Part shown: one piece after another, positions 1 to 64,000 of the stretch
How positions within the stretch are numbered: position 1 is the first letter of the stretch
Layout: the number at the start of each line of letters is the position of its first letter
Assembly: GCA_964605665.1 (NCBI GenBank)
Contig: CAZSDP010000003.1
Coordinates: 24,941 to 88,940 of the forward strand
Direction: 5' to 3'
Origin: an uncultured Planctomycetia bacterium
GTDB taxonomy: Bacteria; Planctomycetota; UBA8108; UBA1146
Length of the DNA stretch: 64,000 nt
Made by a program: the position numbers and the translations under genes
The notes under the pieces: generated by a model
Told to the model about the DNA's origin: nothing
Databases searched by the model: none
The model's input: the letters and a program-made list of their open reading frames with translations, nothing else

Positions 1-107
1 TGCTCACTCGTCACGAATCCCCCACCGCAATCGATCGCTCACTGGTGGCGTGAGCATTCCCCGGCCAAACAAAGTGAGGAAAAGACCTCTCCCCGAGCCA
101 ACGACGC

Positions 108-2930
108 TTAGAACCGATACGCTCCCGGTTGCGGACGCAGAGGACGGGGGAGCCACTCTGGGCGACGAAGCTCTCCCTCTGGAGGTTTCGCCTTGGCGAG
201 CCACTCTCGGTGTGCCTCTCGCGATTTTTTCGGATCGACCACCACATCTCCATACTGATCGCCGGGCCCAGCCTTCGAAACTTCCACCACATGATGCCAA
301 CAGTTCATTCCACTGACCGGATCACTCTGGGGAGGGAAAGTGAGATTCTGGTGAACCCCAGCTTCTTTCCACCAAGTCCTCTGAGTATCGGGATCGGACG
401 ACTCGAATGGTTCATTCGGTTCGACAACCCGCAATCTCATCTCACCGGTGACCAAAGGCTCAAATCGAATCGTGGCGCTCGACCACTTCGATCCGGTACC
501 TCCTTCGATCCTCCAACGCCCCATGTGGTGAGAACAGGCGACAACTCCCGGGCGCACTCCATCGGTCACGCGGGCTCGATTGATGAAGTGACCGATGCGG
601 GTCTGAACCTTGATCAGATCTCCGTCAGAGATGCTGTGTCGATCCGCATCTTCGGGATGCATCCAGACAGGATTCGCGTGGGAGATCTCGCCGAGGTGTT
701 TCGAGTTTCCTGATCGACTGTGGATCATCGTCGGCAATCGAAAGGTGGGAACCAGGGTGTAAACCCCCTTCTCCGGGTTGATGCGATCGGGGCCGACATG
801 GCTCGGCGAACACCGGGGAAGCGCTTCTTCTTCGAAACCCCATTCCGCAAGGGTTTGCGAATGGACCTCGATGCGCCGACTCGGAGTGGGGAACCCTTTC
901 CGAATCGCCCCATCCACCGCGAGTCCGACCACGTTTCCATCCACGGTAGCAAGACCCGATGTCACCTCCACGCGGGCTTTCGTTCCATCGGGAAGGTCCA
1001 CCGGCTGTTCGTGCACCCGATACGCGCCGCGCTCGAGCTCAAAAGATCCGACTCGGCGCATGTACTCGAGAGGTTCAAAACCCGCTTCTTTCGCCTTCTC
1101 CGGGAGTCCTGGCACTGCGTTCTCGAAGATCCAACGATAGTACTCATCCACCGTGACCTTCTCCCCTGGACGATAGGGAGATTCATAGTGTTGGCGGATT
1201 CCCAGCGCCCCTTCGGGATCGATTCTCCACGTCAATTCGATCCAGAACTCATCCTCTTCCCAGACTTCACCAGGATTGTGCTGACGCGTATCGAGGGTCT
1301 CTTCTCCAGACAGCGCCGAATGGGCACGGGCAACCGGCTGCCGGAAACTCACCCAGCGTCCGGCGTGAGTTTCCTGGCTCTGAATGTCGTGCCGCTCCGC
1401 GGCATGTCCCATCGGAAGTACAAAGTCAGCAAAGTAAGAGGTCTCATTCCAGGTGGGAGTCAGCGCCACATAGCAGCCGACTTTCTTCTGGTCGCGCAGC
1501 ATCTCCATCCACGAGAACCCATCAGGGTAGGTCCAGACCGGATTGAAAACCCGCGTGAAGTAAGTATCGATCTTCCCACGACCATCGAGCACAAGATGGG
1601 GAAGGATGTGGCTCATCTCGTAGAAGCTGAGGGGATATTCCTTCGGCCAGATCAGCTCGTTCCAGCGTTCCGGTCCCGAGGTCTTGGTCCAGAATTCAGG
1701 TTTGAACTTATGCCAGGCACTGGGGCTGGTTCCCCCTTCTTGCCCCACCGCACCGACCAACGCGGTCAGCAAACAGAGCGCTCGAGCGATCTGCCAGCCG
1801 CCCTCATTTCCGCTGGCGGCGCTGCGCCAAATATGAGCGGCCACCCGAGGACCTGCGCGACGAAGTTCTGCGGCCAGTTGCTCGATCTGCTCCGGCGTGA
1901 TGCCGGAAAGTTCAGCTGCTCTTTGAGGAGAGTACTCGGCGAGATCGTCTCGAAGTCTCTCGAGGAAAGTCTCGAGATCCTGCGTCGCGTCGGGGTGGAT
2001 CGCCCGCAGGTAGCCGCGCCAATCGACCCAGTTGCTCACGAACTCGCGGTCGACTCCATCTTGCTCGAGGAGTAAACCGATCGTCGACAGCAGCACTGCA
2101 GCTTCGGTTCCTGGTCGAGTTGAGAGCCACAAGTCCGCACGGCTTGCCGTATTGGAGAGCCGAGGATCGAGCACCACGATTCTCGCCCCCCGCTGCTTCG
2201 CATCGATGATGCGCTGCGCATGGGGATTGAAGTAATGTCCCGACTCCAGATGTGCGGAGATCAAGAGGATCAGCTGAGCGTTTTCGTAATCAGGAGATGG
2301 TCGATCGTAGCCCCATGTCAGCTGATAGCCCGCACGGGCGGATGCGGAGCAGACGGTGGTGTGTGAGTTGTGTCCGTCGATTCCCCAAGCTGCCAGTAGA
2401 CGCTCCATGAACGCCTCGTGGCCGGGGCGACCGACGTGATACATCACCTCTTCTCCGCGTCCCTCCTCGATCGCGGTGCGAATCCTCGTGGCGATCTCGT
2501 CGATCGCTTCATCCCAGCTACACGGCTCGAACTTTCCTCGACCACGGGGACCCACCCGTTTCATCGGAGTCAGAATCCGCTCTGGATCTCGGAGTTGATT
2601 GAGGGTCGCAGGTCCCTTCGCACAGTTTCGGCCCCGTGAACCGGGGTGGAGTGGATTGCCCTCGATCCGAGAAATCTCTCCGGAGTCTTGATCGATGTAG
2701 GCGAGCAGCCCGCACCCCGCTTCGCAATTGAAGCAGGTCGTCGGGACGAGAGAGTAGCGGTGAGGGACCCGCTGGGCGTCCTGTTCTTCCCAATGGTCCC
2801 ATCGCTCGAAGGGGGGATAGTGAGACAATCTCCCATCGGGAAGTCGCTCGGGATATGGCTGACTCTTGGTGGGGGGAACCAAACCGAGAGACGCCGCCCA
2901 CTGTTCGATTTTGCTGACCTTACGGGGCAT
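108..2930 (-). CDS. Molybdopterin (bis-MGD) oxidoreductase catalytic subunit, complex iron-sulfur molybdoenzyme family (polysulfide/thiosulfate/tetrathionate-reductase-like)
   Basis: About 940 aa. The N-terminal 4Fe-4S motif C-x2-C-x3-C...C (TTCFNCEAGCGLL...GRNCAKG) is typical of Mo-bisPGD enzymes. It is co-oriented with the FeS/NrfD gene and overlaps it by about 14 nt. The track ORF runs to 3116, but the start was moved to the Met of MPRKVSKIEQ at about 2930 to avoid that overlap; 2990 is also possible. No clear Tat RRxFLK motif is seen. Confidence 0.75.
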   Translation of the reverse strand: MPRKVSKIEQWAASLGLVPPTKSQPYPERLPDGRLSHYPPFERWDHWEEQDAQRVPHRYSLVPTTCFNCEAGCGLLAYIDQDSGEISRIEGNPLHPGSRGRNCAKGPATLNQLRDPERILTPMKRVGPRGRGKFEPCSWDEAIDEIATRIRTAIEEGRGEEVMYHVGRPGHEAFMERLLAAWGIDGHNSHTTVCSASARAGYQLTWGYDRPSPDYENAQLILLISAHLESGHYFNPHAQRIIDAKQRGARIVVLDPRLSNTASRADLWLSTRPGTEAAVLLSTIGLLLEQDGVDREFVSNWVDWRGYLRAIHPDATQDLETFLERLRDDLAEYSPQRAAELSGITPEQIEQLAAELRRAGPRVAAHIWRSAASGNEGGWQIARALCLLTALVGAVGQEGGTSPSAWHKFKPEFWTKTSGPERWNELIWPKEYPLSFYEMSHILPHLVLDGRGKIDTYFTRVFNPVWTYPDGFSWMEMLRDQKKVGCYVALTPTWNETSYFADFVLPMGHAAERHDIQSQETHAGRWVSFRQPVARAHSALSGEETLDTRQHNPGEVWEEDEFWIELTWRIDPEGALGIRQHYESPYRPGEKVTVDEYYRWIFENAVPGLPEKAKEAGFEPLEYMRRVGSFELERGAYRVHEQPVDLPDGTKARVEVTSGLATVDGNVVGLAVDGAIRKGFPTPSRRIEVHSQTLAEWGFEEEALPRCSPSHVGPDRINPEKGVYTLVPTFRLPTMIHSRSGNSKHLGEISHANPVWMHPEDADRHSISDGDLIKVQTRIGHFINRARVTDGVRPGVVACSHHMGRWRIEGGTGSKWSSATIRFEPLVTGEMRLRVVEPNEPFESSDPDTQRTWWKEAGVHQNLTFPPQSDPVSGMNCWHHVVEVSKAGPGDQYGDVVVDPKKSREAHREWLAKAKPPEGELRRPEWLPRPLRPQPGAYRF

Positions 2931-2943
2931 CTCTCCCCTCCAT

Positions 2944-4629
2944 TCACGCCAAGGGGAGTCGCTGCGGGGTGTCGATCCAAAGATGTTCATAGATCGCGAC
3001 TCCCACCAAGGCCAGGAGTGCGGCGACCGCGGAAACGACCGGATTCTCCGTCCAAAGCAGGGAAATCGCCAAGAGATGGCCCAGGCCGAGGGAGGCACCA
3101 TAGAGCCACCATCCACGTGAGCCGCTCACCAACAATCGGCGAGCTCGAGAAGCGGCATCGCTCGCATGACGTCCGTGCAACTCCGCGACGATCAACAGAG
3201 CATCGACCCCCACTGCGATCGCCAAGATCGGAGCGAGTTCGGAAAGCTCACTGGGGGAGACAATCAGCAAAGTGGCGCAACCCGCGACGAACGCCTGAAC
3301 CAGCAAGTGCACCGGAACCAACGGGGATTGCCACAAGTCTCGCCCCTTCGCCTGACCGAAAAGCCAACCTGAGTACGCGGCGGTGGCGGCGGCGAGAATC
3401 CCCCCGACGATGCTCCACCCACCCCCGGGGGAACCCGGGAAGAAAAACCACCCCGTGAGGAGAATGCCGTAGGCGGTGATGATGTAGGCGCCTCGAACGA
3501 GCCATGAACTCCATTGCGGGCGCAGCAAGACCCAATGAAATCGCTCTGGGCGCTTCAAGTCGGCAACGAGCAGCCCTCCGGTGACCGCTAAGAAAATGAG
3601 TGCGATCAGGACTCCGAGAGAAAATGCGCTCTTCAGGAACTCCTCTGGCATCCCGGTAAATCCGAGAACTGCCGGAACCAAGAAGCCCCCCGCCGCGATC
3701 GACTTAGTGAACAGGTAACCGCTGACTTTCCAACCCCAGCTCGCCGCATGTCGTTGAGCGATGTCAAAAGTCCGAACCGGACCAGAACTCGACGTGGGTC
3801 CGGGAAACTCCACCGAAGTACGTCGAGTCACCGCGGAAGTCGCAGCCCCCCCCGCTGTCTTCAAAGAGAGCTGCGCATCGGAATTGGAATCGGTTCCATT
3901 ACTGTGCTGCGTTGCGCTCGCAGGTGTGCTCAACTTCTGCACGAATCTCGCCAGGCTACCCTCTCCCAAACCCGCCGCGAGTTCTTGCTGACGATCGACC
4001 GCATCGAGGGGACGCTCTCCCCAAAGAGTGCGGCTAGCCCGGCGAGCAGCGAAGGGATCGAGAGCTTGACGATCCCCCTCGATATAGGCGAGTTTCGGAT
4101 GGGTTCCCTTCTCCGGTCTACGAACGGTCGTCTGTTCCTGAGCATGCAACCGAGCGATCTTCGACTCGGGGTCGGAAAGATCACCCGTGATGATCGCTTC
4201 GGCGGGACAGACCACGACACACGCCGGCTCCCGACCGACATCGACGCGGTGGGCACAGTAGTTACACTTCGTCGCGGTTCCCGATTCCGGGTGGAGAGTG
4301 ATCGCATCGTAGGGGCAAGCCTGCATACATGCTTTACAACCGATGCATCGATCTGGAGCGAAGTCGACAATCCCATCGGCACGCGTCTCCAGACTCGCGG
4401 TCGGGCAAATCTCCACACAAGGTGCATGTGCGCAGTGATTGCAGCGCAAGACGTGGAATCCGCGGGTCACTTCGGGCCAAGTCCCCTTTTCGAGGTATTG
4501 CACCCAAGTCTTGTTGATCCCAATCGGGTCGGAATGCTCCGTCTTGCAGGCGACGGTGCAGGCATGACAACCGATGCAACGTCGATTATCGATGATGAAA
4601 CCATAGTTGGGGGTCCGTGTCCTCGTCAT
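2944..4629 (-). CDS. 4Fe-4S ferredoxin electron-transfer subunit fused to an NrfD/PsrC-like integral membrane anchor
   Basis: The N-terminal 200 aa carry four CxxCxxCxxxCP ferredoxin motifs (CIGCHACTVAC, CNHCAHAPCVEICP, CIGCKACMQACP, CNYCAHRV...CPAEA). The C-terminal 280 aa are multi-pass hydrophobic and NrfD-like. It is encoded upstream of the Mo subunit. Confidence 0.75.
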   Translation of the reverse strand: MTRTRTPNYGFIIDNRRCIGCHACTVACKTEHSDPIGINKTWVQYLEKGTWPEVTRGFHVLRCNHCAHAPCVEICPTASLETRADGIVDFAPDRCIGCKACMQACPYDAITLHPESGTATKCNYCAHRVDVGREPACVVVCPAEAIITGDLSDPESKIARLHAQEQTTVRRPEKGTHPKLAYIEGDRQALDPFAARRASRTLWGERPLDAVDRQQELAAGLGEGSLARFVQKLSTPASATQHSNGTDSNSDAQLSLKTAGGAATSAVTRRTSVEFPGPTSSSGPVRTFDIAQRHAASWGWKVSGYLFTKSIAAGGFLVPAVLGFTGMPEEFLKSAFSLGVLIALIFLAVTGGLLVADLKRPERFHWVLLRPQWSSWLVRGAYIITAYGILLTGWFFFPGSPGGGWSIVGGILAAATAAYSGWLFGQAKGRDLWQSPLVPVHLLVQAFVAGCATLLIVSPSELSELAPILAIAVGVDALLIVAELHGRHASDAASRARRLLVSGSRGWWLYGASLGLGHLLAISLLWTENPVVSAVAALLALVGVAIYEHLWIDTPQRLPLA

Positions 4630-4864
4630 AGAACGAAGAGTACCCGAAGCGACGCGAAGGGTACAACGAGACGGCGAAGGTCTTCTCCGCTATTTTCGGG
4701 GGGAACACCGGTCAAAGCAGAGTGGCGTCCTTGACCGCCATCGAGATAGGTGCGACCTTCAAGCCCCCGAATCGGGCACATTCCCCCACGGGGACGCGGC
4801 GGTTGTCGCGGTAAACGGGCCCGCTCCGCTGGTCGAGAGCGTTGAATGAAGGAGTGACCGAGGC

Positions 4865-7732
4865 GTGACGTCTCAATCGCAACCCATCTCGAGCGAATTC
4901 GACGGGCCGAGACCTCCCGTGGAACCTCGGAGAGTCTTCCTCGGTCGCGAGCAGCCGCTGCTGGAGGCGGTGTCGGGGCGTCTCCTCCACCGCTCCACCC
5001 CAGCCCGGGATGGCGCAGCGATCGATCTCCGCGGCCTCTTGCTCCTCTTACCGGGCAAGCGAGCGGTGCGTCTCCTTCGTCAACGCCTGGTCGAAGACGC
5101 CGCTGAGCAAGGGCGCGGCGTTCTTCTTCCCAAAATGGTCACCCCCCAACAGTTTCGGTCGACTCTCTGCCGCGAGCGCCGACGAATCGCCACCCCACTG
5201 GAAACTCACCTCGCCTGGAATACAGCATTGGAAGCAGCCTCCCCGAAGAGCCGATCTCTCCTCCTTCCCGTCGATCTCACCATATCTTCTCCAGCCATCG
5301 CTCGACTTGCCCAGCGACTCGATCGACTGGCGAGGACCCTCGCAGAAGAGAGAATTCCCCTAGAGAACCCCGCTCGAATGGCGGAGAGCTCGGGAGCGAC
5401 CGAAGACTTTGCCCGACTAAAGTTTTTTGAGGCTCTCGGAGAAGATGTGGCTCAACGCCTCCTCCGAGTGGAACGGTCGACGGAGTTTCAACTTGCAGAG
5501 GAGGAGTTCGAGGACCCAGGACAGGTGATCGCGATCGGACTCTTCGATCCTCGAGGAAGAGTTCGGGAGCTACTCCAACGCCTTCGTCATCTCGAAGTCT
5601 GGATCTACGGCGAGGAGAGTGAATCAGATCGATTCGATCATCACGGATCACTCCAGTCGCCGCTCCCGTCGGAAGATCCGCTCCAAACAGAGAGCGAAGG
5701 CGCCGTTCACCGATCGCACTCCTTCCCAGATGAGAATTTCTGGATTGCACGCGACCCTGCCGAGGCAGTGCGACTCGCGGTTGAGAAGGTGGAGCGCGCC
5801 AGAAATACTGGGCAATCCCCATCGATTTGCGTTCTCGATCGGGAACTCAAGCCATTGATCGTCGACCGCCTGCAACGCCGAGGATTCCGAGTGCACGACA
5901 ATGCCAGCCGCTCGGTGCTACTCACTTCCCCCGGTCGGTTCATCACCGCGCTCCGCACCCTTCTCGAAGAGGAGCATTTCTCCGCCCTCGCAGCCTTCCT
6001 CCGGCATCCCAATGTGGAGGTTGCGGCAGAGCAGCGGCTCCCGACCTCGAAGAGTGGTGCCAGCCTTCTGAAGCTGGTCGACGAACTCTCGGCGACTTCC
6101 CTTCCTGGTCGCTGGAAATCCCTCCCCGACCGAGCGGAGTGGTTACGGCACTGCATCGCACCGTGGGTCGATCGATTCCTCGGGCCAGCGCAACCGGTCG
6201 CTCGCTGGGCAGAACATATTGCGGAGCAGATCGACCGCACCTTCCCCGGGGAAGAAGAGACCCCTGCAATCGAGATGATCCACTCCGCCATCGCCGAGCT
6301 CGCCGCGATCCCCGACCGGCTTGCCGATCCGCGAGGAGCGGTCGAAGCGTTGCGACTTCTCGAAGGCCAATTGGCAGAGCATTTCCTTCCTCTCCAAACC
6401 GAGGAGGGAGCGATCGAACTGATCGGTTGGCTCGAGGCAGAATTCGATCCTTCCCCTTCGCTGATCGTCATCGGTGCGAATGAGGGAACTCTTCCAACTC
6501 AGTCCTCGTCGATCGACCCCCTCCTCTCCAGGCAAGTCTGCCGAGCATTGCACCTCGATCGGGCGACCGAACAGCTCACTCGCGATGCGTGGATCGTGCA
6601 CAATCTGTTACAAGGACAGAAACAGGTCACGTGGATTTCTTCGCGCCAGTCTCTCGAAGGCGAAGGACTCCATCCAACACGCTTCTGGCTCGAGGAGGAA
6701 TCGACTCGAACCGAGCGAGTTCGTCGGTTCTACGGTGAGACCTCCGCACCTGCGATCTCCTCCCCCCTTCTCCCCTCCCAAGATGAAGGACCCGCGTTGG
6801 CGCTACCGACGCCGCACCAACCTGATCCACCGATCACGCGCGTTTCGGTCACCGGATTGGGGGAATACCTTCAGTGCCCATACACCTTCTATCTGCGAAG
6901 AGTGCTCAAACTCAAAGAAGTGAATGACCACTCTGACGAACTCGACCCCCTCCACTTCGGCAACCGGATCCATCACGTGCTCGAAGCACTCGGACGTGAG
7001 AAATCTCTCCTCGAAGTCGATGACGCGGAACAGATCACGGCTTTTCTCGATGAGACCCTCGCGGCGCATGTTCACCACACTCACGGGAGTCACCCCTCTG
7101 CGGTCGTCAGAATCCAACATGAACAGATGTCAGAGAGGCTCTCCGCATTCGCAGATTGGCAAGCGAACTCGGTTCGAGATGGCTGGAGAATCTACCGAGT
7201 CGAAGAGGAGATTCCCGCGCGATCCCCCAACTTCCCGATCAGCGATGATCTCATCTTCACTCTGACCGGAATCATCGACCGCATCGACCTCCACGAAGAT
7301 GGACGCAGAGTTCGGATCATCGACTACAAGACCGGCGAACAAGGCACCAGACCGCGTCAAGCGCATCAGAAGGGACGTGGACAGAATCTCACTTGGAAGA
7401 GCCTTCAGCTGCCCCTCTACCGCCACTTCTTGCCGCTGCTGGGCATCGAGCGAGCTGAGACTGAAGTCGGGTTCGTTCTTCTGCCCCGGAACCCGAGCGA
7501 GATCGGCTTTGCAGCTGCTGATTGGCGAGAGGAAGACTTCGAACACGCGATCAGTACGGCCAAAGAGGCCCTCACCGCCATCCACCGCGGAATTTTCGGC
7601 CCACCGAAGCGGCTCTCTTCCCCGTGGGACAAGATCTTCGCGGGAGAAGAGGGGACCGGTGCCTCGACCCGATTGACCGATCGCCTTCAGGAAGATTCCC
7701 CCACCAACTCGCACGGAGAGGGAGTCGGATGA
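4865..7732 (+). CDS. addB: AddB-like subunit of an AddAB-type helicase-nuclease (PD-(D/E)XK nuclease, degenerate helicase-like N-terminus)
   Basis: 955 aa with a GTG start. The C-terminal RecB-family nuclease motifs are YLQCPYTFYLRR ... GIIDRIDL ... RIIDYKTGE. No Walker A is visible in the N-terminal half. The stop overlaps the start of the helicase gene (ATGA). Confidence 0.6.
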   Translation: MTSQSQPISSEFDGPRPPVEPRRVFLGREQPLLEAVSGRLLHRSTPARDGAAIDLRGLLLLLPGKRAVRLLRQRLVEDAAEQGRGVLLPKMVTPQQFRSTLCRERRRIATPLETHLAWNTALEAASPKSRSLLLPVDLTISSPAIARLAQRLDRLARTLAEERIPLENPARMAESSGATEDFARLKFFEALGEDVAQRLLRVERSTEFQLAEEEFEDPGQVIAIGLFDPRGRVRELLQRLRHLEVWIYGEESESDRFDHHGSLQSPLPSEDPLQTESEGAVHRSHSFPDENFWIARDPAEAVRLAVEKVERARNTGQSPSICVLDRELKPLIVDRLQRRGFRVHDNASRSVLLTSPGRFITALRTLLEEEHFSALAAFLRHPNVEVAAEQRLPTSKSGASLLKLVDELSATSLPGRWKSLPDRAEWLRHCIAPWVDRFLGPAQPVARWAEHIAEQIDRTFPGEEETPAIEMIHSAIAELAAIPDRLADPRGAVEALRLLEGQLAEHFLPLQTEEGAIELIGWLEAEFDPSPSLIVIGANEGTLPTQSSSIDPLLSRQVCRALHLDRATEQLTRDAWIVHNLLQGQKQVTWISSRQSLEGEGLHPTRFWLEEESTRTERVRRFYGETSAPAISSPLLPSQDEGPALALPTPHQPDPPITRVSVTGLGEYLQCPYTFYLRRVLKLKEVNDHSDELDPLHFGNRIHHVLEALGREKSLLEVDDAEQITAFLDETLAAHVHHTHGSHPSAVVRIQHEQMSERLSAFADWQANSVRDGWRIYRVEEEIPARSPNFPISDDLIFTLTGIIDRIDLHEDGRRVRIIDYKTGEQGTRPRQAHQKGRGQNLTWKSLQLPLYRHFLPLLGIERAETEVGFVLLPRNPSEIGFAAADWREEDFEHAISTAKEALTAIHRGIFGPPKRLSSPWDKIFAGEEGTGASTRLTDRLQEDSPTNSHGEGVG

Positions 7733-10700
7733 TTTCGCAGTTTCCTTGCCATCGCCTGATCCGAGCCTCCGCAGGGTCTGGCAAAACCTACGATCTGGTC
7801 CACCGTTACATCGGTCTGATCTCAACGGGAGTCGACCCGACCCGGATCTTGGCGACCACCTTTACCAGAAAGGCTGCCGGAGAGATCCTCGGAAGGATTT
7901 TGCTCCGACTCGCCGAAGCGACGATCGATACCGAAAAACGCGCGGAGATGAATCGGTCGCTTCCGGGCCCGCTCGACGGTGAAAGCACCGAAGCGCTCCT
8001 TCGGTCGATGTGCCGAAAACTCCCCGAGCTGCAGATCGAAACTCTCGACGCGGTCTTCCATCGCATCGCATCTGTTCACTCCCTAGAACTCGATCTTCCT
8101 CCAGACTGGAAGATCGGAGATCAGGCGACACTCGCTCGAATTCGCCAACGAGCGATTCATGATTGGCTCGAAAAAGACCCAGCGGTCGCCCTCGAGGTGA
8201 TGAGGCGGTTGAGTCGCGGAGATCTTCAACGATCGGTGACGAAGCAGGTCGATGAGTTGATCGTCGAGCTTCATTCATTGTGGATCGAGTCTCCAGAGAA
8301 AGCCTGGGATACCTTCGTCGTTCCTCCCGCTCCGGGAAACGATGAGTTGAAAGACGCCGTCTGTTCACTCAAGTCACTCTCGATTCCTCAAACAAAAAGT
8401 GGGGCTCCCAGAAAGCGCTACAAGAACGCCCACCAGAAGATCTTGGAGACTCTGGAGACTGCGGACTACACACAGTTCATCAAACAGACCTTGATCCAAA
8501 AAGTCCTCGACCACTCGGGACGATTCGACTCGGCAGAGATTCCCTCCAGCTGGACCGAGGCGCTCGAGGTGCCGATCGAGTTTGCTCGCCATCAAGAGCT
8601 GAAGCACCTCACACAGCAGAATTGTGCGAGTCGTGACTTACTCGCCGCCTATGACCGGCTCGAGACCACTCGCCAAGATGACCAAGGACTCTATGACTTT
8701 TTGACCGTGACAAGACGGATCGCCGAGAGAAGTCTCACCGAGGAGATCCATGCGGTTTATGAGAGAATCGACGGCCGCATCGACCATCTCTTACTCGATG
8801 AGTTTCAAGATACCTCTCTGCTCCAGTGGTGTGTTCTGGCACCGATCGTGGAGGAACTGAGCTCGGGGCCTCCTCTTGAGCGATCGGTCTTCTGTGTCGG
8901 CGATGCGAAACAGGCGATCTACGGCTGGCGAGGAGGACGACGGGAACTCTTCGATGTGGTCGAGAACTACCTCGGACCTGAGTCTTCCCGAAGCAAAGAG
9001 GTCAGTTTCCGTTCATCTCCGGTGATCCTCGATGTGGTCAATCAAGTCTTCTCCAAGGTCGAGATGAGCTTCGACGAGGAGCAGGATGCAGAGACCGCAA
9101 AGGAGTGGCGCGCCGACTTCCCACCACACCGTGCTCATCAAGAAGAACTTCCCGGGTACGCCGAACTCCGCATCGCGAGAGCAGACTCAGCAGGTGGGGC
9201 CCCGGGGCTCACCGTCTATCTCCGGGCGATAGAGACCGTCCTCGAGCTTCAGAACCGAGATCCTGACTGCTCGATCGGAGTTCTCCTCCGCAAGAACAAA
9301 CTGGTCGCTCCGATGATCGATCTACTGCGAGAAGCGGGGATCGATGCGAGTCAAGATGGGGGGAACCCACTCACCGATTCACCTGCGGTCAATCGCATCC
9401 TCGCGTGTCTGACCATCGCAGATCACCCGGGAGATCGCGCCTCCGCCTTCGCCGTCATCGAATCGCGTCTCGGTGAGTTCTTGGGACTCAGTGATCCGGC
9501 AGATGTCGGTCGAACCGCCGAGGTGGGACGCCGAATTCGCGCGGACCTATTGCAGGGCGGATATGGTGAAACGGTGGCTCGCCTCGCTCAAGCGATCGCT
9601 CCATCGTGCAACGATCGCGATCGTTCACGACTTGAACAGTTGATTCGCTTTGCCGCTCGCTTTGATGACGAAAGAGGATTGCGCCCGCGTGAGTTCATCG
9701 AAAAAGTCTCACAAATTCCGATCGAGTCTCCATCCGGATCCCCCGTCAAAGTGATGACGATGCATCGCTCAAAAGGGCTCGAATTCGATGCCGTGATTCT
9801 CCCGCAACTGGTCGATAGTTGGTTTTCACCCACTCCAAAAATGCTCGCTACCGCAAGTGATCCGATCTTGCCCGCCGATCGGATCACCCGATATCCCAAT
9901 GAAGCGCTTCGTCTCCTTTGCCCCGAACAGCTCGACCCGATCTATCAGCTCTACCGTAAGGAGAGGATCACCGAAGCGATCAGTCTCTTGTATGTTGCCC
10001 TGACCCGCGCTCGCCATGGTCTCTATCTTTGGGTTCCGGAGAGGAAGAAAGAGGGGAAGTCTCTCAACTTCGCCAAACTACTCCTCCAGAGCCTCTGCTC
10101 TGACCGCGAGGGGGAAAATGACCAGCAACTCGAGTTGGACGATGAAAGTGACCTTCCCATCTTCCAAACAGGCGATGAAAATTGGATCGAGACTCTGCAG
10201 AAGACCTCCACAGCAGAACTCCCCAAGGGAGAAGATGCCCTGGTCGAAGCGACGATCGACCTCTCCGACGAGGCCACGGTGCCAGAAGTGGGGCGATCTC
10301 CAGACACTCTGCCACCACCATCTCAGCGTCGATCAATCCCGCTCCAGACCTCAGTCGTGGATCCACTCCAACTTGCAAAACGAAGGCGAGCGCGAAGACT
10401 GGGAATCGCCATCCACCGCCTGATCGAATCGATCACCTGGATCGAAGAGGGGGATCCCTCGGTCAGCGTGAATGAGAACGCGTCTCGTTTGGTCGGCGAG
10501 TACTTCCCATTTGCTGAACCGGCACTGGGTGCCGTTTTGCAGTTTCTGCAAATGCCAGAAGTTGAGGAACATTTCTCACAACTCCATACCCGAGCCCGCC
10601 TCACAGCGATCGCTGGTCGAGAACCGGACCACATCGATTGCGAACGCGAGTTCCTTTACGGACGCAATTCCCTCGACGCCACAACCCCCGAGATCGGCGT

Positions 10701-10947
10701 TGTCGATCGTTGCCATATCGCGTGGAGCCAAGGCATTCCGGTCGCAGCAGAGATCCTCGACATCAAGTCGACCGCGACCGATGAACCGAGTGATGCTGAG
10801 TTGGAACGGATACGTGAGAGGTCGACTCTGCAACTCGAAGCCTACCGGGCCGCGATCGGAGAGTTGCTCCAACTCGAGGAGAGTCAGATCGTGGCGAAGC
10901 TACTGATCGCTCCCGGAGGTCAGATCGTACCGATCTCTTCGGAGTGA
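7729..10947 (+). CDS. addA: UvrD/Rep-family helicase with C-terminal RecB-type nuclease (AddA-like)
   Basis: It starts at MISQFPCHRLIRASAGSGKTYDL (Walker A). Downstream UvrD motifs include TFTRKAAGEI and VDEFQDTS, and the C-terminal nuclease has VDRCHIAW...ILDIKSTA. A 4-nt overlap with the upstream gene indicates translational coupling. Confidence 0.7.
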   Translation: MISQFPCHRLIRASAGSGKTYDLVHRYIGLISTGVDPTRILATTFTRKAAGEILGRILLRLAEATIDTEKRAEMNRSLPGPLDGESTEALLRSMCRKLPELQIETLDAVFHRIASVHSLELDLPPDWKIGDQATLARIRQRAIHDWLEKDPAVALEVMRRLSRGDLQRSVTKQVDELIVELHSLWIESPEKAWDTFVVPPAPGNDELKDAVCSLKSLSIPQTKSGAPRKRYKNAHQKILETLETADYTQFIKQTLIQKVLDHSGRFDSAEIPSSWTEALEVPIEFARHQELKHLTQQNCASRDLLAAYDRLETTRQDDQGLYDFLTVTRRIAERSLTEEIHAVYERIDGRIDHLLLDEFQDTSLLQWCVLAPIVEELSSGPPLERSVFCVGDAKQAIYGWRGGRRELFDVVENYLGPESSRSKEVSFRSSPVILDVVNQVFSKVEMSFDEEQDAETAKEWRADFPPHRAHQEELPGYAELRIARADSAGGAPGLTVYLRAIETVLELQNRDPDCSIGVLLRKNKLVAPMIDLLREAGIDASQDGGNPLTDSPAVNRILACLTIADHPGDRASAFAVIESRLGEFLGLSDPADVGRTAEVGRRIRADLLQGGYGETVARLAQAIAPSCNDRDRSRLEQLIRFAARFDDERGLRPREFIEKVSQIPIESPSGSPVKVMTMHRSKGLEFDAVILPQLVDSWFSPTPKMLATASDPILPADRITRYPNEALRLLCPEQLDPIYQLYRKERITEAISLLYVALTRARHGLYLWVPERKKEGKSLNFAKLLLQSLCSDREGENDQQLELDDESDLPIFQTGDENWIETLQKTSTAELPKGEDALVEATIDLSDEATVPEVGRSPDTLPPPSQRRSIPLQTSVVDPLQLAKRRRARRLGIAIHRLIESITWIEEGDPSVSVNENASRLVGEYFPFAEPALGAVLQFLQMPEVEEHFSQLHTRARLTAIAGREPDHIDCEREFLYGRNSLDATTPEIGVVDRCHIAWSQGIPVAAEILDIKSTATDEPSDAELERIRERSTLQLEAYRAAIGELLQLEESQIVAKLLIAPGGQIVPISSE

Positions 10948-10988
10948 TCATCTCGACCTCTCAGCAGAGATCGGCGAGAATCCCCACC

Positions 10989-11930
10989 ATGTGGACATCA
11001 AAGTACATCGACTCCCATACCCTCGGAGAGCCGACTCGGCTGGTCTTGGAACCTCCCGAAGAACTCCGAGCACTCTCCGCCAAGGCGGGGGCAGAGGCTC
11101 TCACCTCTGAGCTGTTTCCGATCGCGCGTCGAGTGGTCGGCGAACCGCGAACATCCGATGCAGCTGTCGGCGCGTTCTTACTTCCGCCCCAAGACCCTTC
11201 GCACGACCACGCCGTACTCTTTTTCAATGACGTTGGGCCTCTCGCGATGTGTGTTCACGGGCTCATCGGAGTGATGGCGAGTCTTCGCTATCTGGGCGAT
11301 CAGCAGAAGGAGACTCTCCTCTTTGAAACTCCTGCGGGAACGGTTCAAGCCTCTTCCCATGAAGATGGCTCGATCTCCGTGGAAAATGTCCACAGTTATC
11401 GCTCCGCGACTCGCGTTCCGATCATCACTTCGAGTGGTCCCCTACGGGGTGAAATCGCTTGGGGTGGTAACTGGTTCTTCCATCTCGAATCTCCCCTGCC
11501 GATCGAATTAGAAAATCGCCAGTCGTTGCTCGATCTGACTCGGGAGATTCGCGTCGCGCTCGACGAGGGAGCATTGACTGGAGATGACGGCGCCCCCATC
11601 GATCACGTTGGGCTCTTTGAAAAGCCGGTGCGTTCAGAGAGTGGGCTCACCACCAAAAACTTCGTCCTTTGCCCCGGTGGAGCCTTTGACCGATCGCCGT
11701 GTGGAACAGGAACGAGTGCTTGGCTCGCCGCTCGACATGCGGCGGGAGAACTGGAGCCAGGCGAAGTGGTCAGTGTGGAGAGTGTGATCGGTTCTCGCTT
11801 CGACGGCTCGATTCGTCTCGATGAAGCTGGCGCGGTGATTCCCAGCATTCGTGGAGCCGCTCATGTCGTCGCCGAGGGCCAACTGGTCGCAGAAGAGAGC
11901 GACCCTTTTCTCGGTGGTCTACCGAAATAA
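10989..11930 (+). CDS. Proline racemase / 4-hydroxyproline 2-epimerase family protein
   Basis: YIDSHTLGEPTR N-terminal motif. Both catalytic Cys motifs are present (AMCVHG and DRSPCGTGTSA), which implies a racemase/epimerase rather than a dehydratase. The start is taken at MWTSKY; the track ORF begins 45 nt upstream. Confidence 0.75.
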   Translation: MWTSKYIDSHTLGEPTRLVLEPPEELRALSAKAGAEALTSELFPIARRVVGEPRTSDAAVGAFLLPPQDPSHDHAVLFFNDVGPLAMCVHGLIGVMASLRYLGDQQKETLLFETPAGTVQASSHEDGSISVENVHSYRSATRVPIITSSGPLRGEIAWGGNWFFHLESPLPIELENRQSLLDLTREIRVALDEGALTGDDGAPIDHVGLFEKPVRSESGLTTKNFVLCPGGAFDRSPCGTGTSAWLAARHAAGELEPGEVVSVESVIGSRFDGSIRLDEAGAVIPSIRGAAHVVAEGQLVAEESDPFLGGLPK

Positions 11931-12020
11931 GGGCCGATCTTGAAGAACTCCGATCGTCCAAACCCCGAACCGCATCAACAAAACCAGTTGCACCGCGTAC
12001 GGATCAGCATTCGACCGTCG

Positions 12021-14036
12021 CTACGGGCAAACTGGTGGAGTCTCGCAATCCAACACCTCGACCCGCGGATCAAATCCACAATCGGGGAACGGTGCTGATG
12101 GCCGCGGCCCCGCACCGATCGAGAAGTAAATCACGAACACCCCATCTGCTACATCGATGAAATCATCGTTGTTCGCGTCAGCGACCAGAAGACACTCCGG
12201 CTCCATTCCAACGCCAGAGATGTACTGTAGCAGCAAGATCCCATCCGCCAAATTCACCATCAAATCCTCATTGAGATCAGCGCGGATGAATCGAGTGCCG
12301 CACTCATCGGGGATACCATTCATGTCTAGATCCTCGCTGGTCCCCGAGAGGAGATCGCAGGCATCTGCGAGTCCGTTGCGATTGCAGTCTTCCGCCACCC
12401 CTGTCACCAGATCACACTCGTCGGGGATGAAGTTCCCATCGCAATCGGTCGAGAGTCCGAAGAAAATATCGCAGTCATCCGGATTTCCGTTCGAGTTGCA
12501 ATCTGGCACCGACCCGGAAGAGATGTCGCAATCGTCCGGAGCTCCATTGGCATTACAATCCGACTCACAAGCATCGAGCAATCCGTTGCCGTTACAGTCC
12601 TCGAGTGCGATCTCACAGATGTCGATCTCCCCATTGAGATCGCAATCTTCCGCTCCTGCGAGGAGATCACAGAGATCGATCACTCCATTCCCGTCACAAT
12701 CGGTCGCCGCACCAGAAATCAGTTCGCACTCATCCGGAATGTTGTTTCCATCGCAGTCCGTCAAAGCGCCGGTCGCAAACTGACAGAGGTCTGGAGTCCC
12801 ATCGAGGTCACAGTCTGTTCCTCCCACGACAAATCGGTGCACGGTTCCACTTCCAAAACCGAAAGTATTGTCGAGAAACGCTCCCGCGATGATTTCACCG
12901 TCATAGATCGAAACTGAGCCACCGAGCAAGGAGCCGACCACTGGCACCGAAGCGGTCACGGTATCGATCACTGAAAAAATGGACCCGTCGTCAAAGAAGC
13001 GATGGGCTGCACCAGCGGCGAAGGCACCGCCGGCAGTGGCGAATGGTTCACCGATCACCGCTTCGTTCCCTTCAAGAGCGAGGGAAGACCCGAAGAACTG
13101 ATTCGGACCTGGTGACGGAGAAACGATCACTGGAGCCTCTTCCCAGGCGTTTCCATCACGGCGGAAAGGGATCACCGCCCCAGCATCGGGCTCACTCGAA
13201 GAGGAAAAGGGAGCTCCCGCTAGAATCAAATTGGGAGTCATCGCCAGCGAGGTGCCGAGGAGTTCTCCTCCCACCGCCGTGGCTGAAGTCAACTGGTGGG
13301 TTTCTCTCCAGTCATCCCCGACATTCGCGAACACCACGACCGAACCTGCGTCGAGAAAACCTTGATTCGACTCCGGTGCTCCCACTGCGATTCGATCGCC
13401 GGAGATCGCAACCGCAGTCCCAAATGCGTCTCCTTGGTCCCCAACACTGGAAGCCAATTTTGCCTCGTGGGTCCATACGCCTGCGACTCTACGAAACACT
13501 GAAGCGCTGCCCACTTCATTACCCGCGAGATCGATGTCAAATGGACTTCCCACCACGATGACGTCTCCCGAGATGGCGACGCTCGCTCCAAATTCGTCAA
13601 AGGCTCCCCCATCTGGATCGGAGAGGGTGGCAACCTCATCCCAAGAGAAGCCGGAGAATTCGAAAACCCGCACCGAGCCGGAGTCGACTCCGAGAAGATC
13701 GTCTCCGCGGAGACCGACCACCAGGGTGGTTCCTTCGATCGCGAGGGCAGAGCCGGATTGATCCCCCGCGGCGAGGTCATCTGCAAAGAGAATCGAGCTG
13801 GAAATCCACTCCGATCCACTCCTGGTAAACACGTAGACCGCTCCCGCGCCAGGCGCGATCACACCGGAGCCAGGTGCACCGACGACCAACACGTCTTCCG
13901 ATCGGGTGACCGCGAACCCGTAACGGGCCCCGCCACCCACCCCGGTCGGTCGAATCTGATCGGTGAGGCACCATTGAGCAAAAGAGTTGGAGTGCAGCGC
14001 TGGAAGCAGGAGGGCCAGAAGGAGGATCGAGAGCAT
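12021..14036 (-). CDS. Secreted FG-GAP (integrin-alpha-like beta-propeller) repeat protein with eight Cys-rich Ca-binding DCxxNGxxDxC repeats and a C-terminal dockerin-like/Cys module
   Basis: Signal peptide MLSILLLALLLPALHSNSFAQ; start placed at this Met (14036), the track ORF runs to 14249. Several FG-GAP-like units (VGAPGSG...VYVF, AISGDVIVVGSP, AISGDRIAVGAPES...VVVF). Eight 16-aa repeats such as TDCDGNNIPDECE and EDCNRNGLADACD. The C-terminus is DLNEDLMVNLADG...ADANNDDFIDVADG...PSAPFPDCGFDPRVEVLDCETPPVCP. Confidence 0.7.
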   Translation of the reverse strand: MLSILLLALLLPALHSNSFAQWCLTDQIRPTGVGGGARYGFAVTRSEDVLVVGAPGSGVIAPGAGAVYVFTRSGSEWISSSILFADDLAAGDQSGSALAIEGTTLVVGLRGDDLLGVDSGSVRVFEFSGFSWDEVATLSDPDGGAFDEFGASVAISGDVIVVGSPFDIDLAGNEVGSASVFRRVAGVWTHEAKLASSVGDQGDAFGTAVAISGDRIAVGAPESNQGFLDAGSVVVFANVGDDWRETHQLTSATAVGGELLGTSLAMTPNLILAGAPFSSSSEPDAGAVIPFRRDGNAWEEAPVIVSPSPGPNQFFGSSLALEGNEAVIGEPFATAGGAFAAGAAHRFFDDGSIFSVIDTVTASVPVVGSLLGGSVSIYDGEIIAGAFLDNTFGFGSGTVHRFVVGGTDCDLDGTPDLCQFATGALTDCDGNNIPDECELISGAATDCDGNGVIDLCDLLAGAEDCDLNGEIDICEIALEDCNGNGLLDACESDCNANGAPDDCDISSGSVPDCNSNGNPDDCDIFFGLSTDCDGNFIPDECDLVTGVAEDCNRNGLADACDLLSGTSEDLDMNGIPDECGTRFIRADLNEDLMVNLADGILLLQYISGVGMEPECLLVADANNDDFIDVADGVFVIYFSIGAGPRPSAPFPDCGFDPRVEVLDCETPPVCP
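12270..12825 (-). repeat. Coding tandem repeats, 8 copies of a 48-nt unit encoding DC(D/N)xNGxxDxC(D/E) (thrombospondin-type-3-like Ca-binding Cys repeats)
   Basis: Eight consecutive 16-aa units with conserved D-C-x-x-N-G-x-x-D-x-C-D/E spacing are visible in the translation. Confidence 0.55.
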
Positions 14037-14938
14037 CGAGCAGCGCTTTCCGCGACGATCGACGCACCGCGACTCTCCCCGACTCTCTGGCTCAACGTGG
14101 ATCTGAAAATTGGCTGAACTGCGTGAAGCTATCGCGTCGTTCGTCAGTCGATCGATTTCAAACGGTCTCTTCAACTGTGGAGCGGGGGCACCTCGAGATG
14201 CCATGAAACGACTCCTGTAGGCCGCCCGAAGGGGCAGCATTCTCCTCATCGATCACTCGAAGGGTGAACCCCAGCACTGGGTCCCATGGCAACCTCGCCA
14301 CGGATCTTCGAAACCGTGAGGTCTCCTCACACGCCTCCCGGTGGATCACCGGCGTCCGATAGAGTGGAAGGGAGCCGAATAGATGGTCGCAGCTCGAAGC
14401 TGGCGCGACGAAGATTTGGTCAGCGGCATTCGGTGGCGGAATGGAAGCACCGCGGATCAAAACCTCGGTTAAGAGACGTCGAAAAACAACATCTAAAAAC
14501 CGCGCTACGATCGCCGCGGGCACATCTGGACCACGACAACCGCTGACAAGTGGGCAGCCTCAATCTTGGACACTGCCTGGACGACCTACTGAACAAACAG
14601 CGAGGGCAAAGGAAATTTCCCCCCAACCCCTCTTGCTCAATGATCTGTTTATTCAAGAAGTCGAGCCGCCACCAATTTAAGTGCAGAGGTGGATGCGGTC
14701 AAGGAGCAAGACAAACCCGCGCCCTGTCGCGCTTCTCGAGAAATCGCGCAGCAATGCTGCCGTCACGAGTGATTCGCTGAGAATCATTGCTCTGAAAAGA
14801 TTGTCGAAGCCCACTCTTTACCGCGTTACATCGCCTCGGAGAGTCGGGGCGAGGTCGAGCCAAACACTCACCGTTCGACTGTGGCGTCCCCCACAATCAT
14901 CGCGCAAGCCTCCCGCCTCGAATGTGGTCAATCTTCGC

Positions 14939-16420
14939 TCAGAAGGGATCCCCCAACTTCCGGGGCCAGCTCTCTGGAGGGGCCTGCGGCTCGGGGTCTC
15001 CACCTGGGCGAATGTGATCGAGAATTCCCGCTGCATCTTGGTCATAGGCGACTCGCCCACCCACCACAGTCCACTGAGGAAGCGTGAGATAATGGAGCAG
15101 ATCCCCATCGGTGATCACGAAGTCAGCGTCTTTTCCGACCTCAATCGACCCCACCCGATGATCGACTCCAAGCAACCTCGCCGCATCCAACGTGATCGCT
15201 TTCACCGCAGCTTCGTCCGGCATCCCGCCACGCACCGCGAACGCCGCTTCGAGTGGTAAGTTGAGAAGATCTCGCCCAGCGAGGCCGGAAAGTGAAATTC
15301 CGCCCCCCGCGGCGAAGAGACTTCCCACGGGGAAGATGGCGAAGGTGACCCCATGGCGATGCAGAATCGATGCATTTTCGATCGAACCGCCGTTCGGTGC
15401 GACTCTGAGATCATTTCGATCACGTCGCGCCCTTGGCGTCAAAACAAGCTGAGCGCCAGAACGCGCGATTTCAGGAGCGACAATCCACCCCTCCTCAGCC
15501 CCCTGGATCACCAGAGCGAAGTCGAAACGTTCCGCCAAAGCACAGATGTCGCGGATCTCCTGAGCTTCCGAAAGACGAATCCACCCCACGACCTTGCGAT
15601 CGATCAATCTCTCCGCGGTGGAGTACAAGCCGCGGATCCACTTACGATCGAGGTCTTTGAGTTCTGGATCTTCCTTCTTCTTTTCTTCGTGCCGTACCAG
15701 CTCCCGTTTGAATTCACGAATCCGCTCGAGAGCTTCTCGAAGCTCCCGTCGTGACGCTGGATTTCTCGTGGAGTATCTCAAGTTCACAAACGAAGTCGTC
15801 CCCAAGTCGATCTCATCGAGAGTGCCGTAGGCGAGTTTGACGATGTTGTTTCCGGTGCGAGCGGTCGTCACTCCCCCCGCCAACGCGAGGAGTAAGTTGA
15901 ACGCATACGGATTGGTCGATTTTGGACTCGAGACGATTCCGGAAGAATCGATCGCAACCAAACCCGGATAGACGTGATGCCCGTCGACCGCCAATGTTTC
16001 ACAATCTGACGGCAGAGGGAGATCGACTCCAATCTCGTGAATGCGACCGTTCTTGCAAAGAATCGTCCCCGCCTCGATCACCCCATCAGAGACGGTGTGG
16101 ATCATTCCTCCCACTACGGCGAACCAACGATCGTCCGGTTCCTCGGCAGATTCTTCCTCGTCGTTCTGCTGTTCCTTCGCTTTCTGCGACGGCTCGCCTG
16201 ACTTGTTCCGGCGTCCTGGGCGTCGTCGCGGACGGGGAGGATCGTCCGCCTCCTCCGATCCCTTTTCCAATGCGGCTTCCACGGCCTCGGGCGACGGTAA
16301 GGGCAAAATCTGAGCGGAAGTGGAGCCCACCGCCGTCAGGAGCAAAAGAATCAGGAGTAGCATCCGATCGCTCCGCCACAAAGCTCGCACAACCTGGGAG
16401 TCTGAACCGATGCCTCTCAT
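14939..16420 (-). CDS. Secreted amidohydrolase-fold protein, paralog 1 of 8 (COG1228-like), with a K/E-rich insert
   Basis: Signal peptide MLLLILLLLTAVGSTSAQ. C-terminal amidohydrolase signature AVKAITLDAARLLGVDHRVGSIEVGKDADFVITDGDLL. The HxH position reads IDSSG and appears lost. The start at MRGIG makes an ATGA overlap with the upstream paralog. Confidence 0.7.
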   Translation of the reverse strand: MRGIGSDSQVVRALWRSDRMLLLILLLLTAVGSTSAQILPLPSPEAVEAALEKGSEEADDPPRPRRRPGRRNKSGEPSQKAKEQQNDEEESAEEPDDRWFAVVGGMIHTVSDGVIEAGTILCKNGRIHEIGVDLPLPSDCETLAVDGHHVYPGLVAIDSSGIVSSPKSTNPYAFNLLLALAGGVTTARTGNNIVKLAYGTLDEIDLGTTSFVNLRYSTRNPASRRELREALERIREFKRELVRHEEKKKEDPELKDLDRKWIRGLYSTAERLIDRKVVGWIRLSEAQEIRDICALAERFDFALVIQGAEEGWIVAPEIARSGAQLVLTPRARRDRNDLRVAPNGGSIENASILHRHGVTFAIFPVGSLFAAGGGISLSGLAGRDLLNLPLEAAFAVRGGMPDEAAVKAITLDAARLLGVDHRVGSIEVGKDADFVITDGDLLHYLTLPQWTVVGGRVAYDQDAAGILDHIRPGGDPEPQAPPESWPRKLGDPF

Positions 16421-17829
16421 CGCCCCTCCTCCCAAACCCACTCACCCGCAATCATCGTTCGTGTCACTCGAGTCGCCGCGGCAAAAGGATCGCCATCGAG
16501 GAAGATGAGATCTGCAGAACGTCCCTTCTCGATCGCACCACACGTCTCCGCAATTCCCAAGAACTGCGCCGGAGCCTCGGTGATCGCCCGGAGAGCAACA
16601 TCTCGGTCGAGACCCTGCCGGATCAAGTCGGCGATTCGGCTCCGCCACCGGGAAAACTCGAGAGCAGAGTCGGAGCTCGGAACGAAGATCACCGTCGCTC
16701 CTGCACGAGACACCTCCGCTGGGAGATGGACGCGACTGACGGTATTGGGCAGATTTGTGATTCTCGGTTGCAAGATCACCGTCGCTCCCCATTCGCCCAG
16801 CGTCGGGAACATTTGACGTTGCTCCAAACGCGAGTTTGGAACGAATTGGATGTTCCGATGCTTCTCGGTCGCCAACTGGGGATATTCCGACACGATCTGT
16901 TCCCAATGTAGAAAGCTCCCGGCGTCGGTCAGTTCGACCATCAGGGAGAGAGAGGTGGAATCTTCACGAAGGATCGAAACCAACGGTTGTAGTTCGTCTG
17001 GAATCTCCGGAGGGACGAATCGAGCAGGCTTCTTCGGAGCCTCCTCACCGGATTCTTTCTCGGCGGACGATCCACTCTCATCCGCCTCAGGAGGAGCAAC
17101 GCCAGGAGGTTTCTTCTCCCCCGCTTCTTTCTTTTGCTTCGCCTCCGCTTTCTTCTTCTCTTCTGCTTGCTTCTTGTCCCACTCCGCTTTCGCCTTCTCT
17201 GCTTTTTCGATCTCCTTTTTTGCCCGATTGAGTCCCTTTTCGAGAGTGCTGCGGTCGCGACTGACCCGGGTCATCGTAATCGGAAGATAGGCATCTTCCC
17301 GCAAGATCACCGTCTCTTTAGCCACCGGAGGACGCACCACTCCGGCACGTCCCAGAATCCCGGAGCCACTCGGAACATACGCAGCAGCGACGATGCCCGC
17401 CCTGAGAAACGCCTCACCGTCGACCCGATCCGCGTCGACCTCGGAGGTCGCACGAAGTTGTCCGAAGACTCCTTGCCTCCGATATGAGGGGAGACCAAAG
17501 CGGGTTCGGGCGACCACGAGACCAGGCATCACCGTTTCTGACCGCGCTGAAATTCTCCGCGCACCGGGAGGGACTTCGAGATTTTGCCCCACCAGAGTGA
17601 TCTCGCCATCCTCGATGACGACCATTCCCGGAGAGTAGTCCTCTCCCGTGACGGTGATCACCCTTCCCGCATCGATCACCACTAAGCGATCCGATTCTGG
17701 AGTCGCCTCGACATTCGTCGACGCGATCAAAAGCACGACGAGGAGCACCCACGGGAGTTGCTCGCTTCTGCGAATCGAGCGCCGGCTAAAAGACACGCTC
17801 CACCTCCGCGTCATAGACCAACTTTCCAT
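16417..17829 (-). CDS. Secreted amidohydrolase-fold protein, paralog 2, with a long Lys/Glu-rich coiled-coil insert
   Basis: Signal peptide LPWVLLVVLLIASTNVEA. Insert KKEIEKAEKAKAEWDKKQAEEKKKAEAKQKKEAGEKK. C-terminal motif ALRAITEAPAQFLGIAETCGAIEKGRSADLIFLDGDPF. No HxH (PGLVVARTRFG). Confidence 0.7.
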   Translation of the reverse strand: MESWSMTRRWSVSFSRRSIRRSEQLPWVLLVVLLIASTNVEATPESDRLVVIDAGRVITVTGEDYSPGMVVIEDGEITLVGQNLEVPPGARRISARSETVMPGLVVARTRFGLPSYRRQGVFGQLRATSEVDADRVDGEAFLRAGIVAAAYVPSGSGILGRAGVVRPPVAKETVILREDAYLPITMTRVSRDRSTLEKGLNRAKKEIEKAEKAKAEWDKKQAEEKKKAEAKQKKEAGEKKPPGVAPPEADESGSSAEKESGEEAPKKPARFVPPEIPDELQPLVSILREDSTSLSLMVELTDAGSFLHWEQIVSEYPQLATEKHRNIQFVPNSRLEQRQMFPTLGEWGATVILQPRITNLPNTVSRVHLPAEVSRAGATVIFVPSSDSALEFSRWRSRIADLIRQGLDRDVALRAITEAPAQFLGIAETCGAIEKGRSADLIFLDGDPFAAATRVTRTMIAGEWVWEEGR

Positions 17830-19051
17830 CGACCACCGTCAAATCGCACCGATTTCGCGGATCGAGAGGATCACCTGACCACAGTCCGAAACTCGCCTCT
17901 TTGCCCACCTCGATCGATCCTTGCTCGGTGAGCATCAGTGACTCCGCCGGAACCTGGGTAATTCCCTTGAGAGCCTCGTAAGGAGTCCAACCGAAGTAAC
18001 AAGCAATCGCCGCTTGAAAGGCCAGCTCCTCTTGCGGAATCACCGGCGCGTCGGTGTTGATGCCGAGATGACGGACGCCACCCTCCCACCAACGAGCTGC
18101 ATTTCCAAAGATCTTGCGCTGGGTTCGATCGAACTGTAACTGCCGGGGACCGTTGATCACTCTCAGCGACTCATCTTCGAGCACCAGCGGAGCGATCTTG
18201 TACCCATCGAAGGTGCAGTGATCGAGAACGGTTCGGATACCGAACTTCCGTGCCAACATATCAACAGTCGTCATCATCACCTGGTAACCCTGAGTGTGAA
18301 CTGAAGCGACAAATTGACGCTCGAAGAGGCCGCGAAACGGCTCGAAGATCGGGTCCGGATCGGGTTTCTCTGCCGACTTCCCTGCTTCGAAATCACTCCA
18401 ACGTCGATGGTATTCGTAGGCTTTCTCGAGGGTCTGACGGGTGTTGAAGTTCATGAAGGAACGACCGGTTCGTCGTCCGCCGAAGAAGTAACTCTCCGGA
18501 TTTCCCGCCTGCGCCACTTTGATCGACCCATAAGGTTTGACCACCGCCTCCTCGACGGTGCCCCCGCCCGTGCGCAGCAAGGTGCCAAACCCCGACATGT
18601 TGTTCCCGCTGCCGGGGATCGTCAGGACGGTCGTCACCCCTGCAGCGCGCGCTCGCTCCATGTTCTTCGATTCAGTGACGATCGACTCCAACGTTCGATA
18701 CCCGGGATTGGTGAGGAATACATAGTCGTGGAGATCGGGTGAACTTCCTCCGGTGTGGTTGTGAGCATCCACCATCCCTGGGACGAGCCAGTGGTGCGGT
18801 CGGTCGATCACCTCTGCCCCGGAGGGGAGATCGATCGTCCCGACCTTCCCGACCGCGGTGATCTGACGCCCCTTCACAATGACGATCGCTCGATTGATCA
18901 CCGTGTCTTTCTCATCCATGGTCAGCACTTTGCCAACCTTGAAGACACGCACCTGATCATCGGCATACACTGGAATGCACAGCATCGACAGGAGCAGCAA
19001 CGCGCAGAATTTCCTGGCCCACCGATGAACGTCGTTCTGATCATAGATCAT
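17786..19051 (-). CDS. Secreted amidohydrolase, paralog 3; the only copy with an intact HxH metal-binding motif
   Basis: Signal peptide FCALLLLSMLCIPVYA. PGMVDAHNHTGG is a canonical amidohydrolase HxH strand. C-terminal motif IEVGKEASFGLWSGDPLD. ATGA overlap with paralog 4. Confidence 0.75.
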   Translation of the reverse strand: MIYDQNDVHRWARKFCALLLLSMLCIPVYADDQVRVFKVGKVLTMDEKDTVINRAIVIVKGRQITAVGKVGTIDLPSGAEVIDRPHHWLVPGMVDAHNHTGGSSPDLHDYVFLTNPGYRTLESIVTESKNMERARAAGVTTVLTIPGSGNNMSGFGTLLRTGGGTVEEAVVKPYGSIKVAQAGNPESYFFGGRRTGRSFMNFNTRQTLEKAYEYHRRWSDFEAGKSAEKPDPDPIFEPFRGLFERQFVASVHTQGYQVMMTTVDMLARKFGIRTVLDHCTFDGYKIAPLVLEDESLRVINGPRQLQFDRTQRKIFGNAARWWEGGVRHLGINTDAPVIPQEELAFQAAIACYFGWTPYEALKGITQVPAESLMLTEQGSIEVGKEASFGLWSGDPLDPRNRCDLTVVDGKLVYDAEVERVF

Positions 19052-21864
19052 CGAGATACCTCTTCTCCGCGAATGAGCACCCGTTCCAATCGCCCTTCAC
19101 CTTGGAAGGGATGGCCACGGAAGATTAAGAGATCACCATCGCAGCCAGGCTCCAGTGAACCGATCCGATCCTCGAGACGGAACATTCGTGCGACATCGGT
19201 CGTCAACGCCGCGATCGCCGCATCCGCTGCCAGACCGTGATCGACCGCATAAAGCGCCCGCATCGGCAAATCGACCGCCCCATCTCCGGCACCACTTTGA
19301 AACGCGATCGAAACCCCATGGCGGGAGAGCACGTCCGCTGGATTGACTCGTCGATCGCGATCCTCGGCCAGCACCTCCATCGGAACGATCACCCCCACTT
19401 GCGACTTGACGAGTTGTTCGACATGACTGAGCGATCCCTGCGCATCGAGCAGAATGAGCGGCAGCTTTTCTCTCTCGACCATCAACTCCAAGGTTCGAGC
19501 GATCTGTTCGCGACCATTCACCCGAATCACGGCAGGGATCTGTTTTTCGAGCAGACGACGTAGAGGCTCCAACGCGGGTTCCACGTTGGGAGGAAGCGGC
19601 CGCCCATCTTCGCGCCCTTTTCTGCGGCGGGTGACCTTGTACTCCACCGCTTCCTTCGAGATTCGGGTCGCCACCAGATCGATGCTAAAGCCCATCACGG
19701 AGATGGTCCCCTCCATCGAGTCTTCTGCGACCAACTCCGCCTCGATCATCGGCGTCGCGGGCAAATCGACGTCCGCTTCGATCGTGCCGCTGATCTTCTT
19801 CCCCTCGAGAGTCGCGACGATGCGGTGCTCGACCGGTACCGGTGGGTCGACGATGCGACCCTCGATCATACTCCCCTTGAGGACCATCGAGATCTTCCCC
19901 GTCTGGGGCTCCGGAAGAGGTCCGCCGCTGGCGGTCCCACTCCAAACTCCGGTGATCGGGTCCTCTTCAGTCTCGACGACCTCTTCGACATCCTCCGCGG
20001 GCTTGACCGTCTCACCCTTGGCTTTCTTCTCCCGCCACTCGGCGAGTTGCTTCTCGTACTTCTGCCACTTCTTGAGATAGTTCTTTGCCTTTGAGAGAGA
20101 GCCCTCGAGCCCGTCGAGAAATGAAATCGGATCTCCATCGACTTCAAACGCGACCGCCGCAACTTCACGAATCAAACGCTCGGAGCGGCGCTCTCCCCAC
20201 GTCTTCACCGCGGCGAAGGGGGATCCTCCCCTGGAGAATCGATAAGGGGAAAGGAGCACCGTGGTGATCCCCGCGCTCGCCACTCGTTCTTCAGGGAGAT
20301 TTGGGACTCCCAAGATCGAACCGAATCGAACATCGAGACCCGCGGCGCCTTGATCACCTCGAAGTCCGAGATGTCCTCGCGCATCGATGAACCCGGGAGT
20401 CACAAATGCGTCCGGTCCCGCGTCGATCACTTTGGCGAAGGGGGGACGTGAGACGGAGTGACCGACGGCGACAACCTCACCATTTTCGATAAGCACTTCT
20501 CCGTCGGTGATGCGCCGTTGAGGAGAAACCCAAATCGTCCCGGCACGAACCACCACTGCCGTCGTGTCCACCCCAGTCGCGGGTGAGGGTCGGAAGACTC
20601 TCTTACCGGCGACGATCACTTCGAGAGGACGGGCACCGAGGGAGAGAGGATCGTCACTCCACAAGACGAGGTCTGCGTCACGGCCTGGCGCAATCGATCC
20701 CACGCGATTTTCGAGCCCGATCGCTCGCGCAGCATTTGAGGTGATCGAGCGCAATGCACTCGAGCGGTCGAGGCCATGGCGATGGGCGAGAATCGCGCTG
20801 AAGCGCAATGCGGTGACGGGGGCGTTCCGAGGAGGGGCAAGAACCAGATCGACACCCTCGCGTCGCAGATGGTTGAAGTCGGGCAGGTCATCGGTCGCAC
20901 CCTCGAATGAGAAGCCGAGGTCCCGAGCAGATCCAGAGAGCCTGACCTGGGGACGATAAATCAGTGGTATCCCCGAATCGGCCAGACTGCTCACGACTCG
21001 CTGCGCCTCACGCCCTCCGACGATTGAGCCGACCCGTTCCTTGCCTCGAATGAATGAGATCGCCGCCAGAAGATCGACGGCGCGCTCGGCGGAGATCCGT
21101 AACGGTCGCTCCGCCTTCCACGCTTCGGCGAGGGCTCGGGGGTGGAGTCCGCCCGCACCCGATCCCTCGAGAGTGGCAGCGAGTTCCTCTTCGATCGCGA
21201 GAAGTCGACCGAGTCGAGTCGCAGGTCTCTGACGCTGCGCCGGCTCAATCGCGACGTCGGAACTGGGAGGGAACGGGAATTCGATCAGCGGTGCCGGTTG
21301 ATCCGCGGGATCTCCGAGTTGAAAACAGAGATCAGAACGGTCGACGATCACTCGCTGCGTCGGTGGTCCCGCCAACTTGACCACGGCACCTTCCCCGCTG
21401 AGGAGTTTGTGTTCACCGGGGGAAACATGCGCAGTGGTCACCCCATGCGCCAGCCACGGTCGGTAGTCACCGTAGCGATCAAATCCATCGACTGCCCGGT
21501 ATCCGGCCCCGACCGATTCCTCTCCACGTCGCGATCCACCGAAGTCGGTCGCGGCGGCAATCAAGCCAGAGGTGAGATATCCATCGGGGAATTCGACCCG
21601 CGGAAGATGCGGGTCCAACGACTCGAGGTCGGTGGTCACCGAAGTGATGACTCCATCGTGGATCACGACTGCGACATGCTCGACTTCAGATTCTGGTCCA
21701 TGGCCGAGAAAGGCGCGTCCCGCGATGATCGCGAAAGAGTCCGCAGCGGAGAGCAGTGCAGGAGAACCTCCCACGCAGAACAGTACGGTGGCGAGCACCA
21801 CCGCCAGAAGCCGAGTCTGTGGTGGGCCACTTCTCAAGTAGAGGGCATCGATCAAGAGAGCCAT
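19048..21864 (-). CDS. Secreted tandem double amidohydrolase-fold protein, paralog 4 (two fused domains)
   Basis: Start chosen at MALLIDALYL, followed by a hydrophobic signal. Domain 1 ends ALRSITSNAARAIGLENRVGSIAPGRDADLVLWSDDPL. Domain 2 has FIDARGHLG (one His only) and a KAKNYLKKWQKYEKQLAEWREKKAKGE insert, and ends IGSLEPGCDGDLLIFRGHPF. The track ORF extends to 21975. Confidence 0.65.
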   Translation of the reverse strand: MALLIDALYLRSGPPQTRLLAVVLATVLFCVGGSPALLSAADSFAIIAGRAFLGHGPESEVEHVAVVIHDGVITSVTTDLESLDPHLPRVEFPDGYLTSGLIAAATDFGGSRRGEESVGAGYRAVDGFDRYGDYRPWLAHGVTTAHVSPGEHKLLSGEGAVVKLAGPPTQRVIVDRSDLCFQLGDPADQPAPLIEFPFPPSSDVAIEPAQRQRPATRLGRLLAIEEELAATLEGSGAGGLHPRALAEAWKAERPLRISAERAVDLLAAISFIRGKERVGSIVGGREAQRVVSSLADSGIPLIYRPQVRLSGSARDLGFSFEGATDDLPDFNHLRREGVDLVLAPPRNAPVTALRFSAILAHRHGLDRSSALRSITSNAARAIGLENRVGSIAPGRDADLVLWSDDPLSLGARPLEVIVAGKRVFRPSPATGVDTTAVVVRAGTIWVSPQRRITDGEVLIENGEVVAVGHSVSRPPFAKVIDAGPDAFVTPGFIDARGHLGLRGDQGAAGLDVRFGSILGVPNLPEERVASAGITTVLLSPYRFSRGGSPFAAVKTWGERRSERLIREVAAVAFEVDGDPISFLDGLEGSLSKAKNYLKKWQKYEKQLAEWREKKAKGETVKPAEDVEEVVETEEDPITGVWSGTASGGPLPEPQTGKISMVLKGSMIEGRIVDPPVPVEHRIVATLEGKKISGTIEADVDLPATPMIEAELVAEDSMEGTISVMGFSIDLVATRISKEAVEYKVTRRRKGREDGRPLPPNVEPALEPLRRLLEKQIPAVIRVNGREQIARTLELMVEREKLPLILLDAQGSLSHVEQLVKSQVGVIVPMEVLAEDRDRRVNPADVLSRHGVSIAFQSGAGDGAVDLPMRALYAVDHGLAADAAIAALTTDVARMFRLEDRIGSLEPGCDGDLLIFRGHPFQGEGRLERVLIRGEEVSR

Positions 21865-21865
21865 C

Positions 21866-23278
21866 TCAGCGGTCCCCCCCCGCTTCTTCTTCTTTTGCCG
21901 TCTCCTCCGACTCTTCGCCCTTCGATTCTTCGGTTTCGGTGGCCTCTCCGTCCTCTTCTTCGTCTCCACTCGCATCTTCCATCAAGTCGAGCAGTTCCCG
22001 CATTCGAGGGTCGCGCTCACGGTCATAAGCGAGAATCCCGTCGATGTAGACCTCTTCCACCCAACTGCCAAAGTCGAGGGGGTCACCGGAAAGCACCACG
22101 ATGTCTCCCCGCTTCCCGACTTCGATCGAACCGATCTCGTCACCGAGTCCGAGCATCTGCGCCGGATGCAACGTGATCGAACGCAGCGCAACCGATCGAG
22201 GGATACCCGCTCTCACGCAACGGGCCGCCTGGTAGGTCAAGAATCTCTCTGGAAGTGAACCATCGGGATGTGGGCGCAAGGCAAACTGAATCTTGGCGTC
22301 ATGGAGAACCTTCGGTACGAAGGTCTCGGTGATCTCACCGGTGAATGGATCTCGGCTTCGATCGACCAACTCGGTGGGACACACGACAGGGCGCCCAGCT
22401 TCTTTCAGTTCCCCCACCGCCCGATGAACATCGGTTCCGATCAACAGCACAGTGCGATCGGTGAGGCCCTGCTCCCGCCCGATCTCAATGGCGGGTGCAA
22501 CATCGGTCGCACTGCCGCAATAGAACCACGGCAACATCGATCCACTCCGTAGGCGATACAGATTGCGATATTGATCATCGAGATCGATGTCTCGGATCAA
22601 TGCTCGCCCTTGTTCTTGAGCCTCACTCGGAGAGACGGTGACCTTCTCGCCTTTTTTCTCTTGCTCTTCCTCGTAGCGTGACTCCGCCAACGTCTCGAGA
22701 TACTGATCTAAGTCGAGGAAGGCTCCCCGCAAATCTGCGAGTTGTTGCATTCGGTCACTCCCCCGCCGAGGAGTCGTCGAAATCTGAATCGCCACCGGTG
22801 CCCGGAGGGTCATTTCGTCGGGAGTACGCCCGATCGGGCGCAGCACTCGGGTCATCGCTCCGATCACGAGATCGTGACTGGGAGAGATGTGCACCGAGGT
22901 GATCCCATTTCGCAGCGTCTCTTCGAAAAAGAGGCGCGACGGATCGATGGCGTCGTAGACATCGAGATAGGGACTCACCGGGACCGCTTCGTTCGGAATG
23001 TCGAGACCACGCCAGTTGAAGGGGTCGATCATCCCCGGAAAGAGGACCTTTCCGGTGCAGTCGATCTCCATCGCATCGTAGGGCAACTCCACTTCCTCGC
23101 CGACCGCCGTGATCCGGCCCTCTTCGATCAAGACCGTTCCCTGAGCGATTTCAGGACCGCTCACGGGAATAATTCGCCCACCGGTCAAAGCGACCTTGTC
23201 ACGAGGTGGCGCTCCCTCCAACGAAGGGTTGCCGAGGAAGAGCGCGAGTAGAAACAGAAGGAGCAGAACAGATCTCAT
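21866..23278 (-). CDS. Secreted amidohydrolase-fold protein, paralog 5
   Basis: Signal peptide MRSVLLLLFLLALFLG; start placed there, the track ORF runs to 23461. PGMIDPFNW at the HxH position (lost). Acidic EEEQEKKGEK insert. C-terminal ALRSITLHPAQMLGLGDEIGSIEVGKRGDIVVLSGDPL. Confidence 0.65.
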   Translation of the reverse strand: MRSVLLLLFLLALFLGNPSLEGAPPRDKVALTGGRIIPVSGPEIAQGTVLIEEGRITAVGEEVELPYDAMEIDCTGKVLFPGMIDPFNWRGLDIPNEAVPVSPYLDVYDAIDPSRLFFEETLRNGITSVHISPSHDLVIGAMTRVLRPIGRTPDEMTLRAPVAIQISTTPRRGSDRMQQLADLRGAFLDLDQYLETLAESRYEEEQEKKGEKVTVSPSEAQEQGRALIRDIDLDDQYRNLYRLRSGSMLPWFYCGSATDVAPAIEIGREQGLTDRTVLLIGTDVHRAVGELKEAGRPVVCPTELVDRSRDPFTGEITETFVPKVLHDAKIQFALRPHPDGSLPERFLTYQAARCVRAGIPRSVALRSITLHPAQMLGLGDEIGSIEVGKRGDIVVLSGDPLDFGSWVEEVYIDGILAYDRERDPRMRELLDLMEDASGDEEEDGEATETEESKGEESEETAKEEEAGGDR

Positions 23279-23364
23279 CGGGTCGTTCTCGTCTCTGTTC
23301 GAAGTCCCACTGACGTGGGGCTCGATGATCGAAAGGCCTCCGAAAAGACCTTCGAACCACCGAA

Positions 23365-24831
23365 TCATCTGGGGGAATCTGGGGAGCGCTCGAAGGAGAG
23401 CTCTCCGTCCACATAAACACGAGCCACTGCAGAGGTCGCCGCGAATGGCGGCCCGGTCCAAATGACCAGATCAGCACGTTTGCCACTCTCGATCGTCCCG
23501 ACTTCTCCGTCGATTCCGAGGATCTTCGCCGGTCTCGATGTCACCAACGCTAAAGCGGTCTCTCGATCGACTCCGAAACGCATCGCCAACATCGCTTGCC
23601 GCCCCAGTCCATCTTCCTCCCGCAAATCTTGGGCACTGAGACAGAGTGGCGCCCCGATCTCAACCAAGTCCCGCAAGGTGTGGAGTCGAGCGCGGCGAGT
23701 TTCTGGTGACCTCGCCGAGAGACCGGTCGGCAAGTCATAGATCGGACCGAAGACGATGGGGACTTGGCGAGTCCCCAGTAGATCGAGGACTCGATATGCT
23801 TCGACCGGATCGACCAAGGTGAACGGCACTCCGAACTCACCGCAAAGGCGGTAGGCACTTTCGATGTCGGAGGAGGTCCTCGCCTGAACCCGAAGAGCGA
23901 TTTCACCATCGATGACCTGATTCAGAACTGCGGATGCTTCTGGACTCGCAGTGTCCGCCCCACTCGGCTGACCTCCACTCGCGCGGAGCATCGCATCGTA
24001 GAACGCCTTGCGGAATATCCACCCCACCCCCATCCGCGACTGGGGACGGCGAGCGAAGTGATTGACTCCGAAACGGCTGGGGGTGCGATTTCTGGTCCCA
24101 AATCGATAGGGATCCGATCCGATCGTCGCCTTGACCGCAGCATTCGCCTCCAGCACTCGATCGACTCCCGCAGTTCGCAAGATCGCACCACGAGCCCCGA
24201 GCACTGCGGATGGATCGGGGGAGGCGTACACCGTAGTGACTCCATCGCGCATCAGTCGTTCGAAATCGGGGGAGCCGAGATCGAGGCCATCGAGGTGGGA
24301 GGTATGGGGAATCACCTCAGAAGACTGTTCGGAGATCGCACTCGGCCCCGACACGCCACTGATGGTCTCATGGTCGTGGTGCGGCTCCGGCTCGAGGCCG
24401 TCGCCCCCGCAGATCGGACAGATCACATCGGGTTCATGACCAGCGGACTCGGGACAGACTCGCGGGTCGTGGAAATGCTGTACCGGCTCCGCGGAAAAAC
24501 CGAAGAGCTCTCGCACCTGAGCGGCCGCCGTCTTGCTGCGAGGCTGCAACAGATTCTCCGGCTCGATCTTCGCATTTGCATCGATCATCCCGGGAGTGAC
24601 CTGGTGGCCCGATAGATCGATCACGGTCGCGCCTTCAGGGATCACCAAGTCAGCCCCGACCGCGACAATGCGTCCGTCTCGAATCTGGATGATCCCATTC
24701 TCGATCGAACGTCCATCGCCACAGTGCACAAGATCGCTACGAAGAAACAGATCTGCGGCGAAACTCGGCAATGGTAAGAAGACCATCAAGACGAGCAACG
24801 TCGCTCGAAGGTGAGTAAAACTCTTCATCAT
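23365..24831 (-). CDS. Secreted amidohydrolase-fold protein, paralog 6
   Basis: Signal peptide LLVLMVFLPLPSFA. PGMIDANAKIEP (HxH lost). C-terminal ALALVTSRPAKILGIDGEVGTIESGKRADLVIWTGPPF. ATGA overlap with paralog 7. Confidence 0.7.
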   Translation of the reverse strand: MMKSFTHLRATLLVLMVFLPLPSFAADLFLRSDLVHCGDGRSIENGIIQIRDGRIVAVGADLVIPEGATVIDLSGHQVTPGMIDANAKIEPENLLQPRSKTAAAQVRELFGFSAEPVQHFHDPRVCPESAGHEPDVICPICGGDGLEPEPHHDHETISGVSGPSAISEQSSEVIPHTSHLDGLDLGSPDFERLMRDGVTTVYASPDPSAVLGARGAILRTAGVDRVLEANAAVKATIGSDPYRFGTRNRTPSRFGVNHFARRPQSRMGVGWIFRKAFYDAMLRASGGQPSGADTASPEASAVLNQVIDGEIALRVQARTSSDIESAYRLCGEFGVPFTLVDPVEAYRVLDLLGTRQVPIVFGPIYDLPTGLSARSPETRRARLHTLRDLVEIGAPLCLSAQDLREEDGLGRQAMLAMRFGVDRETALALVTSRPAKILGIDGEVGTIESGKRADLVIWTGPPFAATSAVARVYVDGELSFERSPDSPR

Positions 24832-26036
24832 CGTTGAGCCTCCTCGTCAGGAATCACGTCACTGGAGTGAGGCGATCGTATCACCACTTCCTGACCATTC
24901 TGAAACACCCGCATCACCTCGCTTCGACTCAACAGTGGATCTCCATCAAAGATCACTAAGTCGGCTCGGTAACCGGCACCGATCGCTCCGATCTGCTCTT
25001 CCAAACCGACGCACCGTGCTGCGTTGATCGTCATCGCGCGCCGCGCCGCCGCGGGATCGAGGCCGTGGGCCACCGCGCGTCGGGCGGAACCGCGCAATGA
25101 ATCAGGGCCGGCGATCGGCATATCACCTCGAAGAGCCAACTCGAACCCCGCGCGCGCCAATGCGGAAGCACCGCGAAGTTCCGCCGCCGAGGTGATCGTG
25201 GTGAAAGGGCCCACCACGATCACGCCTTCCGGGCCCCCGCCCACTTCGACCAGCAGTCGCGCCGCGTCGCTCCCTCCGGAGGCGAGAACGAGAGTCGGGC
25301 GCTGTCGATCGAGAATCGGCATGAACATCTCAGCAGCAGTGCGGACATCCATCGCTTCGCTGCAATGAATCATCGGGGCCGCCACTCCATCGCGAAGGTT
25401 CGCCTGGAGCAGTGCTGTCCCCTCCATCTTGAGCCAGCGGCGGAGTGCACTCTCCAGGCCAGATCGGCTAGTCGGTTCCCGATTGGCATCGAGAGCGCTC
25501 TCCCCGACCGCGAAGACGAGAGGGCCTTCCCGTTCGATGACCGGCTGGAGTTGGGAACGGGCTCCGGTCGCGAAGGTCACCGCCCGACCGCTCAACGGCC
25601 GATTGGGAGTGGGAGCCACGGTCGCATAGAGAACGCCCGCCCTGCGGGAACGATCGAGATCGGGGCGCAGTGGATCGATCGCAGCGGCTGCGTTCGCCTG
25701 CGGATCGAATGCGATCGCTTCTTCGGAGTGCTCGCCGGGCGCACCGACACTACTGAGGAGTTCGTGCAGTCCGGGAATCAGCACCGTGCCACTGCCAAAG
25801 TGATGTTGTGGCTCAGGCAAGTCCGCCGTATCCACCGGAACAACGCGTTCGATGTTTCCATCCTCGGTGATCACCACAGCGAGCCCGGGAGCGAGGGTCC
25901 CGTCGGCACGTTGGGTCCATTCAGCGATCAGGGTTCTCGCATCATCTGCAACGAGGAAGATGCCGGGGGAAAAGAGTACCCCCACGGTGAGCAGACCGAG
26001 GAAGAACCACTGCAGTGGTTTCGGCGGAGACATCAT
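24828..26036 (-). CDS. Secreted amidohydrolase-fold protein, paralog 7 (shorter, 402 aa)
   Basis: Signal/TM WFFLGLLTVGVLFSPGIFLVA. C-terminal ARRAMTINAARCVGLEEQIGAIGAGYRADLVIFDGDPL. ATGA overlap with paralog 8. Confidence 0.65.
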   Translation of the reverse strand: MMSPPKPLQWFFLGLLTVGVLFSPGIFLVADDARTLIAEWTQRADGTLAPGLAVVITEDGNIERVVPVDTADLPEPQHHFGSGTVLIPGLHELLSSVGAPGEHSEEAIAFDPQANAAAAIDPLRPDLDRSRRAGVLYATVAPTPNRPLSGRAVTFATGARSQLQPVIEREGPLVFAVGESALDANREPTSRSGLESALRRWLKMEGTALLQANLRDGVAAPMIHCSEAMDVRTAAEMFMPILDRQRPTLVLASGGSDAARLLVEVGGGPEGVIVVGPFTTITSAAELRGASALARAGFELALRGDMPIAGPDSLRGSARRAVAHGLDPAAARRAMTINAARCVGLEEQIGAIGAGYRADLVIFDGDPLLSRSEVMRVFQNGQEVVIRSPHSSDVIPDEEAQR

Positions 26037-27469
26037 AGTTCCTCCTCCTCAGCGGGCGTCGACGCACTCGACGGCTCGATCGTATTCTGAAAAACGGTCT
26101 TCCCGGCGACCAACACCCGATCGACCCGGGCGGATGGATCGGAGGTGGGGTCTGCAGTCCAGATCACCAAATCCGCGGGAGCTCCGCGACCGAGGCGTCC
26201 TTGCCGTCGACTCAACTGGAGAAACTGGATCGAATCTCGAGTCAACATCTGGACGACGTCGCGATCGGACCCACGGGCGACTCGCCCCGCCTCATCCCAG
26301 AGTTCCTGCACCACTGGACCTGGCCCGAAGTACCAGGAGATACCCGCTCGATCGAGCTCCGCCGCCAAATGCTCCGATCGGCGCCAGGTCCTCGCGCGCT
26401 CTGCCCGCTCTCCATCGGATGCGGGCTCCAAGAGCACCGTGACATCTTCCTCGGAAAGATGATCGAGAACGAGATGGGCTTCACTCCCCCCGACTAAGAC
26501 CCAGTCGAGATCGTGCTTCTTTGCCAATGCGATCGCATTGAAGATATCGGCGCTTCGGTGAGCCTCGATTCTGACCGGGATCTGCCGATCGATCGCTCTC
26601 AGGATCATCTCGAGGTCGGGGCGCACCTTCGGTGGCTTCGGCTTCTTCGGACCATCTTTATCGGAGTCCTTCTTCGACGTGGACTTCCCACCACCCGATC
26701 CCTTCGCGCCTTTGAGCTCTCGACGATCGCCGTCTTTTCCTTCTCCGGACTCACTCTCACCCGCCTGCTCATCCTCAACTTTGGCGAGTTCTTCGAGGTA
26801 CTTCTCCAGATCCTCCTCGTACTGATCGAGAGACTCTCGATAATCGATCGCCCTCTCGAACTGCTTCTCGATCGTCCGCAGCGTCTTCAGACGGCTCAAT
26901 GTCGGCTGAGATGAGCCGAGATCGATACAGAGTGCCGCTTCCTCGGCGAGGGGCACTCCGATCCCGCCCGCTTCTCGAGGAGCCAACCTCACCACGGTAG
27001 AGGTACCCAAAATTCCACTGGCGCCGCTCGGAACGAGACAAACCGTGGTGACTCCCGCCGCGTATGCGGCATTCACCGCATCTCGATCGTAGCGATCGAA
27101 GCCATCCCAAGCGTGGAAGTTTGGAGAAGCGCGGCGGGTGCGATCGAGAGCGAGCTGCGAACTGCAAGCGATCCAACCGGTGGTCACCGTTCCTCCCTTG
27201 CCATCGATCGTTCTCGACAGGAGAGGCTTCGCCGCTTCCGGCCCGAGTTCGACGATCTGTCCCCCGCGGATCACGATGCGGGCGTTCTCCACCGAGCGAG
27301 AATCGGACAAGAGCAGGGTCACGTTTTCGATCACGGTCGATCGCTGGAAGAGTTGCGCCTCGAGTTTTCTCGGGGCGGTGACGACAGCAGCGAGGATGAG
27401 GATGATCAGGCCGGCCTGGTAGACTCGACCGATCGTCGCAATCATATTCAGGGTTTCATCCCTTCCCAT
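26033..27469 (-). CDS. Secreted amidohydrolase-fold protein, paralog 8, with a long acidic/Lys-rich insert
   Basis: Signal LIILILAAVVTAPRKLEA. Insert DQYEEDLEKYLEELAKVEDEQAGESESGEGKDGDRRELKGAKGSGGGKSTSKKDSDKDGPKKPKPPK. C-terminal motif GRGAPADLVIWTADPT. This is the first gene of the array. Confidence 0.65.
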   Translation of the reverse strand: MGRDETLNMIATIGRVYQAGLIILILAAVVTAPRKLEAQLFQRSTVIENVTLLLSDSRSVENARIVIRGGQIVELGPEAAKPLLSRTIDGKGGTVTTGWIACSSQLALDRTRRASPNFHAWDGFDRYDRDAVNAAYAAGVTTVCLVPSGASGILGTSTVVRLAPREAGGIGVPLAEEAALCIDLGSSQPTLSRLKTLRTIEKQFERAIDYRESLDQYEEDLEKYLEELAKVEDEQAGESESGEGKDGDRRELKGAKGSGGGKSTSKKDSDKDGPKKPKPPKVRPDLEMILRAIDRQIPVRIEAHRSADIFNAIALAKKHDLDWVLVGGSEAHLVLDHLSEEDVTVLLEPASDGERAERARTWRRSEHLAAELDRAGISWYFGPGPVVQELWDEAGRVARGSDRDVVQMLTRDSIQFLQLSRRQGRLGRGAPADLVIWTADPTSDPSARVDRVLVAGKTVFQNTIEPSSASTPAEEEEL

Positions 27470-27905
27470 CCTCGATCGGACTCCCCGTCACCTGCCCCAT
27501 CTACGCTGGGTGGGCAACGGACGAGGCCTGGCCCCATCGCGAAAACGAAGCGCGTACCGGCCAAATGAGGATCGTAGATACGGTGCAGAACTTCCCGGCG
27601 GCGAGTTTTCCCCAACAGCCGATTCCCCCGGCTGGCCACCGAACCCCCACAAGATAGCGCCAGAGTCTTTCTACTGCGAGACTTCCGTCAAAAGCGGGCC
27701 CGAATTCGACCCGCGATCTTCTTCTCGACCGCCCCCTCTCCGACCGCCGACAGGGGGGGCCACGAGAGAGCGGGCGAGCGGCTCACCGCGAAGAGGATCC
27801 GGAATCATCATCACCTCACTCGCAATCGGCGCCGGATCGGGCAATATGTGACTCGAATCGGGGAGTGACGTTCGCCGGAAAAGCGTCAGCCCACTCAGGA
27901 AGGAT

Positions 27906-28865
27906 ATGCGGAGCATGATTCAAAATTCGGGAAGTCATCGGACCGGTAGCGGAAACGAGTCACCAGGAGCCCGTGACTTGAGCGCTCTGGACGGAGAGTT
28001 TCGGGTCAAGGTGGGCCTCGCAGAGATGTTGCGAGGTGGGGTCATCATGGACGTCACCGATTCCGAGCAAGCGCGCATCGCCGAAGAGGCGGGAGCGGTG
28101 GCGGTGATGGCGCTGGAGAGAGTCCCCGCCGATATTCGTAAAGAGGGTGGAATCGCGCGGATGTCACCGGTCGACAAGGTCGAGGAGATCAAGAGCGCGG
28201 TCACGATCCCGGTGATGGCGAAGGCTCGGATCGGGCACTTCGTCGAAGCGCAGATTCTGGAAGCGCTCGAAGTCGACTTCATCGATGAGAGCGAAGTGCT
28301 GACGCCAGCAGATCACCATTTCCACATCGAAAAGAGAGCCTTCAAAGTCCCCTTCGTCTGCGGAGCGACCTGTCTCGCCGAAGCGCTCCGGAGAATTGGC
28401 GAAGGCGCCGCGATGATCCGAACCAAAGGGGAAGCGGGGACCGGTGACATCGTCGAAGGGGTCCGCCATCTCCGCGAAGTCCAACGAGAGATTCGCGTAT
28501 TGACCCAACTTCCTCACGAAGAGTTGATGACCGCCGCAAAAGAGATGGGAGCGCCCTACGATCTGGTCGAGATGGTCGCCTCCACCGGTCGTCTGCCGGT
28601 GCCGAACTTCGCCGCCGGAGGCATTGCGACCCCCGCGGACGCAGCACTGGCGATGCGGCTCGGAGCGGAAGCGGTCTTCGTTGGCAGCGGAATCTTCAAG
28701 TCGCAAGATCCGGGACGAACGGCTCGCGCGATCGTTCATGCGACGGCGCATTTCGAAGACCCTGCGTCTTTGGTCGAAGCGTCGCGCGGGATCGGAACGC
28801 CGATGATCGGAGTCGATGCCAGTACGCTCCCTGAGGAGGAGCGACTGCAAGAGCGCGGCTGGTAG
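27906..28865 (+). CDS. pdxS: Pyridoxal 5'-phosphate synthase lyase subunit PdxS
   Basis: The core matches the conserved PdxS/SNZ sequence ([14 protein letters not shown]...[19 protein letters not shown]...[14 protein letters not shown]...[29 protein letters not shown]). SD-like AGGAAGGA upstream. A start at 27915 is also possible. Confidence 0.9.
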
Positions 28866-28879
28866 GCGGGCGGAACACG

Positions 28880-29581
28880 ATGGCGTTCAGGTCTGCACTG
28901 CGAGGGGTCGATCGCGTCGAACCGGTCGGGGTCCTCGCTCTACAGGGATCGGTGGAACCGCACCGCCGCGCCCTTGCCGACCTCGGAGTCGACTCGGTGG
29001 AGGTCCGCCATCGAGAGGATTTGCGTCAGGTTGAACGTCTCATTCTCCCAGGCGGAGAAAGCTCCACTCTTTGGCGCCTACTCCGACGATTTCAACTGTG
29101 GGATGAGATCGGAGAGCGAGCGAGAGCGGATGAGCTCTCGATCTTCGGCACCTGCGCGGGTGCGATTCTGCTCGGGCAGAGCGACACCGACGACCCGCCC
29201 CCGCGACTCGACCTGATCGACGTCGAAGTACGAAGAAATGCCTACGGCCGGCAAGTCGCCAGCTTCGTCGGTCCCCTACAGTACTGCGAGCAGTCATTCC
29301 CCCTCGATTCGAACGCGTCAGATTCGAATCAGGGCGAGGGCGTTTTCATACGGGCGCCCCGGTTCCGATCGATTCCCGAGGAGGTCAAGATTCTCGCGCA
29401 ACTCGACGGTGAACCGGTCGCCATCGAGCAGGGACGGATGATGGCGATCGCATTTCATCCCGAATTAACGCGCGATCGTCGCCTCTATCAGCGCTGGCTC
29501 CAACTCCCATCACAGGGCGCCAACGCTGAGAAAAACCGGGTAGAGAGCGACCTTCGGTCGACGCGGCATCCCGGATCGTGA
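28880..29581 (+). CDS. pdxT: Pyridoxal 5'-phosphate synthase glutaminase subunit PdxT
   Basis: VGVLALQGS...LILPGGESST...FGTCAGAILL (catalytic Cys) ...AFHPELT (His) is the class I glutamine amidotransferase PdxT/SNO pattern. It lies immediately downstream of pdxS. Confidence 0.85.
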   Translation: MAFRSALRGVDRVEPVGVLALQGSVEPHRRALADLGVDSVEVRHREDLRQVERLILPGGESSTLWRLLRRFQLWDEIGERARADELSIFGTCAGAILLGQSDTDDPPPRLDLIDVEVRRNAYGRQVASFVGPLQYCEQSFPLDSNASDSNQGEGVFIRAPRFRSIPEEVKILAQLDGEPVAIEQGRMMAIAFHPELTRDRRLYQRWLQLPSQGANAEKNRVESDLRSTRHPGS

Positions 29582-29624
29582 ATAATCAGCGGCAAGCCGA
29601 AACGGGGGGTGAAGCGTGGTCAAT

Positions 29625-31220
29625 ATGAACGAGCAACCAGAGAACCGTTCGCGTCGTCGAGTTGGAGTCTTCGGATGGGGCGTGGTGGCACCACGATCTC
29701 CCGACGTGAAGACCTTCGCAAAGAATCTGATGCACAGCGAGTCGTGGCTCGCACCCTTCGAAGCATTTGGACCGTGCAACTATCTCGTCGGGATGCCGGA
29801 GTTCGATTTCGAGCGCTACCACGGCTGGCTCGACGAGCGCTTCCCTCCGCGTCGCTTCAATCAATTGACCTCGAAGATGGGTGAACCAACCCTATTCGCG
29901 ATCGGCGCCTTCATTCAAGCCCTCGAACAGAACCCAGGTTTGGAAGAAGAACTCCAAGCTCTCGGAGATCTCGCCCACGTCTATGTCGGAACGGGACTCG
30001 GCGATCTTCCGTCGATCTCCAAAATCTCAATCGAGTACGACCGAGCTCAACGACGATGGAATCGCTTCTGGTCCGATCCGGAACGAAACCGAGCCCTCGC
30101 AGCATACCTCGCGGGTGAGAAATCGAATGACCCCGACGCTCCCCCACCTCCCTTCGAGATTGAAGACCGAGACGAGCGTGAGGATGCCGAAGACCTTTGG
30201 AATGACTATTGGATGCGACGCTCCCCCCAGCTGATCCAGTTCCTCGAAGAACTGCGTGAAATCGAAGCGGTCGATGTCGCGGGAGAAGTCGAGAGTGGAA
30301 AAGCGGCGCTGATCCGTCGAAAGATGACGCAGATCGCCGAATTACGAAAGCGCTGGGGAACTCCGATCGAACCTTGGTCCGCAGTGAGTTCCAACCTGTT
30401 GTGGAATATCCACAACACGCCCGCCGCCCAGATCTCGATGCTGGGAAAAATCACCGGGAGCACCTTCGCCCCCGTCGCCGCCTGCTCCACCTTCGGCTAT
30501 TCCTTGCGCCTTGCGATGGATGCGATCGATCGTGGTGACGCGAAAGCAGTGGTGATCGGCGCCACCGATCCCTCCCCACATCCATTGACGGTGGGGACCT
30601 TCTCGACCTCACGCGTTCTCGCCTCCGATGGCCGCCTCTCGAAACCGCTCACGGGACTTCGCGGCACCCATGCCTCAGGTGGATCGTGCATCTGGATCGT
30701 GGGCGACCTCGAATATTTCCAAGGGAAAGGGTTCCGCCCGCTCGGCCTGGAACCACTCGGAGTCGGGGTGAGTTCCGATGCCGATCACATCATCACGCCA
30801 TCGAGTGAAGGTCCTCAGACCGCGATCGAACAAGCCTATCGCCTCGCTGGGATGAGCCCGGAGGACACCGGAACGTGGGACCTTCACGCAACCGCCACTC
30901 CGGGGGACTTCCTGGAGGTCGAAAACGCGCGCCAGATCATCCCTGCCACCGCCATCATCAGCGCTCGCAAAGGAACGTTCGGGCATGGGATGGGAGCGAG
31001 CGGCGGATGGGAGCTTCTCGCCCAATATCTCGCCTATGAAGAAGGGAAATTGCCCCCGACTGCTCTCGAGAGATCGGAGCTCAATCCAGAGATCGCCAAG
31101 GTGCACGACAACTTCTTGTTCACCGAAGGCAGTCCACTCCCCGATGGAATTGCCGGAAAGCTCTCGATGGGGGTGGGCGGCGTCAATGCGTGCGTGATCT
31201 CACGCCCTTGGCAAGAGTGA
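29625..31220 (+). CDS. Beta-ketoacyl synthase (thiolase-fold condensing enzyme) family protein with an atypical ~100-aa insertion
   Basis: Cys-His-His triad in KAS-like contexts: AACSTFGYS, HATATPGD and FGHGMGASGG. An insert (ERNRALAAYLAGEKSNDPDAPPPPFEIEDRDEREDAEDLWNDYW...) sits between the N-terminal KS half and the active-site Cys. The track ORF starts at a GTG at 29616. Confidence 0.7.
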   Translation: MNEQPENRSRRRVGVFGWGVVAPRSPDVKTFAKNLMHSESWLAPFEAFGPCNYLVGMPEFDFERYHGWLDERFPPRRFNQLTSKMGEPTLFAIGAFIQALEQNPGLEEELQALGDLAHVYVGTGLGDLPSISKISIEYDRAQRRWNRFWSDPERNRALAAYLAGEKSNDPDAPPPPFEIEDRDEREDAEDLWNDYWMRRSPQLIQFLEELREIEAVDVAGEVESGKAALIRRKMTQIAELRKRWGTPIEPWSAVSSNLLWNIHNTPAAQISMLGKITGSTFAPVAACSTFGYSLRLAMDAIDRGDAKAVVIGATDPSPHPLTVGTFSTSRVLASDGRLSKPLTGLRGTHASGGSCIWIVGDLEYFQGKGFRPLGLEPLGVGVSSDADHIITPSSEGPQTAIEQAYRLAGMSPEDTGTWDLHATATPGDFLEVENARQIIPATAIISARKGTFGHGMGASGGWELLAQYLAYEEGKLPPTALERSELNPEIAKVHDNFLFTEGSPLPDGIAGKLSMGVGGVNACVISRPWQE

Positions 31221-31260
31221 ACGACGAAGAGAGACGATACGACCACCTCTGATCCGCTCG

Positions 31261-31593
31261 CTAACGGTCGATCCCCTGTTGGTCGAGAAATTTGCGAACC
31301 TTTTCGGTGTGGTCACCTTGGAGCTCGATGGCTCCAGACTTGACCGTCCCCCCCGCTCCGATCTGTCCCTTCAGCTTCTTCGCCAGCACTGCGAGTTCCA
31401 GGTCGGAGAGGGGCAAACCGGTCACGACCGTCACCGCCTTTCCGCGGCGCCCTTTTTTTTCGAGGGAGACCCGCACCGGACCGCCCTCACGCCTGGCAGT
31501 TTTCGCATCTGCGCGGCACCGGCAAGAGCTCACCGCTTCTCCACAGTTGGAACAGCGCCTTCCCACTCCGGTCGAATAGACTGGTTTTCCCAT
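31261..31593 (-). CDS. yciH: Translation initiation factor SUI1/eIF1 family protein (YciH)
   Basis: 110 aa. The KKGRRGKAVTVVTGL...LKGQIGAGGTVKSGAIELQGDHTEKVRKFL pattern matches YciH/SUI1. Confidence 0.8.
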   Translation of the reverse strand: MGKPVYSTGVGRRCSNCGEAVSSCRCRADAKTARREGGPVRVSLEKKGRRGKAVTVVTGLPLSDLELAVLAKKLKGQIGAGGTVKSGAIELQGDHTEKVRKFLDQQGIDR

Positions 31594-31602
31594 CGGGGTT
31601 TC

Positions 31603-32973
31603 CTACTCCCGTTCGAGAGGCGATGAAAGCCAGCTTCGAAGCCGCTGACCGATCTCGGTGTGGCGAGTCAAACCGGGTAGGTCTTCTCCAGCCCCATGGT
31701 GGAGAACCAAAATCGGGGTCGCGGTATGACCCTGCGTGGCGAAGCTCACCAAGTGACCGGCACTTCTCTGAAGCGCCGGGGCATTCACACTCCACGTGGT
31801 CGCGGGAACGAACTCCACGCGGGCACTGCCGAAGATCGCCTCCCCGTCGATCACCGGCGGCTCCGCGGGCTTCTTCGACGCCATCGAAAACTTTGCCGCG
31901 GCGATCCCTTGGAGATCGGTGACCGTCGGTGTCACCCCGCCGGCACGGTAGGTCAAAGAGAGCCCCCCGGTCTCATGATCCGCGGTGATGATCAGGGCGA
32001 CATCGGAGTGCTGATCGACGTAGTCGAGAAGAAGCTCGATCGTCGCATCGAACTCCTGTAACTCTCCATACATCGCACCGACATCATTTTGATGCCCCGC
32101 ATGATCGATCCGTCCCCCCTCGATCATCAGAAAGAACCCCCGTTGAGGATCGAGACGATCGAGGGCCGACTCGGTCAACTGCGGAAGCCCCGGCACTTGC
32201 TGCGGCTCTCCGAGATCTCCGTCGCGGTCGACCCGATAGGGAAGATCGCTGGCGGCAAAGAGCCCCAAGAGTCGTCCCTCAGTAGGCGCTGCTCGCAACT
32301 CGGAGGCAGTTCTCACCAGTTGATACCCCTCGGCGGAGATCTCCGCCCCGAGGCTCTGTCCTCCCAAGCCACCGAGGAAATACTTCGATCCACCTCCCAA
32401 GAGAACATCGACCCCAGAAGAGATCATCTGCCGAGCGATTGTCAGTTCGTCATCTCGAGATGCCACATGAGCGACGAAACTCGCCGGGGTGGCGTGGGTC
32501 AAGCGCGTCGTGGTCACCAAAGCGGTCATCCGACCGCTGTCTCTCGCATCCTCCAGGCATGACCGGACGCTGTTGCCTTCCCGATCAAGCCCGATCCGGC
32601 CATTGGAGGTGGAGACCCCCGTTGCCATTTCGGTGGCGGCCGCCGCCGAATCGGTCACCGTCGAGTTGGCACTACCGGTGCGAAGAACGCTCAACCGGCC
32701 GGAGGCGATCGCTTTGCCGAGAGCGGTTTCTCCCTCGCCCAACGCATCTTGAACGTCGAGATAGAGGCCGATTTCCTGGGGTCCAAGCCCGTCCCCCACC
32801 AGCAAGATCACGCTCTTGGGGATCGACCCAACGGGGCCGAAGGAACGGATCGGAGTACTTCCCCGTTCACTCTTGAGCGGCAGGCTCACGATCACCAAGA
32901 GCGCCGATAAGAAAACGGCGGGGGCGACCCAACTGGCGGGAGTCTCCCGAGATTGCCTCGGTTCGGGGCTCAT
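31603..32973 (-). CDS. phoA: Alkaline phosphatase (PhoA family), secreted
   Basis: Signal/TM at the N-terminus. ILLVGDGLGPQE and VTDSAAAATEMATGV are alkaline phosphatase active-site Ser-region motifs. Confidence 0.75.
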   Translation of the reverse strand: MSPEPRQSRETPASWVAPAVFLSALLVIVSLPLKSERGSTPIRSFGPVGSIPKSVILLVGDGLGPQEIGLYLDVQDALGEGETALGKAIASGRLSVLRTGSANSTVTDSAAAATEMATGVSTSNGRIGLDREGNSVRSCLEDARDSGRMTALVTTTRLTHATPASFVAHVASRDDELTIARQMISSGVDVLLGGGSKYFLGGLGGQSLGAEISAEGYQLVRTASELRAAPTEGRLLGLFAASDLPYRVDRDGDLGEPQQVPGLPQLTESALDRLDPQRGFFLMIEGGRIDHAGHQNDVGAMYGELQEFDATIELLLDYVDQHSDVALIITADHETGGLSLTYRAGGVTPTVTDLQGIAAAKFSMASKKPAEPPVIDGEAIFGSARVEFVPATTWSVNAPALQRSAGHLVSFATQGHTATPILVLHHGAGEDLPGLTRHTEIGQRLRSWLSSPLERE

Positions 32974-33310
32974 TTCTCATCTCCAATTCGAAGGAGCAGA
33001 ACGATCGTGCTCCACGATAAATTGCCGGAATCTGTGAATGAAAGAGCCACCAATCCGTAAAAAACAGCTCTTGAGAACCATTTTCGGAGCAAATTCTGCG
33101 AGGGCAAGGGATCTGGGCTCGATCCGGAGTCAAATCACCTCTTGGAGCCCAGTTGGGGTTAGAATCAGCCCCGCTCAATTTTGTAGGGACAGTCTCTTTC
33201 CACCACCTTCGGCTGCTGGAACCAGACAGACTCGATGAATCGAACAGTGTCCGTTCACCCTGAATTCCCGCTCTGCTGGAAATGAGCGGTCCCAAACTAA
33301 GGAGTTCCGA

Positions 33311-34324
33311 ATGCGTCTTCCCCGTGCTTCTCAGCCAGCTCAACTCAAAGCGTTTGCACTGATCTTGGCTGGCCTTCTCGTCTACTCCACGCCGACCTGG
33401 TCTCAGGACGACACCTCAGCTGCCGAAGAAACGGTCGATATTCCGTGGGTCCTCGATTTCGCAAAGGCAAAGGAACAAGCGAAAGGTGAAGGGAAAGATC
33501 TGCTGATCAACTTCACCGGCAGCGATTGGTGTGGGTGGTGCAAGCGTCTCGAGGGGGAAGTCTTCAGCAAGAAAGAGTTCCTCGACGAGGCGGCGAAGAA
33601 GTACGTCTTCGTCTATCTCGACTTTCCGATGAATGAAGAAGCCAAGGCGAAGGTTGTCGACGAAAAGCTCAATGAAGAGCTCCGCACTTCCTACGGAGTC
33701 CAAGGGTTCCCCACGATCATCCTCACCGATCAGGGCGGCAACCCATTTGGCCGCACCGGATATCAACCGGGAGGTCCGACCGCGTACAATGAGCATCTCG
33801 CCAAGTTGCAAGGGGATGGCGCAAAGGTGAAGGAGTTGATCGCGGCCGGAGACGCCGTCTCCGACGAGCAACTCTCCGCAGCATTTCCATTCCTGATGTC
33901 GCAGGAGCTGATTTCATACTCCGGCTACTCCCACCTGCTCGACCAGGCGGAGAAGATCCCCGCCCTCAGCCAAGAGGTTGCTGCTTACCGAAATAACCAG
34001 AAGCTCAACTCGATGCTTTCCCAGCCAGAACCGGACTGGGATCAGGTGCACGCGTTCCTCGATACGGAAGGGCTCGCCGGCCCCGACTTCCTCAACGCCT
34101 GTTGGGCGACCGCGACGATGTATTTGGCGGAGAAGCATCAATTCTTGGCGGCGATCAAGGTGCTGGAGAAGATGCTGCAAGACCCGATCCTCAAAGACAA
34201 CGCACAGGGTCAGAAGATGATCAATGACAAGATTGCCGAACTGCGGGAATCGGAAAAGAACCACGACGACGATCACGACCACGATGACGACCATTCCCAC
34301 GACGGTCACGATCACGGCGGATAA
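33311..34324 (+). CDS. Periplasmic thioredoxin-fold protein (WCGWC motif; Thioredoxin_7-like) with a helical C-terminal domain and a His/Asp-rich tail
   Basis: AAGGAG SD 8 nt upstream of the ATG. Signal peptide. DLLINFTGSDWCGWCKRLE...GFPTIILTD is a thioredoxin fold with a CxxC. The C-terminus is ESEKNHDDDHDHDDDHSHDGHDHGG. Confidence 0.7.
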   Translation: MRLPRASQPAQLKAFALILAGLLVYSTPTWSQDDTSAAEETVDIPWVLDFAKAKEQAKGEGKDLLINFTGSDWCGWCKRLEGEVFSKKEFLDEAAKKYVFVYLDFPMNEEAKAKVVDEKLNEELRTSYGVQGFPTIILTDQGGNPFGRTGYQPGGPTAYNEHLAKLQGDGAKVKELIAAGDAVSDEQLSAAFPFLMSQELISYSGYSHLLDQAEKIPALSQEVAAYRNNQKLNSMLSQPEPDWDQVHAFLDTEGLAGPDFLNACWATATMYLAEKHQFLAAIKVLEKMLQDPILKDNAQGQKMINDKIAELRESEKNHDDDHDHDDDHSHDGHDHGG

Positions 34325-34370
34325 CTCGCCGCGCTTCAGCGTCTGGCTGAAACGCCCCCAGAATCAAAAG

Positions 34371-34420
34371 CGCGGGTCGACATCACCTGGAGGTGGTGCC
34401 GACCCGCGGCTCTTCTTCCA
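34371..34420 (+). terminator. Rho-independent-terminator-like hairpin downstream of the thioredoxin-fold gene
   Basis: CGCGGGTCGACATCACC-tggag-GTGGTGCCGACCCGCGG is a roughly 16-bp stem with two mismatches, followed by CTCTTCTTCC. Confidence 0.5.
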
Positions 34421-34585
34421 CTGCAATCGCTGATCTGCCCGCCAGAAAAGCACGCCCTCGCCGCTCAAAGATTTCCGCAATCTTGAGCATTTCTTCAGAA
34501 TGCTGCAGAGCCCAATCCACCCGCGAACTGGTATCCTGTGAATTCCAGCTCGTGATCCCTCACGAGACGCCGATGGGAGTTCTCA

Positions 34586-36358
34586 GTGCCGAACAGCAAC
34601 GAGGCCACCGCTACCGCCTCCGGAAGTCGCATCTGCGCTCCTGGTCAGAAGCCGGCGATGAAGCGATCACGTTCGAGCCGCTGGCGGATGTGGACTCTCA
34701 TCAGCGTTCACATTCTTTTCGTGATCCACCTCACCCATTGGTTGACCACTGGACGCACTCTCTCTCCGGTCGAGCCCTCGGAGTCGATGTTCTTCATCGA
34801 GCGAGGGGAGCTCAATGCCGGGTTTGTCTTTTTTGCTTCGACGTTGCTTTTGACCCTGATCTTCGGCCGGTTCTTCTGTGGCTGGGGGTGTCATGTTGTC
34901 GCCCTCCAGGATCTCTGCGGGGCCATCATGAAGAAGTGCGGAGTCCGCCCTAAACTCTTCAAATCGCGCTTCCTGATGTATGTCCCATTGATCATCGGCT
35001 TCGAGATGTTCATCTGGCCTTCGATTCAAATCCACCTCCTCGGCCCCCCTTCTGGAATCATCTCCGACCTCGACTGGGTCGCGTGGCTCGACGGAATCCC
35101 CGCCGCCGGCTGGGTCTTTTCCAATCACCTGATGACGACCGGGTTTTGGGACACATTCGCGGGACCTTGGATGGCGATTCCATTTCTTGGAATCTGCGGA
35201 TTCGCGGTGGTCTACTTCCTTGGGGCAAAGGGATTCTGCACCTATGGTTGCCCCTACGGCGCCTTTTTCGCCGGCGCGGATCGGCTCGCACCGGGGAAGA
35301 TCGTGGCGAATCTCGATGCTTGTGAAAAGTGCGGTCATTGCACCGCCAGCTGCACCTCAAATGTGAGGGTCCATGAGGAGATTCAAGTCTACGAAAAGGT
35401 GGTCTCCCCCGGTTGCATGAAGTGCCTCGACTGCGTGAGCGTCTGCCCCACCGGAGCGCTCTCATTCGGCATGACCACCCCCAAGCTCTTCACGAAACCG
35501 ATCGAAGGGCGAGCTCCAAAAGCGAAGCGATACGATCTGACGATGCGAGAAGAGTTGGTCTACTTCCTGCTCTTCTTTGCGATTCGCTATGCATGGAGGT
35601 CGGTCTACCACGAGGTGCCGATGTTGATGGCGACTGGAATCGCCGGCTGCCTCACCTTCTTGGTTTGGAAGAGTGTCCGCACCTTCCGCGATCGTGACGT
35701 CCGCTTCCTCAAATACCCTCTGAAAAGCGGTGGCCAGGTCGTTCGTCGCGGTCAATTCGTCCGATTTGCGACCTTCGCTCTTCTCCTGCTGACCGTCATC
35801 CTCGGGATCAGCAAATGGCATCAGGAGCAAGCGGAGTGGCAATACTCCCGCCTCGCTCTGCGCAACGTCAATATGGACAACGTACTCCTGGTCGGCCTGC
35901 CACCGGTCAACGATCAAGCTCGCGCCATCGCAGCCCGTGGAGCAGCGCATTTGAGATTGCTCCGGACGATCGGCAACGGGGGGCTCGCTTTGCTTCCTCA
36001 ACCGGATGAACTCCCGATCGAGCAGCGGCTCGGATACTTCTGGGTGATCGCCGGTGATCTCCCGGCAGCGCAAGCCTCTTGGGAAAAAGACCTCCCCGAA
36101 AACCAGAGCGGGGAACTCGCCGCCCGCTATGCCCAGCTGATCTTCCGGCGGTCGTATGACTCCTTTGCCGCCGGAGATCTCGACGGTGCCATCGCGATCG
36201 TTTCAGGAGGGTTGACGCATCTCCCGAACAGCCCATTTCTCGCCGACAAGTTGAGCGTCCTGTACGGTCAAAAGGGAGATCGCACCGCCTCCGACGAGTG
36301 GCGCAAGAAGGCGAATCAGCTCCAAGCGGAAGTACAACGACAATCGACTTCACAGTAG
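34586..36358 (+). CDS. Polyferredoxin-type 4Fe-4S membrane protein (NapH/MauN/COG0348-like) with a C-terminal soluble helical (TPR-like) domain
   Basis: FFCGWGCH, CTYGCPYG, CEKCGHCTASC and CMKCLDCVSVCP motifs interleaved with transmembrane segments. The start is uncertain; the Met at 34658 is also possible. Confidence 0.65.
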   Translation: MPNSNEATATASGSRICAPGQKPAMKRSRSSRWRMWTLISVHILFVIHLTHWLTTGRTLSPVEPSESMFFIERGELNAGFVFFASTLLLTLIFGRFFCGWGCHVVALQDLCGAIMKKCGVRPKLFKSRFLMYVPLIIGFEMFIWPSIQIHLLGPPSGIISDLDWVAWLDGIPAAGWVFSNHLMTTGFWDTFAGPWMAIPFLGICGFAVVYFLGAKGFCTYGCPYGAFFAGADRLAPGKIVANLDACEKCGHCTASCTSNVRVHEEIQVYEKVVSPGCMKCLDCVSVCPTGALSFGMTTPKLFTKPIEGRAPKAKRYDLTMREELVYFLLFFAIRYAWRSVYHEVPMLMATGIAGCLTFLVWKSVRTFRDRDVRFLKYPLKSGGQVVRRGQFVRFATFALLLLTVILGISKWHQEQAEWQYSRLALRNVNMDNVLLVGLPPVNDQARAIAARGAAHLRLLRTIGNGGLALLPQPDELPIEQRLGYFWVIAGDLPAAQASWEKDLPENQSGELAARYAQLIFRRSYDSFAAGDLDGAIAIVSGGLTHLPNSPFLADKLSVLYGQKGDRTASDEWRKKANQLQAEVQRQSTSQ

Positions 36359-36413
36359 CTTCCCTCGCCGACGTCGGGAGACGTGTATCGAGTCGGGATG
36401 CAACAGGAAGAAA

Positions 36414-37384
36414 TCAGCTGGGACTTTCTTCGGTGAGTTCGAGGAAGATCTCTTCCAAGCTCGGTCCTTCGCGGAAGCTCTTCGGCGTGAGACCTCGCTT
36501 CAACGTCAGCTCGAGCACGGCGGCGATCGCCTCCGCTGGATCTGAAGAGTCGTCCAGATTGAGGTGGAATCGTCGGTCAGCGACGTGCTCGGCAGCGGAC
36601 ACCGCAGAGACTGAGCGATAGGCTTCGAGATCCTCTTCAGTCGGAGCCGTGGCAAACTCAAGTTCGATCCGGCGACGAGCACTCATCATCGCCTCGGGCG
36701 TCCCGACCGCCTTCACCTGGCCGCGATCGAGAATCCCCACATCATCGCAAAGATCCTCGAGCTCGAAGAGATTGTGTGAACTGACCACCACCGTGGAGTG
36801 CTCAGAGAGATCAGCGATCACCTCGCGAATCCGCTTGGCATTCCGTGGATCCAATCCCGCCGTCGGCTCGTCGAGGAAGATCAATTCCGGTGACCCGAGA
36901 AACGCCTGCGCGATTCCTAACCTCTTCGCCATCCCATGGGAGAGGACCGACACTCCCCGCTCGAGATAACTTCCCAACCCGACTCGGGTGAGCGCTGCCG
37001 CCACTTCATCCCGAGCCACCCGACGAGAAGCCCCCTGTAGTCGGCGATAAAACACCAATTGATCGAGGATCGAGAGGTTTCGGTCGAAGAGCGCATCTTG
37101 CGGAAGGATGGAGACTCGGCCGAGTAGATCGGGACTCTCCGGAGGCAACCCATCCAAGATCTCGATCTTTCCTCCATCCGGCTTGAGAAAGCCCGCGATG
37201 ATCGAGAAGAGGGTCGTCTTTCCCGCTCCATTCGGTCCGACGAGACCGAAAATGCTCTTCGTTGGCACATCGAAGGAAACTTGATCGAGAGCCTTGACGG
37301 AACCGAACGATCGCGTCACCTCCTCAACCCGTAAACCGAAGGAGGGCGGCTTCTCTCGAGAGGCGCTGGCAGCAGGCTGATTCA
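36414..37384 (-). CDS. ABC transporter ATP-binding protein
   Basis: Walker A GLVGPNGAGKTT, signature LSHGMAKRLGIA, Walker B LIFLDEPTAGLD. The track ORF extends to 37727 but overlaps the upstream permease. A GTG preceded by GGAGGG near 37384 gives a typical N-terminal length. Confidence 0.75.
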
Positions 37385-38305
37385 CAGGTCCCTCCTCTTG
37401 AAGAGAAAGAGCCCGATTGCGAGGTATGCGACGGTGTAGCCGAGGCAACCGAGACTCGCGTGAATCGCCTGTTCCGTTTCGGGGTGGAAGAGTCGATGGC
37501 CAATTCCCCAAGGTGACAGATAGATGATCTTCCCCAACGGCTCCCACGCTTCCATCGCCAAGAACGCGATCGCGGGCACTCCCGGAATGATCACACTGGT
37601 CAAGACCAAGCTGCCAAATGGTGAGGCGACATTCGCCGAGATCAGGGAACAGAGAGCGACATAAGGTAAACTGAGGATCATAAAGGCGATGATTCCTCTC
37701 ACTCCCCACGAGGAGAGCTCGGTCCAAGTATAGAGGGCTCTTCCGCTGTCAGGATCTTCGAGCCGCAGCCCGCTGTAGACCACCACCGCGGCGAGCACCG
37801 CAGAAACCAACACCCAGGTAAAGATCGTCATCCCCAAGAAACGACCGAGGAATAGCTCACCCCGACTGACCCGTAACAGTTGGTAACGAATCGCGCCATA
37901 TTGCAGATCACCGCTCAGTTGATTGAATGCCCCCACCGCAATCAAGAGGGGAATCGCCAACATCTCGATGGCGAAGACCCCGGAGAGCATCGCCGGCTGA
38001 TCTTGCAGTAGGTAGACCGCCCATGTCCCATACTCCTGCATCGATTCTTGCTGCTCACCCATATTAAGGAGCTCTCCAAAGGAGGCTTGGAGGGAAGCCG
38101 CAGCGAGCATGAAACGAAGACTCTGTTCGAGTAAATCGAGCGTTTCTTTCAGGGGAAAAATCCCCGATTCGAAGACCGACAGAAGCGGCTCGATCACGAG
38201 CAAACCGAGCACAAAGGTGAGAAAGACATAGGAGATCCCAGTTCCGTTGCGCAAGAACGCTGGGAACGAGTAACGGATCACCAATCCGATGCGCCGTATG
38301 CTCAT
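37382..38305 (-). CDS. ABC-2-type transporter permease (6 predicted TM segments)
   Basis: A hydrophobic multi-pass protein immediately upstream of, and overlapping, the ATPase gene. Confidence 0.6.
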   Translation of the reverse strand: MSIRRIGLVIRYSFPAFLRNGTGISYVFLTFVLGLLVIEPLLSVFESGIFPLKETLDLLEQSLRFMLAAASLQASFGELLNMGEQQESMQEYGTWAVYLLQDQPAMLSGVFAIEMLAIPLLIAVGAFNQLSGDLQYGAIRYQLLRVSRGELFLGRFLGMTIFTWVLVSAVLAAVVVYSGLRLEDPDSGRALYTWTELSSWGVRGIIAFMILSLPYVALCSLISANVASPFGSLVLTSVIIPGVPAIAFLAMEAWEPLGKIIYLSPWGIGHRLFHPETEQAIHASLGCLGYTVAYLAIGLFLFKRRDL

Positions 38306-38312
38306 CGATCTC

Positions 38313-38786
38313 CTATCTCACCAGGTCTCGTCGGAACACGGTGTGAATCACCACCCCCAAGAAAACCGGGTAGAAGACAGTACGGATCAACCCGATTCCG
38401 AGATCGCGGATGTAGCTCTCCGGCATCCACGCCAAAATGCAAGCGACGGAAACCAGGTCGCAGATCACGTACAGCGTCGTGATGTGCTTCCCCCACACTC
38501 GTTTGCGTCTCAAATACCCAAATCCGGAAATGAAGAGGAGAAGTGCGGAGAGCAGCATCAGACCACCGATCAGAATGATGACCGGTGGAGAGACTTCGAC
38601 GAGTTCTTGAATCCGTCGACCGTCTCCGAAATCTTCTTCGCTTTTCAGCAAATACGGCGCAAAGACAAACCGCTGCAACAAGAATCCCGCAGCACTGAGC
38701 AGCTGAAGAAATGAAAGGAGGAAGTTGATCACCGCGAGCGCAGTCAACCCACTCGGTCGATCGGTTGTCGCCATCGAAGCGCTCAC
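38313..38786 (-). CDS. Small integral membrane protein (4 TM), first gene of the ABC transporter operon
   Basis: 157 aa with four hydrophobic helices and an 8-nt gap to the permease gene. There is no recognisable motif. Confidence 0.45.
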   Translation of the reverse strand: MSASMATTDRPSGLTALAVINFLLSFLQLLSAAGFLLQRFVFAPYLLKSEEDFGDGRRIQELVEVSPPVIILIGGLMLLSALLLFISGFGYLRRKRVWGKHITTLYVICDLVSVACILAWMPESYIRDLGIGLIRTVFYPVFLGVVIHTVFRRDLVR

Positions 38787-39101
38787 TTTATGAAGAGAGG
38801 TGGGACGGACTCGAACAACCTATCGACACCCACTGAGATGCCAACGCGATCCCGGGAACGGGAAAACAGCAGCACCCAGCGGCGCGATCTTCATAGAGTT
38901 TTCCTGAGAAGGCAAGCCAGACCTTCTGCTGGGCGAGTCATCAAGGTTTGAGCTCCGATCGTCGCGGCCAACGCTGCCGCCAGCGCGGCTTGTTGAGCTG
39001 CGAGGATCTCACATCGCCTGCCCACGTCAATTTCTCTCGCTTGAAGTACGCTCAAGCGACTCACCCGGCTCTTCGAGATGAGTCGCGGCAGGGTGCATCG
39101 A

Positions 39102-39539
39102 TCAGTCTTCTAAGAGAAGCTCTAATTCGGAGACATGTTGAGACTCCAGCGTCACCTGCGCTCGAGCAAATTCTTCGAGAACCACATCATTGGTCCCTTC
39201 TACTCGCTCGAGTAGTTCGCGGTACGCATCGAGTGCCGCCTTCTCGAAAACCAAAGCGGTCCTCAACGCCTCGGTCCCCCTCGCTCGCTCGGGCGGAAGA
39301 TCGATCTTCACCGACAGAGTTGGAGTCTCGCCGAGTTGCACGATCTTCTCTGCCACCAATTGAGCGTGCTCGATCGTCTCCTCCATATTTTCGAGGAGGA
39401 TCTTCCGAACAAGAAGACGGTCCATCCCCTTCAAGGTCACCGCCAAATGGAGATAGCGAAGAGAAGCCTCGACCTCTTCTGCATACAGTTCGTTGAGTCG
39501 AGCGAGAGCTTCCTCGCGGGTGATCGGGGTCTCACTCAT
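39102..39539 (-). CDS. Ferritin-like (bacterioferritin/Dps-type four-helix-bundle) protein
   Basis: The start at MSETPITREE has a GGAGGAGGG SD. Ferritin-like helical pattern (EASLRYLHLAV...EETIEHAQLVAEKI...ALVFEKAALDAYRE). It overlaps the DtxR-like gene stop by 8 nt. Confidence 0.6.
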   Translation of the reverse strand: MSETPITREEALARLNELYAEEVEASLRYLHLAVTLKGMDRLLVRKILLENMEETIEHAQLVAEKIVQLGETPTLSVKIDLPPERARGTEALRTALVFEKAALDAYRELLERVEGTNDVVLEEFARAQVTLESQHVSELELLLED

Positions 39540-40083
39540 CTGAAGTCCCTCCTCCATCGGCTTTCTCTGCATTCGAGATTTCACGGGTGAGCGCGTCGAC
39601 CTCTTCAGAGGGAAAACTCTCGCTCTCCCCTCGTCGGCCGAACTTCCGTAACTCGGAGATGAACGCGGTTCCTTCGGGGGTACCGGAGCGAAGGAAGAGC
39701 AGAGCGCGACTCGCCCGCGCAGCAGTCTCATCCGAAACAAGATGTTCGATCTTGCACGTGTCTTGATCTGCTTGTTCCTCAGAAACCCCCAAGAGGTCGA
39801 TAAACAGCTGCTTGAGAACCAACTTCTTCGCCATCACCCCGCGGGCGATCTGAGCCCCCTCTTCGGAGAGACCGAGGAAGCGACGCTCATCCTCGGTGAC
39901 CAGACCGCGCCCTTTGAGCCCCTTCAAGGTGACCGAGACACTACCCCGAGTGATGTCGAGGAGGCGAGCGACGTCAGAGACCCGCGCGTAGCCAAACTCG
40001 TCGAGGAGCTCGCTGATCGCGACGAGGTGGTGGGCCGCGGAGTGGCTCACCGGGTTTTGATCGAATTCCCGCCAATCGTGCAC
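39532..40083 (-). CDS. DtxR/MntR-family metal-dependent transcriptional regulator
   Basis: HTH HHLVAISELLDEFGYARVSDVARLLDITRGSVSVTLKGLKGRGLV, followed by the metal-binding/dimerisation region KKLVLKQLFIDLLGVSEEQADQDTCKIEHLVSDE. The start was moved to a GTG at about 40083 (GAAGGA SD); the track ORF runs to 40209 and would swallow the palindrome at 40170. Confidence 0.7.
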   Translation of the reverse strand: MHDWREFDQNPVSHSAAHHLVAISELLDEFGYARVSDVARLLDITRGSVSVTLKGLKGRGLVTEDERRFLGLSEEGAQIARGVMAKKLVLKQLFIDLLGVSEEQADQDTCKIEHLVSDETAARASRALLFLRSGTPEGTAFISELRKFGRRGESESFPSEEVDALTREISNAEKADGGGTSDE

Positions 40084-40169
40084 GGGGAGTCCTTCCGGCT
40101 GCGGGATCGAGGATGTCCCCACCCTCACCCTGCGATACGACGCCACTTCGAACTGATCGAAGGGGAGTG

Positions 40170-40189
40170 TTGTTTGAGACGCCAAACAA
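40170..40189. promoter_or_regulatory. 20-bp palindrome TTGTTTG-AGACGC-CAAACAA (candidate operator) upstream of the DtxR-like gene, in the region divergent from feoA
   Basis: Perfect 7-bp inverted arms. The same TTGTTTG-N6-CAAACAA architecture recurs at 48514-48533. Confidence 0.5.
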
Positions 40190-40339
40190 CTTGACGCCTC
40201 GCCAACCAATTCCGTAGGATACCGATCGGCGAACTCAAGATCCTCAACGAAGTTGTTGATTCCCGAAGAAATTCAGCGAGGGAAGCTGCGGACTGGGTAC
40301 TCGCCTGAACATCGATCCCCCAACTCGGTATCTCTCTAA

Positions 40340-40475
40340 TTTGGAGTCTCCTTGATTCGGAGTCCCCCGAGTTCGGTGCCTCCCAAATGTGGAGATTCCG
40401 ACGTGGAGTCTCGACTCGGGGACTGCAGTTTTTGAGTCTGCAGCACTGGAGTCTGCAGCGCTGGAGTCTGCAGTG
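40340..40475. repeat. Array of nine direct repeats with 14-16 bp spacing and core GGAGTC(TGCAG), in the divergent dtxR-like/feoA promoter region
   Basis: GGAGTC-like cores occur at 40343, 40359, 40375 (GGTGCC), 40391 (GGAGAT), 40405, 40419, 40434, 40448 and 40463. The last three are near-perfect GAGTCTGCAGC(A/G)CTG units. Confidence 0.6.
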
Positions 40476-40602
40476 ACCGTTGAAAGTTCTACGGAGGTCC
40501 TCGGGAAAGTATCGAGCGGCCGGTTGGAACGCAAGTGAGCGGCAACGACGTCGGTCTTTCCTTTTGATTCGCACGTTGAGGAGTACAGACGTGAGCAAAG
40601 CG

Positions 40603-40899
40603 ATGGAGCCGACCCCCTCCCACGGCGATTCCTCCTCACCACCTTCAACTCGACCTGGTGATGTCCCCCTCGCCCAGCTCCCAATTGGAGCGGAAGGGAT
40701 CCTCACCAGCGATCGGCTTTGCCCAGAGGATCGCGCACTGCTGAATGCGATCGGCCTCGCCGAACACTCTTCGGTGCGCGTCTGTCGCCAAGGGGAACCT
40801 TGTATCGTCGAAGTGCACACCACCAGGGTGGCACTCGCCCAGGAGATCGCCCGTCAGATCTGGGTCTCTCCGTCAAATTCTCAGGTCGCCTCCCAGTGA
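40603..40899 (+). CDS. feoA: Ferrous iron transport protein A (FeoA)
   Basis: FeoA/SH3-like pattern LAQLPIGAEGILTSD...ALLNAIGLAEHSSVRVCRQGEPCIVEV...RVALAQEIARQIWV. A GTG start at 40591 with a GAGGAG SD is also possible. The track ORF starts at 40480. Confidence 0.7.
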   Translation: MEPTPSHGDSSSPPSTRPGDVPLAQLPIGAEGILTSDRLCPEDRALLNAIGLAEHSSVRVCRQGEPCIVEVHTTRVALAQEIARQIWVSPSNSQVASQ

Positions 40900-40974
40900 C
40901 CGCGGAAGGAAACCGAGAGTGATCGACACTTCTCCAAGTGAGCGCCGTGTGACACCGAAATCGGATCTGATCCG

Positions 40975-42957
40975 GTGACTGAGACACCAGCCACCACGAC
41001 TCAACGGCCCGGGGCCGCGGCATCGGCGCGTCAGATCGCGCTGCTCGGAAATCCCAACACTGGGAAAACCAGCCTCTTCAACCGCCTTTGCGGTCTTCGA
41101 GCGCACGTCGCAAACTACCCCGGCATCACTGCCGATGCCCGTCGTGGCCATGCCAAGATCTCCGGCGAGAAGGTCCAATTCATCGACCTTCCCGGAACCT
41201 ATTCTCTCGAACTGGAGCTCCCCGAAAGCCGCCTCTGCCGAGATTGGATCAGCGGAAAGCTCGGTGAACCAGCCCCCGACTTGGTGATCACTGTCCTCGA
41301 TGCTTCGAATTTGATCCGGAATCTGCCGCTTCTCGCCGAAGCGAGGCGGGCAGGCCTCCCGATCGTCGTCGCTCTGACGATGCTCGATCTCGCCAAACAG
41401 CGCGGTCACACCGTCGATCCAAAATTGCTGTCAGAAGAACTGGGAGTCCCGGTGATCGCGGTGAATCCACGCCGGGGCAAGGGAGTCCCTGAGCTGCTAC
41501 AGCAGCTGGGCGAAGTGACCACGTCGGGATCAGACCAGCTCGGAAAAGAGATCGAGTCCACCGAGAACTGGGCTGCCACCGTCACCGACCGAGTGACCAC
41601 GAAGTCGAAGAACACCTCCGATCAGCGGACAAGACGACTCGATCGTCTTTTCACCCATCCCGTGACAGGAGTCTTCACCTTTCTGCTGACGATGGGGATG
41701 CTCTTCTGGTTGATCTTCGAACTGGCGGGAACCCCGATGGGTTGGATCGAGCAGATCTTCGGTTCCCTCGGGAGTCTCTTGACGCAAATCCTCCCCGAAG
41801 GCTTGGTGCGAGATCTCTTGGTCGAAGGGGTGGTGGGAGGAATCGCCGGAACGGTCGTCTTCCTTCCACAGATTTGTCTACTCTTCTTCCTGATCACGCT
41901 GCTGGAAGACACCGGCTACTTGGCCCGCGCTGCATTCGTGGCCAACCGGCTCTTGAGGCCCTTTGGTCTACCTGGTCAGGCTTTTGTCCCGCTCCTCTCC
42001 AGCCATGCGTGCGCGATACCTGGGATCATGTGCAGCCGACTGATCCCCGATCGACAGGACCGCCTCGCGACGATCTTGGTCGCCCCCTTTCTCAGTTGCA
42101 GTGCCCGACTACCGGTCTACACCCTACTGATCGCGTTCCTCTTCGCGGATCGGCCCGAGTTGGCCGGAGTCGCCTTTGCCGGGTGTTACCTTCTCGGCGG
42201 TCTCGCGGCTCTCGTCACCGCGCTGATCTTCAGAAAAACCCTCTTGCGCGGTCGAAGCCGTCCCCTCGTCCTCGAGTTGCCCCCCTATCAGCGCCCATCC
42301 TTCAGGAACGCGGTCCGGGTTGCATTCGACCGGGGAGTGACCTTCCTCGTCAAAGCGGGAACGGTGATCCTTCTCATTTCGGTGGTCCTTTGGTGGCTCT
42401 CAGCATTTCCCAGAGTTGATGAAAGCAGCGCCGTTGTCGATCTGCGAAGCGAGGCAACCTCGGTCGAGTCGGTCGATCCAGACCGAGCTGCCGAGCTGAC
42501 GATCGCCGCGAATCGGCTTGCTGATCGAGAAGCGCTCTCCGCCAGTTTCAGCGGTCGTCTCGGACACTTGGTCGAACCGGTCTTCGCCCCGATCGGCGCC
42601 GACTGGCAACTCTCCATCGCAATTTTGTCGAGCTTTGCTGCCCGAGAGGTCTTCGTCTCGGCACTTCTGGTGACCCTCGGGGGAGACCCAGAGGCAGAAG
42701 GATCGCTCGTCCTCGACACCATTCGCCAGGTTCAACGCGATGATGGAACCGCGCTGCTCACCTTCGCCTCCGCTTTTTCCCTCCTCGTCTTCTACGTCCT
42801 GGCGATGCAGTGCCTTCCCACTCTCGCGGTCACCCGGCGAGAAGCAGGGGGTTGGCGTTGGGCGATGCTGCAGTTCTTCTATATGTCGATCGTCGCTTGG
42901 GTCCTCGCCGCGATCACCTATCGCATCGTGGGCGGGATGACAGGAACCGGTGGATGA
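40975..42957 (+). CDS. feoB: Ferrous iron transport protein B (FeoB)
   Basis: N-terminal G-domain IALLGNPNTGKTSLFNRL...DLPGTYSL, followed by a large polytopic membrane domain. GTG start. Confidence 0.9.
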   Translation: MTETPATTTQRPGAAASARQIALLGNPNTGKTSLFNRLCGLRAHVANYPGITADARRGHAKISGEKVQFIDLPGTYSLELELPESRLCRDWISGKLGEPAPDLVITVLDASNLIRNLPLLAEARRAGLPIVVALTMLDLAKQRGHTVDPKLLSEELGVPVIAVNPRRGKGVPELLQQLGEVTTSGSDQLGKEIESTENWAATVTDRVTTKSKNTSDQRTRRLDRLFTHPVTGVFTFLLTMGMLFWLIFELAGTPMGWIEQIFGSLGSLLTQILPEGLVRDLLVEGVVGGIAGTVVFLPQICLLFFLITLLEDTGYLARAAFVANRLLRPFGLPGQAFVPLLSSHACAIPGIMCSRLIPDRQDRLATILVAPFLSCSARLPVYTLLIAFLFADRPELAGVAFAGCYLLGGLAALVTALIFRKTLLRGRSRPLVLELPPYQRPSFRNAVRVAFDRGVTFLVKAGTVILLISVVLWWLSAFPRVDESSAVVDLRSEATSVESVDPDRAAELTIAANRLADREALSASFSGRLGHLVEPVFAPIGADWQLSIAILSSFAAREVFVSALLVTLGGDPEAEGSLVLDTIRQVQRDDGTALLTFASAFSLLVFYVLAMQCLPTLAVTRREAGGWRWAMLQFFYMSIVAWVLAAITYRIVGGMTGTGG

Positions 42958-43151
42958 TGCCGTTCCCTATCGGTGACCCCCAGATGTGGATCGTGACCAT
43001 CGTCGCCATCGGGTGCGTGGCACTACTGCTTCGGCGCCTTCTCCCTCAGCGCTCAAACTGCGGATCGTGCAGCTCAAGCTCTTTCGATCGCTCTTCTTCA
43101 CCACTCTCCAAAAGTTCTCGAGCATCAGAACCACCCGAGGAGACTCGCTGA
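42954..43151 (+). CDS. FeoB-associated Cys-rich small membrane protein
   Basis: MMPFPIGDPQMWIVTIVAIGCVALLLRRLL...NCGSCSSSS has one TM helix followed by a CGSC/Ser-rich tail. Its ATG overlaps the feoB stop (ATGA). It is hidden inside a longer track ORF (42810..43151). Confidence 0.6.
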   Translation: MMPFPIGDPQMWIVTIVAIGCVALLLRRLLPQRSNCGSCSSSSFDRSSSPLSKSSRASEPPEETR

Positions 43152-43277
43152 GTAACCCTGGTCACAATCTCGGTGTCGATCTTCTTCCGTGACCACGACC
43201 ATCCCACCCAGTATGATCAGCTTGATCGGCCGTTCAAAAGGCGCCGCCCTCTCATCAAGCTCCCTCCTCCCGATCGA

Positions 43278-43880
43278 ATGGAAAGTGAAGAACCATTGTC
43301 TGATTACTTCTTCGCTCCCGATGAATATCGAACAGAGAGACTCCTGCTCCGCTCTTACCAGCCAGGAGACGGTGCTGAACTTTGCGCGGCGATCCTCGAG
43401 TCTTATGAGCACTTGAAGAATTGGATGCCGTGGGCGACCGAATCTCAAAGTGAAGAAGAGTCGGAGCAGCTGGTCCGGACATTTCGAGCGGGTTACCTAC
43501 TCGCCGACAACTTTGTCGTCGCGATTCGTACCCTCGACGACCGTCGCCTCCTCGGAGGAGCGGGATTCCATCTGCGTGAGGGTCCACTCTCGAGTGGCAA
43601 CTCAGAGCTCGGAATGTGGATCAGATCAAGTGAAGCCCATCGCGGAATTGGCACGGAAACACTGCGGGCTCTCATCGAATGGGGCTTCACGGAATGGCCG
43701 TGGAATCGGCTCTCTTGGCGGTGCGATTCGAAAAATCTAGCGAGCATACGAGTCGCAGAGAAAGCGGGGATGCAGCGGGAAGGGGTCCTTCGAGAACACC
43801 TGCGAAACCCCGCGGGAGAGGTGCGCAATACGGTCTGCCATGCGATTCTTAAAGAGGAGTGGACCTCACGCGCAGATTGA
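43278..43880 (+). CDS. GNAT-family N-acetyltransferase (RimJ/RimL-like)
   Basis: LLLRSYQPGDGAEL...ELGMWIRSSEAHRGIGTETLRALIEWGF...SIRVAEKAGMQREGVLRE is the acetyl-CoA-binding motif A context. Confidence 0.7.
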   Translation: MESEEPLSDYFFAPDEYRTERLLLRSYQPGDGAELCAAILESYEHLKNWMPWATESQSEEESEQLVRTFRAGYLLADNFVVAIRTLDDRRLLGGAGFHLREGPLSSGNSELGMWIRSSEAHRGIGTETLRALIEWGFTEWPWNRLSWRCDSKNLASIRVAEKAGMQREGVLREHLRNPAGEVRNTVCHAILKEEWTSRAD

Positions 43881-43919
43881 GCCGCGCACGATCAGAGAGT
43901 CCCCCTCGAAAGGACTCCG

Positions 43920-45047
43920 ATGTACGGCCGAAAGTGGAGCACTCACCAACTGAAATCGAGCCAGCACTTTCTCGCCACGGTTTCGGTACTCCTGATCGCC
44001 ACTTTCAGTTTTGCAGAGGGTCGCGACTCCGAACCGAGTGCGCGCGAAACTCTCGACGCCCTCCATCTTCGGTTTGCCCAAGCCCAGCAAAAGTTTGATC
44101 AACCGTATTTCCAAGCGCGAACAGATGAGGAACGCGAGAAGATCATCCTCGATCCCGCTCAAGATCCGATCCCACTCTTCGTCCCACGATACGTAGAGTT
44201 TGCGGAGCAGTTTCCGGGGAGCGCAGAAGCGGTTGAAGCGTGGATCTTCGCCTTTGAAGCGGGAAGCCGATCGACCCGTTGCACCGACTCGGTGCACGCC
44301 GCTGTCGATGCGTTGATCGACAGTTATCGCGCTCACCCGGCGCTCATCGATTCGATTCCTCTCATCCATCATGTGGGGCCGACAGAAGAGTGTCTGCGAC
44401 TCCTTCGATCACTCGCTGACCCGAGTTCGAGCCGCGAGGTTCGCGCCTATGCGGAATATGGTCTCGCGCGACTGGAGATGCTACTTCCCGATCCAAATCT
44501 CGAAGTCATTCGGAATCGTTTGCAGCGGATCGCCACCGAATGGGGCGAACTCGCCTATCACGAAGATCAGACCTTGGGAGATCGAGTCGATGCCGACCTC
44601 TTCGAACTCGACCACCTCTCGGTCGGAACGGTCGCACCTGAAATCGTCGGCCATGACCTCGATGGAGAGACGATGCGGCTCTCCGACTATCGGGGGCAGG
44701 TGGTCTTACTCCGTTTTTGGGGCAGTTGGTGTGGGGAATCGCGCAGTATGTTCCCCGGTGAACGTGGGCTGGCGACAGAATTTGCGGAGCGACCGGTGGT
44801 CTTCGTCGGAGTCAATAGCGATCCCAACCGCCAAAAGGTCGTCGAGACTGTTCAGCAGCAGCGAATCCCTGGTCGATCTTGGTGGGACGGCGGCTCTCCC
44901 GGGGGAGCGATCGCCCGCCGCTGGAACGTGGTTCGTTGGCCGACGATCTATGTGATCGACGCCGAAGGGGTCATCCGCGGAGCGAACGTCCCCACCCTCG
45001 TGGAAGCCTCTCGATTGATCGAAGAGTGCCTCGCCGAAGGCGATTGA
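43920..45047 (+). CDS. TlpA/redoxin-family thioredoxin-fold protein with a CxxS motif and a long N-terminal helical extension, secreted
   Basis: Signal peptide. The C-terminal thioredoxin fold has GQVVLLRFWGSWCGESRS (WCGES, so CxxS not CxxC) ...VVFVGVNSD...WPTIYVIDAEG. Confidence 0.65.
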   Translation: MYGRKWSTHQLKSSQHFLATVSVLLIATFSFAEGRDSEPSARETLDALHLRFAQAQQKFDQPYFQARTDEEREKIILDPAQDPIPLFVPRYVEFAEQFPGSAEAVEAWIFAFEAGSRSTRCTDSVHAAVDALIDSYRAHPALIDSIPLIHHVGPTEECLRLLRSLADPSSSREVRAYAEYGLARLEMLLPDPNLEVIRNRLQRIATEWGELAYHEDQTLGDRVDADLFELDHLSVGTVAPEIVGHDLDGETMRLSDYRGQVVLLRFWGSWCGESRSMFPGERGLATEFAERPVVFVGVNSDPNRQKVVETVQQQRIPGRSWWDGGSPGGAIARRWNVVRWPTIYVIDAEGVIRGANVPTLVEASRLIEECLAEGD

Positions 45048-45077
45048 CCAGAGACCGATCCGATTCGCTGATCGAAT

Positions 45078-45665
45078 TCAACGATCGTCCCCTGAAGCCT
45101 CAGGAAACATCGGATTCGCCGGTGGTGCCTCCGGCCGCCCCCGAACTCGCCTGACCCAAGGAAACAGCCACATCTCTCCCAAGACCAAGAGTGATCCGAG
45201 CGCCAGACTGATCAACAGCGCACTTCCACTGCAGATCAACAACCAAGACTTCAAATCGCTGGGCGTCGCTCGCAATAACCATGGGACCCCGAGGGTTCCC
45301 AAGAGCCCACCGAAGCCGAGGAGAACCAGTCCGATCTTACCGCGGGGGTGCAGTGGAGTGAGGGCCACCAAGTGGAAGACGACGAAGAGGACCATCGCCA
45401 AACTGAAGATGTGATCATGAACGAAGGCGAGGAGTTCTCGGTCCCCTTTTGCCACGCGAAACTCAGTTGCGGAGAGATCGTCTTCGTTACCCAAAACCCA
45501 CTCTTGTGCGCTCTTCGAACCAAATCCTCCGGCGCGGCTGGAGTATTGCAGAGCCGCGACCACGACTCCGACCAAGACACAAAGTAGAAAGCAACTCACC
45601 AAAACCCGTGTCGGACGATCCGCCCGGGCGAGAGTGAATCCCTTCTCCTTGTAAAAGCGACTCAT
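45078..45665 (-). CDS. Integral membrane protein (4 TM), last gene of the porin/ApbE operon
   Basis: Start at MSRFYKEK, with an ATGA overlap with the upstream gene. Four hydrophobic helices with His residues in TM2 (FVHDHIF...VVFHLVAL). Confidence 0.45.
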   Translation of the reverse strand: MSRFYKEKGFTLARADRPTRVLVSCFLLCVLVGVVVAALQYSSRAGGFGSKSAQEWVLGNEDDLSATEFRVAKGDRELLAFVHDHIFSLAMVLFVVFHLVALTPLHPRGKIGLVLLGFGGLLGTLGVPWLLRATPSDLKSWLLICSGSALLISLALGSLLVLGEMWLFPWVRRVRGRPEAPPANPMFPEASGDDR

Positions 45666-47113
45666 CGCGCCTCGGCAATCGAGATGCGTTTCACCGCGCG
45701 ATCTCGGGTCGCTCGTTCCGTCTCTCCCACGCCGAGAACCGCAAGGGCGGTCGACCAAGCATCTGCGGTGGTGGCGTCCTCGGCGAAGACTGCGGTCAAA
45801 AGCGGGACCTCGGCGGGCTCACCAGTTTCAGGGTCGATGATATGGGAGCCACGATAACTCTCACCGGAGCAGGCGACCGATGCCCGGGTCAATTCCTCAA
45901 TCTCGAGGGCACAGTCGACCGCTCGAGGATCGACCACCGCAACCGGCCATCCTTTGCAACCCAGCGGAGGATCGAGCGCGAGGATCTGCCCTCCGAAATT
46001 GAGCAGAGCTCTCGACAACCCAAGACGATCGAGTTCTTCCGCAGCGCGATCGAGCGCAAAGCCCTTCCCGATCGCCCCGAGGTCGATTCTTTCGATACGA
46101 GGTCCGCGCGTGACGGTACCCGCCTGAGTATCGAGGTGAATCTCTTTCCACCCGCCAGCGACACGCGAGGGATCGAATGCTCCCCCACTCGCCTCTGCGA
46201 CTTCCAGAGCCCGCGCTAAACAAGTGAGCGTATCGGGATGCACCGAGACCGGTTCTCCCGGAGACGCAGCGAGAATTCGTGCGATGTCGGAACGATCCCG
46301 ACGTCCGTCGAGTTGTTGCGTCAATCGATCCACGACCGCGAAAACCGCATCGATTCCGCGACCCGCTTCCTCCCAGTTCGCCTCGATCGAGACTTCGAGG
46401 AGAGTCCCCATCGCGGGGCGACGCTCCACCCTTTCGGTCGGAACCGCTCCGAGATCAAGGGGCTGCTCCTCCCGCCAAACCAGTCGATCGAGTCCACCAT
46501 CGCGGCGAGCTTGCTCGTGAACCAGCACCAAAGCCCGTCGCACCGCGCGGATCGAAGCGCGCCCGGAAAGGGTGGCTCCGCTGATATTGATCACTTCCCG
46601 GTGCAGCCGAAGGGAGTCATCGATCCCTTTCTTTCGGAACTGCCGCAGAAAGCGCGATCGTGTGATCTCAGCACCGTGACTCTCCCGATAAACACACACG
46701 GCCACGTCTCGGACCTTTTGCTGAGGATCGAGAGATACGATGAAGGTGATCGGACGAAACTTGCCGATCTCATCGACAAATAGAGCTGTTCCCAAGGGGG
46801 AGCCATCGACCGCGAAACCGCGGTAGATGCGTTGGGGAGCATCCGATACGGAGATCCCCCTTTCCTCACGGATCGTCTGGCGACGCTCGGGTGATATGCG
46901 AATCACCGCACTCTCCAGCCGCGAGAGTTTCGGGAAAGCCCGAGCGAGCGCTTGCTCTGTCCGCAGGTGCACCTGCTCTTGGCTCCAAAGCGGATCGGTC
47001 GGCAAACCGATCGCAGTGGCGAGCATCACACCAACGAATGCCGCCAACGCGCGCGACACATTCCTGCGGGGTGGTGTTTTAGAAGTATGTCGCGACGGAG
47101 AACAAGATCGCAT
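45662..47113 (-). CDS. Fusion of an FMN-binding domain and an ApbE-family flavin transferase (FAD:protein FMN transferase)
   Basis: The N-terminus has a TM/signal followed by an FMN_bind-like segment (VSLDPQQKVRDVAVCVYRESHGAEI...INISGATLSGRA; the Ser/Thr in the xSGAT motif is the usual flavinylation site). The C-terminus has ApbE motifs (AMGTLLEVSI, AIGKGFALDRAAEEL, GGQILAL, SHIIDPETGEP). Start uncertain (47113 or 47140). Confidence 0.65.
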   Translation of the reverse strand: MRSCSPSRHTSKTPPRRNVSRALAAFVGVMLATAIGLPTDPLWSQEQVHLRTEQALARAFPKLSRLESAVIRISPERRQTIREERGISVSDAPQRIYRGFAVDGSPLGTALFVDEIGKFRPITFIVSLDPQQKVRDVAVCVYRESHGAEITRSRFLRQFRKKGIDDSLRLHREVINISGATLSGRASIRAVRRALVLVHEQARRDGGLDRLVWREEQPLDLGAVPTERVERRPAMGTLLEVSIEANWEEAGRGIDAVFAVVDRLTQQLDGRRDRSDIARILAASPGEPVSVHPDTLTCLARALEVAEASGGAFDPSRVAGGWKEIHLDTQAGTVTRGPRIERIDLGAIGKGFALDRAAEELDRLGLSRALLNFGGQILALDPPLGCKGWPVAVVDPRAVDCALEIEELTRASVACSGESYRGSHIIDPETGEPAEVPLLTAVFAEDATTADAWSTALAVLGVGETERATRDRAVKRISIAEAR

Positions 47114-48461
47114 CGTTATCCTCACGGGTATGGGACCCATCTTCTAGATTCACCTGGTAGTCGAATTTGAAGACCGTCTCCTCGATCGGGCGGAAGTTCA
47201 ATCCGAAGGTCCAACGCTGAGTCCTCTCCGAGCCGAGTTCGACATGATCGAAGCGAACCGCCGCGGTGAACGTCGATTCATCGGAGAGGAGAGAGGGAGC
47301 GGCCTTGAGGAAAGACTCCGGCATGAAGTGGTACTGGGTCTCAGCGACGAAACCCCAAAGATCATCGGGAACCCCACTGTCGCGGGCGACAGAGTCTCGC
47401 TCGATATCGGCCCGTGCAACTTCACCCCCGAAGCCCCATCCGGCGAGAGATGAGGTGAGAGCGCCCCCCTCGATCTTCCAATCGAAGGCGGAGACGAACA
47501 GGTCTCGGTCTCCTTCGGAGTCGTAGGCGCCATGGAATCCTGAAACACCCAAGTCCACCCCGAGAATCGGTGAGTATCCGACACGCCCGGTCCCAGAAAT
47601 GCCCTTGCTCCCATCCGACTTCAGAGAGGGTCGTCCACCGCGAAGCCCACTCGAAGTATTGAAGTTCGAACTGAATCCGGTCGGAGAAGTCGAGTCAGGC
47701 TCCAAGCCTTCGAAACCATTCACCGCGTAAAACTGATAGTCGAGGACCCCGGACTCACTCGTTTCATACGATCCCAACACACCGACTCCAGCGTCGGTCA
47801 ACGTGGTCGGGATCACGCTACGCGTCACCAACGGTCGATCGGTGAAGTCATTGAGGGGAGAGTCGTGGTAGAGATTGAAGCGACCGAGTGGAACGAGGAT
47901 CGCCCCTGCTCGGAAGGTGAACTCTTCCCCAACGCGCCAATCGAGTGCGGCGAATTCGACCTTGGTCGATCCATCCCCAGCGGGAGCATCACTCCCCCCA
48001 TCTTCGAACTCGATCTCCGCGGCGAAGTGAAAACGCTCGCCGAACTTCGCATCGATCAACGGCACGAAGCGGTGCTGACGAAAGGTGGGACTCGAACCGT
48101 GTTCATCTCGATACTCCAAATCGAGGTAGCCACCGATGGTGGCGGAGACCCCGCCTCGGGAAAATGTGAGGAGTGCGGCGGGGCTCTCATCTCGCGCTGA
48201 ACTCATCGCAACTCGACCCTCCGGAGCGACGCTCGGGTCGGTTTCAAGTTGCTCGATCCGTTCCTCGGCAGCGAGAAGTCGAGACCTCAAATCGGCGAGT
48301 TCGTCGGCGACCTGGTCGCGATTGTCTTCCTTCGAGCTCTCTTGCTCGGCACTGGGGGTGGAAGGTGCTCGCTCCGCGGGAGGATCAGCGAAAAGTGATC
48401 CGCCACCGACCACCAAGGCGATTGTGATCACCAGATTAAGCAGACTGAAAGAGGGCTTCAT
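47079..48461 (-). CDS. Outer-membrane beta-barrel porin (phosphate-selective porin O/P-like) with an N-terminal coiled coil
   Basis: Signal peptide MKPSFSLLNLVITIALVVGGGSLFA. Alternating amphipathic beta-strand pattern. The C-terminal residue is Phe (VATYF), as is typical of OMPs. Confidence 0.6.
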   Translation of the reverse strand: MKPSFSLLNLVITIALVVGGGSLFADPPAERAPSTPSAEQESSKEDNRDQVADELADLRSRLLAAEERIEQLETDPSVAPEGRVAMSSARDESPAALLTFSRGGVSATIGGYLDLEYRDEHGSSPTFRQHRFVPLIDAKFGERFHFAAEIEFEDGGSDAPAGDGSTKVEFAALDWRVGEEFTFRAGAILVPLGRFNLYHDSPLNDFTDRPLVTRSVIPTTLTDAGVGVLGSYETSESGVLDYQFYAVNGFEGLEPDSTSPTGFSSNFNTSSGLRGGRPSLKSDGSKGISGTGRVGYSPILGVDLGVSGFHGAYDSEGDRDLFVSAFDWKIEGGALTSSLAGWGFGGEVARADIERDSVARDSGVPDDLWGFVAETQYHFMPESFLKAAPSLLSDESTFTAAVRFDHVELGSERTQRWTFGLNFRPIEETVFKFDYQVNLEDGSHTREDNDAILFSVATYF

Positions 48462-48513
48462 GCGTGACTCCTAGTTGAGGGGTGACCAGACGGCCGATAT
48501 GCCTCCCGATCGG

Positions 48514-48533
48514 TTGTTTGGTATGCCAAACAA
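48514..48533. promoter_or_regulatory. 20-bp palindrome TTGTTTG-GTATGC-CAAACAA (candidate operator), 53 bp upstream of the porin start codon
   Basis: Perfect 7-bp inverted arms. This is a second copy of the motif seen at 40170-40189. Confidence 0.5.
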
Positions 48534-48769
48534 TCAGGGGCGGAGTCAAGCACTCTTCCAGGAAATCAAGTAAAAAGGTGGCTAAAGTGACAACAGCGGC
48601 GAAAGAAGAGTGATAGTCCCCCTTGACCTTTCCTCCTCCTGATTTCTCAGAACCCTCTCCGTGGGCGTGGGCCCGCACGTCGGAAGGGAGCGCTCTGGTC
48701 GATTCTTGCGCAAAAATCCCCGAGTTCACCGCCTCGGCGATCCTCCGGTTGCGGAAACACTCCGATTGA

Positions 48770-49792
48770 GAAACGGTCGAGAAGGCGATCGCGCTGGTAG
48801 AAGCGAGACGGCGTGCGGCGGGAAGAATCGACGGCGCAGAGACTCTTCTCGCCGACCGAACCGCAGTGGAATAGGCCACCTCCACCGACGTCGCTCGAGA
48901 CAAGGCGAGGCGATTCGCTGCTACCGTCTTCGAACAGGTCCTCGACCTTTGCTGTGGCATCGGAGGGGATGCGATCGCATTTGCCCTCGAGGGAATCGAA
49001 CCGATCCTCGTCGACCTCGAGCCGCGCCGATTGGAAGCAGCGTGCGCCCATGTCTGCTCCATCTTGGGAACCACCCCCCCCGCGCTAATCGCGGACGTCT
49101 CCACTCTATCGATCCCCGACTGCCCCTTTCACCTCGGTCCCGATCGACGTCCAGCTGGGCGGCGGACGGCACAATGGGACGAAATGAAACCGGGACTCGC
49201 GGCCGTCGAGGATTGGATCGAGCGAAACCGTGATGGTGCGATCAAGTTGTCGCCCACCGCGGACTTGGAAGTACTCCCGCGGGGAGAAGTGGAGATCATC
49301 CAAAGAGGTCGCGGACTGGTCCAAGCGATCTTATCGGTCGGTACTCTCGCTTCTACAGATCGAGAGTTGGGCAACCGCGACCCAGCAACCAGTCGACGAG
49401 CCACCCGGATCGATGACGGGGCATCGTTTGTCGTGGATGCCGATCGCCGTCTTCCAGAACTTCCCGAGATCGCACCGGAGCAGGAATGGCTCCACGTCGT
49501 CGAACCTGCCATCGAACGAGCGGGGTTGTTGGGAACTCTCGCTCGGAGTCTCGATTTGACGACTCCCCACGAACACGCGGGTTTCCTCAGCGGCGCTGAA
49601 GCGGCGCTTTCACCGTGGCTTCGTCCGGCACGACTCCACGTCAAACTCCCTGGGAGAATCGAGACCGTTGCCCGCTGGTTCGGCAAACGGCCGGTGGGAC
49701 ATGTAACGATTCGGGTGCGGGGGGGGAGGATCCGCGACCATGGGAGAGAGCGCTGCGGGGGAAGGGAACAGAACGCTATACGGTCCACCTGA
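48770..49792 (+). pseudogene. SAM-dependent methyltransferase-like gene (Tgs1/Methyltransf_15-like motif I) interrupted by an in-frame TAG and lacking a start codon
   Basis: A single frame encodes ...KAIALVEARRRAAGRIDGAETLLADRTAVE-[TAG at 48872]-ATSTDVARDKARRFAATVFEQVLDLCCGIGGDAIAFALEGIEPILVDLEPRRLEAACAHV.... The DLCCGIGGDAIAFA stretch is a SAM-binding motif I. The first in-frame ATG (49031) lies after the motif, and there is an upstream TGA at 48767. Confidence 0.35.
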
Positions 49793-49947
49793 CCCGCGAG
49801 GGGAAACAACGGTTCGCGTGGGTCACCGACGAAGTTCCAGACCCAGCCGCAGAGAGAGATCGTTGATCGGGGAGGCCCGCCGAGGTGGCGCGACTCACCG
49901 CAGGATGATCGCTCAACTGACCACGCGACGATCGCTCTCGACTCACC

Positions 49948-50433
49948 TCACCGGCGGCGGGTGTACTCGTAGCGGAGAATCTGTGTTTCGAGGCCGGGGC
50001 TCGCCTCCACGAGTAACTCGAAGATGCGGTCATCCGGTCCACCGAAGAGTTCCTTACTTCGATAGGGAACGAGCTCTCCAGTCTGCGGGTCGATGTTCTC
50101 TCCGCTCAACTCCAAGAGGCGACTCTCTTCGTCGTAGAGACCTTCGAAGAGGTAGAGGAACGGGGTGGCTGTATCGATCCAGGTACTGCGAAACATCTTG
50201 ATCACGGGGTCAAATCCCGTGGAGCACTGCCCGCGAAGCGTGATCCCTCCCGGCAGCTCGAAGGTCGAGTTCGCGATACTCCAGAACGGTCCCAAGCTCT
50301 CGATCGTTTCCACTCCGGTGGCGCGCATCGGGTCCGCCGTCGGATCGAAAAAGTATTCACATTGAATGTCCCAGACCCCGACCTTTTCGACGAGAAACGC
50401 GTGCTCCGGTCCTTCGGAAAAGCTGTGGGACAT
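49948..50433 (-). CDS. DUF1579-like hypothetical protein
   Basis: Start at MSHSFSEGPEHAFLVEKVGVWD. About 160 aa. There are no catalytic motifs; the family assignment is from memory only. Confidence 0.4.
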   Translation of the reverse strand: MSHSFSEGPEHAFLVEKVGVWDIQCEYFFDPTADPMRATGVETIESLGPFWSIANSTFELPGGITLRGQCSTGFDPVIKMFRSTWIDTATPFLYLFEGLYDEESRLLELSGENIDPQTGELVPYRSKELFGGPDDRIFELLVEASPGLETQILRYEYTRRR

Positions 50434-50579
50434 GTGGTGATCCAATCTATATCGGGACAAAATGCGTGACCGCTGCCCGCTGGCTGCACCTCCCCAGTTG
50501 GGGCCAACTGGCAGCAGGCTAGCCTTCCCGAAAGTTGGCAGCAAGAGAGAACAGCCGCCTCTTCCCCTCGAACCAAATC

Positions 50580-51746
50580 TCAGTCGGTGGGAATCGCCAG
50601 TCCCCTGGCGACCGAAAAGGTGCCGGGGAGTAGATTCTGCTCCTCAGAGTGCTGCCGCCCCTCCACTGTGCCCCCCCAAGCCTCCACCAACAGCTCCGCG
50701 GTTGCGGCGGCGGTGGCCAATCCGATGCGGTAATGGCCGGTCGCCACCCAAAGTCGCCGTCGTCCCGGATATTGCCCGAGAAATGGCCCCCCAAATCGGA
50801 GCGCTTTCGGACGAAGACCATCTCTGACCGACAGCACCGCCTGAGCGTCGAGGGTCGGCCAGTGCTCGCGAGCTGCCGTGAGGAGGGTCTCCACTTCCGA
50901 CGAAGAGTACCCGGCAGTCGCGCCCTCCCCTCGCACCGTACTTCCCAGATAGACCCGCCCCGGTCCACGGGGAACCCAGTGCATCTCCGATTCAGCACCG
51001 AAGTGAATTGTCGCGGGAGGTGGTTCGAACCGAAGATCGAGACCGATGCCCCCCACCGGAGTGAGGGCGAGGGGCGCCTCGGGAAACTTGTCGAGGCTCT
51101 TCGCGCTCTCCCACCCCGCGGCGAGCAGCACGAAATCAGCGTCGGAGGAGATGGGACTTCCCTCCGCAGTACAGAGCTCGATCTCAGACTCCCCGACCGG
51201 CCGCACTTCGATCTTCCCGCGCCGCTCCTGTAATTCTCCCCCCGCGGCGATGAAGTCCTCTCGAAGAGCGGTGAGCAACTCCACCGGATCGATGACGATT
51301 TCTTGATCGAGGGTGAGCGCTTCCTGAAAGGAGTCCCCATCGAGACCGGGGGTCAAACTCGCCACCTCACCAGGGGAACTCCACTGTGGCTGGTGCCCGG
51401 CCTCGCGCCACTCTTGCAGCAGTGACTTTTTCCCGGATGGGTCTTGAGGATCCAAAATCATGGCGCCAAATCGGCGGCAGGAGGATTGGGGAAGGATGGG
51501 AAGGGTCTCCAGCCAACGCTCTGCGGCCCAGTAGCCAGCGCGCTTGAAACGTCGAAATGGCGACTTTCCCGGCAGAGTCAGGGTGATCAGCCCGCTCGCG
51601 GCTGCGCTGGCACTCGAGCGCCCGATCTCTCCCGCTTCGTAGAGAACCACCGCTGCTCCCGCGCGAGCAGCCAAGCGGGCAGAGGCCAATCCGACCACTC
51701 CCCCGCCGACCACCAACAATCTACGACCGTCGAGCCCCGTTGGCAT
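50580..51746 (-). CDS. FAD-dependent oxidoreductase (DAO family; glycine/D-amino-acid oxidase-like)
   Basis: N-terminal Rossmann motif LLVVGGGVVGLASA...VVLYEAG. About 388 aa, which is typical of the DAO family. Confidence 0.65.
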   Translation of the reverse strand: MPTGLDGRRLLVVGGGVVGLASARLAARAGAAVVLYEAGEIGRSSASAAASGLITLTLPGKSPFRRFKRAGYWAAERWLETLPILPQSSCRRFGAMILDPQDPSGKKSLLQEWREAGHQPQWSSPGEVASLTPGLDGDSFQEALTLDQEIVIDPVELLTALREDFIAAGGELQERRGKIEVRPVGESEIELCTAEGSPISSDADFVLLAAGWESAKSLDKFPEAPLALTPVGGIGLDLRFEPPPATIHFGAESEMHWVPRGPGRVYLGSTVRGEGATAGYSSSEVETLLTAAREHWPTLDAQAVLSVRDGLRPKALRFGGPFLGQYPGRRRLWVATGHYRIGLATAAATAELLVEAWGGTVEGRQHSEEQNLLPGTFSVARGLAIPTD

Positions 51747-52038
51747 CGTTCGAACTCCTGCGCAGGGAGGGGAAAATCGGATCTCTTCGAGCGAAACACG
51801 CCCGAGGGAAGCCCTACTCTAACTGAAGTGGTCGTTCTCCTGCTGCATCCCGACCGATTCCCTTGCGCCGGTTCACCCCATTTGCTCGCATGGCGCGCTC
51901 GAATTGCCACTCCCCTCGATGGGTGGGGGGCATCCCCGTGCGGACTATTCGAAGTCCGTCAGTCGTTGCTCACCGGCCGAAGATCGCCGGTGAGGTCTCT
52001 GGGGCTCGCGAGAGATCGCCACCGGGAGGAAACTCGAC

Positions 52039-53208
52039 ATGAAAATCGGTGTACCCAAAGAGGTCTTCCCGGATGAGCGACGCGTTGCGCTCATCCCGTC
52101 ACTGATCCCCCCTCTGACGAAGGCGGGGCATGAAGTTCAGATCGAAGCTGGAGCGGGATTCGCTGCCGGCTTTCCCGACGATGGTTACCGAGCTAAAGGT
52201 GCCACCGTCATCGACTCGAGGGACGAGCTCTTCGCGAAAAGCGAGTTGATCCTGCAAGTGCGATCAGGGGGCGCGGCGGGTTCGGAAGGAGCTGCCGATC
52301 TCGAGAGACTCCGAGCAGACCAGATCGTCATCGCCGCCACCGACCCGTTAGGGCAAGCGGAAGCTGCCAAAGGATTCGCGGAGAAGGGGGTGACCCTGTT
52401 CGGCATGGAGTTGGTCCCTCGGATCACTCGCGCACAGAGCATGGACATCCTCAGCTCGCAAGCGATGGTCGCCGGTTACAAGGCGGTCCTTCTCGCAGCC
52501 GCTGAAGTTCCCCGTCTCTTCTCGATGGAGATGACTGCCGCCGGGACTTTGAGTCCCGCCAAGGTGTTCGTGATCGGGGCTGGAGTCGCCGGCCTCAAGG
52601 CGATCGCCACCGCGAAACGACTCGGCGCCGTGGTGTACGCCTACGATGTTCGCACCGCGGTGAAGGAACAGATCGAGAGTCTCGGTGGAAAGTTTGTCGA
52701 GATCGATGCCGATAGCGGCAGCGCCGAAGACAAAGGTGGCTACGCCAAGGAGATGACTGAAGAATTCTATCAGCGACAACGCGCCAAGATGGCGGAGGTC
52801 GCCGGAGAGTGCTCAGCCGTCATCACCACCGCCGCAATTCCAGGTCGCCAGAGCCCACTCTTGCTGACCGCTGATGGTGTGCGTGGCATGCAACCGGGGA
52901 GTTGCATCGTCGACTTGGCAGCGGAACGAGGCGGCAATTGCGAGCTCGCAAAGCCGGACGAAAGAGTCGAAGAAAACGGCGTCGTCATCCTCGGCCCCAC
53001 CAATCTCCCTTCGACGATGGCGAATCACGCCAGCCAAATGTACGGAAAGAATCTGATCACCTTCCTCGGACTCCTCTTCGACAAAGAGGGGAACCTCCAA
53101 CTCGATGTGGACGACGAGATCGTCCACGAGACGATGGTCACCCGCGGGGGAGAGATCGTGAATGAGCGAGTTCGCTCGATTCTCGGTCTTGCTCCGACCG
53201 CCTCCTGA
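52039..53208 (+). CDS. pntAA: NAD(P) transhydrogenase subunit alpha part 1 (PntAA)
   Basis: MKIGVPKEVFPDERRVALIP...VFVIGAGVAGLKAIATAKRLGAVVYAYD has an alanine-dehydrogenase-like dI domain. GGGAGGA SD upstream. Confidence 0.85.
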   Translation: MKIGVPKEVFPDERRVALIPSLIPPLTKAGHEVQIEAGAGFAAGFPDDGYRAKGATVIDSRDELFAKSELILQVRSGGAAGSEGAADLERLRADQIVIAATDPLGQAEAAKGFAEKGVTLFGMELVPRITRAQSMDILSSQAMVAGYKAVLLAAAEVPRLFSMEMTAAGTLSPAKVFVIGAGVAGLKAIATAKRLGAVVYAYDVRTAVKEQIESLGGKFVEIDADSGSAEDKGGYAKEMTEEFYQRQRAKMAEVAGECSAVITTAAIPGRQSPLLLTADGVRGMQPGSCIVDLAAERGGNCELAKPDERVEENGVVILGPTNLPSTMANHASQMYGKNLITFLGLLFDKEGNLQLDVDDEIVHETMVTRGGEIVNERVRSILGLAPTAS

Positions 53209-53222
53209 GAGAGGAGCTGCGT

Positions 53223-53576
53223 GTGGATTTCGCCCCCCTCCTAGTCGAGAGCTCGAGCGTCATCGCTCAGAGTGAAGGCGGGACATCCCTGATCGCTTTG
53301 TTGACGATTTTCATGCTCGCGGTTTTCGTGGGCTTCGAGGTCATCACCAAGGTTCCCCCCACCTTGCACACTCCGCTGATGTCGGGCTCGAATGCGATTT
53401 CGGGCATCGCCATCGTCGGCGCACTCCTCTCGGTCGTCACTCTTGGCGACAGTGGTGAGCACGCAAGTCTTGCCAGGTGGCTCGGTTTCTTTGCGTTGGT
53501 ATTCGCGACGATCAACGTGGTCGGCGGATTCCTCGTCACTCACCGAATGCTCTCGATGTTCCGGAGGAAGAAATGA
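53223..53576 (+). CDS. pntAB: NAD(P) transhydrogenase subunit alpha part 2 (PntAB, membrane)
   Basis: About 100 aa with three or four TM helices (LIALLTIFMLAVFVGFEVITKVPPTLHTPLMSGSNAISGIAIVGALL). It lies between pntAA and pntB. GTG start. Confidence 0.8.
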   Translation: MDFAPLLVESSSVIAQSEGGTSLIALLTIFMLAVFVGFEVITKVPPTLHTPLMSGSNAISGIAIVGALLSVVTLGDSGEHASLARWLGFFALVFATINVVGGFLVTHRMLSMFRRKK

Positions 53577-55030
53577 TGGGGTTGATCGATTCCACCTTTT
53601 TGCCACTGGGAGCTGAGGCATCGATTCTCTCCTCCCAAGGCTCAGATCTGCTCTATCTGATCGCGTCGGTCTTCTTCATTCTCGGAATCAAAGGCCTGAC
53701 CCATCCCCGCACCGCAGTGCGCGGAAACCTCTTCGGTGCCTTGGGGATGCTGATTGCAGTCCTTGCGACGGTGATGGGACCCGCTCTCTCTGGTCACACC
53801 TTTGACATGCAGATGATCGCCATCGGTATCGCAGTCGGAGGTGTGCTCGGTGCTACTGCAGCGCTTCGGGTGCAGATGACGGGAATGCCTCAACTCGTCG
53901 CCGTCTTCAACGGCTTCGGAGGGATCGCTTCAGCATGTGTGGCGGGGGGAGCGTTCCTTCTCGCCATCGGAACCGAGACTTCCCTGCAAGGAAACATCGC
54001 CACCGGGGCCTCCGGTTTGATCGGCGCGTTGACCTTCACGGGCAGCATCGTGGCATTCTTCAAGCTGCTCGACCTGCGTTCGCTACGAAAGTTTCCCAAT
54101 GCGATCCCGGGGCAGAAGATCCTCAATGCGCTTCTCTTCATCGGGGCGATTGCCGCTTGTGTTTGGATCGTGCGAGATCCGGCGAATCCAAACGCATATT
54201 GGGCGGTCTGCGCCGTCGCTGCCCTGTTGGGAATCACCTTGACCACCCCGATCGGTGGGGCAGACATGCCGGTGGTCATCGCCCTCCTGAACAGCTACTC
54301 GGGACTCGCTGCTGCCGCAACCGGATTCGTCATCGACAACAACGTGCTGATCGTGTCCGGTTCTTTGGTCGGTGCTTCCGGTGTCATTTTGACGGCGATC
54401 ATGTGCAAGGCGATGAACCGTTCGTTGACCAACGTGATCTTCGGCACCCTCGGACCCTCTGCAGATGGGCCGAGCGCCGACGACGTCTATGGCGGAAAGG
54501 TCAAAAGCGCCTCGCCAGACGAAGTCTCGATGCTCTTCGACGGAGCACAACGTGTCGTCATCGTGCCGGGTTACGGCATGGCGGTGGCTCAGGCGCAACA
54601 CACCGTCCGTGACCTCGCGAACATCTTGGAGAGTCGAGATGTAGAGGTCGAATTCGCCATTCACCCGGTGGCAGGACGGATGCCCGGGCACATGAACGTC
54701 TTGCTCGCCGAAGCTGACATCGAATACGACAAGCTCAAGGAGATGGATGAAATCAATCCGACCTTCGAGCAGGTCGACGTGGCTCTAGTCATCGGCGCGA
54801 ACGACGTTGTCAATCCGGTGGCGAGAACCGATCCTGAAAGTCCGATCGCGGGTATGCCAGTCCTCGACGTCGACAAGGCTCGCACCGTGGTTGTGGTCAA
54901 GCGATCACTGAGTCCCGGATTCGCGGGAATTCCCAATCCGCTCTTCGCGCTCGATAACACCTATATGATGTTCGGCGACGGCAAAAAGGCGATCATCGAG
55001 TTGGTCGGAGTCCTCAAAGAAAACGCCTAA
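53573..55030 (+). CDS. pntB: NAD(P) transhydrogenase subunit beta (PntB)
   Basis: Start at MMGLIDS with a GGAGGAAG SD, overlapping the pntAB stop. Multi-TM N-terminus followed by the dIII NADP(H)-binding domain (VVIVPGYGMAVAQAQH...HPVAGRMPGHMNVLLAEA...VALVIGANDVVNP). Confidence 0.85.
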   Translation: MMGLIDSTFLPLGAEASILSSQGSDLLYLIASVFFILGIKGLTHPRTAVRGNLFGALGMLIAVLATVMGPALSGHTFDMQMIAIGIAVGGVLGATAALRVQMTGMPQLVAVFNGFGGIASACVAGGAFLLAIGTETSLQGNIATGASGLIGALTFTGSIVAFFKLLDLRSLRKFPNAIPGQKILNALLFIGAIAACVWIVRDPANPNAYWAVCAVAALLGITLTTPIGGADMPVVIALLNSYSGLAAAATGFVIDNNVLIVSGSLVGASGVILTAIMCKAMNRSLTNVIFGTLGPSADGPSADDVYGGKVKSASPDEVSMLFDGAQRVVIVPGYGMAVAQAQHTVRDLANILESRDVEVEFAIHPVAGRMPGHMNVLLAEADIEYDKLKEMDEINPTFEQVDVALVIGANDVVNPVARTDPESPIAGMPVLDVDKARTVVVVKRSLSPGFAGIPNPLFALDNTYMMFGDGKKAIIELVGVLKENA

Positions 55031-55048
55031 GTCCGCTTTCCGAGATAA

Positions 55049-55092
55049 ATTGAGGGGTCGTGAGGGGCGTTCACCCCTCACGACCCCTCAAT
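55049..55092 (+). terminator. Perfect 19-bp-stem hairpin immediately after pntB (terminator-like)
   Basis: ATTGAGGGGTCGTGAGGGG-cgttca-CCCCTCACGACCCCTCAAT lies 19 nt after the pntB stop. There is no U-tract. Confidence 0.5.
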
Positions 55093-55240
55093 CAGTCCCA
55101 CAAGTGAGTGCCCGGTGGCTGAAAGGGGTCAAATCCTCTGCTATCATCGCCATCGGTATTGCGTCGGCTCCAATGATCGATTGAAAGTACTGTTGCCTGC
55201 TGCTGAAGAGGGCCCTACTGCTGAAGAGGTCAATGTGACG

Positions 55241-57505
55241 ATGAAAACCGCTCTGCATTCTCAACTGCCCCGCATCCTGGTGATCTTTCTCTTCTTCCTT
55301 CTCTCATCCCCTGTCACTCCTCTCTTCGCACAGGCTGCCCAGGACGATTGCGACGACAGTGTGCTCATCGGACTCGGCGTGACGATGTATGACACGACTT
55401 TGGCGACCACAGACGGTCCTGAGCCTTGCGCCCTACTGGGGAGCGACATCTGGTTCCGATTCATCGCACCAAACACCACGAACTATGAGATCTCTCTCTG
55501 CGCAGGGACATCTTACGACGCAGCCTTGGCCATCTATCCGGGGATGATTGCCTGTCCACCCACCGCGACCGATGCGATCGCGTGCGATGATGATGGTTGC
55601 ACCGGAGCGGCAACTCTCAACTCGTTCGTGACCATCCACCTCTCGGCGGGACAAGAGATCTTGATTCAGGTGGGCGGATACGATGGGGCAATTGGCTCTG
55701 GCGAAATCACCATCACTGAATTGGCAGCTCCGTCGGCACCCGATCAATGTGCAAATGCGGAAGAGATCTTCGAAGGCGTAACGGCCTTTGAAACATTGAC
55801 CTCCACGACGGATGGGCCTCAAGCATGTGCACAAATCGGCAGTGACGTCTGGTTCACGTTCACTGCTCCCTCTGACGGATCTTGGCGGATCAGCCTCTGT
55901 GCCGGCACGAATTACGATGCCGCTCTGGCCGTGTATCCGGGCAGCGTCAGTTGCCCCCCCACCGACAACGATGTTCTCACTTGCAATGATGACGGATGCT
56001 TCGGAGCTGGTCCTCCCATCGCCATCATTTCTTTGAATAGTGGAGAACAGATCTTGCTCCAGGTTGGTGGCTGGAGTTCTGCAGCAGGGATCGGCGAGAT
56101 CGTCATCGACGACGTTCCCCCACTGCCGGCGGGAGCGGACATCCTGATTGGAGAGATTTCCAACTTCGTCCAGTTCGGTCGACTCGCCGATGAAATCGGT
56201 TGCGGCATCGAGTCAGTGACTTGCAATGCGGGGGCTGAACCTCTCGATTGGTTTGGCAATCCCGATCCTCGTCACCCCTTCATCACCACCGCTGCATATC
56301 GGTTGGAGAATGGTCGCTTCTACCAAATCGGTATGTCTTGGGCGAAGCACGGTTTCGCCGCCGCTCAGACCAACGCATGCAATCTCGGCTGCAGCCCTTT
56401 CCCGAACGGTACGCGACTGGGAAGTGGCTGCTCCGATGTCTATGGAGCATCGACCAATGCCGCCCAGCAGTTCCTTGGACCGAGATCTGAGATCAACCCC
56501 TGGACGGGAGCCTACGAATACTCGACTTCGATACTCTCCAGCACTTCGGGGCCGTACGATCCGATCGAACGACGACTTCGAATCCAAGATCGCGACGTCG
56601 ATCCGAGCATGCATCCTGGAGCTGAGTACTTCTGTGAAGTCTTGGTGCTCGCCCACGACGACGTCGACCACCTCAACAGCGTCGCGTGGCAGCCGATTTC
56701 GGTCAGTCCGATGAGTCCTAGTGGTGTCTTCACCTTCGATACTGCTGCCACCAGTACCCTCGGTCCGGCGATTTTTGCCTGGCCCGACGCGACAATCGTC
56801 GAAGTGCTCGAACCGACCGCGCAGGACGGTCGCGTCTTTGTCGGTCATCGTGCGATCGAGCTCGGGGGTGATCTCTGGCGTTATGAATATGCGATTCAGA
56901 ACCTCGACTTGAACTCGGGAATCGGTTCCTTCGAGATTCCTGTACCTGCCGGAGTGACCGTTTCGAACTTACAGTTTCACGCACCGAACCAGCACGAGCC
57001 CAATTTTGCCGATGAACCGTGGCAGGGGACCAGGCAAACTGATTCCGTTCGTTGGGAGACGAACCCGATCGGCTCTCCAGCTCTGACCAATCCGATTCGC
57101 TGGGGAGCTCTCTACAATTTCTCTTTCACGGCGGATTCCCCCCCGGAGTCGGTGACTGCAATCCTCGAAACCTATGATCCCAGTATTCTCACCTCGATGA
57201 GTGCTGACGTGGTTTCACCGCTCGCGCCTCCCCTGGTGGAGAGCTTCCGCCGTGGAGACATCAATGCGGATGGCCTCTACGATGTGGCGGACGTGATCGC
57301 TGGCCTCCAATGCCTCTTCTTCTGCTTCCCAGCTTGCCTCGACGCGCACGACGTCAACGATGATGGACAGTGGGATATCGCCGACCCGATCTACGAACTC
57401 GACTACCTCTTCTCCGGAGGTCCATCGCCCGCCGCGCCATTTCCAGAGTGTGGCGAAGACTTAACCGCCGATGCCCTCGACTGTCAGAGCTATCAATGCC
57501 CGTGA
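55241..57505 (+). CDS. Secreted protein with two ~150-aa pre-peptidase-C-terminal-like repeats, a central domain of unknown function and a C-terminal dockerin-like/Cys module
   Basis: Signal peptide MKTALHSQLPRILVIFLFFLLSSPVTPLFAQA (the track ORF starts at 55115). Repeat 1 is DDCDDSVLIGLG...TTDGPEPCALLGSDIWFRFIAP...ISLCAGTSYDAALAIYPG...CDDDGC; repeat 2 is DQCANAEEIFEG...TTDGPQACAQIGSDVWFTFTAP...ISLCAGTNYDAALAVYPG...CNDDGC. The C-terminus is GDINADGLYDVADV...HDVNDDGQWDIADP...PAAPFPECGEDLTADALDCQSYQCP. Confidence 0.65.
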   Translation: MKTALHSQLPRILVIFLFFLLSSPVTPLFAQAAQDDCDDSVLIGLGVTMYDTTLATTDGPEPCALLGSDIWFRFIAPNTTNYEISLCAGTSYDAALAIYPGMIACPPTATDAIACDDDGCTGAATLNSFVTIHLSAGQEILIQVGGYDGAIGSGEITITELAAPSAPDQCANAEEIFEGVTAFETLTSTTDGPQACAQIGSDVWFTFTAPSDGSWRISLCAGTNYDAALAVYPGSVSCPPTDNDVLTCNDDGCFGAGPPIAIISLNSGEQILLQVGGWSSAAGIGEIVIDDVPPLPAGADILIGEISNFVQFGRLADEIGCGIESVTCNAGAEPLDWFGNPDPRHPFITTAAYRLENGRFYQIGMSWAKHGFAAAQTNACNLGCSPFPNGTRLGSGCSDVYGASTNAAQQFLGPRSEINPWTGAYEYSTSILSSTSGPYDPIERRLRIQDRDVDPSMHPGAEYFCEVLVLAHDDVDHLNSVAWQPISVSPMSPSGVFTFDTAATSTLGPAIFAWPDATIVEVLEPTAQDGRVFVGHRAIELGGDLWRYEYAIQNLDLNSGIGSFEIPVPAGVTVSNLQFHAPNQHEPNFADEPWQGTRQTDSVRWETNPIGSPALTNPIRWGALYNFSFTADSPPESVTAILETYDPSILTSMSADVVSPLAPPLVESFRRGDINADGLYDVADVIAGLQCLFFCFPACLDAHDVNDDGQWDIADPIYELDYLFSGGPSPAAPFPECGEDLTADALDCQSYQCP

Positions 57506-57509
57506 GGTC

Positions 57510-57989
57510 TCAGTCAGCGGGAGCGTCGTCGATCACTTCACTGTGCCGTGCGAACCGACTCTCTGGATAGCGCTCTCGAACCTCATTCCAGCGCGCTCGC
57601 AGCCGTGGTAAATCACGGCCACCGGCGAGGAACTCGGCGATCCCGAGCCAATGCAACGCCTCGGCAGCGGCCGGGGCTTCGGGAGTCTCTTCGACGATCG
57701 ACGAAAAAACCTGCGCCGATTGATCGAGTCGGCGATGGTGCATGTGATCGAGAGCCACCGGAATCTGCAGTTCCGCGATCCACTCCTTCGGAGGCAGCCA
57801 GCCCGTAAATCTGCGCAGTTCCCTCCCCCGTGAGTCGTCGACCAGAACGGTGGGAGCCCAAACGACTTTCGCGGTCTTGGTGGCATCGACGAATTCGGGA
57901 TGTGCCGTCGCGAGATCGAACTGGGTCCCACAGTAGTGCTCGGTGAGGAAACTCCCCACTTGCGGATCTGGCAGCGTGATCTCTGCCAT
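57510..57989 (-). CDS. Hypothetical protein
   Basis: A 159-aa ORF with protein-like composition, convergent with the upstream gene. No motif is recognised. Confidence 0.35.
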   Translation of the reverse strand: MAEITLPDPQVGSFLTEHYCGTQFDLATAHPEFVDATKTAKVVWAPTVLVDDSRGRELRRFTGWLPPKEWIAELQIPVALDHMHHRRLDQSAQVFSSIVEETPEAPAAAEALHWLGIAEFLAGGRDLPRLRARWNEVRERYPESRFARHSEVIDDAPAD

Positions 57990-58119
57990 CCGCCGGCAAC
58001 CGAGTCAGCCCGGGGCGTGGAAGTAGCGCAGTCTCAATCTGCCGGTCGCCTCAGCTTGCGCTTGAGCTTCAGTCCAACTCTCGTGCCAAATCGACATCGT
58101 TATCCCCTTCTGGTCTCGT

Positions 58120-59067
58120 TCAGTCCGACTCGTGAGATCCCGCTTCGGAGTCTCGGGTGGACACTTTCTCCCCGTAGGTCGCCCAAACCGACTCTCCGGT
58201 CCCGCGGTGAATCCGAACCGTATCTTCTAGCCGGTGTGCATATCCTCCCGCGAGGGTCACCACTCCAGGTAGACCAAGTTGCGCAGCCCGTGAGATCACC
58301 ATTTCATCACGACGGCGCAATCCTTCAAAAGAGAGTTTCAAATCACCGAGTTGATCATCGTGAAACGGATCTGCACCTGCGACATAGAAAATCATCTCTG
58401 GAGATTCCTGGTCGAAGATGCGATCCAAGCCCTCTTCCAATCGGTCGAGATACTCTGAGTCCCCCACAAATTGATCGAGACCAATATCGAGGTCAGATCG
58501 CTCTTTGGCGGGATAGAGACGTTCTTGATGGATTGAGAAGGTAAACACCGATCGATCTCCACCGAAGATCGCCGCGGTCCCGTTTCCTTGGTGAAGGTCA
58601 GTATCGATGACGGCGACTCTTCCCAATCCGGCACTCTTTTGTAGGGATCGAATCGCGATGGCGACATCGTTGAAGTAGCAGAACCCCTCGGCATGATCAG
58701 CAAAGGCATGATGGAAGCCACCACCGAGGTGCATCGTCCAGCGCTCTTCCTCCCACGCGAGTTTCGCCGCTCGGAGGGTACCTCCCACCATCGCTTGAAA
58801 CCCTTCGATCGCCTCTCTCGAGACGGGCAATTCCGATGGGATCGTCCGTTCGGTCGCTCGCGCCGCGCGGAGATCGGCGAGGTAGGCTTCGGTGTGGACC
58901 AGGGATAGATCGGATGCGGAGACCTTTTGGGGCTCGCCAAACCGCGACTCAGGAATCCCGAGGTCGCGAAGCGCCCGGGCGATCAACTCGTACTTCACCG
59001 TCGGAAAGACGTGAATTCCGATATCGATCGGTGCCCGATTCGCGTGAATGAAGATCTCTGCACTCAA
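58120..59067 (-). CDS. Histone-deacetylase-family (arginase/deacetylase superfamily) protein, AcuC/HDAC-like
   Basis: HLGGGFHHAFADHAEGFCYFNDVAIAI...VIDTDLHQGNGTAAIF contains the Zn-binding Asp/His and the catalytic His-His of the HDAC family. Confidence 0.75.
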   Translation of the reverse strand: MSAEIFIHANRAPIDIGIHVFPTVKYELIARALRDLGIPESRFGEPQKVSASDLSLVHTEAYLADLRAARATERTIPSELPVSREAIEGFQAMVGGTLRAAKLAWEEERWTMHLGGGFHHAFADHAEGFCYFNDVAIAIRSLQKSAGLGRVAVIDTDLHQGNGTAAIFGGDRSVFTFSIHQERLYPAKERSDLDIGLDQFVGDSEYLDRLEEGLDRIFDQESPEMIFYVAGADPFHDDQLGDLKLSFEGLRRRDEMVISRAAQLGLPGVVTLAGGYAHRLEDTVRIHRGTGESVWATYGEKVSTRDSEAGSHESD

Positions 59068-59134
59068 TTTCGACTCCTCACGACGATGGCCTCAGCCAAG
59101 CCGCCTGAGCATCTGCTCTCGAGAGTAAAAAGAG

Positions 59135-62100
59135 TTACTGCGGCAGAACCCAAAGCGTCGCCGACATCTTCTCCACGGTGATGCTCTTACCTTCACCGGG
59201 GCCCGGCGTCGTGGCAATCGAAGTGGCCAAGGTCTCGGCAGCGATCTCATCCCGATGGGCAGCGACCGCCTCGAGAACCGGATCTTCACCGGTCAAATGG
59301 ACGACGACCTTTTGGGTATATTCGAGATCGAGTTCTTTTCGACTGGTCTGAACGTAGTGCTTGACCTCATTGGCGACCCCCTCGCGATGCAATTCGTCAG
59401 TCACCTCAGTATGAAGAATCAAGACTCCACAACTCCCTTGAGCCGCGGTCCACCCTTGTCGTGCATGCACTTCAATTTGCACATCGTCCGAGGTCAGTGT
59501 GACTTCACTCCCGTCGGGAAGTACGAGCGACACTTGCCCCTCGTCTTCTAAGGTACGAAGTAAGGCACCCGGACTCGCATATGCCTTCAGTTCCTTTTGG
59601 ATCTGGGGAGCAGCTTTTCCAAACTTTGGGCCGATTGAGCGGAAATTTGGTTTCACTTCGTAACGGACATATTCGTCCGCATGATCGAGGAAGTGTACTT
59701 TCTTGACATTGAGTTCTTCCTCGATGAGCGCGGTACAGGTCGCAACTTCTGCGGCGAGCTCTTTCCGTGCCAGCACCAACTCGACACGGTCGAGTGGTTG
59801 TCGAACTTTCAATTTCGCCTGCGCTCGAACCGCCCGCCCCATCGAAGTGATCTCCCGCACTGCGATCATCCTCTCGCTGAGGGGATCATCCACAAAGGCG
59901 GAGACCACCTCCGGATAATCACAGAGATGGATGGAGGCTGGGAACTCCCCGTCCCGCCGACTTCCGACCAAATTCCGATAGATCGCCTCGGTGAGGAAGG
60001 GAACGAAGGGCGCTGCCAACAGCGAAATCGAGACAAGACAGTGATAGAGCGTTGAATAGGCCGCATCTTTGTCCGCGGTCATTCCTTCCCCCCAGAAGCG
60101 ATCTCGACTTCGCCGTACATACCAATTGGAGAGTGCATCGACAAAATCATTGAGCGCACGTGCTGCGGGGAAATTTTCGAGCCGATCCATCCGCATCCGC
60201 ACTTCGGCAACCGTGCGATTCAATTCAGAGAGGATCCAGCGATCGAGTTCTGGCCAGTCTTCGATCTCGGAAGGAGTCCCTCGGAGATCTCCTTTCGGTT
60301 GCCAGCCATCGATGTTGGAGTAGATCGTGAAGAAGCTATAGACGTTCCATAGCCTGATCAGAAACTCCCTTTGCCCCTCCGCGATCGCTTGCTCTTGAAA
60401 GCGGACACTTGTCCATGGCGATTGGGAGCTGAAGAAGAGCCAACGCATGGCGTCGCTACCCTCCCGATCGAAAATGTAATCGGGGGTACGGTAGTTCTTC
60501 TTCGACTTCGACATTTTGAGGCCGTCTTCACCGAGAAGTAGCCCGAGCACCACACAACTGCGGAATGGCTGGGGCCATTGAGTCGGCAGGGAGTCTGGGA
60601 CACGCTCGTCAGCGCGTGCCACGCCATGTTCACCGAACAGCATCGTCGAAATCGAAAGCAGCGCGTAAAACCAGCCGCGAGTTTGATCGAGCGCCTCGGA
60701 GATGAAGGACGCAGGGAACTGATCCGCAAAACGAGTCCGACTCTCCTCTTGTTGGGGGAAACCCCATTGCGCAAAGGGCATACAACCCGCATCGAACCAG
60801 CAATCGATGACGTCTTTCACTCGTCGCATTCTCGCCCCGGGAGAGAACGGGGAGTCGTAGGTCACCTCATCGATCCAAGGACGATGGACTTTGAGGTGTT
60901 CGTCGAGTTGCGGATTTTCTTTTTTCGCTTCGGTCCAGACCTCGGTCCCCGATGCACCCGGCTTCGACGTCAGCTCAGCGTACGACTCGATCGCCTCCAT
61001 CTCTCCCGTTTCTTCACACACCCAGATTGGCAGGGGGGTCCCCCAATAGCGTTCACGGGAGAGTGTCCAGTCGACGTTCGACTCGAGGTACTTGCCAAAT
61101 CGGCCCGACTGGATGTGTTCCGGGAGCCAAGTGATCTCCTGGTTGTTTGCCAGCATCTCATCCACGAATTGCGTGGTCTTGATGAACCAACTCGCACGCG
61201 GATATTGAATGAGCGCATCTTGGTCAGACCGAGGGCAGAATGGATACTCATGGCGATACTGCTCGCGGTGGAAGAGCACTCCTTGTCCCTTGAGGGTTCG
61301 GATCAGCTCCTTATCCGCATCTTTGACCCATTGGCCCTCAAACTCGGGTAGATCGGAAGTGAATGTCCCGTTCGGCGCCACTGCATTGAGCAGCGGAATG
61401 ACGTCCGGATCGACGAAGCGAGCGCGCTCGCTCAAGAGGACGTCATAGTCCACTTCCCCAAAGGCGGGAGCCTGATGCACGACTCCAGTTCCGGAGTCGG
61501 TGGTGACGAAATCAGCAGTGACCACTCGCCAACAGCACGATTCTTCCCCTCCAGCCACGAGAGGCTCTCGGCTCTCTCCAAACTGGCGGTGGTAGATGTC
61601 GAAGGGGGGAAGGTAACGCCGTCCCACCAGCTCGCTCCCCTTGAGTCTCTCGACTTCAACGAATTCTCGCCCACTTTTGTCCGCGACTGTCGAGACCAAG
61701 TCCGCGGCAAGAATCAGTCGCTCCCCGTTCTCCTGGTCGCTGACCACGACATAGTCGAGGTCCTCATGGACCGCACAGAATTGATTGGAGGGGAGAGTCC
61801 AGGGAGTCGTGGTCCAAACCAAAAGAGCGGTGTTCTCTTCGTCGACGAGTGGCATTCGAACATAGACACTCGGATCATCGACGGTTCGGTATCCTTCTCC
61901 CACTTCTCCCGCGGAGAGACCCGTTCCACCTTGAGCCCACCACCAGACGATCTTGTTACCTTGATAGAGTAACCCCGCATCGAAGAGGCGCTTGAGAGAC
62001 CACCAGACACTTTCGACATAGTACTGGTGATAGGTTGCATACGCTGATTCGAGATCGACCCAAAAACCGAGACGTTCCGTCAACGACTCCCACTCTCGGG

Positions 62101-62506
62101 TGTATCGAAAGACCGACTCCTGACACTTTCGAATGAACGGTTCGATCCCGTACTCTTCGATCGCTTCCTTGGTGCGGATGTCGAGTTCTTTCTGCACCTC
62201 GACTTCGACCGGGAGACCGTGGGTGTCCCATCCCGCCTTTCGTTCACATAGCCTTCCTCGCATCGTCTGATAACGAGGAAACAGATCTTTGATCGCTCGA
62301 GTGAGGCAGTGCCCCGGATGGGGCATCCCATTCGCGGTCGGCGGACCTTCGTAGAAAACAAACCGCTCGGCATCGCTCCGTGCCTCGAGAGATTTTCGAT
62401 AGATCTCTTGTTCCTTCCAGAACGCCAAGATCTCAGCTTCCTGCGCGGGAAAATCGGGCTTGGTAGGAACGTCCTGGAATCGGAACGAGCTGGTCGGGTC
62501 GCTCAT
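59135..62506 (-). CDS. ileS: Isoleucyl-tRNA synthetase, long type-2 (eukaryote-like) form
   Basis: 1123 aa. HIGH motif PPTANGMPHPGHCLTRAIKD and KMSKS motif KMSKSKKN. Length and domain order are typical of type-2 IleRS. Confidence 0.9.
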   Translation of the reverse strand: MSDPTSSFRFQDVPTKPDFPAQEAEILAFWKEQEIYRKSLEARSDAERFVFYEGPPTANGMPHPGHCLTRAIKDLFPRYQTMRGRLCERKAGWDTHGLPVEVEVQKELDIRTKEAIEEYGIEPFIRKCQESVFRYTREWESLTERLGFWVDLESAYATYHQYYVESVWWSLKRLFDAGLLYQGNKIVWWWAQGGTGLSAGEVGEGYRTVDDPSVYVRMPLVDEENTALLVWTTTPWTLPSNQFCAVHEDLDYVVVSDQENGERLILAADLVSTVADKSGREFVEVERLKGSELVGRRYLPPFDIYHRQFGESREPLVAGGEESCCWRVVTADFVTTDSGTGVVHQAPAFGEVDYDVLLSERARFVDPDVIPLLNAVAPNGTFTSDLPEFEGQWVKDADKELIRTLKGQGVLFHREQYRHEYPFCPRSDQDALIQYPRASWFIKTTQFVDEMLANNQEITWLPEHIQSGRFGKYLESNVDWTLSRERYWGTPLPIWVCEETGEMEAIESYAELTSKPGASGTEVWTEAKKENPQLDEHLKVHRPWIDEVTYDSPFSPGARMRRVKDVIDCWFDAGCMPFAQWGFPQQEESRTRFADQFPASFISEALDQTRGWFYALLSISTMLFGEHGVARADERVPDSLPTQWPQPFRSCVVLGLLLGEDGLKMSKSKKNYRTPDYIFDREGSDAMRWLFFSSQSPWTSVRFQEQAIAEGQREFLIRLWNVYSFFTIYSNIDGWQPKGDLRGTPSEIEDWPELDRWILSELNRTVAEVRMRMDRLENFPAARALNDFVDALSNWYVRRSRDRFWGEGMTADKDAAYSTLYHCLVSISLLAAPFVPFLTEAIYRNLVGSRRDGEFPASIHLCDYPEVVSAFVDDPLSERMIAVREITSMGRAVRAQAKLKVRQPLDRVELVLARKELAAEVATCTALIEEELNVKKVHFLDHADEYVRYEVKPNFRSIGPKFGKAAPQIQKELKAYASPGALLRTLEDEGQVSLVLPDGSEVTLTSDDVQIEVHARQGWTAAQGSCGVLILHTEVTDELHREGVANEVKHYVQTSRKELDLEYTQKVVVHLTGEDPVLEAVAAHRDEIAAETLATSIATTPGPGEGKSITVEKMSATLWVLPQ

Positions 62507-62751
62507 ATTGGTCTTTCTTCGATCTGACTCAGAGGCTCAATGGTCGCGTTGCGCCGCCGCTCAGGACTTCCCCATCCACGGAGCCAACCACGGGGAGTGG
62601 GGAAGCGGGGCGCATCATAACAGAGGAGAGAACTCCTGCTCGCGGAGGCTGGAAGAATATCGATTTCGCGGATCGGGCATCCTCGCTCGGACATCCCTCG
62701 GTGGCTCAGCGTCACGGAGGAGAGAGGAAGCAACTCCCTGCGACTGTAGGC

Positions 62752-63474
62752 CTATTCCGGCGCGAACTGGACCGAGACCTTCAGGGCCAATTTTGTGGGA
62801 CGATCGGGAGGGCCTTCGAACCGTAGGGTTTGTTGAGAGAAGTTTCCACGAAAGGCCCCGCCCCTCTCTGAAGCTCGAAATCGAATCGAAGCCACCCGCG
62901 GCGAGCGGTAAAGCGTGGGAAATCTCGGCTCTGTCTCCTCCACCACAACTCCGAAGAGAAGGAAGTCTTGAGAGCGCCCATCTCGATCGACAGCGGCGAT
63001 CACCGCACCGATCCAGAAGAGGGTCGAGGGGCCCATCGGAACTCTTCCGAGCCCTTCAGAGAGCAACTCCACGAACTGGTGCTCCGGCTCGCACACCTCG
63101 AAGAGGCGCTTCGGTTGAAGAAACAGCTCTGCGGGAACGTCTTCCAGGTCGAGGGGGATCACCGGGCCAGGATAGGGAGCGGGAAGCTCTCCCGGGTCGG
63201 AGTCGGGCACCGTCAGAAGAATTGGGGCCTCGAAGGGCTGACCACCAAAGAGGAATCTCCTCCCCCCGTGATCTTCCCCGGGAAGGCCTTGATCGGAGAG
63301 ATCGTGCCCGGGAGCTTCTCCCTTATCCGCGGCGATCTCAAAAAAGATGGAGGTGTCGACCGATGACTCTCGATCACCGAACTCAATCGAGACTCCGAGC
63401 GCGAGCAAGATCAACGTGAGACAGATCACTCCGATCCCTCGAACGAACATTGGTGACCACCCCATCACGACCAA
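62752..63474 (-). CDS. Hypothetical secreted or membrane-anchored protein
   Basis: N-terminal hydrophobic segment GIGVICLTLILLALGVS, with a Pro/Asp-rich middle. No motif is recognised. Confidence 0.35.
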   Translation of the reverse strand: MVVMGWSPMFVRGIGVICLTLILLALGVSIEFGDRESSVDTSIFFEIAADKGEAPGHDLSDQGLPGEDHGGRRFLFGGQPFEAPILLTVPDSDPGELPAPYPGPVIPLDLEDVPAELFLQPKRLFEVCEPEHQFVELLSEGLGRVPMGPSTLFWIGAVIAAVDRDGRSQDFLLFGVVVEETEPRFPTLYRSPRVASIRFRASERGGAFRGNFSQQTLRFEGPPDRPTKLALKVSVQFAPE

Positions 63475-63634
63475 CGAGAGTCTCTGCGTGACTCCCTTCG
63501 CTGAACCGAAGCGGAGAGCAAGAGGTGAGAAACGTCAGTGGCGCAACTCAAGATCTATGCCAAGCGATCCCACTTGGAATCGCCCACTCGCGGAACGTAG
63601 CAGAACGCCCCGCGACCCCGAATACCAGTCTCCT

Positions 63635-64000
63635 TCAGCGAATCTTGAGAAGTAGGACGATCAAGAGAGGAGCGAGCAAAGCCTGCAGAATCAGGAAACG
63701 CACCAAAACCTGGGTATTCGACCACCCCAGCTTCGCCCGGACATGGTCGTGGAGGGGAAACCTCACCTTGCGGAAAATTCCGATCCTCAAGAATCGAAGG
63801 AGGGCGACTTTGACCAAACCTGTTCCACCGTTGACGAGAACGATGCCGGCAACGATCGGAAGCAGAAATACGTTACCACTCGTCAAAACAAAGATGCCCA
63901 GGAGTAGTCCGAGCGGACGTGAGCCCGCATCCCCCATCAATAATGCTGAGGGGTGCGCATTGAACCAAAGATAGCTCCCGAGGCTCCCGACCATCGTCAA
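63635..64000 (-). CDS. MraY/WecA-family (glycosyltransferase family 4) phospho-sugar transferase, C-terminal part only; the N-terminus lies beyond the window end
   Basis: LLMGDAGSRPLGLLLG and the C-terminal RFPLHDHVRAKLGWSNTQVLVRFLIL...LLLKIR resemble the conserved MraY/WecA C-terminus. The ORF is open at position 64000. Confidence 0.55.
   Translation of the reverse strand: MTMVGSLGSYLWFNAHPSALLMGDAGSRPLGLLLGIFVLTSGNVFLLPIVAGIVLVNGGTGLVKVALLRFLRIGIFRKVRFPLHDHVRAKLGWSNTQVLVRFLILQALLAPLLIVLLLKIR

Follow-up and report, generated by a model that had tools for sequence, protein, structure and literature searches.

Two otherwise unrelated secreted proteins encoded in the 64-kb window, the whole stretch of DNA that was analysed, end in a shared module of about 90 residues. 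Profile matches and a predicted structure identify it as a divergent type I dockerin with a conserved tail of about 30 residues. These dockerins, whose tail appears to be stapled by cysteines, probably dock their cargo onto cohesins in an extracellular complex.

Two secreted proteins share a C-terminal module

The proteins of the ORFs at 12021-14249 (-) and 55115-57505 (+) were compared in full by BLASTP, and only their C-termini gave a significant alignment (32 of 84 residues identical, 38%; E 6e-13), the remainder being unalignable. Both proteins end in APFP(D/E)CG...LDC...CP directly before the stop codon (12021-12023 and 57503-57505, respectively), and each tail has two dockerin/EF-hand-type Ca loops that align to solved dockerins. 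A preliminary description of this DNA had reported the shared C-terminal residues, the paired loops and the terminal motif, and all three were confirmed; its interval for the first copy, 12021-12310, agrees with the stop codon and module boundaries found here. The window contains no further copy, as judged from a motif search in all six frames and from scanning every ORF with the HMM. By its sequence the shared tail is real homology, far beyond chance, because the module profile finds 41,439 cluster representatives (50% identity clusters) at E<=1e-3.

The first carrier ORF encodes 742 aa from its earliest possible start at 14249, and the likely start is Met72 at 14036, from which the protein begins with the signal peptide MLSILLLALLLPALHSNSFAQ and runs to ...PSAPFPDCGFDPRVEVLDCETPPVCP-stop. 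About ten DCxxNGxPDxC(D/E) repeats (12297-12818) lie between its FG-GAP_2 repeats and the module. The second carrier, 796 aa from its likely start at 55241, has the signal peptide MKTALHSQLPRILVIFLFFLLSSPVTPLFAQ and ends with ...PAAPFPECGEDLTADALDCQSYQCP-stop. Its two repeats weakly resemble GBD_T9SS_assoc and are located N-terminally, outside the module, and its central region matched no family and no PDB entry. Since both carriers have Sec signal peptides, they would be exported by Sec and the module would fold outside the cytoplasm.

Table 1 Coordinates of the two carrier genes and of the parts of their C-terminal modules, numbered within the window.
Feature	Position	Strand	Description
Carrier gene 1	12021..14036	-	Signal peptide, six FG-GAP_2 repeats, DCxxNGxPDxC(D/E) repeats, module
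Module copy 1	12024..12299	-	92 aa, C-terminus of the FG-GAP protein; predicted dockerin core and Cys tail; HMM 118.9 bits
Putative Ca-binding loop 1, copy 1	12243..12278	-	DLNEDLMVNLAD, module residues 8-19; aligns to dockerin loop 1 of the PDB matches
Putative Ca-binding loop 2, copy 1	12144..12179	-	DANNDDFIDVAD, module residues 41-52; from alignment to PDB dockerins and column conservation
Tail, copy 1	12024..12116	-	GAGPRPSAPFPDCGFDPRVEVLDCETPPVCP, residues 62-92; has C74, C85 and C91
Carrier gene 2	55241..57505	+	Signal peptide, two ~130-aa repeats, ~370-aa region, module
Module copy 2	57236..57502	+	89 aa, C-terminus of the 796-aa protein; HMM 117.4 bits
Putative Ca-binding loop 1, copy 2	57257..57292	+	DINADGLYDVAD, from sequence and copy alignment
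Putative Ca-binding loop 2, copy 2	57350..57385	+	DVNDDGQWDIAD, from sequence and copy alignment
Tail, copy 2	57413..57502	+	SGGPSPAAPFPECGEDLTADALDCQSYQCP, from copy alignment and column conservation

Dockerin identity of the module

Searched against PDB sequences, the module profile matched dockerins over profile positions 5-60 (2y3n_B, E 2.6e-6; 1daq_A, 4e-5; 3ul4_B, 1.9e-4). Both copies have the two tandem segments of ~22 residues that characterise type I dockerins, each a 12-residue D-x-N/D-x-D-G-x-x-x-x-x-D loop followed by a helix, and the ligand columns of these loops are 74-100% conserved across 498 family copies. Loop 1 of copy 1 has D/N/D/D at positions 1, 3, 5 and 12, in columns that are 87-100% conserved, with Leu in place of the usual Gly (DLNEDL). 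By homology, the module would bind two Ca2+ ions.

The AF2 model of copy 1 (pLDDT 92.8, pTM 0.84) has helices at residues 17-27 and 50-60. The best 31 Foldseek matches of this model in the PDB were all dockerins (probability 1.00), superposing at an rmsd of 1.4-2.0 Å over ~60 residues with target-normalised TM scores of 0.7-0.83, and no EF-hand structure was among the confident matches. The predicted fold is thus that of the type I dockerins (PF00404) of Clostridium thermocellum Cel48S and Xyn10B (PDB 2mte, 1ohz and 2ccl), which likewise have two duplicated 12-residue Ca loops with a helix, are usually C-terminal on secreted cargo and occur alongside cohesin modules.

The window copies themselves fall short of the Pfam Dockerin_1 gathering score of 22.9 bits, copy 1 scoring 20.9 bits and copy 2 giving no match, whereas many relatives exceed it (P0012, 148.8 bits; P0020, 79.5; L006, 29.9). 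PF00404 stands in the precomputed annotation of about half of the database matches, and NCBI names several Planctomycetota family members 'dockerin type I repeat-containing protein'. Membership is thus assigned at the level of the family, because it rests on transitive homology from relatives that pass Dockerin_1 to window copies that do not.

EF-hand Pfam families and EF-hand PDB chains also appear among the weak matches, as they would if the module were a generic EF-hand pair or an artefact of Asp/Asn-rich composition with no specific family relationship. The EF-hand chains in the PDB search, however, reached only E 0.0085 or worse, about 3-4 orders of magnitude behind the dockerins; every leading structural match is a dockerin; and conservation spans all 90 residues, including non-loop positions and the tail. 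The profile E-values, Foldseek matches and whole-length conservation together effectively refute the generic reading, to which we give almost no credence.

A conserved cysteine tail

The module differs from type I dockerins in its extension of ~30 residues, PxAPFPxCGxDPTxDxLxC...CP (full consensus GGPxPxAPFPxCGxDPTxDxLxCxxxxCP), which lies outside Pfam Dockerin_1 and outside every solved dockerin matched. It also has one to three conserved Cys pairs, whereas the matched dockerin chains stop a little beyond their second helix and have nothing corresponding to the Cys-bearing tail. Its F-x-R-G-D lead-in is conserved at 92-99%, and it often scores below the Pfam threshold. An NCBIfam scan of both carrier proteins and both tails gave no match. 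The putatively Cys-stapled tail is therefore, by these scans, an undescribed extension in curated models (Pfam, NCBIfam). The preliminary description had not recognised the module, which still holds for the tail, as Dockerin_1 stops before it, while the core turned out to be a dockerin.

Across the 498 copies, conservation in the tail equals that in the core (P69 98%, G74 96%, C84 95%; the profile has 91 positions, and from about residue 31 on its numbering is one below that of copy 1). In profile numbering, C35 and C84 are both present in 471 of these copies and both absent in 12. C73 and the terminal Cys are both present in 231 and both absent in 224, with 43 discordant (Fisher 2e-93, a statistic drawn from related sequences and inflated by shared ancestry). 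This co-occurrence suggests two disulfides, C36-C85 and, in the window subtype, C74-C91 (copy 1 numbering), C36 sitting between the Ca loops. The tail would then fold back on the dockerin core and be stapled to it by these bonds. C74-C91 would pin the penultimate residue and, if the pairing drawn from Cys co-occurrence is right, would explain the stop directly after Cys-Pro.

Position and cargo of the module in related genomes

A search of GTDB representatives, with one genome per species and the window's own genome not among them, gave confirmed matches that were nearly all in Planctomycetota MAGs, the best being 46% identical. The module is common in marine Planctomycetota. We gathered 80 related loci, mostly from Planctomycetota MAGs, with the pattern P[APS]APFPDCG, which biases the set towards the two-disulfide, Planctomycetota-type module. 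Of the 172 copies in these loci, 159 (92%) end no more than 8 residues before the stop and 129 no more than 1, mostly with Cys-Pro. A sample of short proteins and fragments contained 131 copies, 123 of them C-terminal, and about 82% of multi-copy proteins finish with a module copy.

Such a bias is what one would expect of a C-terminal sorting or attachment signal, in which an enzyme or secretion system recognises APFP-CG...CP and cleaves the protein or attaches it covalently to the envelope. The preliminary description had favoured this reading, by comparison with PEP-CTERM/exosortase, LPXTG/sortase and the T9SS CTD, in which, too, many unrelated secreted proteins encoded by one genome share a conserved module at their extreme C-terminus. 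However, complete modules, tail included, also stand directly behind signal peptides, at internal positions and as 4-7 copies in tandem. There are 12 non-C-terminal complete modules in the 80 loci and 203 in the best 150 proteins of the 41,439 cluster representatives, a list that over-represents multi-copy proteins because it is ranked by summed score and that gives no family-wide C-terminal fraction. Complete modules, the two-disulfide form among them, account for at least 58 N-terminal, internal and tandem cases. The module is therefore better seen as a folded domain than as a C-terminal sorting signal. The C-terminal bias needs no sorting function, because classical dockerins are normally C-terminal too.

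Unlike the PEP-CTERM, LPXTG and T9SS signals, the module has neither a hydrophobic transmembrane helix nor a basic tail (its last 30 residues are rich in Pro, Asp and Cys, with no Arg/Lys cluster), and it is confidently predicted to be a globular, helical, Ca-binding dockerin fold. Pfam scans of about 40 window ORFs found no sortase, exosortase, rhombosortase or T9SS component. We regard a sorting signal as very improbable, and the suggestion of a new sorting pathway is removed for the window proteins; an anchoring role is retained solely in the dockerin sense of docking onto a cohesin. The preliminary description had also foreseen that an HMM search might return a known dockerin or Pfam domain that is internal in most proteins. 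A dockerin-family domain with internal positions is indeed what was returned, but internal copies are the smaller share and the preference for the C-terminus is genuine. A T9SS CTD, which is a beta-sandwich of ~80-100 residues, was considered separately and rejected, the predicted fold being helical and the GBD_T9SS_assoc-like repeat lying outside the module.

The cargo of module-bearing proteins is diverse and extracellular in type, with FG-GAP, LTD, nucleases, sulfatase and peptidases. In the related loci it consists mostly of FG-GAP propellers and is non-cellulolytic, which sets the module apart from cellulosomal dockerins, as do its hosts (Planctomycetota, not Firmicutes). Proteins of ~115 aa made up of a signal peptide and the module only are common.

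Cohesin-like domains accompany the module

Module-bearing proteins in the related loci can carry a further domain (X). A profile of 40 X sequences matched 1g1k_A (E 2.7e-5, over residues 4-140 of 143) and 2vn5_A (3.6e-5) in the PDB; among the matches listed, cohesins are the majority and make up the best five, and four FlgE flagellar-hook chains stand at E about 0.02. An earlier profile of 12 sequences had reached E 0.084 against a cohesin. In Pfam scans of the single sequences, 8 of 40 matched Cohesin (PF00963; best 8e-8), and no other Pfam family was found among the 40. The module-bearing protein P0042 scores above the Cohesin gathering threshold. Profile matches at E of about 1e-5 thus suggest that X is a divergent cohesin. 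AF2 modelling of a protein with both the cohesin-like domain and the module (P0280; 15-sequence alignment) gave a pLDDT of 44.7.

X is closely tied to the module, since 102 of the 110 X-bearing ORFs in the related loci have a module too and the remaining 8 are cut by the locus end. The related marine Planctomycetota have clustered genes in which one to six divergent cohesins are followed by the same dockerin.

The same loci also contain many module proteins without a cohesin in their own locus, and the window has no cohesin-like domain within its 64 kb. These observations would fit a dockerin-derived Ca2+/disulfide module that has lost cohesin binding and instead binds a surface glycan, peptidoglycan, another protein class or prey surfaces, or stabilises secreted proteins in Ca-rich seawater. 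So would the tandem arrays, which have 4-13 copies, the frequency of the ~115-aa proteins, which would be odd for a pure docking tag, and a family size of 41,439 clusters that far exceeds the recognisable cohesins seen; the tail could, moreover, mask or change part of the surface of the dockerin. To our knowledge, a cohesin partner has yet to be demonstrated for many non-cellulosomal dockerins. Nevertheless, the cohesin-like domain in relatives is found essentially only on module-bearing polypeptides and in conserved gene clusters, as would be expected if the two were a cognate pair. The post-loop helix positions are also alike in both module halves (I/L then A/S, from family conservation), as they are in dual-binding-mode dockerins. 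We consider a loss of cohesin binding unlikely.

Proposed role and significance

Pairs of dockerins and cohesins are the textbook means by which the modules of cellulosomes are held together, and synthetic biology makes wide use of them. The preferred reading of the tailed dockerin is Ca-dependent docking of cargo onto cohesin modules of partner proteins, so that a complex would be assembled outside the cell or on its surface. The cargo in the window would be the FG-GAP propeller protein and the uncharacterised 796-aa protein, both of which, by analogy with their relatives, may bind cohesins and be displayed within a complex of this kind. The partners in related marine Planctomycetota would be the Coh(1-6)-Doc proteins, which could chain onto each other.

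The module and its cohesins fit a non-cellulosomal assembly of the hypothesised "planctosome" kind, a cohesin/dockerin system proposed for freshwater Planctomycetes (Andrei et al. 2019, PMC6461901). As far as the portion of that paper considered here goes, the proposal is based on standard annotation of domains within a single freshwater family and leaves the putatively Cys-stapled tail unmentioned. In that portion, too, cohesins and dockerins are placed on non-cellulolytic extracellular proteins, including LTD proteins and peptidases, and adaptor-like proteins combine a cohesin with a dockerin. By comparison with what is described there, the present system is found in marine MAGs, has tandem Coh(1-6)-Doc clusters and carries mostly FG-GAP cargo; both are known from sequence. 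Dockerin-cohesin clusters thus also occur in marine MAGs, which supports the hypothesis that Planctomycetota build extracellular multiprotein complexes.

A bolder extension, which we hold to be possible though rather doubtful, is that the tail-bearing dockerins and divergent cohesins of marine Planctomycetota form a distinct extracellular system capable of self-assembly. Coh(n)-Doc proteins from the tandem gene clusters would link up in chains to give a lattice or fibre on the surface, where FG-GAP propellers, nucleases, sulfatases and peptidases would be displayed. The Cys tail would confer specificity or stability in a new way, adapted to oxidising, Ca-rich seawater. If true, this would be a widespread non-cellulosomal 'planctosome' largely missed by standard domain models.

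More broadly, the family appears to be a very large, mostly unannotated dockerin subfamily with a conserved, putatively disulfide-stapled extension, accompanying divergent cohesins in gene clusters unrelated to cellulose, and it may account for many 'hypothetical' C-termini in marine metagenomes. It also exposes a gap in Pfam/NCBIfam coverage, as Dockerin_1 matched only 3 of 35 cargo proteins at E<=1e-5 and both window proteins fall below its threshold.

TSP3_bac also occurs on multi-copy family members (P0012). Large extracellular proteins with many dockerin/EF-hand and TSP3 repeats have been described in the Omnitrophota, a PVC-related phylum, where they exceed 30,000 aa and, as distinct from the module family, are built of dockerin/CBM35-like ladder repeats (bioRxiv 10.1101/2023.11.21.568195).

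A shared C-terminal module on two otherwise unrelated proteins

The FG-GAP protein (protein 1) and protein 2 were compared over their full lengths using BLASTP, and the sole significant segment was the last ~84 residues (38% identity, E 6e-13). No further alignment was obtained outside it and the remainders are unrelated, confirming the shared module and its coordinates as reported in the preliminary description. No third copy was found in the window by a motif scan of six frames and an HMM scan. Given starts at Met72 (14036) and 55241, respectively, a Sec signal peptide is plausible on each carrier. Protein 1 has six FG-GAP_2 repeats, then cysteine-containing repeats, then the module. The N-terminal repeats of protein 2 matched GBD_T9SS_assoc only, weakly and below threshold, and its central ~370 aa had no match in Pfam or PDB; protein 2 is an uncharacterised dockerin cargo.

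The cysteine-containing repeats of protein 1 had no Pfam or NCBIfam match. They also stand immediately ahead of the module in numerous metagenome fragments (P0175, P0184, P0188, P0211, P0228) and in a related locus (L006:965-2713).

Features of the window and of a gene cluster in related loci (window positions unless a locus is named).
Feature	Coordinates	Strand	Description
Protein 1	12021..14249	-	Module at C-terminus; ends ...PSAPFPDCGFDPRVEVLDCETPPVCP-stop
Protein 1 Cys repeats	12297-12818	-	Residues ~478-651; about ten in tandem, ~17 residues each, DCxxNGxPDxC(D/E)(L/I)xxG
Protein 2	55115..57505	+	Module at C-terminus; ends ...PAAPFPECGEDLTADALDCQSYQCP-stop
Protein 2 ahead of the module	55241-57235	+	Two ~130-aa N-terminal repeats and the central ~370 aa
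Lead-in, copy 1	12276-12290		RAD
Lead-in, copy 2	57245-57259		RGD
Redox and nuclease/helicase genes	108-4629; 4865-10947	-; +	Molybdopterin oxidoreductase adjoining fused 4Fe-4S/NrfD protein; then AddB-like PD-(D/E)XK nuclease and ~1,100-aa UvrD/AddA-like helicase ORF
Proline-racemase-family gene	10944-11930		After the helicase ORF
Amidohydrolase genes	14939-27469	-	Eight consecutive Amidohydro_1/Amidohydro_3 genes, 402-531 aa, one 975-aa double; directly upstream of protein 1 gene
Thioredoxin-fold proteins	33311-34324; 43920-45047	+; +	One Thioredoxin_2/7/DsbH-like; one AhpC/TSA-like with ~230-aa N-terminal extension
Unannotated ORF	57510-57989	-	159 aa, convergent with protein 2
L002-type Planctomycetota cluster	~900-11700 in each of L002, L003, L007, L009, L014, L015, L017, L025, L040, L059		Coh2-Doc, Coh3-Doc, Coh2-Doc, then ~1,690-aa Big_5/FG-GAP/TIG protein; all four end in the module

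A dockerin core with a conserved extension

The module had no match in NCBIfam, and both window copies miss the Pfam Dockerin_1 threshold (copy 1, 20.9 bits against a gathering score of 22.9; copy 2, no match). A profile of 13 sequences, i.e., both window copies and 11 database relatives, matched solved type I dockerins over positions 5-60 (best 2y3n_B, E 2.6e-6; 1daq_A, 4e-5), with EF-hand proteins reaching only E ~0.01, and the same search returned no solved structure for positions 61-91. The AlphaFold2 model of copy 1 (56-sequence alignment; pLDDT 92.8, pTM 0.84) was compared to the PDB using Foldseek; the best 31 matches were all dockerins (rmsd 1.4-2.0 Å over ~60 residues, probability 1.00), and the tail was uncovered in these superpositions. 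Because both the profile and the predicted fold match dockerins and nothing matched the tail, the module is a dockerin core, common to solved type I dockerins and the Pfam model, plus a ~30-residue extension absent from both. We thus assign it with high confidence to the dockerin family as a domain with a novel extension. Its sequence, loop architecture and predicted fold are those of type I dockerins, and several relatives from Planctomycetota are named 'dockerin type I repeat-containing protein' by NCBI. The module had initially not been recognised; it is a dockerin subfamily whose extension is undescribed. No description of a Cys-stapled PxAPFPxCGxDPTxDxLxC...CP extension was found in the literature, which is weak evidence given that text searches are blind to sequence motifs.

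When 1.84 billion cluster representatives were searched exhaustively with HMMER, 41,439 proteins were retrieved at E<=1e-3, of which 23,835 also reached E<=1e-10. Across 498 copies (profile numbering, which runs one lower than copy-1 residues from about residue 31 on), the tail matches the Ca loops in conservation (P69 98%, G74 96%, C84 95%, P71 85%, D76 78%). C35 and C84 were both present in 471 copies and both absent in 12. C73 and a terminal Cys (position >=86) occurred together in 231, were jointly missing in 224 and were discordant in 43, a co-occurrence that is still striking despite a Fisher value (2e-93) inflated by relatedness. All four cysteines occur in both window copies (C36, C74, C85 and C91 in copy-1 numbering), and we infer that the tail is stapled to the core by two disulfides; by fixing the penultimate residue, the second would account for the chain terminating immediately after Cys-Pro. 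An optional C9 and C39 pair, one Cys per Ca loop (GNCNGD ... ACDAND), was complete in 75 of the 498 copies and suggests a third disulfide bridging both loops. The lead-in F-x-R-G-D (positions 4-8; R 99%, G 93%, D 92%) includes a near-invariant Arg without counterpart in the classical dockerins aligned to the profile, and this residue may contact the acidic tail. The two thioredoxin-fold proteins in the window might bear on disulfide formation outside the cytoplasm, although they are generic.

Position of the module within proteins

A scan of GTDB (one genome per species) with the pattern P[APS]APFPDCG yielded 164 confirmed matches. Almost all were in Planctomycetota MAGs, with several per genome, and many MAG names suggest marine water-column samples. 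Eighty related loci contained 179 module-bearing ORFs based on the HMM. The reported C-terminal bias is real: 159 of the 172 complete copies in stop-bearing ORFs (92%) end <=8 residues from the stop, 129 of them <=1 residue, and 123/131 copies were C-terminal in a second database sample (short proteins, fragments). Classical dockerins have the same preference for the C-terminus. Among the best-scoring 150 proteins, the complete tail-bearing module was also found right after signal peptides, internally and in 4-7 tandem copies, and the two-disulfide form was N-terminal or internal 46 times in these proteins and 12 times in the loci. The restriction is therefore largely, but not strictly, C-terminal, and folding and conservation irrespective of position in the protein mark a unit as a domain rather than a terminal signal peptide. 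The preliminary description favoured a C-terminal sorting or anchoring signal, and the bias is what such a signal would produce, but the position is not obligatory, the TM helix and basic tail are absent, the predicted fold is globular and helical, and no co-occurring processing enzyme was found among the window ORFs; we consider this reading very improbable, and a new sorting system was rejected in favour of the dockerin subfamily. As for the concern that an HMM search would reveal a known, mostly internal domain, the dockerin affiliation and internal copies were borne out, but most copies are C-terminal and the tail lies outside the Pfam model.

A few module proteins carry Armatimonadetes, 'Candidatus Poseidoniia archaeon', Proteobacteria or Bacillota MAG labels (P0227, P0228, P0248; L004/L047/L081, L077). 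Such labels could stem from faulty binning, or the subfamily may truly extend beyond Planctomycetota.

Cohesin-like domains and potential docking

A domain of ~150 residues recurs in the N-terminal parts of many module-bearing proteins in the loci (hallmark GWSFGVCHD or GFxFxxxYD; hereafter, domain X). The module was also present in 102 of the 110 X-bearing ORFs, the other 8 being cut by the locus end. A 40-sequence profile of X matched solved cohesins over their full length (1g1k_A, E 2.7e-5, residues 4-140 of 143; 2vn5_A, 3.6e-5); most of the PDB matches listed were cohesins, including the five best, and four FlgE flagellar-hook chains appeared at E ~0.02. Singly, 8 of the 40 members matched Pfam Cohesin (best 8e-8) and no other family was matched; P0042, a database protein, exceeded the Cohesin gathering score. 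Domain X is cohesin-like in sequence, and its cohesin fold is putative. The sole structure prediction of a cohesin-plus-module protein had too low a pLDDT (44.7) to use. Genes with one to six cohesins and a dockerin, Coh(1-6)-Doc, occur in conserved clusters. Members without cohesins carry chiefly FG-GAP propellers, as in protein 1, and also lamin-tail domains, beta-helices, nucleases, a sulfatase, S8 and S11 peptidases and a di-haem oxidoreductase.

Once exported through Sec, the module would bind two Ca2+ ions and C36-C85 and C74-C91 would staple the tail. The dockerin would then attach the cargo protein to cohesins on partner proteins, building a complex outside the cell or on its surface, and proteins equipped with cohesins as well as a dockerin could link into chains. 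What the comparisons show is homology to dockerins with a dockerin-like predicted fold, conservation of the Ca-ligand columns and of the Cys-paired tail, a largely C-terminal placement, and the co-occurrence of the module with cohesin-like domains in related genomes. The module probably works by cohesin docking; the combined account, an extended dockerin-family domain that docks cohesins, is quite likely. The main rival, in which the module derives from a dockerin but is an orphan that binds some other ligand or only stabilises proteins through Ca and disulfides, is unlikely, though it is favoured by the lack of any X profile match in the 64-kb window, the long tandem arrays and the abundant ~115-aa proteins of a signal peptide and one module (P0004, P0005, P0164, P0168, P0171, P0172, P0180, P0204 and others). 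The latter are free secreted dockerins, and may serve as competitors, caps or regulators.

Cohesin/dockerin modules detached from cellulose degradation are described in Planctomycetes by Andrei et al. 2019 (PMC6461901), who named them a hypothetical 'planctosome', and giant proteins rich in dockerins have been described from Omnitrophota (bioRxiv 10.1101/2023.11.21.568195). With its very large size and poor annotation, and the clusters of divergent cohesins that accompany it in marine Planctomycetota, the subfamily found here makes the 'planctosome' idea directly testable.

The gene neighbourhood of protein 1 is also found on an orthologous metagenome contig (L001), where amidohydrolases lie beside the FG-GAP gene and a proline racemase.

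Follow-up and report, generated by a model that had tools for sequence, protein, structure and literature searches.

Eight Putatively Exported Amidohydrolase-Fold Proteins Encoded by One Planctomycetal Operon: A Probable Hetero-Oligomeric Hydrolase Built from a Single Catalytic Domain and Eight Scaffolding Domains

Introduction

Why would a bacterium encode nine copies of one enzyme fold in a single operon and keep the metal site in only one of them? This question is raised by the window analyzed here, a stretch of 64,000 nucleotides on contig CAZSDP010000003.1 from an uncultured Planctomycetia bacterium. Positions 14939–27469 of the window carry eight minus-strand open reading frames, in the transcription order P8-P7-P6-P5-P4-P3-P2-P1, which encode nine amidohydrolase-fold domains. 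A first-pass annotation had described eight consecutive minus-strand genes, and the list of open reading frames contains all of them. No curated family and no paper describing an eight-gene, nine-domain array was found. In our assessment, the operon likely encodes an exported hetero-oligomeric hydrolase, composed of one catalytic and eight scaffolding domains and derived from a homo-oligomeric ancestor. We infer the physical assembly and its stoichiometry from fixed synteny, translational coupling and gene fusions.

Operon Organization and Conservation

All eight genes were located on the minus strand, and the higher coordinate of each is its likely start. P8 (26033–27445, 470 aa, alternative start at 27469), P7 (24828–26036, 402 aa), P6 (23365–24831, 488 aa) and P5 (21866–23278, 470 aa from the ATG at 23278, alternative ATG at 23368) are predicted to be exported non-catalytic subunits. 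They are followed by P4 (19048–21864, 938 aa), a putatively exported non-catalytic fusion of two domains, and by P3 (17786–19051, 421 aa), the predicted sole catalytic subunit, whose coordinates were confirmed by translation. The last two genes encode P2 (16417–17796, 459 aa from the GTG at 17796, alternatives at 17814 and 17829) and P1 (14939–16420, 493 aa), both also predicted to be exported and non-catalytic. The GTG at 17796 is preceded by the Shine-Dalgarno sequence GGAGGTGGAG.

In the window, P8/P7, P7/P6, P4/P3 and P2/P1 were joined by ATGA overlaps, P5/P4 was separated by a gap of 1 nt, and P3/P2 overlapped by 11–44 nt, depending on the P2 start chosen. P6/P5 forms an ATGA overlap only with the P5 start at 23368; with the start at 23278, an ATG directly before the signal peptide, the gap is 86 nt. 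Of the six junctions first counted as ATGA overlaps or gaps of 1 nt or less, five are thus tight for certain, and the sixth hinges on the P5 start. Among the operons compared, the four-base overlap was kept at P8/P7 in 13 of 19, P7/P6 in 14 of 19, P5/P4 in 10 of 23 (plus three overlaps of 1 nt), P4/P3 in 18 of 25 and P2/P1 in 16 of 22. P6/P5 and P3/P2 usually showed gaps of 20–130 nt. The conserved start/stop overlaps define three coupled blocks, [P8 P7 P6], [P5 P4 P3] and [P2 P1]. The tight coupling first proposed is thus not uniform: with gaps usual at these two junctions, neither coupling nor, with it, a set stoichiometry is imposed over the full length of the operon.

The gene order was identical in about 20 species of Planctomycetota, with 1:1 orthology for each paralog and no gene losses wherever the contig permits a check. 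A search of relatives had been suggested, and the array proved to be strictly syntenic and not scattered. No conserved flanking gene family was found around the syntenic operons, and their flanks were unrelated. So far, the operon has been seen only in metagenome-assembled genomes, many of which are labelled Phycisphaerae. All eight genes are under purifying selection, with dN/dS between 0.07 and 0.19. The values for P1, P2, P3, P5, P6, P7 and P8 were 0.077, 0.17, 0.071, 0.082, 0.071, 0.19 and 0.13, respectively, compared with 0.054 for PdxS and 0.22 for PdxT. P1, P5 and P6 are constrained as strongly as P3.

Fold of the Nine Domains

All eight proteins passed the gathering scores of PF01979 and PF07969, P8 only marginally for PF01979 (25.1, cut-off 25) and with 33.5 bits for PF07969. 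These matches span only the C-terminal ~60 residues, the very segment with the amidohydrolase signature that had been noticed in all eight proteins; the signature is real, and the Pfam passes rest on it. Profile-profile alignment with hhalign, each paralog family against the P3 family, identified all nine domains as full-length homologs of P3 (probability 100%, 356–400 columns; 386, 384, 400, 390 and 368 columns for P8, P7, P6, P2 and P1, respectively). A full (beta/alpha)8 barrel and a beta-sandwich built from N- and C-terminal segments were recognized by hhalign and, for P4 only, in an AF2 model.

For every domain tested, the closest solved relative was PDB 3OOQ, an amidohydrolase of Thermotoga maritima MSB8. 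P3 and P5 matched 3OOQ over their full length with E = 1.9e-33 and 1.3e-35, the next matches being at 3e-12 and 1e-11, respectively. In Foldseek, 3OOQ was the top match of the P4 model (target-normalised TM-score 0.83, E = 9e-25), and other solved amidohydrolases reached 0.59 or less. For P3, P5 and the P4 model, similarity to this 3OOQ-like subgroup, which has no curated family, is clearly above that to other amidohydrolases. 3OOQ is a structural-genomics entry whose own function is uncharacterised, and it offers no clue to the substrate. The entry holds 10 chains and was classed as 'dihedral' in a benchmark of 10–30-chain complexes (bioRxiv 10.64898/2026.08.06.736029). P3 has the same HxH/K/H/H/D ligands as 3OOQ, and a helical excursion between barrel strands 4 and 5 is common to the operon proteins and 3OOQ. 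However, 3OOQ is a single cytoplasmic protein without a signal peptide that forms a homo-oligomer, whereas the operon encodes nine distinct, putatively exported domains, and the metal site is missing from eight. Distances among the paralogs are all about the same, and their sequence kinship shows no pairing rule.

Several copies had been credited with Lys/Glu-rich, coiled-coil-like inserts. The inserts exist, all of them between strands 4 and 5, but they are an expanded form of the helical excursion typical of the family, which P3 and 3OOQ also bear there, together with low-complexity charged linkers. Such charged linkers or tails occur in P1, P2, P5 and P8: P1 has a linker directly after its signal-peptide-like N-terminus, the strand 4–5 excursion of P2 is long, of low complexity and rich in Lys, Glu and Ala, and P5 has an acidic C-terminal tail. 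In P6, a Cys-rich segment is inserted behind barrel strand 1 (cysteines at 24409–24456), and conservation of its Cys motif was noted. P4 is divided into domains 4A (20575–21744) and 4B (19051–20556). The AF2 model of P4 shows two amidohydrolase domains with a pLDDT of 91.1 and a pTM of 0.79, the confidence being an overall figure and not specific to the interface. Within the strand 4–5 excursion of 4B lies an eight-stranded up-and-down beta-barrel, avidin/calycin-like (19630–19968), preceded by a helix of 32 residues (20020–20115). P4 has more than 350 full-length homologs with 40–63% identity, and the best 150 matches included at least about 100 full-length representatives of clusters formed at 50% identity.

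Metal-Binding Site

P3 carries the residues of a binuclear metal site: HxH in strand 1, Lys in strand 4, His in strand 5, His in strand 6 and Asp in strand 8. By translation, the codons of H97, H99, K178, H252, H278 and D334 are located at 18761–18763, 18755–18757, 18518–18520, 18296–18298, 18218–18220 and 18050–18052, respectively. All six residues were invariant in 26 of 26 orthologs. P3 would thus hold a binuclear metal centre made of the HxH pair, two more histidines, the aspartate and a presumably carboxylated lysine.

In the window, profile alignment showed that P1, P2, P4A, P4B, P5, P6, P7 and P8 lack the full ligand set and retain 0–2 of the six ligands each. At the six positions, in the order given for P3, hhalign against the P3 family placed S, Q, C, E, G, Q in P8; L, S, V, H, G, D in P7, where they vary among orthologs; N, K, K, Q, D and a gap in P6; R, R, P, E, I, S in P2; and D, S, N, R and two gaps in P1. 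Alignment to the P3 family gave F, W, Q, Y, I, P in P5, A, D, C, S, a gap and G in 4A, and R, H, A, R, D, G in 4B. In the AF2 model, the ligand positions of P4 coincide with predicted barrel strands. The segments IDSSG, VARTRF, DFGGS/DARGH, DPFNW, DANAK, LHELL and IACSS, picked out by eye in the first-pass annotation, indeed align to the DAHNH of P3 strand 1. Its claim that only paralog 3 keeps the site was likewise borne out, since the other eight domains are incomplete.

In the eight non-P3 domains, the residues that replace the ligands differ between orthologs of one and the same paralog. Remnants persist in some: a His and the Lys in 11 and 15 of 18 P5 orthologs, respectively, the second His in 20 of 21 4B orthologs and the Lys in 10 of 16 P6 orthologs. 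The canonical HxH was found in 5 of 21 P4B orthologs, which indicates that loss of the site in P4B is recent and partial. The strand-8 Asp is conserved in none of the eight, 4B being the best case with 10 of 21, and across the genomes examined the ligand count of a non-P3 domain never rose above about four of six.

These remnants, together with the strong purifying selection on all eight genes, would fit the view that the degenerate domains are still enzymes with non-canonical, possibly metal-independent catalysis, and the operon a battery of hydrolases of differing specificities. Metal-independent members of the amidohydrolase superfamily do exist, such as LigI. However, the known ones retain the strand-8 Asp, which is conserved in none of the eight; the substitutes vary among orthologs, and the ceiling of about four ligands was not exceeded in the genomes examined. 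We give this explanation very little credence. With ligands invariant in P3 and lost and variable elsewhere, the prediction of one enzyme plus eight pseudoenzyme domains is well supported, and on the best reading P3 would be the only catalytic subunit.

Signal Peptides

Signal-peptide-like N-termini with a charged stretch, a hydrophobic core and an AxA-like site were found in all eight proteins and recur in orthologs. They were judged heuristically, by hydrophobicity and cleavage-site pattern only, and are encoded at 27356–27445 (P8), 25947–26036 (P7), 24757–24831 (P6), 23213–23278 (P5), 21745–21864 (P4), 18962–19051 (P3), 17704–17796 (P2) and 16313–16420 (P1). The earlier assignment of signal peptides to all eight proteins thus held on re-analysis with this pattern. 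No membrane anchor and no lipobox were found in the operon products. Judged from these N-termini, all eight products would be exported.

Gene Fusions and Relatives in Other Phyla

Domains 4A and 4B were fused in every ortholog. In two other lineages (L076 and L077), the P8, P7 and P6 positions form one polypeptide, which is followed by P5 and P4. Pseudo-active and pseudo-active-pseudo fusions were found in Bacteroidota, Opitutales and the locus L078. Secreted arrays in five other phyla always combined a single domain whose ligand set was full or near-full with one or two degenerate domains, and single cytoplasmic copies in Clostridia had a complete or nearly complete set. One locus (L020) has four tandem active copies of P3. 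As fusions of the Rosetta-stone type, 4A-4B, P8-P7-P6 and the active/inactive proteins support association of the domains, as read from gene structure.

The presence of a full or near-full-ligand domain in every simpler array points to an enzyme-centred function. This bears on the idea that the proteins are a structural element of the planctomycetal envelope, a periplasmic or surface lattice of amidohydrolase-fold bricks in which P3 activity has an accessory role such as maturation. Although non-catalytic, eight of the nine domains are strongly conserved, all products carry signal-peptide-like N-termini and are counted as exported, and charged low-complexity linkers or tails are present in four of them, all of which would suit a lattice. 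Against it, neither membrane anchor nor lipobox was seen, no conserved envelope partner gene was found in the flanks of the operons compared, and phyla whose envelopes are ordinary have the two- and three-domain versions. A lattice deserves hardly any credence.

More weight, though still well short of an even chance, goes to co-regulated but independent exported proteins. P3 would then act alone or as a homo-oligomer, and the eight degenerate domains would work separately, for example as ligand or peptide binders that reuse the pocket. The paralogs are ancient and equally distant from each other, two of the junctions usually lack coupling, every protein comes with a signal peptide of its own, and L020 multiplies P3 only, as independence would allow. 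However, the order is fixed in about 20 species without detectable losses, the 4A-4B and P8-P7-P6 fusions argue for association, pairs or fusions of one active domain with degenerate ones recur in other phyla, and the nearest solved relative, 3OOQ, is a large homo-oligomer. We consider independent proteins unlikely.

Proposed Assembly

The preferred reading, a hetero-oligomeric hydrolase, gains support from the conserved coupling, the purifying selection on every gene, the 4A-4B fusion (pTM 0.79), the P8-P7-P6 fusion in two other lineages and the active/inactive fusions in other phyla. The eight genes would form one operon, the products of which would leave the cytoplasm by means of Sec signal peptides and assemble in the periplasm. 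P1, P2, P4A, P4B, P5, P6, P7 and P8 would occupy fixed, non-interchangeable structural positions without a metal site, and would provide a scaffold for the one active site, enclose or gate it, or supply P3 with substrate. Such a complex would have arisen as a 3OOQ-like enzyme, the solved relative of which is a dihedral assembly of at least 10 chains, was duplicated several times and the catalytic residues then decayed in every copy but one.

More tentatively, the nine domains may take up fixed, non-equivalent positions in one periplasmic particle that has the shape of a pseudo-symmetric ring or cage and derives from a dihedral homo-oligomer. The P3 site would be enclosed or gated by the eight pseudoenzyme positions, and assembly would be ordered by the three coupled blocks. 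Uncultured Planctomycetota would carry the particle widely, and its precursors, of two or three domains, would be those of other phyla. We regard this specific architecture as possible but doubtful. Some observations fit the preferred reading poorly: nine domains map badly onto the ten positions of a D5 decamer, the four active P3 copies of L020 are hard to reconcile with a fixed 1:8 particle, the paralogs are near-equidistant, and two junctions are usually gapped.

If assembled as proposed, the complex would be among the most paralog-rich known bacterial enzyme complexes, with nine positions, one fold and one active site. Other phyla would supply natural intermediates: the lone cytoplasmic copy, secreted pairs of an active and an inactive domain, triples, and fusions. 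This series would make a long-standing question testable, the path from a homo-oligomer to an obligate hetero-oligomer with dead subunits, including constructive neutral evolution versus adaptation. The complex would also offer a first route to the function of the uncharacterised 3OOQ-like branch, and would draw attention to a periplasmic system of Planctomycetota, conserved and under strong selection, that current annotation masks with eight identical 'amidohydrolase family protein' labels.

Comparison with Known Complexes

The cog1228 set includes the Caulobacter Arg/Lys carboxypeptidase Cc2672 (3MTW), the Xaa-Pro dipeptidases Sgx9260b/c (3FEQ, 3N2C, 3MKV) and HutI. Its members share with the operon proteins the superfamily, the sandwich of N- and C-terminal segments and the C-terminal motif, and several entries hold at least eight chains. 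Some cog1228 amidohydrolases are exported. However, the operon proteins score no more than 68 bits against 500 (NF051886) and no more than 50 against 298 (HutI), and for the P4 model the TM-scores of 0.59 or less are much lower than that to 3OOQ. We know of no cog1228 enzyme with inactive paralogous partners.

In the Pseudomonas aeruginosa aspartate transcarbamoylase–pseudo-dihydroorotase dodecamer, an inactive amidohydrolase-fold protein is kept as an obligatory structural subunit of an enzyme complex, a precedent from bacteria (PMC7053772). The dodecamer is cytoplasmic and 6:6, with one type of pseudo-subunit and an unrelated partner, ATCase. In contrast, the operon products would be exported, the partners are paralogs of the active subunit, and there are eight distinct non-catalytic positions. 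The comparison is an analogy only. A pseudo-dihydroorotase/ATCase-type complex was also rejected as an assignment, since dihydroorotase models scored far below their cut-offs and no pyrB-like transcarbamoylase gene was found within the operon or beside it.

The eukaryotic 20S proteasome, CCT/TRiC, the Exo9 exosome core and TldD/TldE are hetero-oligomers of paralogs with partly or wholly inactive subunits. In these complexes, as proposed for the operon, a homo-oligomer was duplicated into fixed paralogous positions and catalysis was mostly lost. Their folds are unrelated, and they have been physically demonstrated, whereas the operon complex is predicted. Such high paralog counts are typical of eukaryotes and rare in bacteria. 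If the ring or cage were correct, the particle would be a bacterial extracytoplasmic counterpart of paralog-built machines such as the proteasome, CCT and the exosome core.

Substrate

The substrate is probably a peptide or another amide available in the periplasm. The hints at a peptide, from proximity to a curated model and from neighbouring genes, are weak and anecdotal. The nearest curated model is that of the Caulobacter Xaa-Pro dipeptidase, NF051886, which is the top NCBIfam match for P2, P3, P6 and P7 and ranks second or third at worst for P1, P4 and P5. As an assignment, this equivalog was rejected, with a cut-off of 500 bits, 68.4 bits for P3 as the best score and 15.8–65.5 bits for the others. 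Imidazolonepropionase HutI (TIGR01224, cut-off 298 bits) was rejected with 50.4 bits or less for the operon proteins, and the database name 'imidazolonepropionase-like amidohydrolase' given to homologs is a generic label. Among the neighbouring genes, the active/inactive pair in L026 has an S9 prolyl oligopeptidase 23 nt upstream, an HtrA-like protease is located upstream in L032, and a PTR2/POT peptide transporter is found near the operon in L075.

Organization of the Operon

The minus strand from 14939 to 27469 contained eight long ORFs and no other ORF of similar length. These ORFs are transcribed in the order P8 to P1 and encode eight proteins with the amidohydrolase fold; P4 is a fusion of domains 4A and 4B, so that there are nine domains. 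Starts were chosen by Shine-Dalgarno context and the location of the hydrophobic N-terminal segment, and the likely starts of P8, P7, P6, P5, P4, P3, P2 and P1 were 27445, 26036, 24831, 23278, 21864, 19051, 17796 and 16420 (all minus strand), respectively. ATGA overlaps were found at P8/P7, P7/P6, P4/P3 and P2/P1, and P5 and P4 were separated by 1 nt. The P3/P2 overlap was 11–44 nt, varying with the start assumed. P6/P5 formed an ATGA overlap only with the P5 start at 23368, and had an 86-nt gap with the ATG adjoining the signal peptide.

The divergent pdxS/pdxT pair (27906–29581) marked the upstream operon boundary. Downstream, after a gap of 690 nt, a gene encoding a 742-aa FG-GAP repeat protein was located on the same strand (12021–14249). 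Of the relatives, only L073 and L075, the two closest, had this gene beside the operon, and it therefore probably lies outside the conserved unit. Beyond the eight genes, no conserved gene family flanked the operon across the related loci, and extra flanking "families" were rejected as antisense shadow ORFs. Scanning for promoters and terminators gave no signal above shuffled background, Rfam had no match within 12000–29000 of the window, and no tRNA was present in the 64 kb.

Elsewhere in the window, the region 4865–11930 (plus strand) carried an AddAB-like pair, namely a 955-aa PD-(D/E)XK nuclease protein and a 1141-aa UvrD-type helicase, and then a gene of the proline racemase/hydroxyproline epimerase family (10944–11930, plus strand). 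The housekeeping context included a molybdopterin oxidoreductase with a 4Fe-4S/NrfD partner (108–4629, minus), FeoB (40975–42957, plus), the transhydrogenase beta subunit PntB (53477–55030, plus) and a class I tRNA synthetase with DUF5915 (59135–62506, minus). Two long ORFs at 47079–48461 (460 aa) and 55115–57505 (796 aa) had no Pfam match.

Fold and Family Placement

All eight proteins matched PF01979/PF07969 in Pfam, with the matches restricted to the C-terminal ~60 residues. NCBIfam gave additional N-terminal matches, every one far below the family cut-off, and the proteins scored below the curated thresholds of Xaa-Pro dipeptidase, HutI and every other model. Because such matches alone leave the barrel core unproven, orthologs of each paralog were gathered from related loci and each family profile was compared with that of P3. 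All eight comparisons gave a probability of 100% over 356–400 aligned columns. The catalytic protein P3 (E = 1.9e-33) and the non-catalytic P5 (E = 1.3e-35) both gave full-length matches to PDB 3OOQ, the Thermotoga maritima amidohydrolase that is the closest solved relative. The AlphaFold2 model of P4 (938 residues, 118 homologs, pLDDT 91.1, pTM 0.79) had high overall confidence and contained two complete domains; its top structural match was 3OOQ with a target-normalised TM-score of 0.83, and other solved amidohydrolases reached at most 0.59. These full-length and structural matches therefore place the nine domains in a distinct 3OOQ-like branch of the amidohydrolase superfamily, separate from the characterised cog1228 peptidases and from HutI. 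When the profiles of the nine families were all compared with one another, the result was star-like, with no alternating A/B pattern from which a pairing rule could be read. In the source records, homologs were annotated only as "amidohydrolase family protein" or "imidazolonepropionase-like amidohydrolase", and no curated family or annotation was found for the operon or for the active/inactive heteromer habit of the 3OOQ-like branch.

One Metal Site among Nine Domains

Residues H97, H99, K178, H252, H278 and D334 of P3 form the canonical binuclear ligand set (HHKHHD) and were invariant in 26 of 26 orthologs. In the profile alignment to P3, the same six positions of the window proteins were D, S, N, R, -, - in P1; R, R, P, E, I, S in P2; A, D, C, S, -, G in P4A; R, H, A, R, D, G in P4B; F, W, Q, Y, I, P in P5; N, K, K, Q, D, - in P6; L, S, V, H, G, D in P7; and S, Q, C, E, G, Q in P8. 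The first-pass annotation had claimed by eye that only P3 has an intact metal site, which was correct: the alignment leaves one active site in nine domains. The assigned ligand positions of P4 coincided with predicted barrel strands in the AlphaFold2 model. Among the orthologs of each of the eight non-P3 domains the ligand positions were variable, so no substitute catalytic constellation is conserved. Remnants of the ligand set were retained in P4B (second His in 20 of 21 orthologs, full HxH in 5 of 21, although not in the window copy), P5 (first His in 11 of 18 orthologs, Lys in 15 of 18) and P6 (Lys in 10 of 16), and point back to active enzymes as the ancestors.

Conservation, Selection and Translational Coupling

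The order P8-P7-P6-P5-P4-P3-P2-P1 was present in about 20 species wherever the contig was long enough, and in these arrays each window paralog had its own ortholog. Identity to orthologs was about 55–60% for P3, 55% for P5, 47% for P1, 44% for P6, 43% for P4, 38% for P2 and 34% for both P7 and P8. The fused P4 had more than 350 full-length homologs with identities of 40–63%, and in an exhaustive profile search with P4 the best 150 matches were mostly full-length 50%-identity cluster representatives. The named P4 homologs all came from metagenome-assembled genomes of Planctomycetota, for the most part carrying the label Phycisphaerae or Phycisphaerales, and the nearest named relatives were labelled "MAG: Planctomycetota bacterium". 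No cultured carrier was found among the matches listed, all named matches being metagenome-assembled genomes.

Calculated against a relative with about 90% protein sequence identity, dN/dS was 0.07–0.19 across the eight genes. Constraint on P1, P5 and P6 (0.07–0.08) equalled that on the catalytic gene P3 (0.071); PdxS and PdxT, encoded next to the operon, had values of 0.054 and 0.22, respectively. Overlaps of 4 nt were found at P8/P7 in 13 of 19 operons, P7/P6 in 14 of 19, P5/P4 in 10 of 23 (plus three 1-nt overlaps), P4/P3 in 18 of 25 and P2/P1 in 16 of 22. P6/P5 and P3/P2 usually had gaps of 20–130 nt. The conserved overlaps and these gaps thus divide the operon into three blocks that are translationally coupled, [P8 P7 P6], [P5 P4 P3] and [P2 P1]. 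It is very likely that the operon encodes one active and eight inactive domains that are co-expressed and under selection.

Fusions and Simpler Arrays

Every P4 ortholog was a 4A-4B fusion of two different non-catalytic domains. The profile search also recovered three-domain amidohydrolase proteins of 1262–1343 aa at loci L076, L077 and L078. Two of them, P0395 (L076 4759–8790, 1343 aa, GCA_027295725.1) and P0386 (L077 3556–7344, 1262 aa, JGI metagenome), carried three domains that take up the positions of P8, P7 and P6. The P8 profile gave the best score for domain 1 of P0395 (256 bits) and the P7 profile for domain 2 (194 bits), and the other domains of both proteins were assigned by position, without a clear best profile score. 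P0395 and P0386 were directly followed by a P5 ortholog (389 and 393 bits, respectively) and then a P4 ortholog. The block that is coupled in the window therefore corresponds to one polypeptide elsewhere, and the predicted P8-P7-P6 fusions are classical Rosetta-stone evidence for physical association.

Simpler arrays were found in other lineages. One active domain (HHKHHD) accompanied one degenerate domain in Vulcanimicrobiales (L026), another planctomycete (L032) and Pseudomonadota (L033). Three genes in Bryobacteraceae (L029) were degenerate, active (HHKHQD) and degenerate; Bacteroidota (L027) and Opitutales/Puniceicoccaceae (L031 and L034) had a degenerate-active fusion plus a degenerate domain; and P0393 (L078 220–4206) was a degenerate-active-degenerate array in one putatively secreted polypeptide. 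Clostridia (L025, L028 and L030) had single copies in which the ligand set was complete or nearly so. Signal-peptide-like N-termini were found in all members of the examined multi-domain arrays; at L032 the only such signal was a hydrophobic stretch inside the degenerate member. The Clostridia single copies had no such N-termini, nor did 3OOQ, whose alignment starts at chain residue 10. The combination of one active, secreted copy with inactive paralogs is a general habit of the 3OOQ-like branch.

Among the domains compared, none from another phylum was specifically related to any single planctomycete paralog, and the nine-fold expansion is therefore specific to Planctomycetota. The colinear pseudo-active fusions of Opitutales and Bacteroidota were not assignable as P4 orthologs because outside domains had no paralog-specific relationship.

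An S9 prolyl oligopeptidase gene (L026 7795–9876) lay 23 nt upstream of the active/inactive pair, and a gene for an HtrA-like protease (L032 8205–9497) was upstream of another such pair. A PTR2/POT peptide transporter gene was found near the operon of a relative whose P4 was 63% identical (L075 19539–20966).

Predicted Export Signals and Inserts

By heuristic reading, all eight N-termini had a positive stretch, a hydrophobic core of at least 12 residues and an AxA-like site, with cleavage-site examples such as STSA|Q, NVEA|T, VYA|D, SFA|A and LVA|D. Similar hydrophobic cores were present in most orthologs of each paralog, and the N-termini of the eight proteins showed neither a conserved lipobox nor a conserved Tat motif. 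The Lys/Glu-rich segments noted earlier in P1, P2, P4B, P5 and P8 were confirmed, and all were located between barrel strands 4 and 5. A helical excursion at this site was also present in P3 and 3OOQ; that of P2 and P8 was extended by low-complexity charged sequence.

The non-catalytic domain 4B contained an eight-stranded avidin/calycin-like beta-barrel (19630–19968, P4 residues 633–745) with an invariant D-x3-G-x-W start. This barrel was missing in the P4 ortholog of L077, which belongs to the P8-P7-P6 fusion lineage. P6 carried a Cys-rich motif, C...C-P-x-C-G (24409–24456, residues ~125–141). The motif, often with CC-G before it, lay in an insert of ~65 residues that follows barrel strand 1. 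Three to five of its cysteines were kept by 13 of 16 orthologs; L002 and L007 lacked the motif, which may represent a zinc knuckle or a disulfide knot within an exported protein.

Proposed Assembly and Substrate

The most economical reading is that the operon products would be exported and then assembled as a hetero-oligomeric hydrolase, in which P3 would provide the only binuclear metal site and the eight dead paralogous domains would occupy fixed structural positions. At least the fused or coupled sets probably associate physically as hetero-oligomers, and a single particle containing all nine domains is conceivable, if doubtful. The proteasome, CCT and the exosome core resemble this proposal in their evolutionary logic.

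The 3OOQ entry has 10 chains and was classed as "dihedral" in a benchmark of 10–30-chain complexes (bioRxiv 10.64898/2026.08.06.736029); this makes descent from a large homo-oligomer plausible. An arrangement of five dimers (P3-P3, 4A-4B and three hetero-pairs) is pure speculation. The Pseudomonas ATCase-pseudo-dihydroorotase dodecamer also has an inactive amidohydrolase-fold subunit; however, its partner there is an unrelated cytoplasmic enzyme (PMC7053772). Apart from that complex, full-text literature searches on Planctomycetes/Phycisphaerae amidohydrolases, pseudoenzymes, heteromers and 3OOQ yielded nothing on the operon or on active/inactive amidohydrolase heteromers.

From the family relationship, the protease genes at two simpler arrays and the peptide transporter near one relative's operon, we weakly infer that the substrate class is peptide or amide. 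The protease and transporter neighbours (L026, L032 and L075) hint weakly at a connection with peptide catabolism. A peptide substrate in particular is possible, though less likely than not.

In an otherwise ordinary array (L020 13039–18504, MAG contig CAZEFP010000002.1), four catalytic P3 copies were arranged in tandem, all with HHKHHD. This suggests a catalytic subunit capable of diversifying while the scaffold is shared.

Follow-up and report, generated by a model that had tools for sequence, protein, structure and literature searches.

A conserved 20-bp palindrome as a probable operator of a DtxR/MntR-like metalloregulator in a Feo-centred uptake island of Planctomycetota

Introduction

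To our knowledge, the regulation of metal uptake and storage has hardly been studied in Planctomycetota; a literature search of full texts retrieved no paper on a DtxR regulon in this phylum, and a search with the motif string described below returned nothing relevant. The present work concerns a 64,000-nt stretch of DNA from an uncultured Planctomycetia bacterium, here called the window. In a first-pass annotation of the window, a palindrome of the form TTGTTTG-N6-CAAACAA had been noticed twice, once before a gene for a DtxR-like regulator and once before an operon encoding a porin and an FMN_bind-ApbE protein, and the two copies had been read as the mark of a metal-responsive regulon. Here we ask whether this palindrome is a genuine regulatory site, which genes it would control, which protein would bind it, and which metal and which direction of regulation would be involved.

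Results

Two palindromes in the window share an 8-4-8 architecture

Exact matches to TTGTTTG-N6-CAAACAA occur at only two places in the 64,000-nt window, precisely where they had been reported; we refer to them as operators 1 and 2 (Table 1). There was no third site in the window when two or even three mismatches were allowed. In 100 dinucleotide-preserving shuffles of the window, searched with up to two mismatches, the mean number of matches was 0.08, and two copies were obtained in none of them (0/100). Given these shuffle counts and the restriction of the motif to two places, the pair is, as had been supposed, real and not a product of chance. A position weight matrix built on 33 unique orthologous sites separated the two copies equally clearly from the background, with scores of 30.3 and 23.7 bits for the window sites, 3.9 bits for the next-best position in the window and 11.8 bits for the top score over 20 shuffles.

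The 33 unique sites yield the consensus TTGTTTGG-SWWS-CCAAACAA, in which positions 3–8 and 13–18 are at least 93% invariant, and from which operator 1 departs at position 8 (A instead of G). The 20-bp inverted repeat of the first-pass annotation is retained, but its division into 7-bp arms around a 6-bp spacer is not, as the two copies together with the orthologous sites define 8-bp arms around a 4-bp spacer. Operator 1 is situated 86 nt upstream of the regulator start codon (GTG 40083), in a divergent intergenic region of about 500 bp; it falls inside the longest possible regulator open reading frame (ORF), which starts at TTG 40209, and outside the real gene. Operator 2 ends 52 nt before the porin start codon (ATG 48461).

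Table 1 Features of the palindrome-associated genes and promoters in the 64,000-nt window.
Feature	Position	Strand	Description
Dps/ferritin-like gene	39102..39539	-	Pfam Ferritin 1.3e-17; ATG overlaps regulator gene end (ATGAGTGA)
DtxR/MntR-family metalloregulator, 183 aa	39532..40083	-	GTG start 40083; proposed palindrome binder
Operator 1 (candidate)	40170..40189	.	TTGTTTGAGACGCCAAACAA; between divergent dtxR-like and feoA; one mismatch to 8-4-8 consensus
feoA promoter	40191..40220	+	Promoter scan; -35 TTGACG 40191-40196, 18-nt spacer, -10 TAGGAT 40215-40220
CCAACCA half-site-like element	40202..40208	+	In feoA promoter spacer, 20 nt downstream of operator right half
feoA	40591..40899	+	Pfam FeoA 3.9e-11; GTG 40591 after GAGGAG Shine-Dalgarno-like sequence; alternative ATG 40603
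feoB, Fe2+ transporter	40975..42957	+	Pfam FeoB_N, Gate, FeoB_C
AhpC/TSA-type thioredoxin-fold protein	43920..45047	+	Pfam; after feoB in all relatives
Four-helix (4-TM) membrane protein	45078..45665	-	End of porin operon in window
FMN-binding domain + ApbE flavin transferase fusion	45662..47140	-	Pfam ApbE 9e-43, FMN_bind 2e-5
Outer-membrane porin	47079..48461	-	Porin_O_P at cut-off; first gene past operator 2
Operator 2 (candidate)	48514..48533	.	TTGTTTGGTATGCCAAACAA; perfect consensus; between porin operon (-) and THUMP-like methyltransferase gene (+)
TTGACT, -35-like	48544..48549	-	10 nt upstream of operator 2, porin direction; TT(G) conserved in 7 orthologous regions
THUMP-like/SAM methyltransferase homologue	48656..49792	+	Divergent from operator 2; two in-frame stops in window

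The palindrome is kept before regulator, porin, ApbE and feoB genes

For comparison, we assembled 87 related Planctomycetota loci comprising 819 kb in total, seven of them retrieved via exact protein look-up and the other 80 taken from metagenomes for their genes related to the regulator gene. The 8-4-8 consensus matched 22 times at up to one mismatch and 48 times at up to three mismatches, while shuffles of the same 819 kb gave no match and zero to two matches, respectively. All 48 matches fall into four places: the intergenic region between the dtxR-like gene and feoA, and the regions upstream of the porin, of FMN_bind-ApbE and of feoB.

Upstream of the regulator (within 350 bp, up to three mismatches), the site is present in about 45 of 92 loci and in nearly all of those with at least 66% identity; the regulator orthologues that it precedes span 43–82% identity. 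The distance from the end of the site to the regulator start codon is 11–90 nt in most loci and 240 nt in two. Further sites precede porin, ApbE or feoB genes in ten loci (L009, L024, L028, L033, L035, L040, L043, L135, L149 and L183). Two sites stand before the porin in L024, and an additional palindrome lies between porin and ApbE in L040 and L183, directly upstream of the FMN_bind-ApbE gene; in L043 and L135, which lack both porin and ApbE, the site lies directly before feoB. Throughout, the flanks vary and the 20-bp core alone recurs at orthologous positions. The proposal that the palindrome marks a regulon is upheld by this retention before orthologous regulator, porin, ApbE and feoB genes.

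Putative uptake genes change operons while the palindromes stay at operon heads

The genes next to the palindromes form an island with a recurring composition. In most relatives (L024, L028, L033, L035 and L040), a common gene order is found, which runs DAO - methyltransferase - (site) - porin - FMN_bind/ApbE - feoB - redoxin in its first part and 4-TM protein - feoA - (site) - regulator - dps - x - ABC2 - ABC in its second, with a NapH-like Fe-S protein following the ABC gene. The window and L009 share another arrangement of the same six uptake genes, namely porin-ApbE-4-TM and feoA-feoB-(GNAT)-redoxin, and despite this different gene split, a palindrome heads each of the two uptake operons. 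That genes swap operons while the operator stays at the operon heads is the strongest argument for co-regulation, and it also indicates a functional link of the porin and flavin genes with Feo. Such a link had been suggested for the window, where the two sets of genes are separate, and it is strengthened by the relatives, in most of which feoB shares one operon with porin and FMN_bind/ApbE.

On the other side of operator 1, the dps start codon overlaps the regulator stop codon, so the regulator and dps genes form an operon; this pair is kept in all relatives. The porin sequence contains a signal peptide, a coiled coil and a beta-barrel, and ends in ...ATYF with the typical C-terminal Phe. The FMN_bind-ApbE fusion has the flavinylation motif ISGAT and an N-terminal hydrophobic segment, and by its domains and motif, it is predicted to be an ApbE-dependent extracytosolic flavinylation system. 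The 4-TM protein, whose gene directly follows feoA in most relatives, is characterised by an invariant H83-D84-H85...H98; assignment as a cytochrome b was not supported, as the Pfam cytochrome b561 match is below the cut-off, and no PDB fold matched its AlphaFold model (pLDDT 79) with an E-value better than 0.4. The methyltransferase gene, which starts 49–57 bp from the operator in relatives, is probably a bystander neighbour.

Operator 1 abuts a conserved feoA promoter

Six close relatives have both hexamers of the feoA promoter unchanged; on the side facing the regulator gene, the sequence shows no conservation. The arrangement is general: at 21 of the 26 unique regulator-proximal sites, a -35 box reading TTGA(C) begins 1 nt past the operator in the feoA direction, and in those 21 promoters, a TAnnnT -10 box follows 17–18 nt after the -35. 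An operator upstream of the feoA -35 lies outside the feoA transcript, which argues for a role at the level of DNA. Operator 1 had originally been placed in the leader of the regulator gene; it is indeed upstream of GTG 40083, but it is best described as abutting the divergent feoA -35. From this geometry, we take operator 1 to be, above all, the predicted operator of the feoA promoter, and autoregulation through the same site is plausible but inseparable from feoA control.

Within the feoA promoter spacer, the CCAACCA element keeps a constant position across the 21 promoters, where it reads nCAAACA or CCAAsCA (CCAAMCA). It could be an extra half-site that lets the bound protein cover the core promoter as well, or it could be the -35 of a divergent regulator promoter. 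At operator 2, orthologous regions have a conserved TTG(A/G) 10–13 nt upstream of the operator, and the TTGACT of the window is, tentatively, a candidate element of the porin promoter; no convincing -10 box for the porin operon was found in the operator-2 regions, and a search for the promoter of the regulator operon gave no candidate of this kind.

The same geometry bears on the direction of regulation. The metal-loaded regulator might be an activator or a dual regulator, for instance by switching on the dtxR-dps iron storage operon. IdeR activates bfrA and bfrB from a position upstream of the promoter, and a classical repressor position overlaps the -10 or -35. The feoA operator is located upstream of the -35 and centred near -47 rather than over the -10; in addition, the ferritin-like gene is co-transcribed with the regulator, the induction of storage at high iron would be physiologically sensible, and the distance from operator to regulator start varies from 11 to 240 nt. 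Against activation, a metal-loaded sensor should keep uptake genes such as feoAB and the porin gene off, several relatives have an operator ending 11–14 nt before the regulator start codon, which is a blocking position, and the putative extra half-site in the feoA promoter spacer suggests that the bound protein reaches the core promoter. On balance, we regard activation or dual regulation as unlikely, albeit the most serious of the alternatives, and favour repression.

The regulator combines a predicted DtxR-like metal site with an MntR-like size

The regulator gene had been suggested to have a short form, beginning near 40083. This is the start that its relatives use, because all 33 homologues in our alignment (49–77% identity) begin with MxxW(K/R)EFDQNP, equivalent to GTG 40083. 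The predicted protein scores 42.4 bits against PF02742 (cut-off 27) and 20.8 bits against PF01325, which is below the cut-off of 26 and is present as precomputed annotation in many of the homologues. A profile of the regulator family matched B. subtilis MntR, DtxR and IdeR in the PDB with E-values from 1e-17 to 1e-9. Taken together, these matches place the predicted protein in the DtxR/IdeR/MntR family, with a winged helix-turn-helix (HTH) and a metal-binding/dimerisation domain.

Aligned to DtxR, the regulator profile shows a constant offset of 8. Four residues, H18, C110, E113 and H114, are invariant in the 33-homologue alignment, and by this offset they correspond to M10/C102/E105/H106, the primary metal site of DtxR. 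Positions equivalent to the ancillary-site residues H79/E83/H98 of DtxR are not conserved in the homologue alignment, and an SH3-like C-terminal domain is absent from the 183-aa protein. With His at the position of M10, these two differences, and an NCBIfam DtxR score of 43 bits against a cut-off of 290, we rejected the protein as an IdeR or DtxR proper. It was also rejected as an MntR equivalog: the NCBIfam MntR scores of 62.4 and 57.6 bits are below the equivalog cut-offs of 153 and 138, and of D8/E11/H77/E99/E102/H103, the Mn ligands of MntR, alignment to PDB 1on1 retains only E102 and H103, while D8, E11 and E99 become H18, V21 and C110.

Iron, as Fe2+, is probably the metal sensed, since the primary-site residues are DtxR-like and the predicted targets include Feo and a ferritin-like protein. 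A regulator that is the cognate binder of the palindrome but senses Mn2+ in the manner of MntR, with the Feo/porin/flavin system serving Mn uptake or a balance of Mn and Fe, seems to us improbable, somewhat more so than activation. MntR proteins are the best matches among both solved structures and NCBIfam models, the source and automatic annotations label the family 'Mn-dependent', the SH3-like third domain is missing as in MntR, and some bacteria have FeoB homologues capable of Mn transport. Yet the MntR scores stay far under their cut-offs, three of the Mn ligands are replaced as described above, the Cys-x-x-Glu-His known from the primary site of the Fe-sensing DtxR and IdeR does not vary among the homologues, the putative regulon includes FeoAB and a ferritin-like gene, and neither MntH nor a Mn ABC importer is encoded beside any site.

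The operator sequence tracks the recognition helix

The DtxR-like gene is the only transcription factor gene conserved in the island. Regulators with the recognition helix ITRGSVSVTLKGLK are accompanied by operators reading TGTTTGG..CCAAACA, and those with ITRGSASLTLKALK by ATGTTTTA-N4-TAAAACAT or TTGATCGG..CCAAACAC. In a third clade, with ITRGSVSISLxPLK, no such palindrome occurs upstream of the regulator, where a de novo palindrome search found none and only plain TATAAT boxes are seen. The covariation of operator variant and recognition helix is suggestive, and it is confounded by shared ancestry.

A Desulfobacterota clade of the DtxR family, 20–26% identical to the window regulator, repeats the triad made up of a regulator, a feo gene and the motif. 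Here, a perfect TTGTTTGGGCTGCCAAACAA separates the regulator from a weak FeoB-associated ORF in L119, L211 has TTGTTTGGTATACCAAACAT (one mismatch) between feoA-feoB and the regulator, and L208 has TTGTTTGCTAAACCAAACTT (three mismatches); two of the five Desulfobacterota loci (L209 and L210) have no full site. The palindrome core, TTTGG-N4-CCAAA, is one base per half away from the IdeR core TTAGG-N4-CCTAA. The original suggestion that the dyad is the site of a DtxR-family dimer agrees both with the family assignment of the regulator and with the pentamer-N4-pentamer architecture, which matches that of IdeR and MntR operators.

The palindrome precedes feoAB in other phyla

An exact-pattern scan of GTDB genomes returned at least 120 loci, most of which are chance matches in unrelated phyla. 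Among the 120 matches listed, feoB is found beside the site in eight, while our rough estimate of chance adjacency, assuming one feoB per 4-Mb genome, is well under 1 per 120 pieces. These feoB-adjacent sites include metagenome-assembled genomes (MAGs) labelled Latescibacterota (L160), Gemmatimonadaceae (L122) and Peribacteria (L109), with feoA confirmed in L160 and L122; in all three, the palindrome precedes feoAB, and no regulator is visible in the short pieces examined. Two groups of matches were rejected as regulon members. About a dozen exact matches in Paenibacillus are a coding coincidence, as they form the LFGxPNN codons of an ABC-F ATPase gene, and three Planctomycetota matches (L147, L158 and L170) are intragenic or beside unrelated genes.

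The adjacent DtxR-like protein is the favoured binder

Could another iron sensor encoded elsewhere, for example one of the Fur family, bind the palindrome, with the DtxR-like gene as no more than a target? In L206, a Fur-family gene (PF01475, 5e-25) is directly upstream of the palindrome and feoB, and no DtxR-like gene is seen in this 8-kb piece; likewise, in four non-Planctomycete loci with palindrome and feoAB, no DtxR-like gene is present in the pieces examined. Several observations speak against this. The window contains no Fur-family ORF; the palindrome is unlike a classical Fur box, of which (GATAATGATAATCATTATC-like, 19 bp) there is no match in the window at up to three mismatches; what regularly stands beside the site, in about 45 loci, is the DtxR-like gene; differences between operator variants go along with differences in the DtxR-like recognition helix; a second, distant DtxR clade has the same triad; and the pentamer-N4-pentamer geometry is of the DtxR-family type. 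We consider it quite unlikely that another sensor is the binder here, while for other lineages, mainly because of the arrangement in L206, a Fur-type protein stays in contention.

It is highly improbable that the palindrome is instead an RNA hairpin (attenuator, terminator or stability element) or a dispersed REP- or MITE-like repeat without a bound protein: both strands can be folded into an 8–10 bp hairpin (-10 to -16 kcal/mol, z about -2.4 to -3.0) and the motif in L147 sits within a 42-bp perfect palindrome, but such folding follows trivially from the sequence being a palindrome, the feoA-side site precedes a conserved -35 and is hence outside the transcript, the arm bases (positions 3–8 and 13–18) are invariant at 93% or more over the 33 sites with no co-variation, the core recurs at orthologous positions amid variable flanks, no T-run follows the hairpin, and no Rfam family matched in the window.

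We therefore return to the adjacent DtxR/MntR-family metalloregulator, of which the palindromes are, in our judgement, very likely the operators. On the sequence evidence assembled here, these operators are predicted to govern the conserved island of uptake genes around Feo and, probably, the operon of the regulator itself.

Discussion

Sequence analysis establishes the motif and its conservation, its placement next to a conserved promoter, the family of the regulator and the synteny. We infer the binding by the regulator, the metal, repression rather than activation, and the role in reduction, and the following model is to be read accordingly. One metal-loaded regulator dimer, most likely carrying Fe2+, would occupy each TTGTTTGG-N4-CCAAACAA site, with operator 1 serving the feoA-feoB promoter as well as the regulator-dps operon, and operator 2 serving the operon of porin, FMN_bind/ApbE and 4-TM protein. 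When iron is sufficient, the bound regulator would shut off the uptake genes and probably damp its own operon; when iron is scarce, it would leave the DNA, and the genes would be expressed. The porin would then let iron species into the periplasm, where the self-flavinylating FMN protein, together with the 4-TM protein, the thioredoxin-fold protein or both, would give electrons to yield Fe2+, and FeoA/FeoB would import the resulting Fe2+.

This would be a known kind of switch and implies no new mechanism; what is new is the proposed operator sequence and target set for an uncharacterised subfamily. A 20-bp operator, a candidate regulator and a defined set of targets make for a precise and testable proposal. 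It connects feoAB at the genetic level with the genes for a porin, for a periplasmic protein predicted to be flavinylated and for a membrane protein of uncharacterised function, and it bears on how Feo-dependent bacteria obtain Fe2+ in oxic water. As the motif also stands before feoAB in several other phyla, it may help to annotate the iron regulons of uncultured bacteria.

A wider reading, which we put forward tentatively and think somewhat more apt to fail than to hold, is that of an ancient cross-phylum 'Feo switch' combined with a previously undescribed, envelope-spanning reductive iron-uptake machine in Planctomycetes. The parts of such a switch would be the TTGTTTGG-N4-CCAAACAA operator and a two-domain, Cys-containing DtxR/MntR-like regulator; its scope would be Planctomycetota and Desulfobacterota, with the palindrome before feoAB in Latescibacterota, Gemmatimonadota and Peribacteria MAGs. 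The machine would consist of the porin, the self-flavinylating FMN protein, the His-rich 4-TM partner of FeoA, the thioredoxin-fold protein and FeoB.

Comparison with known systems

Among characterised regulators, IdeR and DtxR are of the same family, with a winged HTH and a PF02742 domain, and have the invariant Cys-x-x-Glu-His metal site in common with the window protein. The one-dimer site of IdeR is TTAGG-N4-CCTAA within the 19-bp iron box TTAGGTTAGSCTAACCTAA (PMC8464063). In both systems, inverted pentamers stand 4 bp apart with GG/CC innermost, the sites occupy promoters of genes for the uptake or storage of iron, and self-regulation is likely. The half-site of the window is TTTGG, in contrast to the TTAGG of IdeR, with T instead of A at the third pentamer position, and TTAGG-N4-CCTAA has no match in the window, even with one mismatch. 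The arms in the window moreover extend outward to 8 bp (TTGTTTGG), with no second, overlapping dimer site. The proteins differ as well: the window regulator is without an SH3-like domain and has His at the M10 equivalent, and in an offset-based alignment, the base-contacting Ser37/Pro39/Gln43 of IdeR are replaced by T45/G47/V51.

By sequence, B. subtilis MntR (PDB 1on1) is the closest solved relative (E 1e-16). It is of the same two-domain size class, and the motif GYARVSD(I/V)A is found in both proteins. The enterobacterial and alpha-proteobacterial MntR box, AACATAGC-N4-GCTATGTT (PMC1698941), has the same 8-N4-8 layout of 20 bp as the palindrome, but its half-site sequence is unrelated. Likewise, unlike in MntR, the Mn residues D8/E11/E99 are not conserved in the window regulator, the NCBIfam equivalog cut-offs are not reached, and the putative targets are Feo and a ferritin-like gene, whereas those of MntR are MntH or a Mn ABC transporter.

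On the side of the uptake genes, a connection has been made between ApbE-flavinylated proteins and the assimilation of iron with P19/FTR1 or VIT1 transporters (Meheust et al. 2021, PMC8238504); the main text of that study makes no mention of FeoB or Planctomycetes. As in such extracytosolic flavinylation systems, ApbE and FMN_bind (SGAT) are encoded in the window together with an iron transporter and a thioredoxin-like protein, a combination that by analogy suggests periplasmic redox chemistry serving iron uptake. The window cluster differs from these systems in that its transporter is FeoAB, that FMN_bind and ApbE are fused in one protein, and that it adds an outer-membrane porin and a novel His-rich 4-TM protein.

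Genes adjoining the two operators

The gene for the 4-helix membrane protein directly follows feoA in most relatives, which suggests, from gene order, that its product is a FeoA partner. Homologues of this protein carry the Pfam tag PF27139, and comparison of its AlphaFold model with the PDB returned no significant fold match.

Further out, the genes for the NapH-like protein, the ABC ATPase and the ABC-2 permease, together with the 157-aa ORF, are syntenic with the pair formed by the DtxR-like regulator and dps in all long relatives. None of these genes has a palindrome of its own, and the group may be co-transcribed with dtxR-dps.

At operator 2 (48514–48533, upstream of the porin gene), the divergent methyltransferase gene contains two in-frame stop codons in the window, while its homologues are intact at 385–392 aa; the window copy may be a pseudogene or reflect sequence errors. 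Because the distance from the methyltransferase start to the operator is constant in relatives, at 49–57 bp, co-regulation of this gene is conceivable. On the porin side, the longest FMN_bind-ApbE ORF and the 3' end of the porin gene share 62 nt (47079–47140), and an internal Met may be the true FMN_bind-ApbE start.

Features of the window discussed in this part
Feature	Position	Strand	Remark
NapH-like 4Fe-4S membrane protein	34586–36358	+	
ABC ATPase and ABC-2 permease	within 34586–39100	-	
157-aa ORF	38313–38786	-	function not assigned
15-bp tandem repeat, GAGTCTGCAGCACTG	40434–40473		2.7 copies, inside feoA leader
4-helix membrane protein	45078–45665	-	invariant H83-D84-H85...H98 and EWVxGNExD loop
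THUMP-like/SAM methyltransferase homologue	48656–49792	+	divergent from operator 2

The feoA leader

Counted from the predicted promoter, the feoA leader (40230–40600) is unusually long, at ~370 nt compared to ~100 nt in L009, a relative that shares the window's partition of uptake genes between operons. Along with the tandem repeat, it holds four copies of GGAGTCT inside 130 bp, and the extra length may represent either an insertion or a regulatory leader. Separately, in the close relative L001 (1–300), a ~100-bp unit lies in tandem copies at the contig end, directly downstream of feoA, and these copies probably explain the assembly break there.

Occurrences of the motif in other settings

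The exact 16-base pattern was also found in Paenibacillus loci (L118, L130, L139, L155, L161, L166, L171, L181 and L195), but these matches were rejected as operators. In those genomes it codes for the residues LFGxPNN of an ABC-F ATPase, immediately ahead of that protein's LLDEPTNHL motif, and its recurrence is a coding coincidence. In a Planctomycetota MAG (L147, 6397–6438), the motif is centred in a 42-bp perfect palindrome, ttcccgccccaTTGTTTGGCATGCCAAACAAtggggcgggaa, which lies ~280 bp upstream of a DUF1559/pseudopilin-type gene.

Within the variant-operator clade (L054, L057, L058, L060 and L063; operator TTGATCGG..CCAAACAC), the ORF just downstream of the regulator is weakly Fur-family-like (phmmer 1e-7 to 1e-5). 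In an unclassified MAG (L206, 2017–2036), a perfect palindrome is flanked by a Fur-family gene on one side and feoB on the other; judging by this arrangement, the site could, in that lineage, be used or shared by a different iron sensor.

Follow-up and report, generated by a model that had tools for sequence, protein, structure and literature searches.

Bacterial intergenic minisatellites (VNTRs) are tandem repeats in which a unit of 10-100 bp is present in a few copies at an intergenic or leader site. Their alleles differ by whole units, and a gradient of decay runs along the copies. The operators of DtxR, IdeR and MntR are elements of another kind, palindromes of ~19-21 bp that overlap the promoter. 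In this study, we analysed an array of short direct repeats located between the gene of a DtxR/MntR-like regulator and the feoAB iron-uptake operon of an uncultured marine planctomycete. The array lies in a 64-kb stretch of DNA, which was analysed as a whole and is referred to here as the window. It shares all of the above features with the bacterial minisatellites; in particular, its units are arranged head to tail and fall within the 10-100 bp range, and strains differ from each other by whole units. The array is probably a minisatellite generated by slippage, which is neutral or at most modulates feoAB through the length or structure of its leader, and it is most likely not a specific binding platform.

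The feoAB locus and its repeat array

The genes flanking the array are those named in the preliminary description of this DNA. On the + strand, feoA (40591-40899; 102 aa, GTG start), with the Shine-Dalgarno sequence GAGGAG at 40578-40583, is followed by feoB (40975-42957; 660 aa). Divergent from feoAB, the - strand encodes a DtxR/MntR-family metalloregulator (39532-40083; 183 aa) and a ferritin-like protein (39102-39539; 145 aa), the gene of which overlaps the regulator gene at its end. Within its family, the regulator is only distantly related to the other members; homologues of it are annotated as originating from Planctomycetota MAGs. The same organism is represented by a public contig from a JGI metagenome, which matches the window at 99.7% identity over 8.3 kb. 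The gene calls of this contig set the two start codons at GTG 40083 and GTG 40591, so that the intergenic region measures 507 bp (40084-40590) and not 390 bp as was previously stated. Downstream of the ferritin gene, a conserved operon (36414-38786) encodes a 154-aa membrane protein without a Pfam family, an ABC-2 permease and an ABC ATPase. This operon travels with the dtxR-ferritin pair in all close relatives. In three related loci (related loci are given L numbers throughout), an extra DUF4003 gene is present between the ferritin gene and the gene for the 154-aa protein (3486-4508 in L138 and L139, 2645-3637 in L005); it is absent from the window. Another short tandem repeat, with an 18-bp period and sub-periods of 3, 6 and 12 bp (ACCACGACGACG...), was observed at 34260-34304, in the spacer just upstream of a gene for a 4Fe-4S protein (listed open reading frame 34586-36358).

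The array consists of nine units starting at 40343, 40359, 40375, 40391, 40405, 40419, 40433, 40448 and 40463, with spacings of 16, 16, 16, 14, 14, 14, 15 and 15 bp in this order. The last three units (TGAGTCTGCAGCACT, GGAGTCTGCAGCGCT and GGAGTCTGCAGTGAC; 40433-40477, + strand) are near-identical and form a young tandem repeat, the copy number of which is polymorphic (three or two). Tandem Repeats Finder identified this part as the strongest tandem repeat in the window, with a 15-bp unit (GAGTCTGCAGCACTG), 2.7 copies and 96% matches at 40434-40473. The preceding six or so units (40343-40432, + strand) are older and decayed, and their period is first 16 bp and then 14 bp. Exact GGAGTC cores are found on the + strand at 40343, 40359, 40405, 40448 and 40463, and the unit at 40433 carries TGAGTC. 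The third and fourth units (40375 and 40391) are weak, and so is the sixth (40419, GGGACTGCAG), which is recognised through its 3' half. The description of the region as nine direct repeats thus holds for the periodicity, the 14-16 bp spacing and the near-identity of the last three units, but the core is present with no more than one mismatch in only six of the nine.

The older part is significantly periodic in its own right. When 40340-40432 was analysed alone, its self-similarity at a lag of 16 was 48%, whereas dinucleotide-shuffled sequences gave 36 ± 3% at their best lag, and the observed value was reached by 1 of 1000 shuffles. The periodic array is therefore real and exceeds what is expected by chance. 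A gradient of identity runs along it, from the decayed units at the 5' side to the near-perfect units at the 3' side. Among the older units, preservation is higher in the GGAGTC core than in the remainder of the unit. This could reflect selection on the core instead of plain decay, and it is the one observation that leans towards a function.

The array stands out in the window, and no counterpart was found by the searches that follow. When all hexamers were compared, none proved as densely clustered in the window as GGAGTC and GAGTCT, of which five copies fall within 130 bp. There is no second same-strand cluster of at least three GGAGTC in the window, where the other occurrences of this hexamer are scattered. 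A short-word BLAST search with the leader for another copy of the array or of the leader returned only chance matches of 10-13 nucleotides in the window. The pattern GAGTCTGCAG-N3-7-GAGTCTGCAG was also scanned over 185,579 species genomes, a scan that did not return the source genome itself. It gave 35 matches, 33 of them in unrelated taxa. The two planctomycete matches were the ones read; both were coding repeats (e.g. PESAG), and no related non-coding array was found. The same pattern had no match in viral contigs. Dispersal of the REP or MITE type would leave further copies, and none was present in the window, which covers 64 kb of the genome, or in the pattern scans. A literature search on GGAGTC direct repeats, or on Planctomycetes with DtxR and feoB, found nothing relevant.

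Two other interpretations of this segment were considered and dropped. The array contains nine GANTC sites, which raised the idea of a methylation cluster. The window, however, contains 504 such sites compared to 233 expected; GANTC is over-represented rather than depleted, and there is hence no signature of restriction avoidance. Small open reading frames cross the array on the + strand (e.g. ATG 40387, 29 aa), and long antisense frames are present on the - strand. They have no ribosome-binding site and no Pfam match, and they are absent as conserved frames from the closest lineage without the array.

A candidate operator and promoter upstream of the array

A 20-bp dyad, TTGTTTGA-GACG-CCAAACAA (TTGTTTGAGACGCCAAACAA), is located at 40170-40189. 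It abuts a predicted sigma-70-type promoter of feoA at 40191-40220 on the + strand (-35 TTGACG, N18, -10 TAGGAT), which is the sole sigma-70-like match in the region. The conserved form of the palindrome is TTGTTTGG-N4-CCAAACAA, and this pattern occurs at two sites in the window, compared to 0.02 expected. The second site, at 48514-48533, is a perfect palindrome (TTGTTTGG-TATG-CCAAACAA) and is located ~50 bp upstream of a - strand operon encoding a 460-aa secreted porin-like protein (47079-48461) and a 492-aa FMN-bind/ApbE protein (45662-47140). Judging from this site, the porin-like/ApbE operon is probably part of the regulon of the adjacent metalloregulator.

To compare the region with that of other organisms, we collected loci that encode relatives of the regulator and located feoA and feoB in them by tblastn. 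The divergent arrangement of feoA(B) and the regulator-ferritin pair recurs in these relatives, and in all of them a module is conserved in which the palindrome is directly followed by TTGAC(N), 17-18 nucleotides and a TAGGAT-like hexamer, oriented towards feoA. The promoter part of the module (TTGAC/T, N17-18, TAGGAT-like) was seen in L124, L002, L042, L005, L045, L046 and L051, and the core of the palindrome was found upstream of the homologous regulator gene in 23 related loci. Operator, promoter and both flanks of the leader are retained in every lineage examined. It is conservation and position that single out the palindrome as the best operator candidate, and it is the probable operator of the adjacent DtxR/MntR-like regulator. 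Its sequence differs from the IdeR/DtxR consensus. Its architecture is nevertheless that of DtxR/IdeR/MntR operators: it abuts a -35 hexamer, its conservation is linked to the regulator, and it has a second site in the window. The array, in contrast, consists of direct repeats on the downstream side of the predicted promoter, lacks conservation and has no sequence in common with the palindrome. The preliminary description was right in not assigning the array to the Fur, IdeR or MntR boxes; it is the palindrome that fits the operator. A by-product of the analysis, more useful than the array itself, is a testable operator-and-promoter model for a DtxR/MntR-like regulator of marine Planctomycetota, which places one palindrome at the -35 hexamer of feoA and a second one before the porin-like/ApbE operon.

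If the predicted promoter is used, transcription would start near 40227 and feoAB would have a 5' leader of ~364 nt (40227-40590, + strand). The array would then span positions ~+117 to +251 of the leader. It is located ~150 bp from the palindrome and ends 114 nt before the feoA start codon, with no overlap with the Shine-Dalgarno sequence. The interval from the promoter to feoA is ~100-155 nt in distant relatives, ~303 nt in the lineage of L124 and ~364 nt in the window, and the leader in the window is ~200-250 nt longer than those of the more distant relatives. If feoA had a second promoter closer to its start, the array would lie upstream of that promoter. No conserved candidate for it was seen on the downstream side of the array, and inspection by eye for sigma-54 or ECF-type promoters within or after the array revealed weak partial matches only.

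The leader also contains a conserved motif, CGCAA[C/G]-N13-CGT[A/C] followed by CTTTC, at 40532-40565 in the window. The whole motif is present at matching positions of L124, L002, L005, L045 and L046, the leaders of which are otherwise unalignable; across these relatives it is located 35-65 nt upstream of the feoA start, and it has no Rfam match. It might function as an element of the RNA or as another binding site for a protein.

Alleles and relatives of the array

Relatives of the locus were found through the 90%-identity cluster of the regulator protein and through look-ups of the FeoA and ferritin of the window and of a 99%-identical FeoA; exact look-ups with the FeoB of the window found nothing. 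The lineage that carries the array is 97-100% identical across its members. Three young units are present in four assemblies (the window, L001, L122 and L129). L123 begins inside the array, at window position 40437, and is identical over the part that it covers. In three independent marine metagenome contigs (L131, L147 and L149), exactly one 15-bp unit is missing, in register. This two-unit allele also carries two linked substitutions: its last unit has GGAATC instead of GGAGTC, and immediately behind that unit GACCG is replaced by GACGG. The comparison of copy number across assemblies proposed in the preliminary description has revealed a difference, three units in four assemblies and two in three contigs. 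Strains that share the array differ by only ~1%, and conservation within the lineage is consequently uninformative on constraint.

Some members of the data set called for caution. The arrays of L001 and the window differ by single-base indels and Ns, which were considered as a sign of hypermutability. Such differences are typical of a low-quality assembly, and a similar cluster is present at 38608-38654; this candidate was rejected. L129 contains, at 1014-1278 of a low-coverage scaffold, a run of Ns, a duplicated 5' end of feoA and an unrelated insert. This scaffold is probably chimeric; its array is identical to that of the window. In L002 (GCA_032124895.1, contig JAQBCW010000032.1), tandem repeats of ~91 bp occupy positions 1-330 at the contig end, downstream of feoA, where feoB is expected. 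These repeats may have arisen in the assembly or may constitute an array of their own.

The closest other lineage (L124-L128, L132 and L134-L139) has the same regulator, ferritin, feoAB, operator, promoter and both leader flanks, yet it has no array. The array is replaced there by ~160 bp in which GGAGTC occurs once and a residual similarity of ~50% to units 2-5 remains; one degenerate CCGCAGCGGGCGCAGG stretch is found at the position of the young units. This replacement segment shows no periodicity of 15-16 bp. In each of ~80 more distant loci, the core is present at most twice upstream of the regulator gene. As judged from these comparisons, the array is confined to one marine planctomycete lineage, and its young part appears to have expanded from a single-copy ancestor.

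The surroundings of the array are mosaic. The lineage of L124 is 96.3% identical to the window over 38000-40274, on the dtxR-ferritin-ABC side, and 85.6% identical over 40496-42638, on the feoAB side. The central leader segment between these blocks (40275-40495, + strand), which contains the array, is lineage-specific and cannot be aligned with the closest other lineage. Within that lineage, L124 and L138 are 99.8% identical in feoAB and the intergenic region and 89-91% identical in dtxR and ferritin. These mosaic identities (with the change at 2500 between L124 and L138) indicate recombination junctions in or at the intergenic region. The feoAB leader is thus both a recombination junction and a fast-evolving segment.

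Origin and possible roles of the array

We propose that repeated slipped-strand or unequal-exchange duplication of a unit of ~15 bp gave rise to the array, leaving three young copies and about six decayed ones. The array would have accumulated in the poorly constrained, fast-evolving centre of an unusually long feoAB leader. Control of feoAB by metal would most likely operate through the conserved palindrome, the promoter and the neighbouring DtxR/MntR-like repressor, and the array would have no dedicated binding protein. Any effect of the array would be indirect, through the length and the hairpin content of the leader RNA, and gain or loss of units would produce variation at the strain level, not a switch. 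As it stands, the array is an ordinary finding, a strain marker rather than a control element.

The preliminary description had suggested an iteron-like platform for cooperative binding of a regulator in the divergent promoter. This suggestion was not supported: the conserved element of the region is the palindrome with its promoter, the array is located downstream of them, the closest lineage has no array, and GGAGTC is elsewhere scattered. A modified form of the idea is that the array is a DNA-level direct-repeat platform for a regulator encoded elsewhere. Such a regulator could be a repressor that forms a roadblock past the feoA promoter, or it could activate, from upstream, an unrecognised promoter nearer to feoA. 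The six cores, one of them with a mismatch, lie on one strand at multiples of ~15 bp and form the densest hexamer cluster in the window, their preservation in the older units exceeds that of the unit remainders, and the array is located in the control region of a metal-uptake operon. We nevertheless regard such a platform as unlikely, since the closest lineage manages the same genes, operator and promoter without an array, no second array was found in the window or in the species-genome scan, one allele has GGAATC in a unit and one unit fewer, and a conserved promoter downstream of the array was not seen. In addition, a period of 15 bp puts successive sites on opposite faces of the DNA helix. 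The preliminary description had named absence or variability of the array in close relatives without a change in feo expression, or random occurrence of the motif, as observations that would speak against its suggestion, and this is largely what we found: close relatives lack the array or vary in it, and the other occurrences of the motif in the window are scattered.

If the array acted at the level of RNA, its GGAGUC (GGA) motifs could be targets of the ribosome or of an RNA-binding protein, CsrA-like or other; alternatively, the array could form a structure that tunes the stability or translation of the feoAB mRNA. Leaders targeted by CsrA/Rsm and sponge RNAs likewise contain many GGA motifs in a transcribed region, with a spacing of ~15 nt, and the array, inside the leader as predicted from the promoter, has six GGAG motifs in ~135 nt. 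The array region is predicted to fold into three hairpins, more stable than those of shuffles (z = -3.5 on the + strand and -3.0 on the - strand). Such a fold is expected because the units are quasi-palindromic (CTGCAG, CAGCGCTG, GGAG-T-CTCC), and for the leader as a whole the predicted fold is not better than that of shuffles (z = -0.4). In CsrA/Rsm targets the GGA motifs are exposed in loops and one of them is at the ribosome-binding site, whereas those of the array are mostly paired in the predicted ensemble (unpaired probabilities mostly below 0.1 to 0.7), are far from the ribosome-binding site and are not conserved. The distance of the array from the start codon and the Shine-Dalgarno sequence also speaks against this reading. 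Moreover, the predicted fold is not retained in the two-unit allele, the closest lineage lacks the array altogether, and covariance models of Rfam gave no match over 39000-42000 at E-values up to 1. A terminator-like hairpin at 40407-40424 followed by TTTTT (UUUUU in the RNA; to 40433) was considered as an intrinsic attenuator, but its stem is a weak one of 6 bp and the U-run is 4 nt away from it, which is unconvincing. None of these folding predictions supports a conserved RNA element, and we give an RNA-level action little credence.

A contingency or phase-variation tract, the other suggestion of the preliminary description, would generate graded and heritable variation of feoAB expression in populations through frequent gain and loss of 15-bp units. 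Repeats in leaders or promoters are known to tune expression in other bacteria, and simple-sequence contingency loci resemble the array in that a tandem repeat is located near the start of a gene and differs in unit number between strains. The variability of the array has indeed been borne out by the in-register difference of one complete 15-bp unit between strains. We nevertheless consider a true contingency locus improbable. In the consensus assemblies there are two alleles only, each recovered in several independent assemblies, and the shorter one carries linked substitutions; this repeated recovery and linkage fit an old indel better than rapid switching. Simple-sequence contingency loci have many copies of a unit of 1-9 nt, located in a promoter spacer or a reading frame, whereas the array has just two or three perfect copies of a long unit and lies downstream of the -10 hexamer, where neither promoter spacing nor a reading frame is affected, and its alleles appear stable.

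A further reading is that the array is a recently evolved cis-regulatory platform. A DNA- or RNA-binding protein would bind it cooperatively and provide this lineage with a second input to feoAB on top of the DtxR-type operator, with the number of units tuning the response. We consider this quite doubtful. If the array did bind a factor, it would exemplify a regulatory array that tandem duplication has created very recently. It is highly improbable that the array was left behind by a small inserted element, mobile (MITE-like) or foreign, or arrived with a horizontally exchanged feoAB allele: the leader is longer than in distant relatives and its central segment coincides with the junction of the 96% and 86% identity blocks, but the window contains no second copy, the pattern scans revealed no related sequence, no terminal inverted repeats or target duplication were noticed in passing, and the leader is likewise long in the lineage without the array, where part of it is homologous to the older units.

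A slippage-generated minisatellite is thus the reading that we retain, and it can be set against the other repeat systems that the array recalls. The iterons of plasmid and phage origins also consist of several direct repeats with regular spacing. They are direct repeats of ~17-22 bp located by an initiator gene, whereas the period of the array is 14-16 bp, its site is a chromosomal metal-homeostasis locus, it is absent in close relatives, and no initiator or replication gene is present among its annotated neighbours. CRISPR arrays have repeats of 23-50 bp separated by unique spacers; the units of the array are contiguous, 15 bp long and without spacers, in agreement with the preliminary description, which had already set CRISPR aside. 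Compared to other VNTRs, the array is a previously undescribed locus of an uncultured marine planctomycete, with two alleles, and it is located in the leader of an iron-uptake operon that adjoins the gene of its own metalloregulator.
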